A DNA stretch of 64,000 bases. Source: Amphiscolops sp. MND2022. Its lineage: Eukaryota. The notes beneath the pieces were generated by a model, which saw nothing but the letters and a program-made list of their open reading frames with translations, ran no database searches and was not told where the DNA came from. Both the position numbers and the translations under genes were made by a program. Shown here piece after piece: positions 1 to 64,000 of this stretch; within the stretch, counting starts at the first letter, position 1; the number at the start of each line of letters is the position of its first letter. The stretch covers positions 97,526,001-97,590,000 of the forward strand of contig OZ076410.1 of the NCBI GenBank assembly GCA_964187785.1, written 5' to 3'.

Positions 1-76
1 TGTTTTTGACTGAAGCTAGTGTCTAGTGTCTTCAAACCAACACATTACAACGTTTGTCCGCTTCAACAAAAACTTA

Positions 77-452
77 CGGACTGTGTCATCTACCCCCCCA
101 GGTACACCTTCTTGGGAATATCCCCCCCCCAACACGAAAGCACATTTTGTTCTTGAATAAAAATGTTTCACTAATCAGAGAATATTATATTAAAGTAAAT
201 ACTTAGAGGATTGTCTCTACAACTGTTTGGACATTTCAGGCAAAAAAAATACCATTTGATATTATTGTCCAAAACAGCAGAAATTTTTACGTTTGGAACA
301 AGTTAAAATTGTATAAAAAGGCCCCTATTTCAACGCAAGTTTTGTCCGCTATAAAATTTAATGAGCAACTTTTAACTGACAGTCAATGTAATGGATAGGA
401 TTATGTCGACATCAATTATTTTATTGGAGGGGGAAATAGATGACATGGTCCC
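77..452. mobile_element. MITE family B, complete copy with ~24-bp TIRs (GGGACCATGT... type) flanked by a 25-bp direct duplication
   Basis: Left end CGGACTGTGTCATCTACCCCCC (77-), right end GGGGAAATAGATGACATGGTCCC (-452). Flanks 52-76 and 453-477 both read GTTTGTCCGCTTCAACAAAA(A/C)CTTA. The body recurs at ~35510-35900, 37140-37297, 42576-42845 and 55180-55427. Confidence 0.7.
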
Positions 453-1862
453 GTTTGTCCGCTTCAACAAAACCTTACCTTTCAAAATGGGGAAAAACTT
501 AGCCTTCTTCAAAAGATTGATGTGGAAAAACTCAGAATTTTTCAGGAAAAAATGCAAATTTTTTGACAACGAAAATGACATACATAATTCAGACAAGCTA
601 GGACTGAATTTAAAACATCGAGTTAGATTAAAAAATATATATTCTCTGGTTCTTGAAGTAGAAATTAGCATTTATTGAGCCGTGAACTTAGGAGCTCGTT
701 TTTTTTAAGATCCAATATTCAAGTAGTTCTCCAATGCACTTGGATATAACATTAAACTTTTTTTATTGCAAGAATGTGAACAATCGAAACAAAACAGGAT
801 TTTTCTCAATTTTTCAACTATTTTCTATTTCAGGTCTGGTTTAGAGGTACCAAAAAGTTCAAAAAAATGTACCAGACGATGTCTAGAGATGACTTTTTTT
901 TACCAGACTTTCAAATGGTTATTTTCGCAAAAACTCGATGAAAATAATTAGAAAACTGGGCTGAGATAGAAAAACATGGATTGATGGGTTCAGCCAAAAA
1001 GTATTCAAAAAAGAATGAAAAATCAAACTAAGTGTTTTTGTTTGTTAAAAAAAAACGAAAAACAAAATTATTCAAAAGTATGAATACTAGACTTTCAGAT
1101 AAACAGCTGACAAATTATTGTAATATGAACATACGTTGGTATAAGAGAAACGTCGAAACTGTTTAATGCGATAATTATGGTAACAAGAACCGTGGTTTTG
1201 AACCTTTCGCCGTCTGGTAGATTTAGCAAACAAGCAATCTGCGATGAGTCAACAAAGTTCAACCGACCAAGTTCAACTAGATGGTATGTTCGATCATGAA
1301 GCCGCCAACTTTTCACGCGAGATTGGTAAGACCTAACCTATGAGCCCTGTGATTCTATGCTTTTAGCTCAAAGCTAGCTTTGTTTGACTGTTAATTCGAA
1401 TGGTGTTGGACTTGTAAATCGAGAATTTATCACATAGCTTAGTTTACTCTTATCAAATTCAAGTCTATTATCATGGGGTATGCTACACAGTGGACAAGCT
1501 CAAGAATTCGTAGATACCATGCCACAAATTAATGCCAATTCTAGAAAAGAGTTAGGTAAGAATTCAAATGAAGTTGGTCTGATGTGAGGTCTGTTATCTC
1601 GAAAATGACTAAATCTTATGACCCGATTCGGCAAAAACATCGGAATAGTTTCAATAAACCAGGGTTATTCATTTTGAACTCAATGCCAAAAGAACCATTT
1701 GTGTGTTTAAGCAACCGCTGTCTTATGAACCTCAGATACATTGCAATATTATCGATTTCATGGCTGATTAAAATTTCATCACAGTTTTCCAATATCTCAG
1801 AAACAGTTTTCGACTTCTGTTTGGTAATTTGATCATTACTTTGAATTCGCACAACTATATGA

Positions 1863-2216
1863 AACAAGCAGGGACCGGCCCAAGTCGGCACCATATCTAA
1901 GGCTCAAAAATGGCAAAAGGACTTCAAAATATCAAATATTGGTGAACTTGGAACCTTTTATGAAAAAAAGTTTTTGAAAAAAAGTCGCACAATGCCGAAA
2001 AAAAATTGAAAGGGGGACCCTTTAGTCTCGCCCGGTAAAGTATGTTACGCGGAAAAAACCTTTTTGGTTTAGTTCCCTGGGCCAACAGGTGAAATTTGAA
2101 ATTTTGTAGAACTTTTGGTAGAACTATTTTGGTCACTTCAGGTGTATCGAAAAAAAAACACTAACGAAAAGCCATGACTATAATCGGCTCTTTTCAGGAA
2201 AAGCGCCGACTGAAAA
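1863..2216 (+). mobile_element. Short interspersed repeat family A (DINE-1/Helentron-associated-like), copy 1
   Basis: Starts AACAAGCAGGGACCGGCCCAAGTCGGCACCATATC and ends with a hairpin plus GCGCCGACT. Subterminal inverted AGTCGGCGC/GCGCCGACT; six further copies in the window. Confidence 0.7.
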
Positions 2217-3407
2217 CTCCCAGTTGAGAGAAAACGATATGAGGAATTATCTTTGATGAAGAGAATTGTCGAGAAAACCGGAAATTCATTCTTTTGCTGA
2301 ACTTATCATAGTTCTCGTTTTCTTCAAAAACGAGCGTCTTTAGATTTGGCAAGAATCTTTCAAAAAAAAATAGGCAAATGAGTTTTAGAGATCATTTTTT
2401 GGAACGATTGTATACTGTTACAAACATAAATGAAAAAAATTAAGCTTCAATTGTTCGGAAAAACGAACGAAACTATCTCAACTAAAAGTTCCTCTTCAAA
2501 TCAGAAGACTAGTTCATGAATACAGGCTTCGAAAAGGCCATTCAAAAATGACCATTTCAAACTGTTTACCTTAGCCAAATATTTTTCAGAAATTCCGCAT
2601 TTTTTAAAACTAAAACAATAGGCCAACACTAACGTATAAGTGCTAATGTACACATGGTTTTTGATAAGGGGAAAAATTGAGAACTTCAAATTTGAATTCA
2701 GTGCATTACCCTAGGTCACAAATCTTGCAAAATTCTTCCGAAATTCTCGTCAACTTTGCATTTCTTGCAAGAATCTTACAAGTTTGTACAAGAACCGCAA
2801 ACTTTGCAAATTTGTTACAATGTCGAACATTTCTTACAAGATTCTGATAACACTTTTGCAAAAAATGCATTTTTTTGGTAAGAAATTCTTACAAAAAATG
2901 TGATGTGTTATTTCGACCAAAACTTCAAAAATCATCAAACTACCAGCAACAACAGCCACAGTTGCCGTTTACAATGCACAAACTGTCCCAAGATCCCAGC
3001 AAAAGGCTCTCCAAATTGATAATTTTGAGCAAGAAGACTTTACATGCAATTTTACCCAAGAAATTACTATAACGTATTCGAGCTATGAAACTCCGGACAA
3101 AAACTCCGAGAACTCTTCAGGTAATGATGATAGGAATATGAACATGATACCAAATGAAAATACATTTCAAGGGCTTTCTAACGGTTCTAACCCGAACCTG
3201 CTGTCAGCTACTGTGATGGAGAAAATCAGTAAAAATACTACAAAATCACCTGTGCAATGTCATATTGAAAATTATAAAAACCCTGAAAATTCTAGCAGAA
3301 TTCAACCAACGGTTGCATTTCCTCTCCAGCCCATTTCAACTAGTCAGCAGACTGCTGAGAATGGAGGACATTGCCCTCTCAGAGGCAATGACATCACGCA
3401 GGGCTGT

Positions 3408-4589
3408 TGTCATGCACGTTGAGCATGGGAGAAGTAAACAAACTCTAAAAAACTAATTCATTCACACAAATTCCCTAAAACACAAGTCACCATGTGCATA
3501 TATTATAGTGAACTAGTTACCAAGCAATACCGTTAAATGGTAGTCGCCAATGAATACATGTACCGATACCAATCATATTTATTTTGCATCGTTTAGAAAT
3601 ACATGAAATTATGACTGAAATCATCAGTCGTCAACAGCAACATTTTACTGGAACGTGCTTTTAATCCCGTGTTTGATCATATACTTTCACATTTAAGACT
3701 GGAACAAACAGTCGTCAGCTACATTGATATTTCACCATTTAATCATATTAACGTTACATGTAAAGTATTACTGAAATATCTGATCCTTTATATTCATAAC
3801 CCTTCCTCCATTTGTATTAGTGCTTCGTACGATTTCACTTAGTAATCAATCGTCAAATAACAATTAACTCAGTCACCATGACAACTGAGATATGCAGTAG
3901 TAAAACCTCAGACTAATGGGTAATTGATATAATTACGTGGCATAATGACCGGTGAATGCGGTCATACAACCTCAAACGCAAATAATTACGCACCAACTAG
4001 TACCTGCGACGACGGTAACAACCAGTCGTCAAGAATAGAAGAAAACAGGTAGAGTGTGAATTAACACCAATTAGTAGAGAGAATACTATTGACTAGTGAA
4101 AAGGTGCTAACACGCGTTTATAACGACACCATTAGGAATACTGGACACGACACAAGGTTGTGAACTACCCTTATTACTAGCCGCTTTGACTACTGTAACC
4201 TTGTATCATTGAATTATTCTAGAATATTAAACATACTCAATTCAACTTGAAACCTTCCAATTTTTCCATGGTACCAACTAGATCGCAAAGTAATAGAGTT
4301 AGAGAAGTAGATAACAGCGCCATGGACAGATCGAGTGACAACGAAAGTGAAGCTAGCTTCCCAGATATCCTCTCTAGAGATCAAATGACTGAATTTGACA
4401 CTGACGACTTGCTAAACAAACAACAGAATACTTTTGGGTATAGTATTGATCAACACTTCAATGAAATAAATAGACAGATTGGAGACCTTACTAACATCGT
4501 CCTCACATTAACGCAACAGTTTTCCTCTAATAATAGAGAAGGGAATAGACTGAAAGTAGCAACTACCAGTGCTAACAGTCGTTCCGACA
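3408..4589 (+). repeat. 5' LTR (1182 bp, TGT...ACA)
   Basis: TGTCATGCACGTTGAGCATG...GTCGTTCCGACA; colinear with 19075-20276 (7 mismatches in the first ~117 bp compared). Confidence 0.95.
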
Positions 4590-4602
4590 TGGTGACAGGA
4601 GT
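4590..4602 (+). promoter_or_regulatory. Primer-binding site, probably tRNA-Leu
   Basis: TGGTGACAGGAGT directly after the LTR; 12/13 match to TGGTGTCAGGAGT, the complement of the 3' end of metazoan tRNA-Leu(CAG). tRNA identity is inferred. Confidence 0.75.
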
Positions 4603-5776
4603 CCCGAACCCACAACCATCGGGCTCACGAACGACAACACTAAATGGAAACCCAGAAGCGTAAACAATATTCCACAACTGACTGACGTGATGACAGAGAT
4701 CCATCACCTCCGAAACACAATGGGAGATACAATAACACAACCGAAAATTCTCCAAACTCAGGTGCCCCTATTCAAAGGAAACAGAGAGAAATACAACGAA
4801 TTCGAACACTTACTACTTAGTCATCTACAACCGCATGCGCACAAACTCACCGAGGAGCAGAAACTCAAAAATTTCAAGAGCCTCCTCAGAGATGACGCCA
4901 TTGAATTCTGGCAAACCCTAACCATCACAACGGAAACAACTCTGAAAGATATATTGGCCGCCTTCAAAAAAGAATATGCAAAAGAAGAGCTTTCAGAAGT
5001 CTCAAAGTTCAAGTTCGACCAGCTACGGTACGACCCGACAATTGAATCGTTCAGCACTTTCCTCGCCAACTACAAGAAAGTCGCCAAACAAGCTTATGGG
5101 GAAAAAGCGCAGGAAATTATCCAGACATTTCTATTCGCCAAACTACCAATCCAGCTCCAAAACGAACTGGCAATTGCGGGCAATTATGACGCTAGTATTG
5201 AAGATATAAAAAAATTCGTGCAGAGGAGATGCCAATACGCCCAGCTACTACCGAACCAACAACTCCTCCAACCATTCAATCAGGCCATCCAAACGCAAGA
5301 AGCCCCAAGCAAACCAGCAGTCACAAAACAAAATGAGACTGAACGACCAATAACCAAGAAAAAATTTGATGGGAACTGTAGATATTGCACAAATGGGCTG
5401 AGTTCCGAAAACGACTGCGAGACGAAGCAGCCGGCAACAACAACTCCCTAGCGCATAAGAAGTCCGAACAACAAAACACCCAAACAGAGGCACAACCGAA
5501 GTTCAATGCCAAATCAGTTTGCCAAATTTGTGGTTATACGGGCCACTCCGCAAAGTATTGCCGGTACAGGATCCCGCATACATCAGCCTACGGGAGTGTA
5601 CCATACAACAGGCACACCACAGTAGAAAACAAGGACTTCCGGCGCAACTTCCGAAGAGTTCACACCAATCCCTATCCAGCCAACGAAATGAACGATCTCA
5701 CTCCTACGGATCAACAACCACAAACGGGCAACGACTACTACCAACAGGAATTTGTCGAAAACTCATCCAACCAGCC

Positions 5777-5783
5777 AAAAAAC
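5777..5783 (+). promoter_or_regulatory. -1 ribosomal frameshift slippery heptamer A AAA AAC at the gag/pol junction
   Basis: CCA AAA AAC TTC TGA at the gag end, correctly phased X XXY YYZ; the long pol ORF (5519-7006) lies in the -1 frame. Confidence 0.7.
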
Positions 5784-8700
5784 TTCTGAAGCCACGTCAT
5801 CCGAAGGACCACTACTATAACAATGTGCGCAACGTAACTACTTACTACTACACTAAAAACTACAAAAACCAGGCAACTGATCGTCGGCAGGATCAGGAAC
5901 CCATTACTAATACTACTAACGAAACGACTAACAGCGGAGAGCACCCTTCTAACCCTCTCTCCAAGCCACCAAACTTACAACTTCAACCGACAAAAGACAA
6001 AAAACATCCAAACCCGACTACTACGATGGACAACAAAAAGAAAACATCAACCCGGAAAAAAGACGTGGCGATCCAGGTGTTAACTGCTATTCTCCAATTA
6101 AACAAAAAGGACAAGATAATATATGTCTCATTACAGTTTCGACAATACAAAAACCATGGACTCCTCGACACGGGAGCAATCAGAAGCGCAATGTCAGAAG
6201 ATGAACTCAGACGACTTCTATCAGCTCACCCAGCCGCACTCCTAGAAGAGTACCCAGCACCGGACTTCAAAGTCCAAATTGCAAACGGGAGCATTGTCCC
6301 GGTCCTGAAACAGGTACTGCTTCGCTTCTTCATCGGGAGTAAAGTTTTCGAGGAGACTTTCATGATCCTCTCCACCATGGGCAACATTTTGATTGGAATG
6401 TCCTTCTTTAAAAAGTATTCAGTGACACCTGACCTTGCCAACAATGTAGTCAAATTCCTGGACATTACCCTACAACTTAAACCAGAACGCGGACGGTACA
6501 AAATCCAAATGATAAAATTGCGAAGAACCCGAAAAACAGTGATACAACCGGACCACCAACTCATTGTCCCTGTCCTAGCGGAAAGAGACAGACCTCGGCA
6601 CAGTTCAGGGTACAGTAGAAACCTTTCCTGCATTCGAAAGGAAGACACAACTACTGGTGTCCCCAGCCCTGACACAAATCGCCGACATGAAAAGCCACGT
6701 TCAGATTACCAACCTAACCAGTCATACAATCACCCTCAACCCGAATACGACAGTGGCTACCTTCAGGATAATGACCCCAAACCAAGCGAAAAACCCAACA
6801 CAGATACCAACCGACGATGGTACCCAACGCCGGAGACATGTGACGACCCGTCCAAGCTGAATCGCATTGAAAAGCGAGTATATGACGAGATCACTAAACT
6901 CCGCGAGGAAGAGAAACTAGACCCAACGGCAGACGACCAGCAGCGCAAGGAGTTCCTTGCCAACTTCAAATGGAAAAACTCAATTTTGGATGAGCGAGAA
7001 CAATAACAAATTGAGAACCTCCTAGTGAAGTACAACAATGTATTTGCTAGACATCGCCTCGATATAGGCATCAATACCGACTTCAAAATCAAACTCACCC
7101 CGAAGCATGATGAACCAGTCTACGCGCAGAGCTTGCCAACACCCACCAACCTCAAAGACGACCTGCTCGTCGAACTAGCATTGGTGCAAGAGTATGAGAT
7201 CATTACAACGTTGCCGTACAGCACGTGTTCCTCACCCATATTTGCCCAACGCAAACCCAATGGGAAACTCCGCATCCTCGTGAACCTGCGCAGAATCAAC
7301 CACCTTTTGAAAAACGATTATAACCAACACAATCATCCGGTCACAACCATCGCCGACGCCGCCCAGCACATGGCCGGGAAGAAGTACTTCTGCAAGCTGG
7401 ATTGTTCGCAGGCGTACCTTTGTCTACAGATAGCGGATTCACAATCAGTACAGCTCGTGGCATTCAACTTTGGCAGCCGAACCTTTGCTTACTTACGACT
7501 GGCACAGGGACTCAATCGATCGCTCTCAGCATTCAACAGCACCGTGCGAGAATACGTTAATGCACTTGCGAAAGCGGATAAATGTGCTCAATATGTCGAC
7601 GACATTGGGATCGCTGCCCACACTGTTGAAGAACTACTGTCAAACATCGAAGCAGTATTCCAACAAATCCAAAAAGCAGGACTGAAACTGTCAATGTCCA
7701 AATGTGCGTTTGCCCACCCTCAAATCAATTTCCTAGGGAGAAGCATCACATCAAAGCGTGTCGCCCCACTCGAAGACAAAATCGACGACTTCCTCAAGAA
7801 AATCAAATTACCTACATCAGTCAAATCCCTCCAAAGGTACATTGGGTTCGTACAGTTCTGTTGGCAGTACATACCAAGCTTCGTAAAATAACACCACAAC
7901 ATCTTCGAAATCAACAAAAACCTCGCAAAAGCTGCAAAACTTTCATTACGGCTGCCACTACCTGACAAACAGCTCGTCATAATGTGCGATGCCAGCGAAC
8001 ACGCAGCAGGATATGTCCTTTTGATAGAAGACTATACCGAAACAAACCACGGCCCAATGAAGACGTACGCCCCAGTATCATTCAGATCCTAACGCTTCAC
8101 AGAAGGCCAAATGTCTTTAACAATGTACGCAAAGGAGTTTCTGGCGATGCACTTTGCTTTCGACAATTTTGCACACATACTTTGGGGTGTCAAAAAGCCA
8201 ACAATCGTAATGACGGATAACAAAGCACTGACACGGTTCTTTCAGTCCAAACGAATTCCCCCGAAGCTGTGGAATTACTGCGATCAAACGCTTCAATTCG
8301 AATTTGTACTTGCGCACGTCCCGGGAACCGAGAACCCTGCAGCAGATTACCTGTCACGCCTCGACATACGACCGGAGGAACGAATCCACCTCAAGCTCAA
8401 CGACCAGTTACCGGTCTTCCATGTCGAGATTGATTTGGCATCCAACACCAAAACAGGACGAAGAAGAAGAGGAGTACATACCTGATGACCAAAACACCAC
8501 TACCGCCAAACAAAATGATGCCATCAACGCCAATCTGGACCAGGTCCCCATGTGCAGCAACGAATCGAGTTGACAGTTTCTTGAGAGGACAGAAACCATC
8601 CGTCATCAGATCACACCATTCATCACCGGGCAACATGACGAGATGACGTTCACCCGCTTCAGGCGAAGGATTCATGACAACGCGGTAAACCAGGTATGCC

Positions 8701-10457
8701 CTAATGCGGAATTTCAAATATTCCAGGAACAGCTCGTAAACTCTGATATCCAACGCATGATTAGAATTTCGAACCAAAACGAAACTCTCTCTAATAATTT
8801 GAACTTTGAAAGCCAGTTTTTCCAAAAACTAGTAAAAAACAAGAAAAGACTTGAAGTAGTTAACAACGTCTTGTACAGGATTTTTTTGACGGTACTGAAA
8901 AAATTAAGTGTAAGCAAACTGTTACCCTTCCTGAAACCATCCGACAAATTATTCAATCACTACACGATGACCCTCTGCAAGGTCACCCTGGTTGTAACAA
9001 AATGCTACATGAACTGCGCAAAAGGTATTACTCACCTAACCTCTCTGAACTGGTTCTGCAATACGTCTCGAACTGTCAAGACTGCATCCGCTCAAAACCA
9101 ATCCGGAAAGCTGCAATCACACCTCCACTACAACAAATATACGATCCCTGCAACAGGCCTGAGAACATACTAGAAATGATTTAGTCGGCGAACTCCCGAA
9201 TTCCATTGGTTTCACGCACGTATAGGCAGCATACGACTACTTTTCTAGGTACCTCTTTGCAATATTAGTTCGTAAACCAGACACAAAATCAGTAGTAGAA
9301 GCACCCATGCAAACTTTTCACAACACTCGTACGTACCTAAAACAATCCTAACTGACAAAGGATCAACGTTTACATCTCAATTGTTCAACTCACCAATGGA
9401 ATCTGCCGGTATCAAAATCGAACACGCCACTGTAAAGCACGCACAAACGATTGGGATGGTAGAACGTTCCCACCAAAAACTTAAACAATACCTCAAAATC
9501 AACATCTCAGCCGATTCACCACAATGGAACAAATACGTCAACATGGCCAAAATGGCCCATAACACAACCTATCACCAAGCCATTCGATGCACACCCACTG
9601 AAGTCTTCCACGAATGAATCCCATTTAAAGCTCTTGTCGTTAAATTTGGAAACCCATTAACAGAACCAAGCAACGCCACTGACGTAACCGAGATACTAGA
9701 CAATATGAACAAAAAATTACAACAAACACATGACAACATAATTGAAGCCTTCCACAAATACAAAAATTACTACGACCGAAAAGCGCAAGCTTCGCCCCTG
9801 AAAGTAAACGATTTCACATTTCCGCTAAACAAAAGGCTGTCTGAACAATCTGAAAAAATTCCCTTCAAGGAATTCAAGTGGGAAGGACCCTACAAAGTCG
9901 TGAAAGTCCTGTCGAATTCAAACTACATTATACGTAAGATTGGTACTCTTCGTACGCAATGCGTCCACAGAATGAGGCTTCGCCTATTCACACCTAACGC
10001 ACCAATCGAAGACATTACCCATGACTCCTCACAATATTTCGAAGACCCTGATGCCCTCAACGAACAGGAATTGTTTGACAATCACATACCAACTCCAGTT
10101 ATTGAACAACCGCAACAAGCAATTCCTGAACAATCAGACTTCGAAGAACTACATGCGGATCACTGCATTATCTACTACGAACAACAAAGCGTAGAACCTG
10201 ACCAAAACAATTCCATACCAGAAAGCCACGCTGAAACACAAGAGCAATACCCGGACAACACCAGCATGAACAGTCCTGAAACAATAAATATTGAACACCA
10301 AACGAATGAACGCCTCACAACAACATCACGAAACACCATGTCCCGTAACGGGCTTAGACACAACCCAAAACCGACGCCGTATCCTGATTTCCTAATGCAC
10401 GAGCTACATACAACGCGTACACTTCAGCAACTACTACTGAAAAACAGAAGCCTATAA
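5777..10457 (+). pseudogene. pol: Gypsy pol (aspartic protease, RT, RNase H, integrase), multiply frameshifted
   Basis: Protease LLDTGA (~6160); RT YVDDIGI in 7025-7891; RNase H CDASEHAAGY and YAKEFLAMHFA; integrase HHCC remnant (CQDC), core and WEGPYKV C-terminal motif. Confidence 0.95.
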
Positions 10458-12008
10458 CAAGTTCTCCACTATAGTCTATTCAAAATCGTACCACCCACTA
10501 ATGACTGCCAACAGCAGTCATGGCAATATCTAGCCGGACCGCGAAGGTAATTGTTCTACAATTACGCCACACCACACTAGCCCTCATCCAGTGATACCAA
10601 CACTTCCAAAACGGAATTAAAGCAACTAGACAACCATTGCTTACTGTCGAAACTATCCGAGCGGTTTCACTCCTAACCACCAACTGCCGCTGAAAATGAA
10701 TGGACAGTAACGCAACGACTACAGACGCCAATCACTCCAATAAACACGGTACGGGAATACATGTAACGCGTAAATTAACGAGAGATAATTTAGTCAATTC
10801 ACACCAAACTTGCCATAGCCAAAATAGAAGCAAATCACTTCGAATGAAAACTGATCACAACAAACAGTGAACGAAAATCTCGTTCCCAAATAGTCTAACA
10901 AACTAACAGTGGCGATCTGCTGCCTGGCAAACGTTATAACAACCCAACCATACCCTCACCCATTACACCCTACACGCATAGTGCTGACTGTGTGGGTACG
11001 CCGTTAAAAAGCGTGCTTGTGTGGTTGGTCGTTAACATACAGATGAAGGTTGCTCTTTAGCAACTGGATTCAGTGTTAGTTTTGTATGGGTGGTTGCGAC
11101 GGCAACTCACCTTCCCAATTCAACGAACATCGAAAATAAAAACCAAGATCTAAAACCTACAACAACAAAGAATTCACCAAATCGAGAAAACCACGAACAC
11201 CTAAACTAGACCAACAATGCGCAGGCTTTGCCTCGCGTTGGGAAAAATTAAGGAGACCGCGGCCTCATCCTCTAATTAGCCTTCCAATTCGCGCACGCCT
11301 CAAGTCCTCAGTCTACCGTCTGACTACTACTGCAATTATCATAACATAGAATTTCCAAAAGTTCGCGACCTTAACGACACACATCACGAATGATGACGTC
11401 CCAGGACACACATGGATGACAGCGATGATGACGTTGGTTAGATAAATCGCTTCATGTAATACACCAAATACAGTAAAAACATACAACTTAGTCCTTAGGG
11501 TTAACATGAATCTTAAATGCACACCACATAAGTCACGTCTCAACCCAAGGATATAATCCTTGGGAGTACAGTCATTGAAACAAGCAAACTGCTATGTCAC
11601 TCACTTTGCGCTGCAGTGCTAGGGCCTAAAGAACCATGGTCTAAACGTCTCAATACCATTCTCGAGTATTCACTAACAACGAGCCTATGCAGTCATCAAC
11701 GGCATCATGCAAAAATGAAGCATGCAACGTAAACATACCCTAAATAACGCTTTACATGTAAAGTCCTAGGATGAAACAAAGAAAAGAAGAAGGTTCTGTG
11801 ACGGCAGGAACCACCAGACTCAATTACTATCTGAGGTACAAAAAAAAATTTTAACATCAATGGAAATCACAACAAGCACGATGAATCAATCAATCTATTC
11901 TACAAATCTCGAAGGGCACACAAAAGAAAATAGTAAATCAACAAAAAAGTGAGATCGTCGAATACAAGAAGTTTTACAAGTCTGATTACCAATAAAAGTC
12001 TACAACAA

Positions 12009-15000
12009 CTAATACTCTTGAGAATGAGAAGACCCACCATCGTTACTACTTTCTTCAAACGCGAAGGCACGTTTGGAAGACTGAGATGCTTCTTCAGTGC
12101 TGAAATTGGCTAATGACGCCCTCCCTTTCTTACCGGGCTTTCCGCCGGTCTTATGACCTCGATTACTCGCCTTCCCGTCTGACACGCCACTCACAGTTTT
12201 CCGTTTTGATGCAGACGTACTAGGAAGTGCAGCAGACAGAGCGACATCTCTTTGCATTCGCTGTGTTTGTACTACGGAACGCTTAGGCTTTGCAGGACTT
12301 CGGCGAACAGAGGCTGGTGCAGACTCCATTGACCGCAGCTGGTCGCAAACGGTTGATCGATACTCGTCGACACCGGGGCGAGATGGCCAACCCCCGGTCG
12401 ACTCCAAGACAGTCACACAGCGCCTCAATAGATCATCAACTCCTCTTTTTACCAGCTGATCCCACGGAATTGCGCGAACATCGTCACTCAGACGTGAGAC
12501 CTGGTTGTCGGTCGAACTGCAATGTCGCACAAATCCAACCATTGATCTGCGCGAAAGACCGCTAAAGCTATTCGCCATCCAACTCCGAACAAAGTTCAAA
12601 CTCGACAACATGACTCCTTTGTCCAGTGCTCTACTTCCTACGTCAATGAAATCTGCCTGATAATTGTCGTGCAGCATGCCAACAAACAGGATCCATAGGA
12701 AGTCGTGAAACTCCCGGCACCGGTCCCATGAGGGGTAGGAAAGCCACAAAGAAGGCATCATCGACCACAGGCAACACTGAGGTACTCGACTCCCACCGAC
12801 GTTTGAAAGAAGCTGCTACCTCGCGGTACTGCTGAACGATAACTCCGCCATTACCACTGCTACATAGGTCTCCGAAACTGAGCACCGAAATCGTTCCTAC
12901 TAGAATGTCTGTCACACGATCCATTGAGCCAGACTGCACTAGATACGGGTCGAAAGGCAACAGGCTGAGGTGCTTAACCCACCCCTGGTCAAAGTCAGCT
13001 ACACAGGCCTCACACACTTTCCGCAAGAAGTTCTGGACCTCCTTGTAAAAGAATGGTTTTTGAATAATTCTATCAAATTGGGAATACTGACCAAACAGTG
13101 CCTGAAAGCGCGCCTTGTCCACTGGCATACTCTCTACGATCCTCAGTCTCAAGACAGCAAGCACTTCAAATTCCGTAGGTACAGATGTAGGCTCGACCAC
13201 CAAAGCAAGTAACGCGCAGAGAAAGGCTGCAAGCTCACGCTCGAACCATAGATTTCGGTCTCTTCCCGAGCTACACAGACGAGGACACTTTGAAACAACT
13301 GAAACACAAAAAAATGCTACATCAACCAGCGAACACCCTGCCTACCACGACCTTACACTCACAACGTCATTACCCCCTGGTCAGCAAATGCACAAAAAAC
13401 ACCACGGACATGACTGAACACAAAGATCGTCCAACACGTTCATACTGACCTGTCTCTGCTAAAAATTTCAGGACGGCGAAGCGCGGTCTCGTCATAGCAT
13501 CGTTGAATACCTGCGTTTCCATACAGGCAATATTGCGTGTCTCTGCGATGGTGCTTGGCCTTTGCACTCCGAAATAGGCACCCAGGTCGTCCCAGCGTTC
13601 CACCAACTCTGCAAAGTAGTGACAACTCTTGGAACTGATCAGCACCCCCACGCACGAACTGAAACAACTCCAGTCCCACGACTGTTTCCCCCAGCAACAC
13701 TGCCCGCTAGAGAAGATGGCCGAGGCAGACTGTCACTCTCACAGGGTAAGCTCCCGGACTGCCCAAAGTCCTGAACTGCACTCTTCAACTTTGACAGGAA
13801 CTCTTCAACGGCGAGAGCACCAACCGTCCCGAGACTGCCCAAGCTTGACTCGATGGCAGCCTTAACCCATTGCTGAAGATTACGCTCTACCCGCGAAAAC
13901 AGCTCAGAGAACTGCACCCCGACGACTTCAGCTCGCACTCCAGCATCTACAACAAATCACAGCATTCCCATGGACTTGACGCCTAGTAGCATTTTCAACC
14001 CCCTCCCCCCAATACAGATTTACGACAGCAACACAACTGAATGTGAAATGGTATGAAAAAACAAAAAGGAACAGTCAACAGACTCTTTCTTAGATGAAAT
14101 AACTTCGTAAACACCGCAGCAAATAAACCTACCTAGATGAGATGACAGAAACGCATCCAAACGACGAAGTATTGGAATGGCCTGTTTCAGCACTCCCGAA
14201 ATTTCCAGTCGCCACAGAGAAACGGAAACGACGCAGGTAGTCTACCACATTGACCATATTGACATTCGCTACAAACAAAAGACCACCCTATTTAAACCGT
14301 CATGGCAAACACTCCCCCACATAATGGAACTACTCTATACAGAACGTAGTCAAACGATCCTGCGCCAACCGTTACCACCAGGAATGACAGCAAGCACTAC
14401 CGTCTTAACCGACACATCATCGAAAATGTGGCAATCCAGTCGTCTCATGGCTCCATCTGCCCGCACATGCAGACCAGATTGCGCTCCAGATGATAGAATA
14501 GCATCCAACTTTTCCACCACAAATGGATACAGGCCATACAGGACAAGACTCTAAAACAACACACCGAGAAAAAGAACAAAACTCCGGATATTCACCTAGC
14601 TTAAGACACAATAACTTGCAAAACATAAAACAAACAGGCATTACCTGACACTTGGGGTACGACAGTGACCTCTCAACGAACTCAACTTCACTGCGCATCC
14701 TGCCAGACCATGACTCCACAAAGCGAGTCATACTGTTGAAATCGCTCAGTTCCACAAAACTGTTTAAAAAACAGCAACGCCAGAGGTAAGCAGCACTAGT
14801 CTCAGACAACTGAGATTTAGCACCCGCGTTTTCCTCCTCCAATTCGATCGCCATCCGCTCTTCCACAGCCAGTGTGAACTCGGATTCTAACACAATAGGC
14901 GGCTCGGACAACCTCTCCGCTCGGATCCGACGATCCTCTTCTAGCGATACCGGACGACAGGACTTGTCTAACAAAGGTTCATTTGACATGATTCGATAAC

Positions 15001-18000
15001 GGTGTTCCAAGCGGGTATGTTCCCGCCCCTTCCAATGATCCCAGAGATTGTGCAATCCTCGGCCCGCAATACTGAGATTCACTCGACATAGACGGCAGCG
15101 CATACCCGTCAACATCACGCTTGTTACTGGGGAACCCGACAAAGGTCCCCACGACGCCAGAGACAAAGAAAGACGGCTTCAAGGTTTTGATTGCACGTTT
15201 CCGCCCTGCTAACACGCAGAACAACAAGTGAATCACTTTAATCCAGTTGAGACCTTAAATCCTTCAAAAAAACTTCTTTGATTGTACTTAGTGTCGTATT
15301 TAAATTTTCTTAAAATTATCCCTAAAGCCCCCCACATGATCTTTTGAGATTCATTACCATGTTTAGAAGTCGAAGCGACCCCAGACGACGCCACTCCTGA
15401 AGGGATGACACTTCTCTCCCCGAACTCTGAAGGCACATCAGAATTCGTTCCAGTCCCACGACTGTTTCCCCCAGCAACACTGCCCGCTAGAGAAGATGGC
15501 CGAGGCAGACTGTCACTCTCACAGGGTAAGCTCGCGGACTGCCCAAAGTCCTGAACTGAACTCTTCAACTTTGACAGGAACTCTTCAACGGCGAGAGCAC
15601 CAACCGTCCCGAGACTGCCCAAGCTTGACTCGATGGCAGCCTTAACCCATTGCTGAAGATTACGCTCTACCCGCGAAAACAGCTCAGAGAACTGCCCCCG
15701 GCGACTTCAGCTCGCACTCCAGCATCTACAACAAATCACAGCATTCCCATGGACTTGACGCCTAGTAGCATTTTCAACCCCCTCCCCCCAATACAGATTT
15801 ACGACAGCAACACAACTGAATGTGAAATGGTATGAAAAAACAAAAAGGAACAGTCAACAGACTCTTTCTTAGATGAAATAACTTCGTAAACACCGCAGCA
15901 AATAAACCTACCTAGATGAGATGACAGAAACGCATCCAAACGACGAAGTATTGGAATGGCCTCAGTTTCAGCACTCCCGAATTTACCAGTTGCCACAGAG
16001 GAACGGAAACGACGCAGGTAGTCTACCACATTGACCATATTGACATTCGCTACAAACAAAAGACCACCCTATTTAAACCGTCATGGCAAACACTCCCCCA
16101 CATAATGGAACTACTCTATACAGAACGTAGTCAAACGATCCTGCGCCAACCGTTACCACCAGGAATGACAGCAAGCACTACCGTCTTAACCGACACATCA
16201 TCGAAAATGTGGCAATCCAGTCGTCTCATGGCTCCATCTGCCCGCACATGCAGACCAGATTGCGCTCCAGATGATAGAATAGCATCCAACTTTTTCACCC
16301 TAAATGGATACAGGCCATACAGGACAAGACTCTAAAACAACACACCGAGAGAAAGAACAAAACTCCAGATATTCACTTAGCTTAAGACACAATAACTTGC
16401 AAAACATAAAACAAACAGGCATTACCTGACACTTGGGGTACGACAGTGACCTCTCAACGAACTCAACTTCACTGCGCATCCTGCCAGACCATGACTCCAC
16501 AAAGCGAGTCACACTGTTGAAATCGCTCAGTTCCACAAAATTGTTTAAAAAACAGCAACCCCAGAGGTAAGCAGCACTAGTCTCAGACAACTGAGGTTTA
16601 GCACCCGCGTTTTCCTCCTCCAATTCGATCGCCATCCGCTCTTCCGCAGCCAGTGTGAACTCGGATTCTAACACAATAGGCGGCTCGGACAACCTCTCCG
16701 CTCGGATCCGACGATCCTCTTCTAGCGATACCGGACGACAGGACTTGTCTAACAAAGGTTCATTTGACATGATTCGATAACGGTGTTCCAAGCGGGTATG
16801 TTCCCGCCCCTTCCAATGATGATCCCAGAGGTTGTGCAATCCTCGGCCCGCAATACTGAGATCCATTCGACATAGACGGCAACGCGCATACCCGTCAACA
16901 TCACGCTTGTTCCTGGGGAACCCGACAAAGGTCCCCACGACGCCAGAGACAAAGAAAGACGGCTTCAAGGTTTTGATTGCAAGTTTCCGCCCTGCTAACA
17001 CGCAGAACAACAAGTGAATCACTTTAATCCAGTTGAGACCTTAAATCCTTCAAAAAACTTCTTTGATTGTACTTAGTGTCGTATGTAAATTTTCCTAAAA
17101 TTATCCCTAAACCCCCCACATGATCTTTTGAGATTCATTACCAGGTTTAGAAGTCGAAGCGACCCCAGACGACGCCACTCCTGAAGGGATGACACTTCTC
17201 TCCCCGAACTCTGAAGGCACATCAGAATTCGCTCCAGTCCCACGACTGTTTCCCCCAGCAACACTGCCCGCTAGAGAAGATGGCCGAGGCAGACTGTCAC
17301 TCTCACAGGGTAAGCTCGCGGACTGCCCAAAGTCCTGAACTGCACTCTTCAACTTTGACAGGAACTTTTCAACGGCGAGAGCACCAACAGTCCCGAGACT
17401 GCCCAAGCTTGACTCGATGGCAGCCTTAACCCATTGTTGAAGATCACGCTCTACCCGCGAAAACAGCTCAGAGAACTGTCCCACGACGACTTCAGCTCGC
17501 ACTCCAGCATCTACAACAAATCACAGCATTCCCATGGACTTGACGCCTAGTAGCATTTTCAACCCCCTCCCCGCAATACAGATTTACGACAGCAACACAA
17601 CTGAATGTGAAATGGTATGAAAAAACAAAAAGGAACAGTCAACAGACTCTTTCTTAGATGAAATAACTTCGTAAACACCGCAGCAAATAAACCTACCTAG
17701 ATGAGATGACAGAAACGCATCCAAACGACGAAGTATTGGAATGGCCTCAGTTTCAGCACTCCCGAATTTTCCAGTCGCTACAGAGGAACGGAAACGACGC
17801 AGGTAGTCTACCACATCGACCATATTGACATTCGCTACAAACAAAAGACCACCCTATTTAAAACGTCATGGCAAACACTCCCCCACATAATGGAACTACT
17901 CTATACAGAACGTAGTCAAACGATCCTGCGCCAAAGATATGACACTTACAACGTAATATATAACAAAGATACACTTACCAAACTCTTGCGACAAAACGAG

Positions 18001-18100
18001 ATCGAGTAAGTCGCCCATACCAGCGATGTTAGAAGAAGATACTCGAGCAGCAAATTGGCAGCAGTGACTGGTTTCCAACATAAGATCCGGAAGATCCAGT
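12009..18100 (-). pseudogene. Antisense multi-exon gene with BED-type zinc finger and diverged hAT-transposase-like segments, inside the Gypsy element
   Basis: Canonical GT-AG introns joining exons in frame (e.g. 17834-17697, 17510-17142, 16991-16426, 16331-16157; intron 13449-13299). Motif CRLCRMDLSIAGRGLHNLWDHHWKGREH; segments LVERWDDLGAYF, LLALVVEP and FYKEVQNFL resemble hAT transposase regions. Confidence 0.65.
13668..17934. repeat. Tandem array of a ~1.78-kb unit, 2.4 copies
   Basis: Units 16150-17934, 14369-16149 and partial 13668-14368; near-identical ORF translations recur (MFVANVNM..., ...RAEVV..., ...MSNEPLLDKSCRP...). Confidence 0.95.
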
Positions 18101-19061
18101 CCAACAATACTCCTCCCAACTGGGGATTAGCCACAGCCATTTAATTTTCAACCTCAGCAACTAACTCAGCGATGCCAGGACCAAAAGACAGTGATTCTTC
18201 GTCATCAGACATCTTGGGTAAAGTAACTGATAACCACAACACTCCGGGCAAAACAACAAATTCAAGAATACACGACTGCGAAAGCTCACTCTTCCATTCA
18301 CAGTTGTTATAGACTGATCACCTATTTCAACAAACAATGGATGTCTAACCCCCCACATCAAACAGTCTTACCCGAGTAACACTGGAAATTCATGGATAAC
18401 CACCTTGGTTCAAATCCAAACAAAATCAAATGCTATTTTAAATATGCAGAAAGAAGATAGTCGTGTTTTCCCACCCCAACGCTAAACGGCCCTACCTATC
18501 TCTGGGATGATAGACACCTGACGATTAAATCACATTTTCCCGTTTACTAAACCACAATAGCTGCAAAACCAAAGAATACCGGACTCCCTGACAAAGCAGA
18601 AAAAAGGGGATACACCTTATCAATGTGGAAGAATGAGCGAAGCCAACGGATGACAAACGAAGATGAATAGAAACAAATTCAAAGCTCAAAACCAATGCAG
18701 GAGATACAAATAAACGCGACTGATACTCACTATAGCAACACAACAAATCAATCAACTGCCGATGATCGATGAAAATTTCCCTAAACAAACATTTGACTCA
18801 ATGCGCACTACATGGATGACGTGGCTGTGCAACTATTCCTATAAATACTTTTTACTCCAGACTTCCGCCTGCTTGCTATTGACTGCTTCATCTTGTTTAT
18901 TCATACTTCCGAGTGTAAAGGCCGCTTCATTTACAGCCACAAGTTTCCACTACCTTCAATCCAGTTAAACGCTGTCCACTACCCACTTCATACACTCTAC
19001 CACCCACTACTAAATACCTCCGTAGTCACCTTTCACCTACCCCTACAGCTTGCTCTCTCTT

Positions 19062-19074
19062 AAAAAGGGGGGAA
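19062..19074 (+). promoter_or_regulatory. Polypurine tract
   Basis: AAAAAGGGGGGAA immediately before the 3' LTR. Confidence 0.9.
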
Positions 19075-20276
19075 CGTCATGCCCGTTGAGCATGAGAGAA
19101 ATAAATAAACTCTAAAAAACTAATTCATTCACACAAACTCCCTAAGACACAAGTCACCATCTGCATATATTATAGTGAACTAGTTGCCAAGCAATACCGT
19201 TAAATAAATAACGACTGGAGCTAGCTGTTGCCAATGAATACATGTACCGATACCAATCATATTTATTTTGCATCGTTTAGAAATACATGAAATTATGACT
19301 GAAATCATCAGTCGTCAACAGCAACATTTTACTGGAATGTGCTTTTAATCTCGGCTTTGATCATATATTTTCACATATAAGACTGGAACAAACAGTCGTC
19401 AGCTACATTGATATTTCACCATTTAATCATATTAACCTTACATGTAAAGTTTCACTGAAATATCTGATCCTTCATATTCATAACGCTTCCTCCATTTGTA
19501 TTGGTGCTTCGTACGATTCAACTTAGTAATCAATCGTCAAATAACAATTAACTCAGTCACCATGACAACTGAGATATGCAGTAGTAAAACCTCAGACTAA
19601 TGGGTAATTGATATAATTACGTGTCATAATGACCGGTGAATGCGGTCATACAACCTCAAACGCAAATAATTACGCACCAACTAGTACCTGCGACGACGGT
19701 AACAACCAGTCGTCAAAATTAGAAGAAAACAGGTAGAGTGTGAATTAACACCAATTAGTAGAGAGAATACTATTGGCTAGTAAAAAGGTGCTAACACGCG
19801 TTTATAACGACACCATCAGGAAAACTGGACACAACAGAAAATTGTGAACTACCCACATTACTAGCCGCTTTGATAACTGTAACCTTGAATCATTGATATA
19901 TTCTAGAATAATAAACATACTCAATTCAACTTAAAACCTTCCAATTTCTCCATGGTAACAACTAGATCGCAAAGTAATAGAATTAGAGAAATAGATAACA
20001 GCGCCATGGACAGATCATCGAGTGACAACGAAAGTGAAGCTAGCTTCTCAGATATCCTCTCTAGAGATCAAATGACTGAACTTGACACTGTCGACTTGCT
20101 ATACAGACAACGGAATACTGATGGATATAGTATTGATCAACGCTTCAATGAAATAAATAGACAGATTGGAGACCTTACTAACATCGTCCTCACATTAACG
20201 CAACAGTTTTCCTCTATTAATAGAAAAGGGAATAGACTGAATGTAGCAACTACCAGTGCTAACAGTCGTTCCGACA
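19075..20276 (+). repeat. 3' LTR (1202 bp), retaining the first 108 gag codons
   Basis: Colinear with the 5' LTR apart from small indels; ORF 19952-20314 MVTTRSQSNR... runs out of the LTR into flanking DNA. Confidence 0.95.
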
Positions 20277-20716
20277 GCTGTAATGTTGTAAGCGAAAGCT
20301 TTACAACAATATAACATCAAACAATGCTCATTATGCAAATAAGGCATTCCGATGATATAAAATCTAGATGCTCTAATATGGGCAATTGCGTCATTTTTCG
20401 CGTACAGATAAATTTCTTTTGCAGCCGTTTGATAATTTTGAGGCAGGAAATGCAAAAAAACTGTCGGATTTATGCATTTTTTGTAACATTCTAAGCAGAA
20501 AAATGCAAATCTTGCAAGATTTTTGCAAGAGTTAGATTCTAAAAATGCATTTTCTTACAAGATCTTACAAGAATTCTTGTAAGAATTTTGCAAGAGTTGT
20601 GATTTTTGTAACTTAGGGTCTACACAAATTCAACCATTTAAATCTCAACTATAAAATATCTAGCTTTTTTTCTCTATCCAATTTGACATAAAGAGCTTGA
20701 TCTCGATATCTATTTT

Positions 20717-21192
20717 GGGAGGCGGAAATTCCGTCGCCAGAAATTCCGTCGTCAGAAATTTCGTCGTATCGATTAGAATAACAGCAATCACCAAAAGATA
20801 TCTTTTGAAATATTCAATTATTTAATTATTAAAATGAGATCTTAGGAACCTGTTTCATTTTGCCATTTTTGTTTTTTTGTCGGGAAATTATCAAAAAATC
20901 ATGGTAATTTTTGCTTTAAGTGTCGAAACAAATTCGTGTTGGAGGGATAAGAAACAAGGTGTATCTGTGGAGAAGAAACATATTCCAAAACTTTTTCTCT
21001 CAAAACCATTACTAAAGGTAGTCAATGATAGTAATAACTGCACAATTATCGATAATTATCAAGACTCAATATTAAGACGATTCCTAATAGATAAAAGAAA
21101 ATGCGACGTTTTATAGAACGTAATCACCGACGGCGAAAATTTTGACGACGAAAATTATGACGACGAAATTTCCGACGACAAAATTTCTTCTA
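20717..21192. mobile_element. MITE/foldback-like element with tandemly repeated inverted ends
   Basis: Left arm has 3x (A)GAAATT(C/T)CGTCG; right arm has 4x (C)GACGA(C)GAAA(A)TT, its reverse complement; AT-rich centre. Confidence 0.6.
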
Positions 21193-21538
21193 ATCTCTAT
21201 TTCATGTCAAAGAATTTGTACACAGAAAGAAGCTTCAAATACTTGGTACAATCAAATATGTAGGGTTGTAAAACAATATGGCATCAACAAAAGGCGAAAA
21301 TCCAATGTATTTATCTATAAACTACATGTTTATCTACAAACTATACATTTATTGGCATCAATTTTTAACTTTCTTCACCAAGAATCTTTCTAGCTGCTTT
21401 CTAGTAATCAAGTAAAATGTTATCTGAATAGTTAGTTTATCATAGTTAAATTGCTTAAATCGGAAATGGAAATCTCAGCTCCCAAAAAACCCTAATACCT
21501 ATAACCCTGCATAAAATTAGCCCAGCTTTTGAACGTAA

Positions 21539-21970
21539 TTACCCCCCGAGCAAGCACCGGGGTACCCATCTTTGGCGGAAAGTTTCCCTCACCAACTTTC
21601 CTCGCAGGTAGAAGAGAAAGTTGAACGAATTACTGCACAAAATTATGAGAATTGCCAAAAAACGCAGAATCTTTACTCGCGCATAATCGTCAGAAGCGGT
21701 GTAATAGGCCTCCGAGAAGGTGTAGAGAAAGGCAGCGGTGCCACTGGTCCCTAAGTACCAGAAAGAGAGCAGCATTATGGTCACGATTGCCCGTTTGTCC
21801 TCGGGTGGGAGCGAAAAGTCTTCCACTCTCATTGAGGAATTCAGCTCACTTCTGACGTCACAAGCATCAGAGTTCAGGTTGCATCTTGCTGCAGGTTGGG
21901 AGTTAGACATTTTGATCTCATTGGTTGACAGACAGTCGCATGGAGCAGCATTCGACACCACTGCACTGAC
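21539..21970 (-). CDS. Rhodopsin-family GPCR, last exon (ICL3 end, TM6, TM7, C-tail)
   Basis: Acceptor TTTTTTTTCTCAG, phase 0. Two hydrophobic helices (RAIVTIMLLSFWYLG...; ILRFLAILIILCSNSFNFLFY, an NPxxY-type variant) followed by basic helix 8. Confidence 0.75.
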   Translation of the reverse strand, partial: VSAVVSNAAPCDCLSTNEIKMSNSQPAARCNLNSDACDVRSELNSSMRVEDFSLPPEDKRAIVTIMLLSFWYLGTSGTAAFLYTFSEAYYTASDDYARVKILRFLAILIILCSNSFNFLFYLRGKLVRETFRQRWVPRCLLGG

Positions 21971-22719
21971 CTGAGAAAAAAAAGAAGTGGAAAATTGCAA
22001 CAAAAAAAATTGTGACCGATACTTTTTTCCTTCTAGACAAAACGTTGAGTCACAGCTCAATTGATGCGCATATTTTCAAAAAAAGCATTTTTTCCAAATT
22101 ATGTACGTTATACCTGGCTGGTGGTGCGTTATATACAAGATATTAGAAATTCCAATCAGTGTAGCTGAAAAATTCGAAAATGGTATTTTGGATAGAATGC
22201 AAGATTTGCTCAGTGATTTTTGAGTTTATGGCTTCTCTAAAATGGGAGTTTGAATCTACCCTAATTTCAATGATTTTACTAGTATCCTGACTAGTGATTT
22301 CACAATTTATAATTCTCATTGCCTCGGCAGTAACTTCACTATTATGTCTACTAATAGTGTCTAATAGTTACCTGAGATCCTCACTATTAGGATTTGCATT
22401 ATGTTGAGGCTCTCAAGACTCAAGGTTCATATTTAAATCGCCAGTAACGTGTTGGCTTTCCTCCCTTTCTAGAAGAACTTCCCAACACTATATCCATATT
22501 CTCTAGATCTGACATTAAATCTGAGTGCCTAGATCGCTTTCCTTTGTTTTTTGCTTCCTTGTAAAAGGCATCAGGAACCTTAAGTTCACGGAACAATGTG
22601 TTCCAAGGTTAATATTTCAAACAGAACAAAGTGCTAAAACAAAGTTTGAGAATTACTTGTAATAAGACTAACTGATATTCAGTTATATCGCAGAGTGTAG
22701 TATTCAATCATAGAAAAAT

Positions 22720-23456
22720 TGTGATCCCCCACTCAACGTGGGTCAACTATATAAAGTCCCAATTGGATGAATCGCCAAAATTTAAGGGTCATGACCCTAT
22801 AAATAGTTACGCCCTAGATTGACACAAATTTTCTATTCATGGAACCAGGTAAAACAAGGGGGAAGTGACGTCATGTTACGTCACTAAAACAATAGTAAAA
22901 CTGTTAGATTTAACTTTTACATGTATTGAAAGTTCTCTGATGGTGGACTGTTAGTCCAATGGATTAACAGCATCGGTATTTTTAATACAAAAATACTCAT
23001 TTGTGACGTCAGAGTTAGACTAATAGCACAATGGACGTCACGCCCGTTCAGCTACATTACATCTTAGTACATCCTTCTTTGATCGGTCAATAGCATTTTG
23101 GACAACGCGTCTACCTGGCATTACCACGAAATCATTTGAACGCATTTCCTAATAATTCGTTTGCTGCTACAAATTCATTTAACTGCAAATCATCAATTTC
23201 ACATACAAGTTGAACTACATTATACAACCTTTGCACACTCGAGCAAAAGAGAATTAGCGCCGAAAACAGATATTCATTATAAAGTAATATTACATAAATG
23301 GTACTAAACATTCAGTTTAAGAGACTTGTTCTGGCCGGGTGGATGTAAGGTCCGGCTTCTCTTTTTGGTAGTACTCTTGGCGGAAAAGATAATGTATAGT
23401 CCCCGTCAGCTGGAATCTGGTAAGCGTTACCGTCGTAGGCGGTACCCTGCGACACA
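22720..23456. mobile_element. Probable solo LTR (~737 bp)
   Basis: TGTG...CACA termini; TATA-like boxes (22748, 22797); TGACGTCA motifs; shares CGACGGTAAC with the large Gypsy LTR. No matching TSD found. Confidence 0.45.
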
Positions 23457-24416
23457 TGCTTAGAGCAATATTAGACCTTTTCCCTTCCTATATCAGAAAA
23501 ATTTTAAAAACTTTCCTAACGAACTCACGTCTGAACGTCCGAGAAATTGTGAACTTTTAATGAAGTGTCAGGAATGCAAAGTCACAAAATTGAAGTAGTA
23601 AACTTAGAATGATGTTCAAAGTCACAAAAATTGTGAACTAAGGTTAGTTAGCGTAATTTCACATACGCACATGACCACACTTCAAGAAAGTTATATGCAT
23701 CTGAAGGTTATCTGAATTCCAGAAAACGATTCATCATCCGTCGCCTGTAGATCAGCATTTGGGAATCGATTGGGAATCAATATTCCATGCGTCCAGAAAA
23801 CAAATACCTCCATTTTTGGGAGTCGTTCCCCATTATTTCAAATTTACGCCTCAATGTTCAACCACCTGATGGTTCTTTAGTCTCACAAGTATACCGCGGT
23901 CAAGTAGCGAAAAACATGATGGACCATACCATGAAAAACCATTTATCCCCATAACAAACTTGATTTGATCTTATACAATCTTTGTGTTTGAGATCACGTT
24001 TTCATCTGAACTAGAATTTATGTTATCGAGATTGCAACTCGCGTCAAGTTAATGTCACCCCCGAACAATATCGAACGCGTTTGGGAATTTCGCCCGGAAC
24101 CGAAGAGTTTCATTGCGAATATTTATAGTTTCATAAATGGATACGGATTGATTCTTGGATTTTGGTAGATCCACGCATGAAAAATGAATGGAACCGTCAA
24201 AGTATCCACAACAAATGATGTTTGAGAACAGCGTCCGAAAATGATCATAAAACAAAATTCGAAGCGGCTTAGTAAGAATACAAACATAATTTCCATATTT
24301 GGCATTTTTCTGCTTGAGAAAAGGAAGAGAGGCGCAAACAAAGGAGTTGTGTAGGAAATTGATTCCGAACAAGTCAATCAAAAGAATTCTAGAAATGAGT
24401 GACAATTATTGAGAAA

Positions 24417-24541
24417 CTAATTGAGCAATTTATAACTGAAACGACAAAACCTCCGAAAGATTTCAACCTCCAAAACAAAAATCTTTTGTCGTATAAAACT
24501 TTTTGGAGGTTTGTCGTTTCAGCTATTAACTGCTCAATTAA
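24417..24541. mobile_element. Miniature inverted-repeat element (~35-bp arms)
   Basis: AATTGAGCAATTTATAACTGAAACGACAAAACCTCC ... GGAGGTTTGTCGTTTCAGCTATTAACTGCTCAATT, bounded by TA. Confidence 0.65.
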
Positions 24542-24799
24542 TTTTTGCAATAAATGCCATTGAATTGTAGAATTCTTCTGGTTGTCTTGTTTGGAGACAA
24601 ACTTTCACTTTTCAATTTCTTTGCTTACCATTTTCTTCGTTTTCGAAGCAAATTACTGTCGAATATGCATTTATGTTTTCATTGTTACTAAGCTTAATTA
24701 GGCCACTTCGAATTGTAAGATTCTTTTGTGAAGCGGTAAAAAGAACCAGTTGATTATCTCGTTTTCTGGATATATTGTAAGAAACACAGCCATGCAAAA

Positions 24800-27700
24800 G
24801 AGTATCCGAATTTTCCATCCGCTTTGCGGTCCTTTTTCTACTAGACCCTAGTACCTTTTTCTGCTGATATTTTGGTTTTCCCTTGGAATTTTTTTAGAAG
24901 ATCTTTATCTACGTCTTCGCCAACGGATTCTACCCGACCCCATTCACTACCGCATACTTTACCTCCTTCCGGTGATTCCGTGATGGTGTCTTATGGTCTC
25001 GTCGGGGTGGCCGTGAGATCTCGTCCGTTGGTGCTAGTGCTGATTTTGGTGCTGCAACCGATAGGCGAGGACAGCATCGGGGTTTCGGCGGTTAGTGTAC
25101 GGCCGGTAGTGGTAGTCGGCGGCGGTGCTTGAATCTCCGTGACCTCATCGGCTTCGGTGTTTTCACCCGCAGCTTTTCTGTCTCCCTCCCCATCGGTGGT
25201 CTGGCTGTCCGTCGTGATGGTGATGACGGTCCTCTCTTCGGTCTCGCGGTTTGGCATTTTTGGGAAGGACTTGCTTGTGCGGGCCTTGTCCTGTTTTAGC
25301 TTCTCCGCCATCAGTCGTCCATGGGTTTCGCAGAGATCCCTTTGGCTGAATTTGCCACATCTGCGACACAGGTTAGTAGACTTCCTGGCCTCTTCTGGTT
25401 TCTTTGGTGACTGAAATTTCAATGGGTTAGAGGCTAACTTTTTATGTAATACTTTCCCGTCGGCCGTGGTGACAGTATGGTCCGTTTCTCTCATGGCAGT
25501 TAGGGTCTTATATGTCTTGAATCTGCACTTCATGTCGTTGGGTTCATCCTCTTTTTCATAAAACTGGTATTGTTTAAAATTTGGGCTTACCGAACGAGAT
25601 ATTTTCTTGTTGTTGTTCAGGACAAGATAGTCAGCCATCTCTCCATCGGAGTCGTGAATAGTGAATACTTGTAGTTCTGTCGGTTGCGCTAAAATATATT
25701 TGGTCAAAGTTTTCTTCCAATTGGACAGAAGGCATTGTGGTTGGCCAATCATGTTGGTATGTATGTTGGTAATCGCCGTGCGCGGCTTCCGTCCGAAATG
25801 CATTTGAAAAAGAGTCATATTTAATTTACTATGGGATGTTTGCCTAGCGTGATAATTGCTAATTGGACGTTTTCTTCAAAGGTTTGTCCATCCTCTAGGC
25901 TTGCTCTTGTTAACTACTTAATTGACCGGATGGTCCTCTCGACCAATCCCGTGCCGGTATGAAGATTCGGTGTGCATCGGATGCGTTTTATTTTTTCACC
26001 GGCGCAGAATTCTTCAAAATCGTTGCTTTTAAAACAGCTACCATTATAGGTTCGGATGGCCCGTAGCGTTCCGTTGTCTGAGCAAAATTTTTACGGTCCG
26101 TGTGTCCGTATTCTTACAAATTTGTGCGGTTGGCCATTTACTAAAACGGTCTACGGCTACTAAAATATAATTGTCCCCGCGTGTTTTGGATTTATTTGGA
26201 CCAACGAAGTCCAATTGGAATTCTCGGTTCGGCTCGATTAAAAGTTCTAGACGGTTTATTTCCGTACTTGGTATTTGCGTTTTAAGGTTTTTAAGGATAG
26301 ATGGCTTCTGTGGGGGCGATGAGGGTTGAAGATGCTCTCGATTTGGTTAGATTCTAGAGCTGATATCGCAATTAGAATTTTCACGTCCCTAGCCGTCTCT
26401 TCCACCAACATGGACAGGTCCAGTGCGAAATTCTTTTCGGCCTTCTGGATGGCTTCAGCGGTCTTCTCCTTTTGCTCAGTTTCCAGGGCATTCAGTTTGG
26501 CTGTTTGTTTGAGTCGAATCAAGATAACACTTTCGTGTTTCTTGAATTTTTTTAGGGCGCTTGTTGGGCATATGTCGTGCTGGGCGTGGCTTGTCTGGCT
26601 CTCTCCATCTGAGTTATTCAGCCAGAACTCGTGATTATTTTGTTGGTACCCTTGAAGAGCGGTAGTACCAATAGTCCCGCAATAATGGGAAAATCTTTTG
26701 TAGATTTCTATGTTAAGATTTTCAATCTGTTTGCGGCCTTTCTGCGATGGCCGGTACTCCTGCAGCATTTCGTTATCTCGGCCATTTCCAACAATCCGCA
26801 GTCTATCCCGTCTAGGAATACGATTTCTCTCCGTACGTTATCGGTCGGTTTCAGAAAAATGGCCCCGTTCTTTCAAGATAAATTCCATTTCAATGCCATT
26901 GATTTTATCCATGCTGGCTTTTAGCGGTTGTTTGTTAATCAAATTGATGCTGCTCAATGAAGCTTCAAATGAGAGACCGGTTCGATATTGTTTGCGTGTT
27001 CGTTTGCCGCGCTGTGATTTGTCGGTTCGTCGTGGTGCCGTAGTTCGTTCAACGAACTGCGTAGTGCTTCCGACTGTTCGGTTAAAATCAAATAAGCTGT
27101 ATATCTGATTTATGACGAACTCTTCCTCGACTCATCGGAGCGCGTTGTCGGATGGCGGCTTTGATAATCCGTCAGCGGAATGTTTTTACCAGCGGTATAT
27201 CGTACCTTCACATCGAGACGGCTCAATCAATACAGCCAACGCGTGGCTCTCGCAGTATACTGTTTATGAGCGCGGTTGCGTTTTAGCAACGGCTATAACG
27301 CTTGATGTGATGATCCGTTATTGAGTTAACTCTTTGTCCGTAGACGTAGTATCTAAAATGATCTAACCCCTACAACGCTCCCAGTAATTCTAACTCGTTA
27401 ATTGCATATTGTTTTTCACAGTCGGTTAAAAATCTGCTGCGAAAGTATTAAGTCTGAACACCTCCCCTTTCTTTCTGCCATAGTGTGGCTCCCAAACCAG
27501 TATTACATCTGTGGTCACGTAGCTGTCCTTGTTTGAGTCGAAACGCGCCAAATACGGTGCTTCGGTAATTTCTTTTTTTAATTTTTCGAAGTCGTCATTT
27601 ATTTCAGTTGTCCATTCCCATTTGGAGTCTTTCTTCAACAATTTCCGCATTCTGTCTAATTTCTTGGACAGGTTTTCTACGAATTTGGATAGGTATTGGG

Positions 27701-30360
27701 TCGAGCCCAAAATGATTTCAATTCTTTTACATTTTTCAGGGCTGCCAGGTTCGGTATTGCTTCCGTTTTGTCTTTTATCGGCTTTACTCCGTTCTGGTTA
27801 ATGTGGTAGCCGAGCCAAGTCAGTTCTTTTTTGAACATTTCGGTCTTTTTCTCGCTTGCGCGGTCCCCTGCTTTCTCCAGTTTGGACAGTACTTCGCTTA
27901 ATTCTCGTTCATGGTCGTCAGCAGAGCCGTTTGTCACACAGATGATGTCATCTATCCATACTGATGTTTTAAATTCCAGTACTTTGTCGATGTGTTCTTG
28001 AAAGATGGTTGGAATATCCTACTGTCCGTAGAAGCCTTTCTTGAAACGGTAGTGGCCGTTGGAGTCGCCACCAGTTATGGAAAGTACACAATGCTTCGAG
28101 GCTTCCTTGGATAGTTTGGCTTGTCCGTAAGCATAATCCAGATCGATCTTCGACATCCATCTTTCCCCATTTTTCATTGTAATTTTTGCAGAAATTTTGC
28201 TGATTAATTTTTTCATGTTTGGCATAGCCGCTTTTCTCTTTATACAAGATTCGTTCCATTTTCTGTAGCCTAGGGCTATTTTAACCAATTTATCCTTCTT
28301 TATGGTTATGACAGCCGGGGAGACAATACAGTTTTCTGTCGTTCCGTCTGCCTTCTCCGGGTGCCCCTTTTCGATTAGTTTCTCTAGTTCATGTCGTACG
28401 CTGTTCTGGAAATGAATTGGCACCGGTCTCCCTTTCTGTTGAATTGGTTTGGTGTCCTTCTTTAATTCGATGTCGATTGTTAAACCCTCAATTGTGTGAT
28501 TATTTTTACAACAGATCTTCAAAATTGTTGAGGATTTTCGTGCTTCTCTTGTCCATGGTTTTGTTCCGGATTATGTTCGTGTTCCGGGTGCCTTGTAGCC
28601 CGATTTCCAGTTTATCCATCAAATCAAGCCCCAATATTGGTTGTGTGTTTATGTTCTCTGTTATGAGTATTGGTAAAGTAATTTCGCTCTTCTCTGTTTT
28701 GACTTCTACAAATGCCTCTTCCTTGAACTTTATCGGATTTTTGTTGACGTTTACAAAGCATCTTCTTGTTCTCGTCAGTTTTTTTTGGATTAATCATCGG
28801 CGGAAGAATGGTAATAGGGGACCCATTGTCGATAATGAATTGGCTGTCCTTCCACCAATAAAATTGCTTTGTAAAAATATGTCCAATTGACGCCGTTGGT
28901 TGGCTGGATATGGTCCACTTCAGGCCATGGTTCGGTGTTACTGTCCGTTTCATTTTTCTCCTGTATCCGGGTCATGGTCTTACTTTTACGGACTCTAGCG
29001 AAATTTCCAGTCTTTTTACAAATATTGCACTGTGATTTCCGTGCTGGGCAGATATGTTCCGGTGTCCAATTAGGTTTCCCGCCAGATTGGCAATTCCGGG
29101 GTGACGGTTTCTTCTTGTCGGTGTCCAGCGGCCTTCACATCCGTGCAGGTCTGGTGAAGGCGACTTGCTCTCCCCTAGAGGAACTGTTGGCGGAAACCCT
29201 CCTTGACTTTTCACTTTTCTGTTTTTTTGTCGCCGTGCTTGCGATTGTAATTGTCAAGTTCAATGGTTCCTAGAACAGTTCATAATTCTATTAGGCTTTG
29301 ATGAATTTGTCCCGAGCATTTTGTAATTGATTGTTGCTGCAAATTTGTACGTGATAATTTTTTCTGGCGTTATTCGGTTGAAGTCGCATTTCTTCTCGAT
29401 GTCCACCAGTCTTTTCCAGTAATCATATGGTGTTTCTCCGTCTTCCTGCTTTACATTAAAGAATTGGGCTCTGCTGTAGAAAACGTTTCGAGCGGGCATG
29501 AATGTCTTCTTGAATAGTTTCAATAGTTCTTGTAGGTTGATGTCTTTCAGTTCTCGGCCCCACTGGTCTCTCATAATCTCGTGTTTTGCTTTTGGGCCCA
29601 GAACCCAAATGACATCGCCCTTTATGTGGTATATTGTGTGGGCATCCATGCCTTCAATCCCATGGTCCATCAAATCTTCTAAGTTTCTGTAATATGTGAG
29701 GTCGATATACTCGGATATCTGCTCGCACCACATTCTTGGGTTGATTTTTGTCAAATCTGTCTCCCGATCTGATAGAATAGGGATTTTGTACTTGTTTGTT
29801 TTTCGTTCGTTCCATCCTTGTTGATTGTGATCCCGATTGTTCGATTTGTCCCGATTGTTCGGACATGTTTGGGTCAGTGTTCATTTTCTGATAGCTCTTT
29901 TATGACTGCGCCATATAATAAACTAGGGAAAAGTCTGGTAAGGAAGTTTAATTAAAATCAAAGAGTAACAATGAACAAGCTTCTTTAGTGTATCAAAACT
30001 AAGTTTATGTATAAACTAGCATAGTTCATAGCATCAGAACAGAACATTGTCTTTTTTTGGCAGGTATCATCTAATTGGTCTAGACGACTGCTCTTATCTC
30101 TATAACACTTGGAAACGCGTTTTCCAGAAACCGAAGCAGCGAACTTCTTGTGAAAAGATAGAAATTTTGTTGGAAGTCGCGCAGAGCCGGGAAAACCTAA
30201 TAGGGGACACTTTGGTTTCCCGCCTCTACATTTCCAGGCGTAGAAAATTGGCCCCCAGCGCGTGACTCGAACCCACCTACACTGAGAAATACTTACGACT
30301 CAGAGGAACTAGCCACAACCTCTAGACCAAATGGGAAGTAACTTCGGGCGCTTCTAGTAC
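24800..30360 (-). mobile_element. Decayed Ty3/Gypsy element with 5' LTR and PBS; 3' end missing; lies in the GPCR intron
   Basis: gag from 29884 (KINPRMW..., degenerate CCHC knuckles ~29000-29100); protease IDNGSP; RT (PVPIHFQ, WIDDII); integrase (HHCC, LDFVGP region, C-terminus 24991-25818); PBS TGGCGCAGTCA at 29913-29903 (tRNA-Ser type). Outer boundaries approximate. Confidence 0.9.
30249..30336 (-). ncRNA. tRNA-Glu-derived Pol III-type cassette (A box, B box, CCA, T4), not a canonical tRNA
   Basis: TCCCATTTGGTCTAGAGGTT...GGGTTCGAGTCACGCGCTGGGGGCCAATTTT. The 5' 20 nt match metazoan tRNA-Glu(TTC) TCCCATATGGTCTAGCGGTT at 18/20; the anticodon arm is non-canonical. Confidence 0.55.
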
Positions 30361-30624
30361 CTAATGGCAAAAAGTTTGGAAAAATTTTGTTGAAAATTCA
30401 AACTCATATCATTGTAAAACCCACACTGTATGAAAAATTCGTCTTTTTTCTCGAAAAAATGGACAGTTTTCCACTTACCTTTGAAATATACTTAAGTCGA
30501 ACATTCGATAATATGGAGAAAAAATTTTCAGCGAATTAGCGAATTTGAATTAGCGGTTTAGTGATTAGCGATGTCAAAACCATAGGATTCAGTGACAATG
30601 ACATAACTCTGTATCTGTACTAAC

Positions 30625-31182
30625 AGTACTTGGTTCTTCGTTAAAGGCAGCTCGCTGTTCTGCATGTTTTAGCCCTGAACTTCCCTCTCCTACATCGTCG
30701 ACCGGTTTTGCGACAGTTTTTCCATCTGCGTTAGAACCCACTGGTCTGTTCACATTCGCCTTTTCCACATTTGTGACGTCATTCTTGTCTTTGTTCTCAT
30801 TAAGTGCTTTGGAACCATTTCCTTTGCACTTCAAGTCATTCTTTTTTGTGTTTCCATTTCTTTGAGAACCAGGTGTAAAGCGGTTCTGATTTGTTGCATG
30901 GGTAGCTGCGTGGGTTTCCGAAGTTTTCATCTTGGCTTCAAATTTTTTCTTCTTCCACTTCCACAGAAACCGGATGAAGACCAGATTGGATACAATCAGA
31001 GGCAAGAAGTGTCCCAACGAGTAGAAGATCTTGGCAACCGTCACTTCATAGAGCCTCTCCCAAGTTGACGCTGTTGAGGGTAAGATGCACAACTCGTTTT
31101 CAACATCATAGATGTACAGTTTGGGAAGTGACAAGGCGTAATGAAAGGCTGTCAGCGCAAGAGACAGTCTGGAAACTTTTGT
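30625..31182 (-). CDS. Rhodopsin-family GPCR, middle part (TM4, ECL2 Cys, TM5, long ICL3)
   Basis: VSRLSLALTAFHYALSLPKLY (TM4), ELC, IFYSLGHFLPLIVSNLVFI (TM5) then KWKKKK; phase-0 donor GTTAGT at 30624 matches the phase-0 acceptor at 21970. Confidence 0.7.
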
Positions 31183-31229
31183 GGGACCATGTTTCTTATT
31201 TCTCCCTTCAGCCTGTTGAAAAATAAACA

Positions 31230-34200
31230 ATCGAAAACTGTACAAATATGGATGAAGGGACAGAAGAGTCAGGCAACGCAACGGGGGAAACAAGTTTTCA
31301 CTCCTAAACAACACAACGCCAAGATCGGTAGTACGGACATCCTCACATAGCTGCTCATTCCGATCTAAGAGAAGATTGATCACATCAATGCGAAGTTGTG
31401 GTGGAGAAAGTTTGTCCAATATATCAAAATGACGCGTGATGAAGACCGAAAATAAAAGATGTATTCATATGGGAAATAGAACAAGCAGCAATTACAGGAA
31501 TGACAAAAACTGTCAGAGCACGAGAACTAAACTCAAAATCCCCACAGCCGAAAAACTACTCGCATCAAAATTCATGCCCGTAATAGGAAAAACCACGAGC
31601 AAAAATGACCTGAAAAGAATATAAAGAAGGGATACATGTCAGTATGTCATTGGAAACAAATCATGAATACATAAATCAAACACTTGGACAGGAAAAAACT
31701 ATCAAAAACCCAAACTGGAGAAATAAAAGAAAATCAGGAAAATCAGTTGCATCAGATGTGGTCCACCAAATTGGAATAAATACCAAGACTGTCCGGCTCG
31801 AGCTAGAAAGCCTTCAGATTGTGAAAAATCGGATACCACGCAAAGAAATGACGGTCAAAACCGTGAAGAGACCGAAAAATAATACACATTTGTCAAAAAC
31901 CCGAAGCAAAAAGTGCCGAAGGAGGCAATTGGTCTCCAAAAAAAAACTCACCTGATAACCAGCACGGTCCATTCAACAGGACAAAAATCCAAAGACGAAC
32001 AGCCGTTCTTTACTACAACCCAACCGTGTTGCTCAACGAACGTCCAGTCAGCTTCATTGACAGCAAATCACCGATAACACTCATACCAAAACAAAAATTC
32101 AAAAAAAATACACCAACACATCCACTTCAAACAGCATACAGAGATGTAAACAACAACAAAACAAATCGAAAGTAAGACATTAGGAAAAGTCGAAAAATTC
32201 CGCAACAAAAAAAACTGGAACCATTGGTAACAACAAAAAGAGCAAACACAGATTAGAGAAAGTGGAAACCAAACTGGTGAAAGAAACAGGCCGGGACCGG
32301 CCCAAGTCGGCGCCATATCCAAGTCTCAAAAATAGCAAAAAGACTTCCAAGTGTCAAGTATTCTTTCACAGTACTCGGAAATCGAAAATTTTTCGAATTT
32401 TTTTGAAAAATTTACATACTAAAAAAATGGACCGAGTGGCGCGCCGGGGCCCGCTAGCGCGAGCCCCTGGCGCGCTAAAGTCTCACAATGCCGAACAACT
32501 GAAAGGGGGGGACCCTTTGAGGTTTTTCAACATCCATTCTGTCGCAAAACATGAAAAATTTGAAGGAAAAATGTTTTTTATTTTCGGTCACTATAATAGT
32601 CGCGTTTCACTTCATGAAGCGCCGACTAAAATCTAACGCTCAAAAAACTAAAAATCCAGGACGATCCGGAAATCAAGACCAAACAAATTTCAAAAACTGT
32701 TCCCAGAAAACACACCAATAATTGGAAAAGAAATGGATATCTAACTGAAACAAAAGGCAGAGTCAATACAACGAAATGATCGACCAATACCGACACACTT
32801 ACAACAAGCAATTGGTGAAGAAATCGAGAAACTGCAGAAAAAGAAGAAAATCGGCCACATCGAAGAAGCAACAGACATTGACGAAAATTCTTTTCTTAGT
32901 CCGCCCATAGTAACCGTGAAAAGGACAAAACGGTGAAAGAGATCCTGGATTCGAGGAAGATCAACGAAATATCAACCCTGGCAATTTCGATGAAATTTGG
33001 ATCTCAAAGTTTGATTTGAACAATGCTTACGGTCAACTACCGTTGTCAAGAAAAACGCATTCTCTTCATCACCGTAGGTAACTTCACCGCTACTACAGAT
33101 TCCTGAAAGGCTTTTACGTTTAGCAAAAATACCGACCAAATTCTAAGTGAAGATTGAACGAACACGAGAAGAAACATCGGGCGTGGCTATGTGAGCTCGT
33201 TTTTACGGATTGGCTAGAAAACAGGTTCGAATCACCCAAAAAGTGCTTTCTTCGACTTAAAACAACATTTTCTTCTACGATCAACAAACGTTTTAGATAC
33301 AAACGCGTTTTTTTGTTTCGGAAAGTGTTGCATAGTGCTGGAAACCCTAATACTCGAAAACAATTGCGTTTCTAGAAAACGTCGAGAGAGCTTAGATAAA
33401 CGCATATTAGTCGCATAGTAGCGAACAAAGGAGGCCCTAAAGAACAAAATTCGGTCTTATCGTGATGGTCCACTGAGAAAACGAAAAACAATCATTTTAA
33501 AAATCTCAAACTTCCAAAAATGAATAGTGAAAGCGAGACCCTTCATGCCTTTTGAAAATCCTGGGAGAACCGAATGAAAGGTTCTCGAGAACAGAAAACA
33601 AGACGGATAGACACAAACAATTGCGAACGCCCGACAGGTGCCGATTACAAAAAGAGCTACTCGATACCAGTCCAGTGTTACCGGCCCCAAAACGATCGGG
33701 ATCGTTTGAAAGAGGACGACCAGGGCTGATCAAAACTCGCTCAGGGTGAACCTCGCAGAAACGACACCACGCATTTCGTACAGGCAAACAGCAAGTCCAA
33801 AACCAGGAACACTCACAGTCAACAAATGTCGGACTACGACGTAGACCACGAAACAGGACATGAGTTACATATCAGAGTTAAAACGGTAATGTAACTACTA
33901 ATAATTGTGAAGATCAGAGAGAAATGAGAATGACTTATCAGAAGTGGAACTAGCTAGTGAGCTAAGCTCGAGCATCGAAACAAAAAAAGGATGTAGAGAC
34001 ATCAGAAAGAATTAGACTACGCCACTCAAAAAGACTCAAAAATTACACCGCTCACACAAAAACAAATACAGCTGCTAAATTAAATAACCCGGTTATTTAA
34101 ATGATCACAAGAAACACCGCAAAAGATTGAACCTGTCAACACTCATGGAATTGTCAGAACCAGCACTGGAACGGAAAAACCAACACGACCAGTAATCTGC

Positions 34201-34400
34201 CCATCAAACCCGAAGCATCGATCAACGGAAATTCAACCAGCAACTCACGGAATTCCAGAGATAGAAGAACAAGACAGTGGAGGGACGGCCCACCGATCAC
34301 AATATCAGATATGACAGCAACAGACGTCCTTTAGACGATTACCTTCCTCTTGTAGAAGGGGGAATGAGGAGCAACAGCATTCATGATTAGAATTGTTAAC
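31230..34400 (+). mobile_element. Highly decayed Ty3/Gypsy remnant (gag, RT, integrase pieces, PPT)
   Basis: gag-like INAKLWWRKFVQYIKMTRD (~31385); RT-like pieces 32700-33200; integrase C-terminal region ~33400-33800; PPT AGAAGGGGGAA followed by TG at ~34355-34367. Confidence 0.7.
32284..32631 (+). mobile_element. Family A (DINE-1/Helentron-like) copy 2
   Basis: GGGACCGGCCCAAGTCGGCGCCATATC ... CTATAATAGTCGCGTTTCACTTCATGAAGCGCCGACTAAAA. Confidence 0.75.
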
Positions 34401-34554
34401 AACCTATATTGAAACCGTTATTGTTTTTATTTTGTGAAATAACAACAATTTTGATCTGTATGCATATGAGAAATATGTCAGGAAGATTAAGTTCGATACT
34501 ACAGTAGAAATTGATGCCCTAATTTTTGTTTGAGTACCTCGACATAATCCTATT

Positions 34555-34920
34555 TTTAGTCGGCGCTTTTTTAAAGAAAAGAGTCGACTATAGTCATGGT
34601 TTTTCGTCAGTGTTTTCTTTAGGACCAAAATAGACCTGAACTGACCAAAATAGTTCTACCAAACGTTCTACAAAGTTTACAGAAGACGCCAAAATGTACC
34701 TGGTGGCCCAAGGAACTGAACCAAAAAGGTTTCCCTTGTAACATACAATACCGGACGAGACCAAAGGGTTCTCCCTTTCAGTTTTTTCGGCATTGTAGGA
34801 CTTTTTTCGCAATTTTTTTTCGTAAAAGTGTTCTTAATTCACCAATACTTGGAAATTTGAAGTCCTTTTGGTATTTTTGAGCCTTGAATATGGCGCCGAC
34901 TTGGGCCGTTCCGGCTTTTT
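34555..34920 (-). mobile_element. Family A copy 3
   Basis: Reverse-complement termini TTTAGTCGGCGC... and ...GGCGCCGACTTGGGCCGTTCC. Confidence 0.75.
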
Positions 34921-35044
34921 TACATTAATTCACAGTTAAATGTTGCTCATATTGATTTAAAGCGGAAAACATTCCTTGACATAAGGGCTTTTATATTCAA
35001 TTTTAGCTTGTTCCGGGAGTGAATATTTTGGACTTTAACATCAA

Positions 35045-35503
35045 AAGAAGCCGGGAACGGCATAAGTCGGCGCCATACCTAAGGCTCAAAATTAGCACAA
35101 TGATTTCAATGTGTCAAGTTATCTCTTTTACAGTACCCGAAAAGGTTAAGTTTGGACCGAACTGGCGCGTAAAAAAGGGGACCCTGTCGGATTTTTAAAT
35201 TTTCATTCTTTCGCAAAATATCAAAAAAGTTTGAAGGGGAACCCTGTGGAGACAATAAATTTTTTGGAAAAAAGTCTCACAATGCCAAAAAACTGAAAGG
35301 GGACCCGTTAGTCTCTTCCGGTATTGTATGTTACATTGAACAAAAGCAACAACCTTTTTAGTTCAATTCCCTGCGCCAATTGGTTAATTTGACACCTTAA
35401 ACATCGTGGAACTTTGTAGAATTATTTTGGTCAGTTCCTGTGTATTGAAAAGAAAGAGTCACTACAATAGTCGCGTTTCACTTCATGAAGCGACGGCTAA
35501 AAA
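35045..35503 (+). mobile_element. Family A copy 4
   Basis: GGGAACGGCATAAGTCGGCGCCATACC ... TAGTCGCGTTTCACTTCATGAAGCGACGGCTAAAA. Confidence 0.75.
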
Positions 35504-36647
35504 ACAAGATCCAGATACAATTATGTCGACATCGTTTGCGTTGAAATTTAATTTTGGTCCAATAGAATAATCCTATATTTTACACTGACTGCCAGTTGAA
35601 AGTTGCTCATCAGATTTTATGGTTAAGAAAATTAGCGTTGAAATATAGGCCTTTTTATACGATTTTAACTTGTTACAAACGTGAATTTTTGCTATTCTGG
35701 ACAATAATATTGAAAAATTAGTGTCACTTTTCTGCCGGAAGGGTCAAAACAGCTGTAGAGACAATCCTCTCAGTATTTAAAACCATGAAAAATTCTCTTA
35801 TTAGTGAGGAAACATATTTCTTCTAAAATAAAATGTTGTAGAAAGCTCAAGAAATGCATTCTATTTTGGTGGGAAAATTGGATTTGAATTGTGTGGTAAC
35901 ACATTCCATACATCAACTTCGTTTTGTAAGGTGCTTCAAACTCGTAAAGTACCTGTCAAAATAATCATTCGACATTAATTCTACGTTGATTTGATAACCA
36001 CGATTAAAGCCTCATCAGCATAAACAAGAATTTCGACTGACAACTCTTGGCTTTGATAATTCATTATGACAGCCCAGTGTTTGACATCTTGGAGTTAACG
36101 AATTCTTAATATTCGAGTTAAAAATTCTTATCAAGTTACGGAAAATTTCTGATAACAGCTCGAAATTTTAGCACGTCATGTGATTTTAGCATTTTTTAGC
36201 TCGAAATTTTAGCACATGTGATCTCAACCAGAAAAAAAAACGAAGATTTACCAACCTTTGCAAATTGGGGGATTCACTTTGTAGCACATATTGTTTGAAA
36301 CTGAGTAATGCATTCGACGTTGAACTTTGCAAGAAAGGTGTGTCCATTGTCAAAAAAACTGTCTGCGCAAATTTCGCTCAATTTGAGCTTGTTACTTGTA
36401 AATTACATTTTAAAATACACCGACTTATAACAGTTAAATTTAGAGAGGTAAGCTCTCTTTGACTAAAATGTCCAGGTCATATTTACTAACTTTCTTAGGG
36501 AACTTTTCCTTACCAATCGTCCCGACCCCCAACCAAAAATTTATGTGGTAAAATGGCCAAATTGGCATAAATTAGAAGCTGATATATGCATTTTGTGTAG
36601 TCATAGAAATAGAGCAGAATAGAATGTTTTAGTTAATGTTAAAAAGT

Positions 36648-37123
36648 AACAAGACGGGAACGGCATAAGTCAACGTCATGTCTAAGGCTCAAAAATAGCA
36701 AAAGGACATGAAAGTGTCAAAAAACTCAAAGTATCGAACTCTCAAAAAGAGTATCAAACTCACGAAAAACCCAAACGACCGCACTGGCGCTAAAAGTGAG
36801 GACCCTTTCGGAATTTTCAACATCCTTTCTGTCGCCAAGCATCAAAACAATGAAGGGGGGACACGCCTTTGAGGGAAAAAATTGGAAAGTCTCACAATGC
36901 CGAAAAAAACTGAAAGGGGGACCCTTTCGTCTCGCCTGGCACTGTTATGTTACGCGGAAAAACAAGAAAAACCTTTTTGGTTCAGTTCGCTAGGCCAACT
37001 GATTCAATTTGGGACCATAAAGTTTGGTAGAACTTTGTAGAACTATTTTGGCCCGTTCGTGTGGATTGAAAAAAGGAGCCACTATAATAGTCGCGTTTCA
37101 CTTCATGAAGCGCCGACTAAAAA
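36648..37123 (+). mobile_element. Family A copy 5
   Basis: AACAAGACGGGAACGGCATAAGTC ... TAGTCGCGTTTCACTTCATGAAGCGCCGACTAAAA. Confidence 0.75.
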
Positions 37124-37297
37124 TTAGGGTCATTTTTTGCTGGAAAGGTGCAACAGGTGCTAAAAAGTTGTAGAGACAATCCTCTAAGCTTTTACATTCA
37201 CATAATATTCTTTTATTAGTGAAATAATGTAATTTCTGTTGTGTTTGGGAAATTCGAAACAAGGTGCATCTCGGGGGTAAATAAGAAACATGGTCCC

Positions 37298-37765
37298 TTT
37301 GGTCTTCGTCCATTGTCCTTCACGGTGCCATGCAGGAAATGCCATCTTCAGAGCCCTGTCTATGGCGACACTTACAAGATGGGCGCTGGCGTTTGTTCCA
37401 GCCGCAAAAAAGTTGTACGAGAAAAGTTTGCATGTATATCTGTTCATCGCAATGAAATCTACCCCTAGTGCTAGAAAGCCATTTCCAATTATTCCCGGGC
37501 ATACCAACGCCATGGAGTCCCAAATCGCCAGGCGGCCCATCCAAAACGCACTGGAAGTTTGATCCGGTATATGTCTGGCCGTGTCCAGTGCAAGGAAATT
37601 GAGGACTAATCCGACAATGGATGTTAAGAAGCCAAAGGCATGGAGTGTCCTTATATGTGGAAACGCCATGTGGACAAACTGAGAAAAGATGGATAAATCT
37701 GTGGTTTCGTTCACAAAGATTAGATCGGGATGAAAGATTCGCAATGTGTTGTTTTCCATCTGCAT
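37298..37765 (-). CDS. Rhodopsin-family GPCR, N-terminal part (TM1-TM3)
   Basis: N-glycosylation sequons NNT and NET; TM1 GLVLNFLAL; TM2 LAIWD; Cys before TM3 (TCK); AHLVSVAIDRALKMAFPAWH (DRY-type motif). Joins 31182 in frame once the insertion is removed. Confidence 0.85.
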
Positions 37766-37829
37766 CTTGGTCAAGCTAAAAAGTGACAATGTGTAGTTGT
37801 TTCAATGTCAAAAACTTATATCATGGAAC

Positions 37830-38400
37830 CATATGATTCCTAGCGATTCCATGCTTGAAAACATATGGTTCCATGCGATTCCATGCTTGAAAACATATGG
37901 TTCCATGCGATTCCATGCTTGGAGTCATATGGTTTCATGCGATTCCATGCTTGAAAACATATGGTTCCATGCGATTCCATGCTTGAAAACATATGGCTCC
38001 ATGCGATTCCATGCTTGAAAACATATGGTTTCATGCAATTCCATGGTTGGAGTCATATGGTTTCATGCGATTCCATGCTTGAAAACATATGGTTCCATGC
38101 GATTCCATGCTTGAAAACATATGGTTTCATGCGATTCCATGCTTGAAAACATATGGTTTCATGCGATTCCATGCTTGAAAACGTATGGTTCCATGCGATT
38201 CCATGCTTGAAAACATATGGTTCAATGCGATTCCATGCTTGGAGTCATATGGTTTCATGCGATTCCATGGTTGGAGTCATATGGTTTCATGCGATTCCAT
38301 GCTTGAAAACATATGGTTTCATGCGATTCCATGCTTGGAGTCATATGGTTTCATGTGATTCCATGGTTGGAGTCATATGGTTTCATGCGATTCTATGCAT
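37830..38400. repeat. 32-bp minisatellite, ~18 copies, two variants
   Basis: Unit CATATGGTT(C/T)CATGCGATTCCATGCTTG(AAAA/GAGT); period measured at 37862/37894/37926. Confidence 0.95.
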
Positions 38401-39699
38401 GAAAACGGCATGAAATTTTTCGTATGGAACCGGGTAGGTTTCTGGTTTTGTTGATATATCAAGGAAATGAACACTAGCTGTTTAACAAACTGAAACATAT
38501 TGGATAACCAGTCCTTTATTTTACCGAATTAACAAAAAATTTACCGACGAACTTATAATTAACTTGGGGAGAAAAATTATGCTGGGCGGTTTTCATGAGT
38601 ATTAGATCCTTAATGCTTCGTTAAATTTTATAGCCAGGAAAAATTTCCAGTGACCACAGTAATAACTCAATCCCAACAGAAACTAAGCGTAAACAGCGAA
38701 TTGTATGAATAAACAGGAGAAAGATTGAATTTCAACCATCGAAGATATAATTTTTAAAAATTATCCAACCGCTAAAGAAACTGATCCTAAAATTCTTCCT
38801 TAAGGATTCCTCCTTAAAGAATTCTCTCTCTTGAAGTTTTGAAATGTTTAAAAAAATCGTTTCCAAACTCTTTTTTATCAACAGTGGTTTTTGGAATTAA
38901 CCATTAGTACTCACCGTTTTTGGAGTCTGAAAGGTGTGAAGAGAATTATGTCACTGGAATTTGACTGTCAAACACTGGATTTCACCGTGAATGCTCATTT
39001 TTTTTCGAACGAAGCTAACATTTTTTCTAGAGAGAACGAAGTAAACTTATTTGTCGAAGTACATAAGTCAATCAAATAGCGAATGATCGATAAAAAACTG
39101 AAAACGAAGGTGGAAAAACTATAGTTTACTTCGGAAACAAGATAATGAAATGTGTCGGTAGCGATTTTTATGAAAAAGGCAGAGTTCATTGGTTTTTCAG
39201 CTCATGGGCCAATTATTGACTTTGTTAAAATTTTCCGATTTTTTTGATAAATTCTTCCACCAATAATATATTTGGACAGTCAGCAAAATTGCAATGAGAC
39301 TGATTCGTGGAATGATTTCAATTGGTCGGAATTTCAGAGCATTCATAATTACTCTGGGGTAGTAAAAAGCTGAAAACAATCGTCTTCGCCAACGAAAATA
39401 TTCTAGTCACAAGAAAAATCTAAAATTTCAATAATTAATAGTCGTGAAATTTTTTATTTTGAATCAAACAAAGACCACAAAAGTTGTGGTAGATGTTATT
39501 GAAGTCATGAAAGTGTTAAAGTTGTCAGTTGTAAATATGTATCAACACTACCTGTCAAAAGTCTACCTTAAGGTTATTATGCTAGCGCCAGTTGCCTCAG
39601 AGCCTTGAGAAAAGATACACGTTCTGAAAAACACTTCATAATGTATAATATATTCTTAATCCTCTACATCCTTTACAAATTCCATTCGAGTTCCACGTT

Positions 39700-42430
39700 A
39701 ACATGGCGATGGCGCTGCGATCAGAAAGCAGCAATTCATCATCTTTAACATTGTCAACAACGGCAATGTCGCACCTCGTCGGGTTACCAGTGTACTGGCA
39801 TGAGGCCAACTCAACCCCTACTATGGACTGGGACAAGTGGCTGGAATCGTTTCAAGTGGCTGTCATGGCCAAGTTCTCCATTTCAATCACAGAGTTGACT
39901 CGTGAAGTGAATGAGCAGAATCCAAGAGCCAGAGCTTCATTAGGGGATATGGACGAAGACCTTGCCAACAAAAAAGTAGTCAGTGTGCTGTACCATATAT
40001 CCCTCTGGAACTTAAAGGTGAAGAAACTGATGCAGCTAGCTACGACTGCTTCCAAATAAAAAGAAACCGTACCCTTGATCGTCATAATTTGTTTTCAAGA
40101 TTGCAGCAACCCGGCGAGACACTTCAACAATTCTGGCATACGTTGAATAGTTCAGCAACCCTGTGCGATTTTGGAGAACAAACGAAAACCCTCGTGCTAG
40201 ACATGTTCATTTTACATATGAAAATAAAAACGTGCAGGAAAAACGTTGCACCGAACCCCGTGAGCCAGCAGAAAGGCCGTCGAATTCCTATCCAACTACA
40301 GGAGCAAGATGATAAAGAAGTTGAAGAATTGCTAAAAGATGGCCACATTGAAGAAATAGATAAGATTCAAGATGACGTATTTATTCAACCAACAGTAATA
40401 GCAGTCAAAAAGGACAAATTGGTGAAAATAGCGCTAGATGCACGCGCGCGAAATGAATCTATAGCAAAAGATAAATACCCAATGCCCAACCTAGATAATA
40501 TAATTGACATGATTGCGGACGAATTGGAAAAAAGTGAAGGGGAAGCTTGGTATTCGTTTGCAAATATGACCTATGCTTATGGACAAATTCCGCTACATGA
40601 ATTACCAAACATACATTGTAATTTTCAAATACTTGGAGAAAATCCACCATCGATTTACCACTGGGTATTATGGACTGACTGTAATGCGAACTGAGTTCCA
40701 AAAACGAATGGATTCGACGCTAGCCAATATAAATAGTGTATTTGCGTACATAGACAACTTTTTAATTGTAACCAAGGGAACCAAGCAAGAGCATGTAAAT
40801 AAAGTAAAAGAAGTTATGAGAGTGTTTGACGACGCCAAGTTGCAACTAAAGGCAGGAAAATGCATAATTGCTCAAGACAGCATAGAATGGCTAGGCTTCA
40901 AATTAACGCGAACAGGCCTCGCCCGGATTATCACAAGATCCCAGGGTATAAGTGAAAGATTGCGACCGACCAATTTAAAACAATTACGCTCTTTTCTGGG
41001 GCAGTCAATCAATTCAATAAATTTATACCTAATTTAGCTTCAATCAGTTCTCCTTTTTGATCTATTTTAAAGAATGATACAAAGTGGGAATAGAATAACA
41101 GTCATGAGAAAGCATTTGTCCAAATATATAAACAAATCAAGAACGTTGTAGATATATCAAATTTTAAAAGGAACCAAGAAATTATAATTATTTCTTATGT
41201 AAGTAAAAAAGGGCTAGGTGCAGTGTTGCAACAAAAACAAAATAATAATGAATGGAGACCAATTTGCTTTGCATCACGCTTGTTAACAGATTTCGAGGCA
41301 AAATACTCCATTAATGAACTGGAGTTACTAGCTATAGTATGGGCAGTCGTGCATTTTAAAATTTATGTATTAGGTGTAAAGTTTAAAGTAATCTCAGATC
41401 ACAAAGCGTTAATGTCAGTATTGAAACCAACTAGGGGACACAAGTTTTTTTCGAGCAGATTAACCAGATGGGTGGGTAGATTACTACCCTTTGAATTCGA
41501 AGTAATACATGTAGCCGGGAGAACATTAGGGATGGCACACTACTTATCCCGTCATCCAGCTGAATTACAAGGAGCATCGTTAAAAGCTGAAGCACTATGG
41601 AATGAAAGGTTTACTGTAAATAGTGTAATTAGTTTGAAAGATGTTTTAGATGACTGGACGCCAGCAAGCAGGCGCTTTAATGAAGCTATTCAATTTTTTT
41701 GCAATCCTTCAGATCTTTCATGTAACCGTTCCTTTTCAAGAAATTCATTAACATCTCATGCTATTGTGCCTTTTGTCAATTCTAGGATTTTTCCTCCTTA
41801 TTGATAGAAAAGAATGCTTCTCGCGGGAGCGAAATTAATACTAGGAGCGAAACTTTGAATTCTGGAAAACTCTGACGGTGAATGTAAAGATGTATTCAGA
41901 CAATGGAATAAAGGTTTGGCTAGTAATAATAGAAATTGGAATAAAAGGGAAAATTTATCCAAAGGAAAAAGAGAAAAAAATTGAAAATATTTCATTTAAA
42001 AAACTCGATACTGTTTCAGACGAAGCACCAAACTGAGCGATATAAATCCAAGTGAATTAATACTGTAGAAGTTTTCCTTTTTTTAAACCCACGCTCTAAT
42101 AGCGCTAAAAAAGTTGGAGCTGAAAGCGGTGAAAATAAAACGAAAGTCTTTGATTGGCTGATACTTTCTTCATGTGATGTCAGACGCAGTTGAGTCATTT
42201 ATTGCGGGATGGAGCGGCCACGTGAAATTAAATTCCATTTGACCGAAATGAAAAGTTCAATTTAAATTACTTAGACGAACGCGAATGATTTGCTTTCGTC
42301 GAATGAATTTTACTTACCAATTTTGGATGAAATCAGCTAACGAGTGTTGCTATCAAGCCGAATAGTAGAAAGTTGTGAATACGACACTACGAAATTTCCT
42401 TTCGTTGATGATTACCAAGCAAAGATTCGA
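39700..42430 (+). mobile_element. Internally deleted, decayed Ty3/Gypsy fragment
   Basis: gag-like (DWDKWLESFQVAVMAK) joined directly to RT (IPIQLQEQ, YPMPNLD, AYIDNF); RNase H (WRPICFASRLL, YSINELELLA). No LTRs identified. Confidence 0.85.
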
Positions 42431-42575
42431 TAATTCGTTTCCTTTTTTCCTGAGACCGTATAAATCACACTGGGTAGTTTTCTCTTTTTTTTTCAACAGT
42501 CAAAAGTCCTCTAATTTCAATTTTAGATCATTTATGAAAATGAATTGAGACAAAAAAGCATTTGTAACACATTTT

Positions 42576-42845
42576 GGACCATGTGTCTTATCCCGCAACT
42601 ACACCTTGTTGGCAATTCCCCCAGCACGAAAACACATTTTGTTCTTGAATAAAAATGTTTCACTAATCAGAGAATATCATATGAAAGTAAATACTTAGAG
42701 GATTGTCTCTACAACTGTTTGGACACTTCTGGCAAAAAATTACCATTTGATAATATTGTCCAAAATAGCAGAAATTTACGTTTAAAACAAGTTGAAATTG
42801 TATAAAAAGTTCCCTATTTCAACGCAAGTTTTTTCCGCTCAACTA
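42576..42845 (+). mobile_element. Family B MITE, partial copy
   Basis: Starts GGACCATGTGTCTTAT; body colinear with 77-350. Confidence 0.75.
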
Positions 42846-42867
42846 CTAATTAGAGTACTACCGAGAC

Positions 42868-43146
42868 TAAAAGGTCCCCCCTTTTGATTTTTTTGGCACT
42901 GTGCGACTTTTTTTCGAAAATTTTTTAATGTCTTAAAGGGTCCCCCCTTTGAGTTTTTTTGTTATTTTGCAACAGAATGCATGCTTATAAATCAAAAAAG
43001 GTCCCCCCTTTTACATTTTTTGGCAGTGTGCGACATTTTCCGAAGGACAAAAAATTCTCGAAAGACTCAAGTTTTTTTCCAAAGAAAATGTTTTGCGCTT
43101 TTTGAGCCTTAGATATAGCGCCGACTTTAGACGTTCTCGTCTTGTT
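42868..43146 (-). mobile_element. Family A copy 6 (5' half)
   Basis: Minus-strand start AACAAGACGAGAACGTCTAAAGTCGGCGCTATATC. Confidence 0.7.
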
Positions 43147-43514
43147 ACCCTTAGTTCTCCGTATGATATTGCTTATTTGGTTTTCTTATTTGGTTTTCTT
43201 TCGCCTCTGTGTACAAAACCTACTTTTTTAAACCTTGATCGAGGCTCCGTTTTAGGCTGTTCCATTTTTACACTACATCCGTAGTGGTTTGCGTTTTACT
43301 AAGGAGGAAGCGGCGATTTGAGAACAAAGCGCTATATCCGAATTACGACGTTTTATTCGAAGAATAATTGCGTCATACTAATTGGAAAGTAGAGGTTCTG
43401 AATTATTGCTCCATTTCCGAATTTGGACGTATGTATATGTATTTATTTTTCGTTTCTACTTGGGTTTAATGTTTAGTCATCATTTTTTCTAGATTTTTAC
43501 GTTGTGTTTCATTC

Positions 43515-44120
43515 ATGATGCCGAAGAAGCATCCAACTTTCTCACCCCTTCAAATGAGAGGTGTCATAAAGCTATCCAACGGAAAAATCATGCATTGGAA
43601 TTGTTTCCGGATTTCATATAAAGTCACGACTGCTCTCATCGGGGATTCAATAGTAAGAGATATTTGCATAAACGGGGTATGTGCATATTCGATTCCAGGA
43701 GGAACTATAGAGGATTTTAGGAGACCAGAGGTTTTACTTCAACTCTGCCCCTACCAAAATATTATCGTTGGCAGCATTGGTGGAAATGACTTGACCACAA
43801 GAGAAGGGATATGTTTAAGGAATCCCGTTGATGTTTTTAATGATTTCATGGATTTGGTCAATTTGTTGGCTCTGTTTGTTGACATTGTTATGACTGTTTC
43901 GCAACGTTTTGGTGGCCTGAGTCAGGTGACAGATTTCAATAGACTTTTGGAGCAGTCTTCTGCCCTGTCAACTTATAAAACGAGACGCAAAGTGCACAGG
44001 CTACAGTGCTGGGAAGCTGACAAAGTGCACCTCACTCTATCAGGAAGAAGGGATTTCTGCAAGGCGGAAGGAGATCTTAGAAATGTGTTCCACTTTTTGC
44101 CCCATAGTTGCCCGAACTGA
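43515..44120 (+). CDS. SGNH/GDSL hydrolase-like protein (201 aa)
   Basis: Block I LIGDSIVR, block II IPGGT, block III GGND, block V DKVHL; uninterrupted ORF. Confidence 0.75.
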   Translation: MMPKKHPTFSPLQMRGVIKLSNGKIMHWNCFRISYKVTTALIGDSIVRDICINGVCAYSIPGGTIEDFRRPEVLLQLCPYQNIIVGSIGGNDLTTREGICLRNPVDVFNDFMDLVNLLALFVDIVMTVSQRFGGLSQVTDFNRLLEQSSALSTYKTRRKVHRLQCWEADKVHLTLSGRRDFCKAEGDLRNVFHFLPHSCPN

Positions 44121-44746
44121 ATTGCCACGTGCAAGTAAAATGTTTACTTCTCTGAATAATTCGAACTTGTATCTTTTCATTTGTTGAGGCCTTGAGATAA
44201 TTTCATTTGGTATTCGTTTTGGCTTTCTTCGGGAAATGTTTTCCCAAAAGTTATAACTGTGCCCCATTCATTCACGTGCTATTAATTAATGTTGGTTTCT
44301 TTTTTTTCCTAGGATACAACTTCGGTGACTTATTTTGCCGGCGTGTCCAGTTTACCTCTCAAGTTTTCTATGGAAAGCCTCTTTTAGGCTATCTGCGAAA
44401 AGGGTGTCCAAAAGAGCTTGTCACTTGCCCCCATCAATGTATGTTGGACTGCTTTTTTAACTTTTAACCAATCTCATAATCTTTAGCTAAAGAACTGTTT
44501 GTTCATCTTGACGGATGATTATTTGAAATATATTCACTAGTTTGTTTGTCTTGCAATCAAGTTTTTGATGCAATTGTTTTGTCAAGATTTGGTTTCTTCT
44601 TATTTGGTCAAGAAACTGCCTCTTTGATTATTGAGCTTTGTTGGTAAACTTTTAGGTGAGGTTCTTTTTTAAGGGCCTATGCCCATGTGCTACAGTAGAG
44701 TATTCCATAGTTACCTGCAGCATTTTTCAGTTTGTTTGTCGAGATG

Positions 44747-45760
44747 ACTGAAAAAAGGAAAAGTCAAAAAACTAACGAAGACGACACCTTAAATGATTAT
44801 CTCACGTTCTTGAATAATAAAGCTGCGTCAATGCGTTGGCTGTTTTATTGCTCAGCAGACAAAAAGTGCTTCGTTCTAACTTATAACCACAGTGTGTGGA
44901 CCAGGCACTTCTCACTACAAGATAAAATCGATCTAAGCCCAAACGCTTTTATGGAGATGAGGTACAATGGTAGTAGCTATAAATGAAGCTTGGTGAAGTC
45001 AAGAACTGCTGCTGAAGTTCGCGCAGCTCAGCGGAAGACGTTTCAGCGTCTCAATGAAGTTGAGCATACCCTTCCTTTGATTGAGCTAGATAGAAGTATC
45101 CAAGAACCTGTGGAACAAGAAGTCATTAGTTCCACCCAAAACATTGTTTTTGATGATGCGTTGATGAATGATCAGTCTAAGGCGCGGTCTCCAGCACAAG
45201 GCAAAGGGAAGAAAAATTGTACAATTGACCAATCTCTTCTGCTAGGCTAAACGCGACAGACATCGCATGATCCGAACGAGTTCAACTCCCACAATTTCCT
45301 AAAGATGCAGGGGTCTTTTTTCGACAATTGGCTGGAACAACAGAAACAGATGACGATGGGCATCCTCAGTCACAACAAAAGTGTAAACAAGAGTTTAAAC
45401 AGGTTGATTTCCGTGTTAGAAAGATCTGGAAAAGGCGACCAGGAAGCTGAGGCAGAAGGGTCCGAAAACGTTGACCCAGAATTCCTAATAAACGGAGAGT
45501 TAACCTTCTGGCCTTGCCGTAGGAGAAAAATGCGTCCATGTTTGGGCCGCCTTATTTTCGGTGATAAGGAAGACTCAGAGTTGCTAAATACTATGATATC
45601 ACCTGGTAAAGACCAAGAAAGTACGAGATCGAGTTGTTGCGGAACGAAGAAGTCAATTTTTGCCAAAGTTGTGAAAAAAAATATCCCAAGAGTCCACAAG
45701 TTGCCTATGCAGCTGCGCGTGAAGCTGCCAACCAAATGGGAAGAGAGTTTTGTTTGAAAT
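44747..45760 (+). pseudogene. Accessory ORF paralogue 1 with BEN-domain-like C-terminus (disrupted)
   Basis: ORF pieces 44732-44986, 44990-45250 and 45305-45757; N-terminal ~110 aa near-identical to the ORF at 46559; C-terminal GRLIFG...TRSSC...VVKKNIP. Confidence 0.5.
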
Positions 45761-46558
45761 ATCCTTCTCGTGTCGCGGGACCTAGTGGAAGTAGTAGCGC
45801 AAACTGAATTTTTTTCTTGAGGAGAAAAATGCTGAATGGTTCGCTGTTAGCCTTTTTTAGGCTACGTTAGAAACACAGCTTTGCGAGAACTGAAATGTCA
45901 TATCAAATTGACTTCTTTATATCTTTGAAACATTTTTCGGAAAGCCTTTTTCAGGCTTTCTTCGGGAAAACGATTCCCAAAAGGTGGAATTGTGGCACCC
46001 TCCTATTTATCTGCCTCACTACTTTTCTCCTTCATTGAGTCCCAAATGGCCAATAAACTTATATGAAATTTCGTTGATGCCTTGAATTACCTTTCACGTG
46101 TTGATTTATATGTTGCATTCTTTCTCTCCTAGGATACCATCTCCGATGACTTTTTTTGCCGCCGTTCTTTACTTCTCAAAATTTCTATGGAAAGCCTCAT
46201 TTAGGCTGCCCGCGGAAAAAGAGTTCCAAAAAAGCTTGTCTCTTGCTCCCACCAATGTATGTTGGACTGCTTCTTTTACACCATTCTCATAATCTCCTTC
46301 ACATTATGAACTGCTTGTTTATTATGCTGTTTTATATTTCGAAAAATATTTCACTGCTTTTTGATGCACTTTGTTTTTCATGTTTTGGTTACTTCAGAAT
46401 CTCTCAAGAAAATGCTTCATTGATTGTTGAGCTTTGTTGTTAACATTTCATCATAGGTTTTTTGTCTTTTATTTCAAGTCCTAAGCCCATATGCTACATT
46501 AAAGTCTTCAATAGAAAACTGCAGCCTTTTTCAGTGCATTTGATGATTAACTGTCGAG

Positions 46559-47950
46559 ATGACTGGAAAAAGGAAAAGTCAAAAAACTCACGAAGACGAC
46601 ACCTTCAATGAACATCTCACATTCTTGAATAATAAAGCTGCGTCAATGCGTTGGCTGTTTTATTACTCAGCAGATAAAAAGTGCTTCGTTCTTACTTATA
46701 ACCACAGCGTAAGGCCAAGGCACTTCTCACTGCAAGATAAAATCAATCTAAGCCCAAACGACTTTGTGAAGATGAGCTACAACGGTAGTAGCTTGATGAA
46801 GTTAGGAACTGCTGCTGAAGTTCGCGAAGCTCAGCGGAAGACGTATCAACGTCTCAATGATGCTGATAAAACCCTTCCTTTTGTTGAGCTAGATAAAAAT
46901 ATCCAAGCACCTGTGGCACAAGAAGTCATCAGTTCCACCCAAAACGCTGTTTTTGACGATGTGTTGTTAGATGATGTGTTGATGGATGAACAGTCTCAGG
47001 CGCGGTGTCAAGCACATGGGAAAGGGAAGAAAAAACAACATGTCGCCGGATCTTCTTTCCTTGCTTTCGGTTCATTGCCGCAAAGTACATTAGAACCAAC
47101 GTTGTTTTCTCAAAACAATGGAATCAGTGATTTGTTACTGAGTGAACTCCCGAAAGAAGACGAAGTTTTTCCTCCGAACAATCACATCACGGGTAAAAGT
47201 TTTGAGCCGGTCAGGGGTGCTTCGTTCACTTCTGGCTCCACGCCATTCGCCAGCCATGGTAAGTAATCTTTCATTTTCAGCTCTCACAATTACTTTAGAC
47301 TGGCAAAGCCAAAAATATGGGTTATCCTATGTTCAGAATTTTGTTGATTGTGACTTTTTCCTATGCCACTGACTACTTCCAAAACGATTTCCTATTCTTC
47401 GGTAACTGATTTTTTGTTTTCCGACTTTCAGATCGCTCTGCATCTCTCAGCTCTGACCCTTGCCAGCTATTAGAGCTACAACATTCAATTTTCTCAAGAT
47501 ATCTCGAACAGCAGCGAGAATTCACAACTGGCCTTATGGTTCAAAACAAAAGCCTAACGCGGAATCTCAAACTTGTGCTGTCAGTTTTGGAGTCTGCTAA
47601 CTTTGAAGAAGAGGTTAATGAGGTAGCACTGGAAGTTGAATGTGCTGGTCCCAATTTCTTCTTTAATGGTGTAAATCTTCTGTAACTTCCGACGAGCAGT
47701 CAGACTACAACGTTTGGCAGGACATTGGGTCGTGCAATTTCCACAAAAGATAAGGGGAAAAAGGCGAATTGTGACTTGATTGACACAATGATATCACCCG
47801 GTAAAACCCAGGATAATACCAGGTCAAAGTGTTTCGAGAAAAAAAACAATGTTCGCTAAGGTTGTGAAAAGAAAGTTCCCCAAAAGCCCCAAAATTGTTT
47901 AGGCCAACCAAATGGGTTGAGAATTTCGTATGAAACATCCTTCTCGTGTC
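46559..47950 (+). pseudogene. Accessory ORF paralogue 2 (spliced) with BEN-domain-like C-terminus (disrupted)
   Basis: ORF 46559-47266; phase-1 donor CATG|GTAAGT (~47258) and acceptor TTTCAG (~47430) give an in-frame exon homologous to 45305-45757. TFGRTLGRAI...DLIDTMISPGK...VKRKFP...ANQMG-EFRMK fits BEN spacing. Confidence 0.5.
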
Positions 47951-50470
47951 GCGGGAACTAGTGGAAGTAGCGACTCAAAGTGAATACAATTTTTCTCGAA
48001 GAGAAATATGCTGATTGAATCGCTCTGTGAGTCTCTTTTAGGCTACGTTCAGAAGGTCCACTTCCGAGAACTGAAGAGCTTTATCGGATTGGCTTGTTTA
48101 TATCTCTAAAACGTTCTTTGGAAATTTTGCTTCAGGCTATCTTCGAGAAAAAAATCCCAAAAATTGCAAATGTGCCCCTCTTATGTATCTGCCTCACAAG
48201 TTTTGTCCTTCATAGAGTGCCAAAAAGCAAATAGACTTCTTTATGAATCTTTATGCCTTGATTTACCATTCACGTGCAATTAATTTATTTTGCTTTCTTT
48301 TTTTCCTAGGATACCACCTCGATGACTTACTTTGCCGCCGTATCCAGTTGACATGTTTTCCTCTCAAATTTTCTATGGAAAGCCTCTCTTAGGCTATCCG
48401 CGGAAAAAGGTGTCCAAAAGAGCTTGTCACTTGCCCCCATCAATGTATGTTGGACTGCTTTGTTAACCAATCTGATAATCTTTAGCTAATGAACTGTTTG
48501 TTCATCTTGACATTTGATTATTTGAAAGAGAATTGACTAGTTTGTTTGTCTTGCAATCAAATTATCAATGCAATTGTTTTGTCAAGTTTTGGTTTCTTCT
48601 CAGTCGGTCAAGAAACTGCTTTTTTGATTATTGAGCTTTGTTGGTAATTGTTTAGGTGAGGTTCTTTGTTTTTTTATCGGATTTTTGTTCATTTTAGACT
48701 GACATTTGTCCGTTATCTGCAGTTCCTTTCATTTAGCCTAAACTTTACAGTTTACGGAGAGTACTGAAAATATACCGTTTTCAATTTTGTTGAGTGAAAA
48801 GGCGACTCTGTCTCTTTCCGACATAACAGTTCTAACACTGAAATCTTTTTTTGTTTCAATTTAGAGTGCCTAATTTTCTATGGAAAGCCACCTTTAGGCT
48901 ATCCGCGCAAAAGAACTCCACGAGAGTTGGTCTGGTGCCCCCCCCCAGTTATTAACTTGCTTGACTGCTACGCTAGTCATTAATAGAGTCTCCATTAGCC
49001 AATGATTTTTCGTTGATTTATCTTATTCCTTTTTGTCTTGATTTAAAACTTTTTAAGTCTTTGGCGAATCATTCTTTCTCTGACTTTCCTTATACATCAT
49101 TGAAAGAGCTACACTGCAATGTTCAAGTGTATTCAAGTGACATGCTTACCACTCTGAAGATATCTTTGGAGAGCCTCCTTTAGGCTATCCGCGGAAAAAG
49201 GTGTCCAAAAAAGCTTGTCCCTTGCCCCCATCAATGTATGTTGGACTGCCTTCTAACTTTAGCATGTGTAATCTCATAATCTTTAGCTCATGAACTGTTT
49301 GTTCATCTGAACATTTGATACCTTGAAATATAATTCACTAGTTTGTTTGTCTTGCAATCAAATTTTTGATGCAATTGTTTTCTCAAGTTTTTGTTTCTTC
49401 TCAGTTCGTCAAGAAACTGCCTCTTTGATTATTGAGCTTTGTTGGTAATTGTTTAGGTGAGGTTCTTTGTTTTTTATCGGATTTTTGTTCATATTAGACT
49501 GAGATTTGTCCGTTATCTGCAGTTCCTTTCATTTAGCCTAAACTTTACAGTTTACGGAGAGTACTGAAAGTATACCGTTTTCAATTTTGTTGAGTGAAAA
49601 GGCGACTCTGTCTCTTTCCGACACAACAGTTCTAACACTGAAATCTTTATTTGTTTCAATTTAGAGTGCCTAATTTTCTATGGAAAGCCTCCTTTAGGCT
49701 ATCCGCGCAAAAGAACTCCACGAGAGTTGGTCTGGTGCCCCCCCAGTTAATAACTTGCTTGACTGCTACGCTAGTCATTAATAGAGTCTCCATTAGCCAA
49801 TGATTTTTCGCTGATTTATCTTATTCCTTTTTGTCTTGAGTTAAAACTTTTTAAGTCTTTGGCGAATCATTCTTTCTCTTACTTTCCTTATACATCATTG
49901 AAAGAGCTACACTGCAATGTTCAAGTGTATTCAAGTGACATGCTTACCACTCTGAAACTATCTTTGGAGAGCCTCCTTTAGGCTATCCGCGGAAAAAGGT
50001 GTCCAAAAACGCTTGTCCCTTGCCCCCATCAATGTATGTTGGACTGCCTTCTAACTTTAGCATGTGTAATCTCATAATCTTTAGCTAATGAACTGTTTGT
50101 TCATCTGAACATTTGATACCTTGAAATATAATTCACTAGTTTGTTTGTCTTGCAATCAAATTTTTGATGCAATTGTTTTCTCAAGTTTTTGTTTCTTCTC
50201 AGTTCGTCAAGAAACTGCCTCTTTGATAATTGAGCTTTGTTGGAAAATGTTCAGGTGAGGTTTTTTGTTTTTTTCCGGATGTTTGTTCAGTTTAGACTGA
50301 CATTTGTCCATTATCTGCAGTTCCCTTCTTTTAGTTTTAACTTTACAGTTTACGGAAAGTACTGAAAATATCCCGCTTTTAATTTTGTTAAGTGAAAAGG
50401 CGACTCTGTCTCTCCCCGACACCACAGTTCTAACACTGAAATCTTTATTAGTTTCAATTTAGATTGCCTA

Positions 50471-51125
50471 ATGGAAACCTACGCCTATGTTTACCGAATT
50501 CTTGGCGAATGTGACGGACATTTGTTCCGCAAAAGGTATGAACTCAGAAGTCGACCTCATCTAACGTTTTTCCAACTAGCCAGCGAATCTGTTTTTGATG
50601 AACTTTTGACAAGAAAAAAAGTTTTTATTGCTGAACAAAACATTGCACGCGGCTTATGAAGCAGCTGCGATTAGTGGCATGCAGTTCAGAGAAGCTTCTT
50701 ACAATGGATATGGCTGCTTTAACTCAACTGGTCGGACAATGGATAAAAAGCATCAGCCTAGTCTTCTTGGGCTCTTAACCAAAATTCCAGAAAGCGAATT
50801 TGAATCTTGCCAATTGTCCGTATTTGACGACACTCCAAGATGTAAGTACAATCAAATTATGGTTGGACAGGCTAGGTTTGTCAATCATTCCTGTGAGAAC
50901 AACGCGATCTTTGTGCCCAGTTACTTTCAGAACAAAAAGTCTGTGAGAATTCAACTTGTCAAATCTGTTGGTCCAGGGGAAGAAATTCTTGTTTGGTATG
51001 GTAGCGATTACTTCGGAGAGCACAACAATGAATGTAAGTGCAAAGCTTCCTTTCACGAAAAGAGATTTGAGTTGTTGTCGTCTGCAAAAACAACTCGAAA
51101 TATTTCATCACATTCCCAAGAATAA
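50471..51125 (+). CDS. SET-domain protein, Suv4-20/KMT5B-like (one-base frameshift in the A7 run at 50614-50620)
   Basis: ISGMQF...LLGLLTKI...LSVFDDTPR...IMVGQARFVNHSC...GPGEEILVWYGSDYFGEHNNECKC parallels Suv4-20 (SGF...LVGCIAEL...FSVMYSTRK...LWLGPAAFINHDC...[24 protein letters not shown]). Removing one A joins 50471-50659 to 50628-51125. Confidence 0.85.
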
Positions 51126-51305
51126 CAATAAAGCGAAATCGGGTTCAGTTACCTCGCCTACTTCAAAAGAGAAGACGTGTGGTTCCAAGTTACGTTGAGC
51201 CTGACACACCATCTTCTAGTCCTGACGAATTGGATGTTGAACAGAACGAGATGAACTCTCTACCTGAGATGACGCTCGGCATGCCATCGACGAGCACACC
51301 CTTAC

Positions 51306-53449
51306 ATGAATTATCTTTCCCGAACTTTTCTTCTTCGAATATTGTCACTGGAAACAAAAACAAAGGACCACGTCTTGTTGGGAAATGAGCTTTCATCTTT
51401 CCCAACGATGACACCGACGATGTCTTCATCTTATTTTAGTGATAGTTCTTCGGCTCCAAATAGTGATAGCCTTTCCGATGGTGATAATCGGAATCCTCTT
51501 TACCCTGGCTCCCTTATCAGTGTCGAAAACTTCTTGTTGACCATAGAAGCTATAGCTGTGTCTTATTGTCTTTCAGACAAAGCGATGCGAGACCTTTTGA
51601 AATTTCTTCAAATCATCCTACCATCTGGTAACAAATGCCCAAGTGAGAGAACTTTGAAACGTTCCCAACGATCTGCGTTGCCGTATAGAAGTGAAAAATG
51701 TGGATCTAGTACACTGGCTTTCCTATCACCTGCCTCTGAACTAGAAGCTGTGATCAAGAGTAATTATGAATCAATCCGCAAATATGACAGTGACAGAATC
51801 GATTGCCTCGACTTGAAACTGCCATTTTCCACTGGCATTATTTCCAATGATGAGTTCATTGCACATCTTATTTTGAATGTTGACGGCGTTTCGTTGGTTA
51901 AATCTTCGAATCGAAGCTTGTGGCCGGTTTGGTTATCATTAGCCAATCTCCCAACCATTCTCCGGTCTGCTTTCAGGAATATAGTTCTAGCTAGTTTGTG
52001 GTTGACTTTTGGAAAACCAAGTTGGGAAATTGTCATATCTTTGTTGGAGAGAGAGTTTCAAGAAGCTCGGTTCATTCATCTCATTGGAAAAGTTGTGCGC
52101 TTGAAATTCCAAATTATATTAATGATGGCTGATCTTCCTGTAAAAGCTTCCATTTTGTGTCATAAGCAATTTAATGGGCAGTATGGGTGTTCACTGTGTT
52201 ACTGTCCCGGCAAGGTGATCAAATGCGTCATTAAATCTGGTAAAAGCTCGCACATTCGCATGTACGAGGCTGACAGTGAAATTCGAATGCGAACTGGGGA
52301 ATTCCATTTACAGCATCTATCTGACTTGTCTCACATAAATAGAAAGCCTCTCATTGCGAATTTTAGTGTTCTCGGTCGAAGCCATTTGGATAGGTTGTTA
52401 CCCAGTTTCCCCTTAACATGGCCAATCGACTACATGCATCAGGTTCTAGTAGGGGTGATGAGAAGCTTTCTGAATGTGGCGTTGACAAATTAACTACCCG
52501 GAGCAAAGAAATAATTGATCTTTTTCACAAGTCCTTAAAAGCTCCGAGTGTAATACGGCGAACCCCCAGACCACTTTTTGAGCTCAAACATTACAAAGCT
52601 TTCGAGCTCGAAACTTGGCTTCTCTATATTGGTCCTGTAGTTTTTCAGCTGCTAGAAAGTGGAATTTACTCTGCTTTTATGAAGTTGTCTTCGGCTGTTC
52701 GAAGTTTGCTTTCAGGCTGCTCCGAGCTCGACACCTGTGAATCTCTTCTAAATGAATCCTGTCTGTTCATGGCTAACATAGATAAGAAACCAAAAACATA
52801 TAAGTTGCACTCTTTGCAACACCTAGCCTGGCAGGTTAAAAACTTTGGTCCTCTGTGGACTACTTCCGCTACAGCATTTGAACCAGCGCACCACATTTTA
52901 GCTGTTAAATTCACAGGCTGTGTTAATCATTTGGAATTCCTGGTGGAAAGATATTCGAGATGTAAACGGTTATTTCGAACCGAGTTTAAATATCCTCTTT
53001 TGGGCGCTTTCTTCGAACGAACTTTGAGCACTGAGTCCAAAATTGACCGCATGATTTCGATGCAGCTTATGAAACAATTCAAAGAACGCGGTTTCAAGTT
53101 GAAGGCGAGAACAAAGGTCGAGCGACTCGTCAACGAATCCGAAAGTTACGAGTTATATCAGAGTGCAAGTTATGTCGAGTTTCAATTTGAACGCAAAGTT
53201 TCCATTGGACGGGTTCTTTTTTTCTACGAGAAAAATGGCAGGGATCGTTGTCTCATTGAAAAGTTGGAATGCGTAGAACTTGCAATCCCCGGAAACTGTA
53301 GTGACATGAACGCTTTTGTTTTCGTTTTTGTGAAAACTGGTGCGATACGCGATCTTGATTTATCATGCTTGAAGGGCTTGTTTTTGCGTATGAGTTTTCA
53401 GGACAAAATCTACTTTGTGCGACTGTTACTTCATTTCCATCATAACTGA
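51306..53449 (+). pseudogene. EnSpm/CACTA (CMC superfamily) DDE transposase, one frameshift near 52480
   Basis: PLYPGS N-terminal motif; LNVDGVSL (D1); SLWPV...NLP; ADLPVKA (D2); QFNGQYGCSLC; IDYMHQVLVG; LWTTSATAFE (E). Confidence 0.9.
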
Positions 53450-53910
53450 ATATATTGAAAACATTTGTCTTTTTCAAAGTTGTTGCATTCGGAAGAGGAC
53501 CTCTTCAGGTCGCCTCCCCAGATAACTGGCATGTATCGATCATTATTGATTCTTCATTTGTTCTTATCTTGCACAATCGACATTTGTAATCATTGAAAAA
53601 AATGTGCTCGACTGTTGTTTTCCTCTTTAAGAGAATTTTGTTCTAAGTTTGTTTATTCTGCCCCATAAAATTTTGTGCAGGGGAGTTATTTTATCGAAAG
53701 TGAAGCGTTTTTTTTCAAAGTCTGCAAAATCCGACATTTTTGAACATGATCTCTATTCCAGGTAATTTTGTTCCGGGCATGACCAATAGTCGTGAAAATA
53801 AAAGATGTGGAACCTTCATACAATCCACATCTAATCGCTGTTTCTGTTCTATCCCAACAGTGTTGGTTTTTGATCCCATCCTAAGTCATGTAGATCTCAT
53901 TGGCAGTGTT

Positions 53911-54510
53911 TATAGTCGGCGCTTTTCTATTAAGGGAAAAATGCCCGTCTAGAGCACTGACAGTTTTTTTTCTTCAGACAACAATCCTCACACTGATTGG
54001 TCCACTTTTCTTACAATTCTTACGATCTTAAAATCTTACAAATCTTACTTAGCAAATTTAAAATACTGGAACAAAAGCTTGCGAAGTAGTGTTTATACAT
54101 CATCTAAGAAACTCAAAGGGACCAAAGGGTACTCCCTTAGTGTATTTTCGGCTCTTTGAGACTTTTTTTCCAAAAAAGAAATACCCAGAAGGGTCCGCCC
54201 TTCAATTTTTTGGAGTTTTCCGACAGAACGGATGTTGAAAAATCCCAGAGGGTCCCCCTTCAGTTTTTTCGGCATCGTGAGACTTTTTTTCAAAATTTTT
54301 TTTCCACCAAAAGTGCCTCTCCTTCACTTTTTTTGATGATTTGCGCCAGAATGGATGAAAAATCTCAAAGCGTCTCTTCTGGTGCGCCAATTCGGTTCAA
54401 CTTTTGGGTTTTTTCCGGTACCGTAGAAGAGAATACTTTGACACTTTGAAGTCCTTTTGCTGTTTTTGACCCTTTGATATGGCGCCGACTTGGGCCGTTC
54501 CCTGCTTGTT
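53911..54510 (-). mobile_element. Family A copy 7
   Basis: TAGTCGGCGC at 53913 and GGCGCCGACTTGGGCCGTTCCCTGCTTGTT ending at 54510. Confidence 0.75.
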
Positions 54511-55179
54511 AGAAATTTTGTTCGCTTTATTTATATCTTTCATCTTTTAAAAAAAATTGTACACTTCATTACTATCCGGGGTTTTAATAACTATTTCTGA
54601 TAGTTTTGAATATAGTGTTCCTTCTTCTTCTTCTTATTCAGATATCAATATTGCAGGTGTTGTATTTTACTTCTTGTAAACTTTTTTGGGACCCGATAGA
54701 GGCCACGTTCCCGTCGTGGGTCCTGTCATGAGTGATTGGAATGCCATACTAGCTGAGAGCCTCTCTTCACAAACACAGTATAATGACTTGGGTATAATTC
54801 TGAAAGCTCTGCTTGTGGAGAACCTAGAAAGTCCGGCAACTTTGAATATAATTTCATCTAGTTTTGTTGTGGAATTATTCCTTTGCAGAGATGTCAATCC
54901 CATGATATCCGCTTAATTTGTGCTCTTTTTCGGTATTTCCATCATTTTTGAGGGTCTTTTCGGAATTCATCAATCCGAAACTAGATTTTATAGTATTATT
55001 CTTTTCATAATTCATCGAATCTGGTGTATCCAGTTCAACGGCCAGTTCAAAAACTGGGCCTTCGCATTAATTTGCATCGATGATCATCCTCGGCGTCGGG
55101 GAATTAATCCATGAATCATGGGTTTATCATCATGGGAATATCCATGAATTAGCCATGATGGTTAACCTGGGAAGAGAAT

Positions 55180-55427
55180 AGCAAATGAATGTAAATACTT
55201 AGAGGATTGTCTCTACAACTGTTTGGACATTTCAGGCAAAAAAATACCATAATTTTTTTGATATTATTGTCCAAAATAGCAGAAATTTACGTTTGAAACA
55301 AGCTAAAATTGTATAAAAAGGCCCCTATTTCAGCGCAAATTTTATCCGCTATAGTTCTAACGAGCAACTTTTAACTGACAGTCAATGTAATGGATAGGAT
55401 TATGTCGACATCAATTATTTTATTGCA
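55180..55427 (+). mobile_element. Family B MITE, internal fragment
   Basis: Colinear with 195-425 (AATACTTAGAGGATTGTCTCTACAAC...ATTATGTCGACATC). Confidence 0.75.
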
Positions 55428-55856
55428 CCAAAATTTCTACGCAAACGATACCGACGTAATGGTATTTGAACCTTGCGTCTTATGTTCCTCCTGCGGCCGC
55501 TGGGTGGGGGGAAAAGTCACATAGTCCCAATTTTTTGTAGTAAAGAAGACGAAAGAATCATATCAAAAGTGGGCCATCCCGAACCCTTATAAGACTACAC
55601 CGTTGCTGGTTTGGTTCATTGCAATAGACAATTCTGATGAAAATGACAAAACCTAACAGCTGCGTATATCCTGAGACCCTTGTTTTATTCTACCCCGAAA
55701 GAATAATTGTGCTGCTTCAAGTTTGAAAATACCTTTTTACTTCGAATACATACTTTTTCGTTAAAAAACCAAAAGTGTCAGCCAGATCGACTTTCTTTAA
55801 ACAAAACTTTGTGGACACAAGGCATACAAACAATCCAAAAGACCAAAAAATGCACC

Positions 55857-58800
55857 TGTAAAGGCTGATTCTAGTAGCAAATGCGTTCGAACCGTCGGCC
55901 TGTCCCTGGAATAAATTTAACTTGCAAAAAATTGAAAAGTTCCCGAAAACTTTACGAATCCGTGATGAAAACTGAATATTTCAACTTCTAAAACAGCCAC
56001 AACTTAATTTCGAGAAGTCAATTTTCCGTTCTAATATGGTTATACAACATCTCAGGTACATCGAATAATAGTGGAAACAATATAGAAGCAAATATTTATG
56101 CGTAAATAGGAAGTTATGAGAGTATATCCGCTGATTTACAACAAGTAACTACACTTTCGTGATCAGTAAATACACTATCTTGGGCACTTTCTGCCTATCT
56201 AAGTAGGCTAATATTGGCTACAAATACTCAAATATGTTCGCACAACACGATCACAAACAAATATGAGGGCTAAAGTGAGTTAAACAGGAAATGGAGGGCA
56301 ATATTTGCCAAAAAAGTGATATATTGATCGAAAAGTCCAAAAACCCCCCAGAAAAAAATAAAAAATTAAAAAATCGAAATAATTTCCAGTTTTTTGTCCT
56401 AGATCGGTAGTTTGGGTCAAAATATTAGGGTTGTCACTAATCCGGGCGTCAATTTCTTATTCGATGTTGAAATGTGGCTCGTTGAATGTACCAAATTTTG
56501 GGTTATTTTCGGTTGTCAACTTTCAGGCTTTTTCATCGCCGGCCCTGTGTTTCACTTGGGGAGGAACACACTCAGTGTCGTCCATTACACGGGACAACTT
56601 GACTGTAGGTCGAGAAACAACCCCAGATTGGGTGAGGATGTCACAAGATCGAATATAGCCATCATTCCCAAAATGGCACTTTTTGACTCTACCAAGGCGG
56701 TAAAAACCTCGTTTTTCACGATGATCGATAATCCACACCAGGTCGTTTTCTTTCAATTGTGGACGTTCCTTGTACCATTTCTGGCGGATATTATGCACTG
56801 GGAGATACTCTTTCAGCCATCTTGCCCAAATGTTGTCCATGTGAGCCTGCGCAACTCGGAACATCTTTCTGTGATTTTGGTACATATGGAATAGCAATAC
56901 TAATAGAAAATGATGAGGCGTTAAAACCTCCATGTCGGAAGAATCATTAGAGTTAGGCGTGAGAGAGCGAGAATTTAGCAGTTGGTCACTGAGACAAAGA
57001 ATTGTAGCTAAGAGCTCGTCAGTAAGCCTCTGACCATTCAGAACGTGGTAAATGGCTTTTTTGCATGTCTTCACCATTCGCTCCCACGAACCTCCGAAAT
57101 GTGGCGCTGCAGCCGGGTTGAATTTCCAAACGATTTTCTTTTGGCGAAGTTTTTCTTGGAAATCGTCATTTTGCCACATTGATGCAAACTGCTTCAGCTT
57201 GTACCATTATGGCTCCAGATTGTTGATGGGTGACCTCTTCTGGCAATGAATAGTGAAACAGCACTCCGACAGGAGTCAGTATCTAGCGAATACACCATTT
57301 CGAGGTGTATGGCCCTTGTCGACAGGCAGGTAAAGACACACACCCATCTCTTTGAGGTTTTTCTCATGTATTTTACCTCTATGGGCCCAAAATAATCGAC
57401 TCCAACATAAGTAAAAGGAAAATCTATTTTCTCAACTCTTTCTCTTGGTAGGTCAGCCGCCATGATTGGAGCTTGGACAACGGCACTGTATTTCCTGTAT
57501 GGAAAGCAGCGATTTTTGATGTTCCGCAAGGCGTTTCTGAGGCCCAATATCCAGAATTTCTGTTGCAATCCATGTCGCATACTCTCAACGCCTTAATGAT
57601 AATTGTCCAAATGACATTTCAGCATCATCAGTCGCGTTGCAGGATGCTTGGATGGTAGAAGGATTGGGTGTTTAGTATCGAATTCGAAATCAGCTTTTGA
57701 TAAACGCCCACGTCCTCTCATAATACCCTGATTGTCGATAAACAGGCAAAGTTGTGCAACGTTTGATTTATGGGAAAACTCTTTTCCATTGACTAGGTTA
57801 TCACATTCAGTGGTAAAAGATTCCTTTTGAACCAATTTGAATATGATTTGCTCTGTATTGTGATATTCATCCAATGAAATCAATCCTCTTACTCGTTTGG
57901 AATTTCTCCAGCGTAGTATGTAACAAATAGTATGAATTAATTGAGTCCAAGAACTAGATCGTTCCCATTGTATCTCAAGTGGCTTGTTTGGTAATATAGT
58001 TACTACTTGAGATGTTTCTGAAAAGTCCTCAACAATAGTGCACGCAGCAGTAGCTTTTGGCCAGTGAGCTTCGTTCTCAACCAGCCACGCCGGCCCGTTT
58101 AGCCACACACTCGACGAAATTTCATTGGCTCTCATCCCTCGCGTACCAAGATCTTCTGGATTTTGTGCGCCAGGGACATGATTCCATTCACGCAGCTTGG
58201 TGTTTTCCAAAATTTTCCCAATACGATTCGCAACAAAAATTTGTTGCTTCTTTTCAAATGCATTCAACCATTGTTGATGAATCACTGTTGATGAATGGAT
58301 ACTTTTGTCCGTGAAGCATGAAGGGCTGCTTGAAGCTCCAATTTCGGAATTGTAGTAGTTTTGATAGGAGCCACTCTTGTTTTCCCAATTACGAAAAAAA
58401 CTTTGACCTCGTCATCAATCTCAAACCTCAAGTAGGGAACGACACAAAGTCCCATTTCTGATGCATCGGCAAACACATGTAATTGTACATTACTGCCACG
58501 CTGCCAGCCATAATGTCTGTTTATTGAGAGTTCCTTCAGAACTGGAATTTCTTGTGACCAATCAAGATATTGTTTTGCAACATTGCGGAATTTCTTCATC
58601 CCAAGATTTCAAAGCCTTCTGCCAAATAAGTTGTAAAATAGGACAAATTCTGATTGTGAAGGGTGAAGCCAGTCCCAATGGATCAAATATGGAGGATGCC
58701 ACGGACAGAACCACTCTGTGAGTGATTATGGTAAGCTCTTTGCCTGCAAAACCACGGCATAGTTTGAGATCATCCGAGATGAGGTTCCATTCCAATCCCA

Positions 58801-61800
58801 AAGCCATAACACTCTCCACGTCACTGTCTTTCTCGCACAATTCTTTCACGTTTGATTGCCATTTAGAAAGCTTGAAACCGCCTTTCTGCAAGAGAGATAT
58901 CAGGTTTTGTTTCAAAGATTTTGCATCCTGGATATTTTCCGCAGAATACAGGAAGTCGTCCATATAGAAATTTCGCTTCACAATTCTTGCAGCAACTTGG
59001 AATTCTTCCTCATTGTCTGTGGCTGTACGTTGTAAAACATAAATTGCACATGTTGGCGAGTCTTTGGCGCCAAGTATATGTCGGGTGTATTCATACGTGG
59101 ATATTTCTCCTGATTGATTTTCTCGCCAAACGAAACGAATGCATTTTGCATCTTCTGGAGGGACTTGTACCTGCAAGAACATTGCTTCAATGTCTACGCT
59201 CATGCCAAACGGCTTCTCCCGGAACCGGAATATTATCCCCACAAGATTCTGCAGTAAATTCGGACCAATGAAGAGACTTTTGTTCGAGGATTGTCCCTCG
59301 AATTCGCTCGCTGCATTGCAGACGCGCGTAAATTTTCCAGGTTTGTTTGGGTTAATTACTGGGTGATGGGGTAAATACCACTGATGATCATTTCTAGTGT
59401 TTTGAAGCTCAGCTGGTTCAAGTATCCGAATATAACCCGAATCGTGGTCCGTCTTGATTGTATCAGAGTACGAAGCTTTGAGTTCTGGGTTTTTGGCCAG
59501 TCGGTTTTCGAGTGACAAGAACTGCTTAACAGCACTTCGATAATTGTTTGGCAGACTGGAACGAGGAGAATTCCACAACATTCCCACGGTGTACCTGTCA
59601 TTTTCACAGCGCGTTGTCTTTTCCAAAGTTTCGAGTGCTTTAACATCTGATCTGGATCGCCCATCCGCTTTCACTCGTGAACCATAGTTTTCATTGTCCC
59701 ACCATGTCTTGATTTGCTCGTTCAAGTCGAAGTCGGCAGATTGATAAACCGAACTATGACATGATGTCAGTGACGACACAATCTTTTTTGGCAATGGTCC
59801 ACTGACTGCCCACCCCAAAGAACATCGAACTGCCCAGGGCTCACCTGGCTGTCCACGTTCATATTCTAAGGGTCGAGTCAATGAGAAGCAATCCGTTCCA
59901 AGGATAACTTTAACATCTTTCAGTTTGAAATTGTTTGAAGGAACTTTGGCCAGTTGAGGGTACTGACTCTGCATTTTTCGAATATCGTAAAAACTCTCAC
60001 CAATAACAAGTTTTTGATGAATAGCCATCTGGATATCTTCGTTTCCGTAATCCTTCGAATGAATGGTGACATTGAAAATCTCACTGTCGTGGCATTCAGT
60101 ACCATTTATTCCGCTGACAGTTAGACCGCGCTTGATTCCCTGCAGATTGAGTTGATCTGCTGACGTTTTATCAATCTATGACAGACTAGACCCACTATCA
60201 ACTAACGCCAGGAGTTTCACCCTGTTCCCATTGTTTGAGAGCTCCACTTTGTACACAGGTAGAATGCCAAAAGTGTTCAAACTTACGCTTGCATGAGTCT
60301 CCACAATCTCCGTTGACGTCGTATTAGAGATTTTGGGCTCTTCCGGTCGGTGCAGTAATCTGTTGTGATGTCTTTTGCAACCGTCGATTCCACATTCTTT
60401 CATCTTGCAATCCTTCACAGCATGCCCCCCTCGGAAACATAGGAAGCACAATTTATTTTCCTTCACCTTTTTGTATCGGTCGATAGGGGTCAGTTTCTTG
60501 AAGGCATCACAAGCCCATAATCCATGGGTATTGCTGCAGACAACACATTTGATTGGACCTTTTGGATTAGAATTAAAAGTAGACAACCCAGTCTCGTTGG
60601 CGGTCGCGGACATGGATGATCCTGTTGTTTTTGTTCGGTCAGCCGACGTGGACTGCTTCTTGTCGTTGCTTTGCCTGAATTGAACGAGCAGTTCATCATA
60701 AACGAATGCAATGTCGTTCAACCACTCACTAAATTTACTGAAGTTTGCAGTTTGGTATTTTTGTCCTTTCGCATAGAACATCCATTTTGTTTTCAGCTCT
60801 GGAGGTAGTTTTCTTACAGCGCTGTTCAATACAGACTCTGAGCTGAGATCGCCAGTAAAGCCGTATTGATTCAAAACACTAACACACGTCGTTATGAGTT
60901 GGGAGTATTTGATAATAGCTGCTGAGTCGTGAGATTTGATGAAAGGATACGTGTGGATAAGTTTCATTTGAGCATTAACCACTGTCTGGGGTCGACCAAA
61001 GTTGCGGACCAACGTGTCCCAGGCAGTGTGATATAAAGCTCCAGAGTAACCAAGGCCTGCGATTGCAGCTTTGGCTTTGCCTTTCACCAACGTTTTCAAA
61101 TGGCTCAATTTCGCGTTGTCGTCGATTGGCGCATTGTGAATTACTGCATTAAATAGATTGGACCTTTCGGGCCACTCCAAAGGATCACCTGCAAATTCGG
61201 TCATCTTCAGTTTTGGTAGACTGGATGTTTGGACCGTCCATTGGGGCAGGATAGGTTGTTGGAAAGGCAATGAATTGAGGCGTGAGATCCTGTTGGGCAG
61301 TTCGCAGTTTGCATTGAGATGTCGTTCTGGTGAGAATGTTCTTGATTTCGAACGACTTTGGCTTCTATCACCTCGGCCACTTACCCTTCTGTCTTTGCGG
61401 TTGGTAGAAGGATCCTTTCGCGCAATTACTTTCGGTGGTTGTCCTCTACAAATTCCTGAAGCCACTGGATCGCTTGAGATAACAGTGTTACCCCCTGCAG
61501 TTTTCACAGCCATCTGCGAATTTTGCTTTTGAATATCCACAACGTGGCTGTTTTGATCTAACCAGCTTTTGATGTCACTGTTTTTAACAGCATCGATTGA
61601 TAACGACATCAGACTGGGACTAACAGTTGACCCATTACAAGAGCCTTCTGCTTCCTCGATTTGAAGTTTCATTTCCTGCATCTTCAGGGAGGTCTGATCC
61701 CGTAACTCAGTCAACTCGGTTTCAGCTTGCACGTCTTCGAGTTTCAATTCCATCTCCATTTCCAGCTGTCGCTGCTTGCGTTTCAGCTCTAATTCTCTTT

Positions 61801-63412
61801 CTTTTTCCCGATTGCCATTCGCGACTCTTGCTCCAGCAGTTTGGCTCGACTTTCAAGTCGCCGACGTTCACTGAGTCGTGAAGATCGAGAACCGGTGTTG
61901 GAATGTTGATACTTCGAAGGCTCACTGGCAGCACTTTTCATCGTCGATGGAAAATTACTGGTTGATGGCTTCAGCTCCTGACTTTTGTCTGCCGGAGCTT
62001 CGTATTTCGTAGAGCCTTCCTCGTATTTACTTGTCTCGTCTCGAGAAATTTTGCCATTAAAACTCTTCAGTAATTTCAAGCTCTGATCCATTTTCTCGAC
62101 AGCACTTTTCTTGCGTTTACCCTGATCTGTTTCGGGATTACTCGAGAGATTGTGGGTTTCCGAACGTTCTTCGGCTATCGTGGCATCTTCTGCTGATACT
62201 TGTCTTTGCTGTTGCATTCGTTAGTTATTCCTTCAATGGATTTGCTATAATCTTGATAAAGTCTACCCAATTCGTAAATGCCGGGTTCGTAATCTTCTCC
62301 TTTAGATTTTAGTTCTTCGAACTTCGAAGATATCTGTGCTATTGCCTCAATTGTTTTAGCAGTACGCAGTTCGTGTTCTCTCCATTCTGCAGCATTGGCT
62401 GAATTCTTCAAGGCGTCCGAAAATAACAACACCTGTGTTGTTCCTCCTTTTCTCACCGTCATTACCTTCGGGTCGGTTAGGTCAAATGTCGCCATCCTTG
62501 TACAGTAACTTCTGCTAAATTGCCTGCTATGTAGTAATTTGGTCAACCCGATGGACAATGAATTAGGTCCTCTGTGACGTGAAAACAATGTCCAGTTAAA
62601 TAAGAATTTCGCTCTTCTTCAAGATTTGAGCAAACCAGTTGGGTATCTGCAAATCTAACAAAGCTGCGAAAAGAAGAACAGAAGTCAAAGATAGTGAATT
62701 ATAACGCAACCTTCCCGGGTCGCGGCACCAAAATGTAAAGGCTGATTCTAGTAGCTAATGCGTTCGAACCGTCGGCCTGTCCCTGGGATAAATTTAACTT
62801 GCAAAAATTGAAAAGTTCCCGAAAACTTTACGAATCCGTGATGAAAACTGAATATTTCTACTTCTAAAACAGCCACAACTTATTTTTTGAGGAGTCAATT
62901 TTCCGTTCTAATATGGTTATACAACATCTCAGGTACATCGAATAATAGTGTAAACAATATAGAAGCAAATATTTATGCGTAAATAGGAAGTTATGAGAGT
63001 ATATCCGCTGATTTACAACAAGTAACTACACTTTCGTGATCAGTAAATACACTATCTTGGGCACTTTCTGCCTATCTAAGTAGGCTAATATTGGCTACAA
63101 ATACTCAAATATGTTCGCACAACACGATCACAAACAAATATGAGGGCTAAAGTGGGTTAAACAGGAAAAGGAGGGCAATATTTGCCATAAAAGTGATATA
63201 TTGATCGAAAAGTCCAAAAACCCCCCAGAAAAAAATAAAAAATTAAAAAATCGAAATAATTTCCAGTTTTTTGTCCTAGATCGGTAGTTTGGGTCAAAAT
63301 ATTACGGTTGTCACTAATCCGGGCGTCAATTTCTTATTCGATGTTGAAATGTGGCTCGTTGAATGTACCAAATTTTGGGTTATTTTCGGTTGTCAACTTT
63401 CAGGCCTTTTCA
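55857..63412 (-). mobile_element. Full-length BEL/Pao LTR retrotransposon (7556 bp), relatively young but frameshifted
   Basis: 679-bp LTRs 55857-56535 and 62734-63412 with few differences; identical 5-bp TSD GCACC; PBS TGGTGCCGCGACCCGGGA (62730-62713, tRNA-His type). Confidence 0.97.
56523..62588 (-). pseudogene. pol: BEL/Pao gag-pol polyprotein (gag with three Cys-His knuckles, protease, RT, RNase H, integrase)
   Basis: LPKLKMTEFAGDPLEW; CVVC..H..C, CFLC..H..C, CGIDGCKRHH; LVDSGSSLS; FYMDDFL; LHVFADASE; VDYFGP; W..EYL C-terminal domain. Several stops and frameshifts. Confidence 0.95.
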
Positions 63413-63474
63413 GCACCTAAGACTAACCCAGGTTTACATGTCATGGCCACCCATCCATGATTCATCCATTATTA

Positions 63475-63590
63475 TTTTCCGACCCACATTTTCAATGGGG
63501 AGGAAAATCGTCATCTGTGTTGCGCTTTTTTTAGTTTTCCGACCCACATTTTCAATGGGGAGGAAAATCATCATCTGTGTTGCGTTTTTT
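63475..63590. repeat. 60-bp tandem duplication
   Basis: TTTTCCGACCCACATTTTCAATGGGGAGGAAAATC(G/A)TCATCTGTGTTGCG twice, at 63475 and 63535. Confidence 0.9.
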
Positions 63591-64000
63591 TTTCCAATTT
63601 TCTGCCAAAACTCCACTTTGTACAACTCCACTCCACTTACTCAGTCTCCCTGCTCAGCCTTCATCCTTTATACTGAGATAGGAATAATATCTAAAGTAAA
63701 GATGAGATTAAGATCTAAAGGGAATAAGATCTAAAACTTCAGGACGGTAATGAGATCTAAAAGGAATAAGATCTAAAATCACTAAATTTTAGATCTTATT
63801 GTTTAGATCCTAGTCCCCTCCCAAAATAGCTATGGCTCAAGTGATGAAGGCGAAAAGGGAGGACAATATCCCGGTGCTTAGCGGGCGTCTTGTTCATGGG
63901 TTCCTCGTGCCGAAAAGACCGTCATGATCAGAAAAACATATCCATGATCCATCTATGATTATACTTGAAAGACCATGATGACAGATGATCATGGATGAAA

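Follow-up and report, generated by a model that had tools for sequence, protein, structure and literature searches.

Introduction

The usual picture of a cut-and-paste transposon is that of a transposase gene flanked by two inverted repeats. In the CMC group (CACTA/Mirage/Chapaev) the transposase is defined by the motif D, D, C(2)C, H(3)H, E (PMC12730594), and 5'-CAC...GTG-3' termini have been reported as invariant in both Chapaev (PMC4079192) and the animal CACTA families (PMC6004678). Here we describe a lineage of DNA transposons represented by a decayed copy in a 64-kb stretch of DNA (hereafter the window). Its transposase carries the D, D, C(2)C, H(3)H, E residues, and DUF1258 and Transposase_21 matches are found in the element. 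As in the CMC group, terminal inverted repeats (TIRs) occur together with subterminal repeats and a second, probably DNA-binding protein is encoded beside the transposase, while the 2-bp target site duplication (TSD) is like that of the animal CACTA element ENS1_Cis (PMC6004678). Membership in the group is judged by TIRs and a short (2-5 bp) TSD, both of which were found, and we assign the element, which is 10-17 kb in size, at the level of the CMC group. However, its termini are CCCAGG...CCTGGG instead of CAC...GTG (CACTA in plants), its transposase bears an N-terminal SET domain, and it adds an esterase gene to accessory genes that are of the BEN type rather than the TnpA type. In the literature we found no published description of such a set of SGNH, BEN and SET genes in CMC elements.

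Several other systems are comparable in part. In SETMAR, as in the element described here, a single polypeptide carries SET at the N-terminus and the transposase at the C-terminus. However, SETMAR is one domesticated primate host gene in which a Tc1/mariner transposase is joined to a SETMAR-type SET domain, whereas the present fusion functions as the transposase of a CMC element that exists in multiple copies and was mobile recently, with a SET domain nearest to KMT5B/C. According to Kojima and Jurka (2014), as cited in PMC12730594, oomycete HarbingerS and MuDR families carry SET histone methyltransferase genes, and fungal transposons carry TET/JBP dioxygenases (PMC12730594). The likeness lies in a DNA transposon encoding a (here predicted) enzyme that writes or erases an epigenetic mark, but those transposons belong to other superfamilies and hosts; moreover, as far as the citing paper describes the oomycete elements, SET is an incorporated gene there, whereas in the present element SET is joined to a CMC transposase, and BEN-like and esterase genes occur alongside. 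The esterase resembles that of LINE ORF1 proteins such as zebrafish ZfL2-1 (PDB 4c1b), also a small SGNH-type esterase of a mobile element, and its profile aligned with 4c1b at the GDS, GG and GxND blocks with a non-significant E of 1.5. Unlike the LINE enzyme, which is a domain within a retrotransposon ORF1, it is encoded by a free-standing gene of a DNA transposon. Finally, homologues of the N-terminal domain of the accessory proteins carry Pfam BEN at the same relative position, which links them to BEN-domain proteins, although the element protein itself has neither a Pfam nor a PDB-sequence match.

Results

Extent and condition of the copy in the window

In our reading, positions 42836-55171 of the window hold a single copy, dead and truncated at its 5' end, of a large autonomous CMC-type DNA transposon (Table 1). 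The probability of about 0.85 that we give to this explanation is a joint one, covering element identity, gene set, mobility and the inferred roles of the proteins.

Table 1. Features of the transposon copy and its flanks (positions in the window)
Feature	Position	Strand	Remarks
Target DNA belonging to another dispersed repeat	42669..42839	.	duplicated at 55173-55350; 88-92% identical direct repeat
Transposon copy	42836..55171	+	12.3 kb, 5'-truncated, decayed; ~92% identity to C11 and C9 copies
Short repeat segment ("family A" type of the earlier note)	42862..43146	+	second occurrence at 54120-54347
SGNH/GDSL-like esterase gene	43515..44120	+	intact ORF, 201 aa; motif blocks, weak fold match
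Module front part, copy 1	44351..44670	+	directly 5' of BEN-like gene 1; 88.5% to 48356-48670
BEN-like gene 1	44720..45804	+	tblastn with intact 420-aa family-2 protein, 37-40% identity, frames 3 then 2
Module front part, copy 2	46168..46470	+	5' of BEN-like gene 2; 72%
BEN-like gene 2	46553..47971	+	tblastn; broken, frames 3, 2, 3; first ORF is P0004
Tandem module array, ~2.7 units	48356..50472	+	last unit overlaps start of SET-transposase gene
SET-transposase gene	50441..53449	+	KMT5/SUV4-20-like SET, then CMC DDE transposase; aligned to intact C11 ORF
CMC-type transposase ORFs	51306-52493 and 52418-53449	+	Pfam DUF1258
Right subterminal region	54889..55159	+	many TCATGG/CCATGA motifs
Right TIR, ~48 bp	55124..55171	-	left partner absent from window
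Target DNA, second copy of duplicated flank	55173..55350	.	direct-repeat comparison within window

The earlier note had proposed a 10.6-kb CACTA element that runs from CACTA (43271) to CAGTG (53908) and is flanked by a TTA duplication of the target. The strings do exist (CACTAC-ATCC-GTAGTG at 43271 and CAGTG at 53908), but the two paralogous copies on C11 and C9, which align to the window over 42836-55171, run uninterrupted through both points (42836-44304 and 48778-55158). Such short strings are not distinctive, since the element contains six occurrences of CACTA and 11 of TAGTG, its reverse complement. Moreover, relatives have 5'-CCCAGG...CCTGGG-3' termini and a 2-bp TSD. These boundaries, the size and the TTA duplication are therefore refuted, and the chance that they are right is practically nil: both proposed ends are internal, and the window holds a truncated pseudo-element of 12.3 kb whose true right end is at 55171 (...GGTTAACCTGGG), a terminus common to the C11 and C9 copies.

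The copy in the window corresponds to positions ~3376-11279 of an 11.3-kb full-length relative, plus the pair of BEN-like genes. Its left 3.4 kb, left TIR included, is missing, and its left boundary (42836-42840) is a truncation junction at which a CGYT microhomology joins the target to an internal position of the element; no terminus lies there. About 170 bp of target are present on both sides of the element, and this segment is single in the same dispersed repeat elsewhere (C5 copy). The left part with its TIR was lost via the microhomology join, which also duplicated the target, and about 8% decay followed; the loss resembles the outcome of aberrant repair or of an insertion at one end only. 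Frameshifts have hit both BEN-like genes and the SET-transposase gene, which are now pseudogenes, and the esterase ORF is the sole open coding region left. The right subterminal region recurs in direct orientation in the left arm of the full-length copies. The segment at 42862-43146 is found in the sister family between the second BEN-like gene and SET, with 80% identity.

Full-length relatives, termini and mobility

The full-length relatives on C11 and C9 are 10.3 and 11.3 kb long, with 48-bp TIRs starting 5'-CCCAGGTTRACC and with TSDs of TA/TA and CA/CA. A sister family (family 2), 67% identical at the nucleotide level to the window family (family 1), comprises five copies of 16,783 bp that are 99.7-99.9% identical and lie on four chromosomes with sharp common ends. 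Termini were read in these two families, and every copy there starts with CCCAGG and ends with CCTGGG. At least 10 paralogous empty sites lack the whole unit of one family-2 copy, the flank matches overlapping by exactly 2 bp (TSD AT). These sites show precise family-2 insertion with a 2-bp TSD and contradict an origin by segmental duplication. The elements move by precise insertion, duplicating 2 bp, with TIRs of about 48 bp, and the young 16.8-kb family looks capable of moving.

A 30-bp terminus had 336 matches in the genome, including the window site (C2:97581142-97581171), against none for the control. Many of these matches are inward-facing pairs 600-1000 bp apart, and MITE-like derivatives of the element are present; the subterminal repeats of the elements are CATGG-rich.

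The window copy is interrupted by modules, lacks the left TIR and is adjoined by other repeats, as could be expected of unrelated repeats and host genes that came to lie side by side by chance. However, the same order is found in all five 16.8-kb copies, which are 99.8% identical, lie on four chromosomes and share sharp ends, and again in a third family, and the empty sites lack the entire unit. A chance mosaic is thus refuted, and we regard it as highly improbable.

Gene set and internal repeat module

The five co-oriented genes of the earlier note were recovered as five coding regions on the + strand (SGNH-like, two BEN-like, SET and transposase), and the internal repeat module was confirmed at its location and is absent from the rest of the window. 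Its unit is about 795 bp long (48356-49146), it occurs at three places (Table 1), and the number of units differs between the C11 and C9 copies. Family 2 has the gene order of the window, the third family keeps the order SGNH-like, BEN-like, SET and transposase, and in another assembly a BEN-like gene lies downstream of a SET-transposase. SGNH, BEN and SET thus accompany the transposase in the five near-identical family-2 copies, in the third family and in many distant families, and homology among copies extends far upstream of 51306. Related copies support the claim that one CMC-kind transposon carries these genes as a set, and the gene set of the lineage consists of an SGNH/GDSL-type esterase, one or two BEN-type accessory genes and a SET-bearing DDE transposase.

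The accessory genes could instead be useless passengers, host fragments captured in the manner of Pack-type or transduplicating elements. The C11 and C9 copies, which are 98.6-98.9% identical and lie at different sites with proper TSDs, are BEN-less derivatives that have nevertheless transposed, so the BEN-like gene is dispensable in cis; the two BEN-like paralogues of family 2 also have a dN/dS of about 0.46. However, between families the pN/pS values were 0.19/0.80 for SGNH, 0.27/0.75 for SET, 0.21/0.73 for the transposase and 0.36/0.81 for the BEN-like genes, and by these sequence estimates each of the four genes has far less non-synonymous than synonymous change, the latter being saturated. 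In addition, SGNH-like ORFs, BEN-like genes and SET accompany transposases with only 28-36% mutual identity, the BEN-like gene lies next to the SET-transposase in a different assembly too, and the young family has full-length ORFs with few or no introns. A passenger status is accordingly unlikely.

The SET-transposase gene

In the window the SET-transposase has about four frame changes (near 50630, 51116, 51382 and 52480), whereas in the C11 copy SET and transposase form one ORF of 1001 aa. In the window SET scored 38.8 bits (cut-off 22.4) and DUF1258 41.5 bits (cut-off 33.1), within overall ranges of 35-39 and 41.5-44 bits, respectively, and the intact family-2 protein matched Transposase_21 with 30.9 bits (cut-off 28.6). 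In family 2 an in-frame intron between SET and transposase is proposed from the sequence. Fusions recur genome-wide, in distant families (as shared ORFs) and in other assemblies, and DUF1258 or Transposase_21 was present in all nine long matches with an N-terminal SET. The earlier note had suggested that a BEN protein might recruit a separate methyltransferase; since SET is part of the transposase polypeptide in intact relatives, this idea is superseded.

Among PDB sequences, the SET domain is nearest to KMT5B/SUV420H1/2 (E 4e-13 to 1e-12), with only the C-terminal half aligning, and the next-best match was KMT2C (E 6e-5); by sequence, the domain is of the KMT5/SUV4-20 type (KMT5B/C). The GYG, RFxNHSC, V-x-Y (catalytic Tyr) and post-SET Cys (C-x-C) motifs are kept in families 1 and 2, and three distant SET fusions have N(S/N)DC in place of NHSC. 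Eight transposases with 30-65% identity share the invariant residues D177, D260, C279-x2-C282, H486-x3-H490 and E510.

Host fusions of SET and transposase are known (SETMAR), and 3bo5 is among the weak PDB matches of the SET domain, as would suit a domesticated host gene cluster made up of a SETMAR-like fusion and its neighbours. However, the genome contains at least 105 matches to the transposase and at least 124 to SET, many of them broken; TIRs, TSDs, empty sites and MITE-like derivatives exist, and the window copy itself is a pseudogene. Domestication is refuted for this lineage and has hardly any probability left, and a single domesticated descendant may exist elsewhere.

The SGNH-like esterase gene

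Five sequences from three families, with 50-86% identity, share four invariant motif blocks (G56-D57-S58, G75-G76, G102-G103-N104 and D180-x-V-H183), whereas a Pfam search with the protein itself gave no match. The multi-copy 201-aa ORFs that it matches also receive sub-threshold Lipase_GDSL_2 matches, and among Atlas features the GDSL/SGNH clusters scored 0.93 (recognition 2840). Among structural matches of the AlphaFold model (pLDDT 51), the GDSL-like lipase 3p94 shared the top rank with other alpha/beta hydrolases (for 3p94, Z 7.5 and an rmsd of 3.7 over 140 residues). The SGNH identity proposed earlier is plausible from the invariant blocks and this weak fold evidence.

The BEN-like accessory genes

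The two BEN-like genes of the window are paralogues, and the first is broken by stops and one frameshift, its ORFs being fragmented. The encoded protein has a beta domain at its N-terminus, a coiled coil and, at its C-terminus, a domain plausibly of the BEN type. The BEN part of the earlier call did not stand on the protein itself, which had no match to Pfam BEN (PF10523) even at E 10; BEN entries were absent from the PDB sequences matched by its profile, and no BEN fold match was found for the C-terminal model (below pLDDT 55), which is the unreliable part of an AlphaFold model with pLDDT 47. What stood was homology to a locus passing the Pfam cut-off: residues 308-409 match C1599:138587-138868 (E 1e-5), where PF10523 scores 29.4 bits (cut-off 23.2). 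At four loci a homologue of the N-terminal domain is followed about 700 bp on by a PF10523 match, in one case within a single 354-aa ORF, and the nearest Atlas clusters by features and shape contain BEN. The BEN identity is therefore plausible, by way of transitive sequence homology only.

The best structural matches of the predicted N-terminal beta-barrel were the Tudor domains of KDM4 (JMJD2A/C) (Foldseek probability 0.96-0.98, E 0.05-0.1; VIA Z 5.2, rmsd 2.4 over 54 residues). They include 2qqs, the JMJD2A tandem Tudor with a bound H4K20me3 peptide.

Discussion

In a live element the transposase would bind the TIRs and then cut and paste, and the BEN-like protein, by analogy with CACTA TnpA, may bind the subterminal repeats and help to join the ends. 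The SET domain borne by the transposase could methylate lysines of nearby nucleosomes (H4K20-like) or of a partner protein. In our preferred reading, this methylation would aid repair of the break made at excision or insertion; alternatively, it could tune local chromatin in favour of the element. All these functional roles are inferred.

A further and rather doubtful idea, suggested by the structural models, is that the KMT5-like SET on the transposase as a writer and the Tudor-like barrel of the BEN-type protein as a reader form a matched chromatin pair. If true, chromatin at the element or at the break it makes would be marked by the one and then recognised by the other, and transposition would be coupled to repair or self-regulation.

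The lineage keeps a methyltransferase-like SET domain, BEN-type proteins and an esterase under selection across deep divergence. It is a mobile counterpart of the domesticated SETMAR fusion and would be, besides the LINE ORF1 esterases, a second, independent case of a mobile element with a need for an SGNH esterase. For annotation, it accounts for stray SET, BEN-like and GDSL-like ORFs that number in the hundreds in this genome and risk being mistaken for host chromatin genes. It thus offers a natural system in which to ask whether a transposon writes chromatin marks for its own benefit.

Termini of the element and its full-length relatives

A whole-genome search with the window transposase ORF as the query retrieved two close paralogues (89-90% amino acid identity), referred to as the C11 and C9 copies after the sequences on which they lie, and five copies of a 62%-identical family (family 2). 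The C11 and C9 copies aligned with the window at ~92% identity across 42836-44304 and 48778-55158, and the alignments ran unbroken through positions 43271 and 53908. The CACTA and CAGTG strings which the earlier note had put forward as candidate ends of the element are present at these positions, but they are ordinary internal sequence. The right terminus common to the window, C11 and C9 copies is ...GGTTAACCTGGG, corresponding to window position 55171, and the flanks diverge beyond it. To the left of the start of the window copy, the C11 and C9 copies continue for 3.4 kb and end in the same 48 bases in inverted orientation, starting 5'-CCCAGGTTGACCATCATGG.

The C11 and C9 copies were 98.6-98.9% identical to each other and were inserted at different sites with proper 2-bp target site duplications (TSDs). 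The SET domain and the transposase form a single intact ORF of 1001 aa in the C11 copy, but its esterase (the SGNH-like first ORF) is frameshifted; the esterase of the C9 copy is intact, but its SET domain has an early stop. The BEN-like gene pair is absent from both copies, as would be expected after unequal recombination between the module copies on either side of these genes. Since the two copies occupy different sites with proper TSDs, the BEN-less derivative has moved, presumably with help in trans.

The 30-bp terminal inverted repeat (TIR) of this family 1 had 336 occurrences in the genome, compared to none for the control. Many occurrences were inward-facing pairs 600-1000 bp apart (e.g., C1:54344638-54345576, C2:12413977-12414631 and C4:18433851-18434524), which constitute a sizeable population of MITE-like non-autonomous derivatives. 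An older, heavily broken relative (~80% nucleotide identity) was also found on the reverse strand at G000:C7:30798000-30817999 (L038/L048). It contains ~8 tandem units of ~400 bp, each made of segments matching window 53726-53911 and 54633-54861; the array thus arose by amplification of a 3' non-coding part of the element.

Features of the window element (window G000:C2:97526001-97590000 in the 1.07-Gb eukaryotic genome G000; ORF listing and Pfam scans) and related loci in the genome
Feature	Position	Strand	Details
SGNH-like ORF	43515-44120	+	201 aa, intact; ORF listing
Module front, ahead of each duplicated-gene copy	44351-44670 and 46168-46470		first 320 bp of the module
Duplicated (BEN-like) gene, in pieces	44.7-45.8 kb and 46.55-48.0 kb	+	ORF listing
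~795-bp module	48356-50472		2.7 tandem units
SET-domain ORF	50628-51125	+	Pfam SET 38.8 bits, cut-off 22.4
Transposase ORF 1	51306-52493	+	DUF1258 41.5 bits, cut-off 33.1; Transposase_21 weak
Transposase ORF 2, overlaps ORF 1	52418-53449	+	ORF listing
Full-length family-1 element, C11	G000:C11:15192449-15203727 (L031/L039/L040)	-	11,279 bp, flanks TA/TA
Full-length family-1 element, C9	G000:C9:34586142-34596395 (L042/L032/L041)		10,254 bp, flanks CA/CA
Family-2 copy, fully delimited	G000:C11:33251347-33268129		16,783 bp; inside a repeat adjoining Pao-type retrotransposon genes
Family-2 copies, other regions	G000:C4:6594000-6613999; C5:54345000-54364999; C3:69795000-69814999; C5:70230000-70249999		regions holding copies
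Sub-threshold GDSL ORFs, examples	C4:38534834-38537154; C8:33812015-33813554; C11:32627586-32629124; C3:13361412-13361765

Conservation of the gene set in other families

The ORFs, Pfam matches and module positions bear out the genes and the repeat module described in the earlier note, and the ~795-bp module had no further occurrence in the 64-kb window. Relative to the intact ORF of the C11 copy, the SET-transposase gene of the window has ~4 frame changes. Both window copies of the duplicated gene are broken, and the SGNH-like ORF is the sole intact one. When additional conserved ORFs were sought in the left 3.4-kb and right 1.8-kb arms, none common to the families was found. A short repeat, its units resembling TAAAAGGTCCCCCCTTTTGA..., occurs twice inside the window element (42862-43146 and 54120-54347) and, at 80% identity, at a different internal position in family 2 (L035:8331-8607); it may be an independent small inserting repeat or a shuffled part of the element.

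The five family-2 copies were 99.7-99.9% identical over >15 kb and shared the right terminus ...GGTCAACCTGGG. Contigs in another assembly of this genome supplied the left end, and three copies start at an identical base with CCCAGGTTTACTGTCATGG. The order and orientation of the genes are as in the window: the homologue of the first ORF (209 aa) is followed by two copies of the duplicated gene (420 aa each), the SET ORF (321 aa) and the transposase ORF (719 aa). All of these are open in most copies, two copies having one stop in SET. The left and right flanks of the C11 family-2 copy were searched separately in the genome. In at least 10 other copies of the flanking repeat, the match to the left flank directly adjoins that to the right flank, with an overlap of exactly 2 bp (e.g., C7:44991535-44991536 and C9:38190771-38190772). 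These are paralogous empty sites and prove that the element inserted precisely, duplicating 2 bp (AT). Family 2 is probably still active or was so until very recently.

The order is also kept in L050, a third and more distant family of this genome, with an SGNH-like gene (49% amino acid identity) and one BEN-like gene (42%) followed by the start of SET. The grouping of SGNH-like, BEN-like and SET genes, which the earlier note had proposed from a single element, recurs with the order kept in L050 and, together with the transposase, in the five family-2 copies. The gene set is a property of the transposon.

Between families, synonymous sites were saturated and non-synonymous change was low: pN and pS were 0.19 and 0.80 for the SGNH-like gene, 0.27 and 0.75 for SET, 0.21 and 0.73 for the transposase (dN/dS ~0.09), and 0.36 and 0.81 for the BEN-like gene. 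This implies that all four genes have been kept as proteins across the divergence of the families.

Origin of the window copy

The left TIR is missing from the window copy. At its left junction (42836-42840), a CGYT microhomology links target DNA to an internal position of the element (~3376 in the C11 copy). In addition, 171 bp of target at 42669-42839 are repeated right after the right TIR (55173-55350, 88-92% identity). This segment is present only once in another genomic copy of the same host repeat, and the truncated element is therefore bracketed by a ~170-bp duplication of target. The flanking duplication is not a TSD made by the transposase. We read these junctions as pointing to an aberrant one-ended insertion or a break-repair event, not normal transposition. 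The window copy is an ordinary dead element.

The SET-transposase

In family 2, 228 nt separate the SET ORF from the transposase ORF, which shares its frame, and an in-frame GT-AG intron of 321 nt between them is possible, the openness of the frame having been checked; in searches the two ORFs served as separate queries. Genome-wide there were at least 124 SET matches and at least 105 transposase matches, which were adjacent at many loci, down to 28-36% transposase identity, and often lay within one ORF (C4:38529258-38531279, 1043 aa; C10:35933602-35935587, 747 aa). With the SET part as the query, a filter-free search across 1.84 billion representatives yielded 1231 matches. When long proteins with N-terminal matches were scanned, nine out of nine, from several assemblies, contained SET together with DUF1258 or Transposase_21.

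The similarity of the SET part to its nearest relatives, KMT5B/KMT5C (SUV4-20; E 4e-13), extends to the post-SET Cys motif, and the SET motifs GYG, NHSC, Tyr and C-x-C are conserved. In three distant SET-transposase fusions (P0055, P0107 and P0037) NSDC or NNDC replaces NHSC; in such branches SET may have been retained and its catalysis lost. The transposase residues D, D, C(2)C, H(3)H and E, the signature of CMC transposases (PMC12730594, PMC4079192), are invariant. The 2-bp TSD of the lineage matches that of animal CACTA elements (PMC6004678). The termini of the lineage, with CCCAGG, differ from the CAC...GTG ends of Chapaev and of the examined animal CACTA families (PMC4079192, PMC6004678).

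The SGNH-like and BEN-like proteins

Pfam scans with the full-length SGNH-like and BEN-like sequences, and with their separate domains, gave no match up to E 10. Word-index protein searches returned four matches for the SGNH-like protein and two each for the BEN-like protein and the SET part, all of them self or close kin.

An alignment of five sequences from three families revealed that the four SGNH blocks, GDS, GG, GGN(D) and DxVH, are preserved exactly in the first ORF. By language-model features it belongs with GDSL/SGNH clusters (score 0.93, recognition 2840). Its AlphaFold2 model, a poor one built from the 5-sequence alignment, best matched the structure of the GDSL-like lipase 3p94 (Z 7.5, rmsd 3.7 over 140 residues), and the tied group also contained several other SGNH enzymes. 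Because the model is poor and Foldseek found nothing at E <= 0.001, this match is a lead and not proof. In a profile comparison with PDB sequences the first three blocks aligned to the LINE ORF1 esterase 4c1b at a non-significant E of 1.5. The protein also matches multi-copy 201-aa ORFs which Lipase_GDSL_2 touches below threshold. Upstream of many distant SET-transposase genes, at a distance of 5-6 kb and on the same strand, there are similar sub-threshold GDSL ORFs of 176-199 aa, often as a tandem pair. We consider it likely that the first ORF encodes an SGNH protein, and from its distribution the esterase seems to have been part of the entire SET-transposase lineage for a long time.

The BEN-like protein is predicted to consist of an N-terminal alpha/beta domain of ~100 aa (pLDDT ~80), a disordered linker, a coiled coil and a poorly modelled helical C-terminal domain. 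Its profile drew a blank against PDB sequences apart from spurious LRR and adamalysin matches. However, residues 308-409 matched C1599:138587-138868 (E 1e-5), a locus scoring 29.4 bits with Pfam BEN (cut-off 23.2). At four other loci a homologue of the N-terminal domain is followed ~700 bp on by a Pfam BEN match, once in a single 354-aa ORF, and the Atlas clusters closest to the protein by features and by shape contain BEN. Both domains lie downstream of the SET-transposase gene in another assembly (L049), as in distant families of this genome. Taken together, these indirect but concordant lines favour a BEN-type C-terminal domain, with a fair measure of doubt. Two independent aligners suggested a weak resemblance of the modelled N-terminal domain to the Tudor domains of KDM4; it is likewise a lead and not proof, the AlphaFold2 model (5-sequence alignment) being poor and Foldseek finding nothing at E <= 0.001.

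Relatives and possible roles of the gene products

Esterases in mobile elements have a known relative in the LINE ORF1 proteins that carry them. SET genes are carried by oomycete HarbingerS and MuDR elements, as cited in PMC12730594, and TET/JBP genes by fungal transposons (PMC12730594). Searches of published papers on SET with CACTA, EnSpm, Chapaev or Mirage yielded no description of a fusion of a CMC transposase with a KMT5-like SET domain or of this gene set.

The lineage described here moves by cut-and-paste with TIRs and a 2-bp TSD, conserves a four-part gene set and has SET fused to its transposase. The last 336 bp of the window element contain the motif TCATGG/CCATGA six times and the other 12 kb contain it twice, and family 2 has ~170-bp tandem arrays in the same orientation in both subterminal regions. 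In function, the BEN-like protein would correspond to the TnpA of CACTA elements, with the CATGG-rich subterminal repeats as its sites of action. The SET domain would modify chromatin, or a partner protein, where the transposase acts. H4K20 methylation has a role in break repair, and SETMAR provides a similar analogy, although SETMAR is a domesticated host fusion whereas the fusion here sits in a mobile CMC element. By these analogies, we favour a role of the SET domain in which it would assist the repair of the transposition break.

What the first reader, a model, noticed from the sequence alone, without database searches (positions are those of the whole stretch)
50471..53449. Suv4-20-like histone methyltransferase domain encoded directly upstream of, and possibly fused to, a CACTA/EnSpm transposase
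Seen: a SET ORF with RFVNHSC, GEEILVWYG and post-SET cysteines lies 180 bp upstream of a CMC transposase, on the same strand and in the same reading frame. A third-frame ORF (open ~51069-51388; basic LQKRRR then an S/T/P/D-rich linker) overlaps both the SET end and the transposase start, so two compensating one-base indels near A-runs would give one SET-linker-transposase protein. Known: Suv4-20/KMT5B writes H4K20me2/3 and uses a Ser in FSV where other SET enzymes have Tyr; this copy has LSVF. SETMAR, the familiar SET-transposase chimera, combines a different SET type with a mariner transposase. Inference: a mobile DNA element carries its own chromatin writer, which could mark its insertions or excision breaks or alter host silencing. 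The last post-SET Zn ligand looks altered (CKCKASFH versus CECYTC).
Basis: partly seen in the sequence, partly recalled or inferred. Interest (0 to 1): 0.9.

Follow-up and report, generated by a model that had tools for sequence, protein, structure and literature searches.

The report
Transposase fused to histone-methyltransferase domain
This stretch is a dead, frameshifted copy of an animal jumping gene whose cutting enzyme is built as one protein with a histone H4K20-methyltransferase-like domain; I found this design intact in many other genomes but described in no paper I could search.

Summary
At 50471-53449 (+) five overlapping ORFs encode, in order, an N-terminal helix region, a SET domain, a basic/acidic linker and a DDE transposase split in two.

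The SET part is specifically Suv4-20/KMT5-like. A family profile hits KMT5C at 6.6e-26, against 1e-10 for the next SET type. In fold searches, 12 of the top 13 solved structures are SUV420H1/H2.

The transposase is CMC, nearest the Mirage group (Pfam DUF1258), with a RAG1-like fold. D, D, CxxC, HxxxH and E are all present.

The fusion is real:
- Natural uninterrupted ORFs of 982-1116 aa with the same order exist in other assemblies.
- 14 of the 150 best SET relatives carry both parts.
- Diverged sister copies in this genome's reads carry 1-bp indels at exactly the four frame breaks (about 50613, 51112-51115, 51363, 52486).

The window copy is therefore a pseudogene of a roughly 995-aa SET-linker-transposase. 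It appears to sit in a ~10-12 kb multi-gene element whose gene order is conserved in a distant relative.

What the SET domain does is inferred, not shown. The first-stage scan flagged at least six other copies in this genome. I found no publication describing this fusion.

The parts
50471..50613 (+). True N-terminus of the fusion protein (frame 2): helical region ahead of the SET core, with the ILGECDGH motif at 50498-50521
   Evidence: 52% identical to residues 5-52 of the relative P0001. It aligns with the N-termini of all full-length fusions.
50613..50620 (+). Frame break 1 (frame 2 to 0) in an A7 run
   Evidence: A sister-copy contig in run X2 lacks one base here. tblastn with P0001 switches frame here.
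50610..51125 (+). Suv4-20/KMT5-like SET module (frame 0): GYG 50703-20, LSV 50811-25, NHSC 50874-94, WYG 50979-51002, post-SET CKC...H 51006-56; stop at 51123-25
51112..51115 (+). Frame break 2 (frame 0 to 2), 8-11 bp before the SET stop codon
   Evidence: Sister-copy contigs in all four runs carry one extra base here. A window-identical contig is also present.
51071..51388 (+). Linker in frame 2: basic patch LQKRRR (51161-78), then an S/T/P/D/E-rich stretch
   Evidence: Open frame. Intact relatives have the same pattern, a basic patch then an acidic Ser-rich stretch. The equivalent region is disordered in the model of P0021, residues 210-336, pLDDT about 25.
51363..51363 (+). Frame break 3 (frame 2 to 0) in an A-rich run
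   Evidence: A sister-copy contig in run X4 lacks one base here.
51306..52493 (+). Transposase, N-terminal and catalytic first half (frame 0): first D in LILNVDG 51867-87, second D in MMADLPVKA 52122-48, C(2)C GCSLC 52185-99, PIDYMHQ 52422-42
   Evidence: Pfam DUF1258 at 1.4e-10. Colinear with residues about 330-690 of P0010, P0016 and P0021. Motifs.
52486..52486 (+). Frame break 4 (frame 0 to 2)
   Evidence: Sister-copy contigs in all four runs carry an extra G here. The tblastn frame switch falls between 52475 and 52484-52514.
52418..53449 (+). Transposase C-terminal half (frame 2): H(3)H HSLQH 52808-22, catalytic E in FEPAHH 52877-94, C-terminal beta-rich domain, conserved end LLHFHHN
   Evidence: Aligns with residues about 650-995 of the full-length fusions. 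RAG1-like fold in the model of P0021.
48340..50472 (+). About 800-bp unit repeated 2.7 times, ending exactly at the ATG (50471). Probably a promoter/5'UTR module; a shorter version precedes the upstream genes.
43473..47893 (+). Upstream accessory genes: an SGNH/GDSL-hydrolase-like gene at 43473-44090 and two paralogous genes of unknown family at 44750-45792 and 46568-47893
   Evidence: Homologous and colinear with the ORFs upstream of the SET-transposase in L002 (tblastx). SGNH is an Atlas lead at 0.94. No Pfam hits.
53825..54500 (.). Very high-copy repeat that bounds the low-copy block on the right
   Evidence: Contig word depth jumps from about 50-300 to 5e4-2e6. Related copies lie elsewhere in the window.

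Best explanation
The window holds a pseudogenised copy of a cut-and-paste DNA transposon of the CMC superfamily (Mirage-like, RAG1-fold DDE enzyme). Its transposase is natively one polypeptide of about 995 aa:
- an N-terminal Suv4-20/KMT5-type SET methyltransferase module;
- a disordered linker of about 120 aa with a basic, NLS-like patch;
- the transposase.

This copy has four 1-bp frameshifts but keeps every catalytic motif of both enzymes, which suggests it has decayed little since it was disabled. Less damaged sister copies exist in the same genome.

The fusion gene travels with an SGNH-hydrolase-like gene and one or two further genes in a ~10-12 kb unit.

Inferred mechanism, not shown: the SET module is an active lysine methyltransferase tethered to the transposase by the flexible linker. 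It would act on nucleosomes next to the transposition complex, writing H4K20me2/3 at the donor or target site. The most likely benefit is either steering 53BP1-type end-joining repair and compaction of the breaks the transposase makes, or docking the complex on heterochromatic, satellite chromatin as a safe haven.
For: Shown:
- Domain identities.
- Colinear alignment of the window's five ORFs with uninterrupted natural fusion ORFs P0010 (1034 aa), P0016 (982 aa) and P0021 (995 aa).
- 14 of the 150 best 50%-identity representatives found with the SET ORF carry SET plus transposase in one ORF.
- All 14 lie on one side of a 100/99-supported split, away from the other Suv4-20-like SETs.
- The P0166 cluster has 19 members at 90% identity or more, several of them intact at 1115-1116 aa on different large contigs. 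Ka/Ks between two copies is 0.28 overall and 0.13-0.18 in the transposase.
- Sister-copy contigs in this genome's reads are about 2-8% diverged and lie at about 1.5-2.5 times the depth of window-identical contigs. They carry -1, +1, -1 and +1 bp exactly at the four breaks.
- The SET motifs (GxG, Ser of FSV, NHxC, Tyr, CxC..H) are invariant or nearly so across lineages under 50% identical.
- The DDE, C(2)C and H(3)H motifs are kept in the window copy.
- The model of P0021 shows a confident SET module, a disordered linker and a confident RAG1-like body.
- Gene order upstream is conserved with L002.
- In L002 a roughly 12-kb block interrupts a 171-bp satellite whose phase resumes after it.

Inferred: catalytic activity, from motif conservation; substrate, from the specific likeness to KMT5B/C.
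Against: - No enzymatic, expression or transposition data exist, and no run labelled as RNA was found.
- The four indels in sister copies come from short contigs (about 200 nt) and are not phased, so an intact copy in this genome is not proven.
- Termini and target-site duplications were not established in the window. The candidate ends (CACTAC at 43271, GCAGTG at 53908) have non-matching flanks.
- Ka/Ks for the SET part alone is only 0.41, from 18 substitutions.
- The last post-SET zinc ligand is His rather than Cys in most members, and two members lack the His of NHxC, so catalysis could be altered.
- From general knowledge, H4K20me2 is abundant genome-wide in many animals, which weakens the repair idea.
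- The association with satellites is anecdotal (three contexts).
Confidence: 0.85

Rival explanations
1. Two separate genes: a cargo SET gene followed by an ordinary transposase gene in the same element, each with its own start and stop as in the window copy. The long ORFs elsewhere would be secondary read-through fusions.
For: - In the window the SET ORF ends with a stop and the next ORF starts with ATG 180 bp later.
- Many database relatives are short SET-only ORFs.
- L002 and L003 also have breaks.
Against: - The breaks in the window are frameshifts at positions where sister copies differ by exactly 1 bp.
- The true linker frame is the third frame, and it carries the family's basic-then-acidic pattern.
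- 14 diverged lineages have both parts in one ORF, several of them about 1000 aa and multi-copy.
- Short SET-only ORFs interleave with fusion ORFs in the tree, as expected of fragments.
Confidence: 0.06
2. A domesticated host gene family (as SETMAR is): the SET-transposase protein is no longer mobile and serves a host chromatin or repair function. The window copy would be a decayed paralogue.
For: - Purifying selection on the ORF.
- The catalytic motifs of both domains are conserved.
- No clear TIRs or TSDs were found around the window copy, L001 or L003.
- L006 to L009 share more than 23 kb, which could be segmental duplication.
Against: - Many copies per genome, with frameshifted and truncated members (scan notes).
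- Patchy, deep diversification into more than 14 lineages under 50% identical.
- The ~12-kb block in L002 interrupts a satellite in phase.
- The neighbours are other mobile elements and repeats rather than conserved host genes.
Confidence: 0.07
3. A fused, mobile element, but the SET module is a non-catalytic nucleosome or H4-tail binding domain, or it methylates a non-histone substrate such as the transposase itself or a repair factor.
For: - The post-SET zinc site is Cys3-His rather than Cys4 in most members.
- Some members have NSxC in place of NHxC.
- Ka/Ks for the SET part is a modest 0.41.
- From general knowledge, SETMAR's SET domain also has debated substrates.
Against: - Family-wide conservation of the SAM-pocket and lysine-channel motifs shared with KMT5B/C: GxG, Ser, N of NHxC, Tyr, and FFGE-N-CxC.
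- Fold match over the whole KMT5 catalytic unit.
Confidence: 0.3
4. Chance adjacency of a host KMT5 gene fragment and an unrelated transposon insertion.
For: The region is a mosaic of mobile elements.
Against: - The same order and spacing recurs in many unrelated assemblies and within single ORFs.
- These SET domains form their own group, apart from the other Suv4-20-like SETs.
- The upstream gene order is conserved too.
Confidence: 0.01

Closest known systems
SETMAR / Metnase (primate SET + Hsmar1 mariner transposase)
   Same: One polypeptide with an N-terminal SET lysine methyltransferase and a C-terminal DDE/DDD transposase. It is linked in the literature to DSB repair (PMC2847698, seen).
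   Different: SETMAR is a single-copy host gene created when a mariner element landed beside a pre-existing host SET gene. Its SET is of another type (E=0.16 against 3e-11 for KMT5C) and its transposase is Tc1/mariner. Here the fusion is the transposon's own transposase. It is multi-copy, old and diversified, with a Suv4-20-type SET and a RAG1-fold CMC transposase.
KMT5B/KMT5C (Suv4-20h1/h2) and fungal Set9, the H4K20me2/3 writers
   Same: Best sequence, profile and fold match, including the N-terminal helical domain. It shares the Ser in the FSV position, NHxC, the FFGE-N-CxC motif and a post-SET zinc site.
   Different: The transposon SETs fall on the other side of a 100/99 split from the remaining Suv4-20-like SETs. 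Their N-terminal region scores only with the transposon profile. The fourth zinc ligand is His, 2-5 residues after CxC, instead of Cys. Substrate and activity are untested.
CMC superfamily transposases: Mirage (Pfam DUF1258), CACTA/EnSpm (Transposase_21), Chapaev; structurally RAG1/Transib
   Same: DUF1258 above the Pfam cut-off and weak Transposase_21 and Plavaka hits. DDE with C(2)C and H(3)H between the second D and E, the hallmark cited in PMC12730594. RAG1 core is the best solved fold (TM by target 0.5-0.63 over about 600 columns). DUF1258 corresponds to the Mirage group according to PMC3985635.
   Different: No described CMC family that I could find has a SET domain in the transposase. 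Termini and TSD were not verified here.
DNA transposons that carry chromatin or DNA-modification genes: HarbingerS and MuDR of Phytophthora with a SET gene; fungal KDZ, EnSpm, Plavaka and Helitron elements with TET/JBP
   Same: A mobile element carrying its own epigenetic enzyme (Kojima 2025, PMC12730594, which cites Repbase Reports 2014 for the SET cases).
   Different: In those elements the enzyme is, as described, a separate gene, in oomycetes or fungi and in other superfamilies. Here it is a domain of the transposase itself, Suv4-20-type, in animals.
Giant RAG1-like transposons with SET + JmjC + Tudor-like genes noted by this scan in the same genome
   Same: Same genome; a RAG1-fold transposase travelling with a histone methyltransferase (scan notes).
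   Different: Those are described as ~18-20 kb elements with separate writer, eraser and reader genes and a BRCT-tailed transposase. I did not examine them.

Membership tests
Suv4-20 / KMT5 SET methyltransferases | Closer in sequence to KMT5B/C than to any other SET subfamily | tested here: met
   Single sequence: 3e-11 against 1.7e-3 or worse. Family profile: 6.6e-26 (KMT5C) and about 3e-23 (KMT5B), against 9e-11 for NSD1 and ASH1L.
Suv4-20 / KMT5 SET methyltransferases | Fold of N-terminal helical domain plus SET plus post-SET | tested here: met
   Model at pLDDT 87. 12 of the top 13 PDB hits are SUV420H1/H2, 163-237 columns, TM 0.56-0.69, against 0.41-0.45 for MLL. Atlas best hit is KMT5C at TM 0.77. 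In the full-length model, TM by target is 0.61-0.65 over 224-234 columns.
Suv4-20 / KMT5 SET methyltransferases | Ser at the 'FSV' position; NHxC and Tyr catalytic/SAM motifs | tested here: met
   The Ser is invariant, N and C of NHxC are invariant, and Tyr is at least 90% conserved in 18 family members. The window has LSV, NHSC and WYG. Two members have NSxC.
Suv4-20 / KMT5 SET methyltransferases | Post-SET Cys4 zinc cluster (C...CxCxxC) | tested here: not met
   Most aligned family members have CxC-x(2-5)-H instead of CxCxxC. A Cys3-His site is plausible, but metal binding was not tested.
Suv4-20 / KMT5 SET methyltransferases | Orthology with host KMT5 genes | tested here: not met
   All SET+transposase proteins fall in a 52-row group separated by a 100/99 branch from the other 69 Suv4-20-like hits. 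The tree is unrooted and the canonical KMT5 rows were not individually verified.
Suv4-20 / KMT5 SET methyltransferases | H4K20me1 to me2/3 activity on nucleosomes | not testable with these tools
   Needs biochemistry.
CMC (CACTA-Mirage-Chapaev) DDE transposases | Match to a family profile above the curated threshold | tested here: met
   DUF1258 (Mirage group) at 41.5 bits, above 33.1, in the window, and 51.2 bits in P0144. Transposase_21 stays below its cut-off.
CMC (CACTA-Mirage-Chapaev) DDE transposases | DDE triad with C(2)C and H(3-4)H between the second D and E | tested here: met
   LNxDG, ADLPxKA, GCSLC, HSLxH and FES/FEP are conserved in the family and in the window copy.
CMC (CACTA-Mirage-Chapaev) DDE transposases | 5'-CA(C)...(G)TG-3' termini, TIRs and 2-3 bp target-site duplication | tested here: inconclusive
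   - No convincing TIR pair in the window.
- The candidate ends CACTAC (43271) and GCAGTG (53908) have flanks TTA and TTT.
- L002 has 240-400 bp TIR-like repeats, but the right one lies beyond a satellite fragment.
SETMAR-type chimera | SETMAR-type SET domain fused to a Tc1/mariner transposase, as a single-copy host gene | tested here: not met
   SETMAR SET scores E=0.16. The transposase is DUF1258 with a RAG1 fold. The element is multi-copy with decayed copies.

The most novel reading that the evidence does not exclude
A widespread, old family of animal RAG1-fold transposases carries a catalytically active H4K20 methyltransferase as part of the transposase. Chromatin writing would then be a step of the transposition reaction itself. 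The enzyme would mark donor or target nucleosomes with H4K20me2/3, either to steer 53BP1-type repair of its own breaks or to find or create heterochromatic safe havens. Database annotation currently mislabels such proteins as host 'KMT5B-like' genes.
Probability: 0.3. Interest if true: 0.9.

Novelty: new variant of a known kind. Interest (0 to 1): 0.75.

Why it matters
Transposons are usually seen as targets of histone methylation. Here the transposase itself carries a writer of a mark tied to heterochromatin and to 53BP1-dependent break repair.

- It would be a natural, recurrent counterpart of SETMAR that arose inside a mobile element rather than by host capture.
- It sits in the same structural family as RAG1, whose own recombination is coupled to chromatin reading.
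- Natural intact ORFs of about 1000 aa exist, so the question 'does a transposase edit chromatin to transpose?' becomes directly testable.
- On the practical side, these proteins inflate 'KMT5B-like' gene counts in automatic annotation.

Tried and rejected
- TIR and TSD search around the window copy with three methods: only weak 15-31 nt matches. The CACTAC/GCAGTG pair proposed in another scan note has non-matching flanks.
- Test of a simple insertion of a 3-kb single-ORF element into the 800-bp repeat: rejected. The rest of the unit does not reappear after the ORF.
- Profile search of the word-indexed protein collection with A1: only 3 hits and no copies from this genome.
- L001 and L005 turned out to be the same locus from two assemblies, so they gave no boundaries.
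- L006 to L009 share more than 23 kb, so the 10-kb flanks did not reach an end.
- Pfam on the upstream ORFs: nothing. The 'BEN-like' label is not supported (Atlas 0.43). SGNH is only an Atlas lead.
- RNA run search: the same four runs of unknown type, and no run labelled as RNA.
- Literature: eight full-text searches found no description of a SET-CMC fusion. Repbase Reports are not searchable here.
- The organisms behind the relatives' assemblies could not be identified.
The frame arithmetic was done on coordinates only.
Full report
**What is in the sequence**

On the + strand between 50471 and 53449 there are five overlapping ORFs in two alternating frames:
- 50471-50659, frame 2
- 50628-51125, frame 0
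- 51071/51179-51388, frame 2
- 51306-52493, frame 0
- 52418-53449, frame 2

Pfam finds a SET domain in the second (E=1.3e-9). In the fourth it finds DUF1258 (E=1.4e-10, 41.5 bits, above the 33.1-bit cut-off), with weak Transposase_21 and Plavaka hits. There is no other copy of either part in the window.

**The SET part is Suv4-20-like**

- The single ORF hits only KMT5C/KMT5B strongly among solved structures (3e-11 to 1e-9). The next SET types are at 1.7e-3 or worse, and SETMAR is at 0.16.
- A profile of 18 family members (alignment A2) gives KMT5C 6.6e-26 and KMT5B about 3e-23, against about 1e-10 for NSD1 and ASH1L.
- An AlphaFold model of the closest relative's SET module (P0001, pLDDT 87) has SUV420H1/H2 as 12 of its top 13 PDB matches, over 163-237 columns. 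That span includes the N-terminal helical domain. TM is 0.56-0.69, against 0.41-0.45 for MLL-type SETs.
- The ESM Atlas best match is KMT5C at TM 0.77.
- AlphaFold DB returns KMT5B/C, fungal Set9, and N-terminal-SET proteins of 375-952 aa automatically named 'KMT5B-like'.
- In A2 the Ser of the FSV position, the N and C of NHxC, a GxG glycine and the first post-SET Cys are invariant. The catalytic-region Tyr and the second post-SET Cys are at least 90% conserved.
- The 'altered' last zinc ligand is a trait of most aligned members, CxC-x(2-5)-H. It is not decay of this copy.

**The transposase**

- The family alignment shows D (LNxDG), D (ADLPxKA), C(2)C (GCSLC), H(3)H (HSLxH) and E (FES/FEP). 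This is the CMC/Transib hallmark described in PMC12730594. All are intact in the window copy.
- A model of the full-length relative P0021 (995 aa, mean pLDDT 76) has a confident SET module (residues 20-210), a disordered linker (210-336, pLDDT about 25) and a confident body of about 650 aa.
- The best solved matches of that body are RAG1 cores (E about 1e-12, about 600 columns, TM by target 0.5-0.63) and amphioxus RAG-like protein.

**The fusion is real**

- An exhaustive HMMER search with the 165-aa SET ORF found 1114 relatives.
- Among the best 150 representatives at 50% identity, 14 carry the transposase in the same ORF. They include uninterrupted ORFs of 1034, 982, 995 and 1035 aa.
- A further cluster, P0166, has 19 members at 90% identity or more, with several intact 1115-1116-aa ORFs on different large contigs.
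- The full-length proteins align colinearly with the window:
  - SET residues about 40-230 to 50616-51104 (frame 0);
  - transposase residues about 330-690 to 51456-52475 (frame 0);
  - transposase residues about 650-995 to 52484-53446 (frame 2);
  - the N-terminus of P0001 to 50480-50623 (frame 2).
- In a maximum-likelihood tree of 121 SET modules, all 14 fusion proteins lie in a 52-row group, separated by a 100/99 branch from the other 69 Suv4-20-like hits. That second group contains no fusion protein. The tree is unrooted.
- Short SET-only ORFs interleave with the fusions, as fragments would.
- Two copies of the P0166 family give Ka/Ks of 0.28 overall. By region: SET 0.41 (only 18 substitutions), linker 0.71, transposase 0.13-0.18.

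**This genome's own reads**

Logan contigs of four runs of one sample were laid on 50300-54500. They include two kinds of contig:
- contigs identical to the window, so the frameshifts are real and not assembly errors;
- diverged contigs (3-17 differences per about 170-230 nt) at about 1.5-2.5 times the depth, which are sister copies.

The sister copies differ by one base at exactly the four frame breaks:
- -1 at 50613, in the A7 run;
- +1 at 51112-51115, 8-11 bp before the SET stop;
- -1 at 51363;
- +1 (a G) at 52486.

Each change links the frame that is open upstream to the frame that is open downstream. I checked this on coordinates against the three-frame translation.

There is also an in-frame +9 at 53047, and a -2 at 51795 carried by a minority of the depth. 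The contigs are about 200 nt and unphased, so an intact copy in this genome is likely but not proven.

First-stage notes of this scan list at least six other stretches of this genome with the same SET-transposase arrangement, some called 'in frame'. These are unverified leads.

**Surroundings**

- The low-copy block runs from about 43.15-43.27 kb to about 53.9 kb. It lies between members of very high-copy repeats.
- Upstream of the fusion gene are an SGNH/GDSL-hydrolase-like ORF (Atlas lead 0.94; no Pfam hit) and two paralogous genes of unknown family (the 'BEN-like' label is not supported).
- These genes are homologous to, and colinear with, the ORFs upstream of the SET-transposase in L002. 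L002 is a contig from another organism, and its proteins are 45-56% identical to the window's.
- In L002 the whole ~12-kb block (about 2163-14203) interrupts a 171-bp satellite whose phase resumes right after it. TIR-like repeats of 240-400 bp lie near both sides. This fits a multi-gene unit that inserted as a whole.
- In the window a ~300-400 bp module is repeated in front of each gene. An 800-bp version is repeated 2.7 times and ends exactly at the ATG at 50471. It is probably a shared promoter/5'UTR.
- I could not fix the window element's termini.

**How it probably works**

Shown: the architecture, the conservation of both catalytic centres, multi-copy status, and purifying selection on the ORF.

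Inferred: the SET module is an active Suv4-20-type methyltransferase held on a flexible ~120-aa tether, and it acts on nucleosomes beside the transpososome.
- I favour local H4K20me2/3 writing that aids repair and compaction of transposase-made breaks, by analogy with SETMAR and with the 53BP1-H4K20me2 link (general knowledge).
- A closely competing idea is nucleosome docking that directs insertion to heterochromatin or satellites. All three contexts I examined lie in or beside tandem arrays, but that is anecdotal.
- A non-catalytic or non-histone role cannot be excluded.

**Novelty**

Known:
- SET genes as separate cargo in HarbingerS and MuDR of Phytophthora, and TET/JBP genes in fungal transposons (PMC12730594);
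- SETMAR as a host-made SET-mariner chimera (PMC2847698).

Eight full-text searches found no description of a Suv4-20-type SET domain built into a CMC/RAG1-fold transposase. Repbase Reports could not be searched.

I class it as a new variant of a known kind. The window copy itself is a dead copy, and the interest lies in the family.

Noticed in passing
window 48340-50472, and 44269-44670, 46174-46472: A ~300-400 bp module precedes each gene of the block. An 800-bp version is repeated in tandem 2.7 times and ends exactly at the ATG of the fusion ORF. The two extra units are followed only by a 5-codon ORF, so they look like promoter-only duplicates. L002 has analogous repeated modules in front of its genes (3759-3960, 5206-5410, 7283-7484).
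   Followed up: partly
window 43271-43286: The palindrome CACTAC-ATCC-GTAGTG sits at the proposed left end of the block. It looks like two CACTA-type termini abutted, but it may be chance.
   Followed up: no
window 53825-54500 (also 43091-43183, 1845-2021, 32295-32567, 34761-35306, 36646-36925): A repeat family with contig word depth of 5e4-2e6 in the reads flanks the block on both sides and recurs in the window. Many internal deletion joints of about 95-186 bp suggest a satellite or a MITE-like array.
   Followed up: partly
window 56523-61759 (-) and 41223-41804 (+): A BEL/Pao retrotransposon (DUF5641, RVT_1, Peptidase_A17, DUF1759) lies downstream on the minus strand. A Gypsy-type RNase H fragment lies upstream.
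   Followed up: no
window 43515-44120 (+): A 201-aa ORF resembles SGNH/GDSL hydrolases by protein-language-model features (0.94, 160-168 shared features). It has no Pfam hit. It is 47-51% identical to an ORF in the same relative position in L002.
   Followed up: partly
L002 7467-12195 and 12459-12810: The closest relative carries a 99.7%-identical 2.36-kb tandem duplication covering the SET and the start of the transposase. It also has an insert of about 350 bp inside the transposase.
   Followed up: partly
L006-L009 (ERZ25071366, ERZ25878734): Copies of the 1116-aa fusion gene sit in blocks that stay 88-99% identical over the whole 23 kb fetched, with tandem arrays at 3.8-5.4 kb and 15.8-22 kb. 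Either the element is very large or these are segmental duplications.
   Followed up: partly
AlphaFold DB hits A0A6G0XUJ9, A0A2S2NMP6, J9KIW7: Proteins of 660-952 aa with the SET module at residues about 6-206 are automatically named KMT5B-like or SUV420H2. They probably belong to this transposon family and are misannotated as host genes.
   Followed up: no
tree, rows P0108, P0083, P0020, P0026, P0051: Some SET modules from the transposon-side group sit internally in proteins with no detectable CMC transposase. One (P0051) has a weak, sub-threshold C2H2 zinc-finger hit. These may be other fusions or domesticated derivatives.
   Followed up: partly
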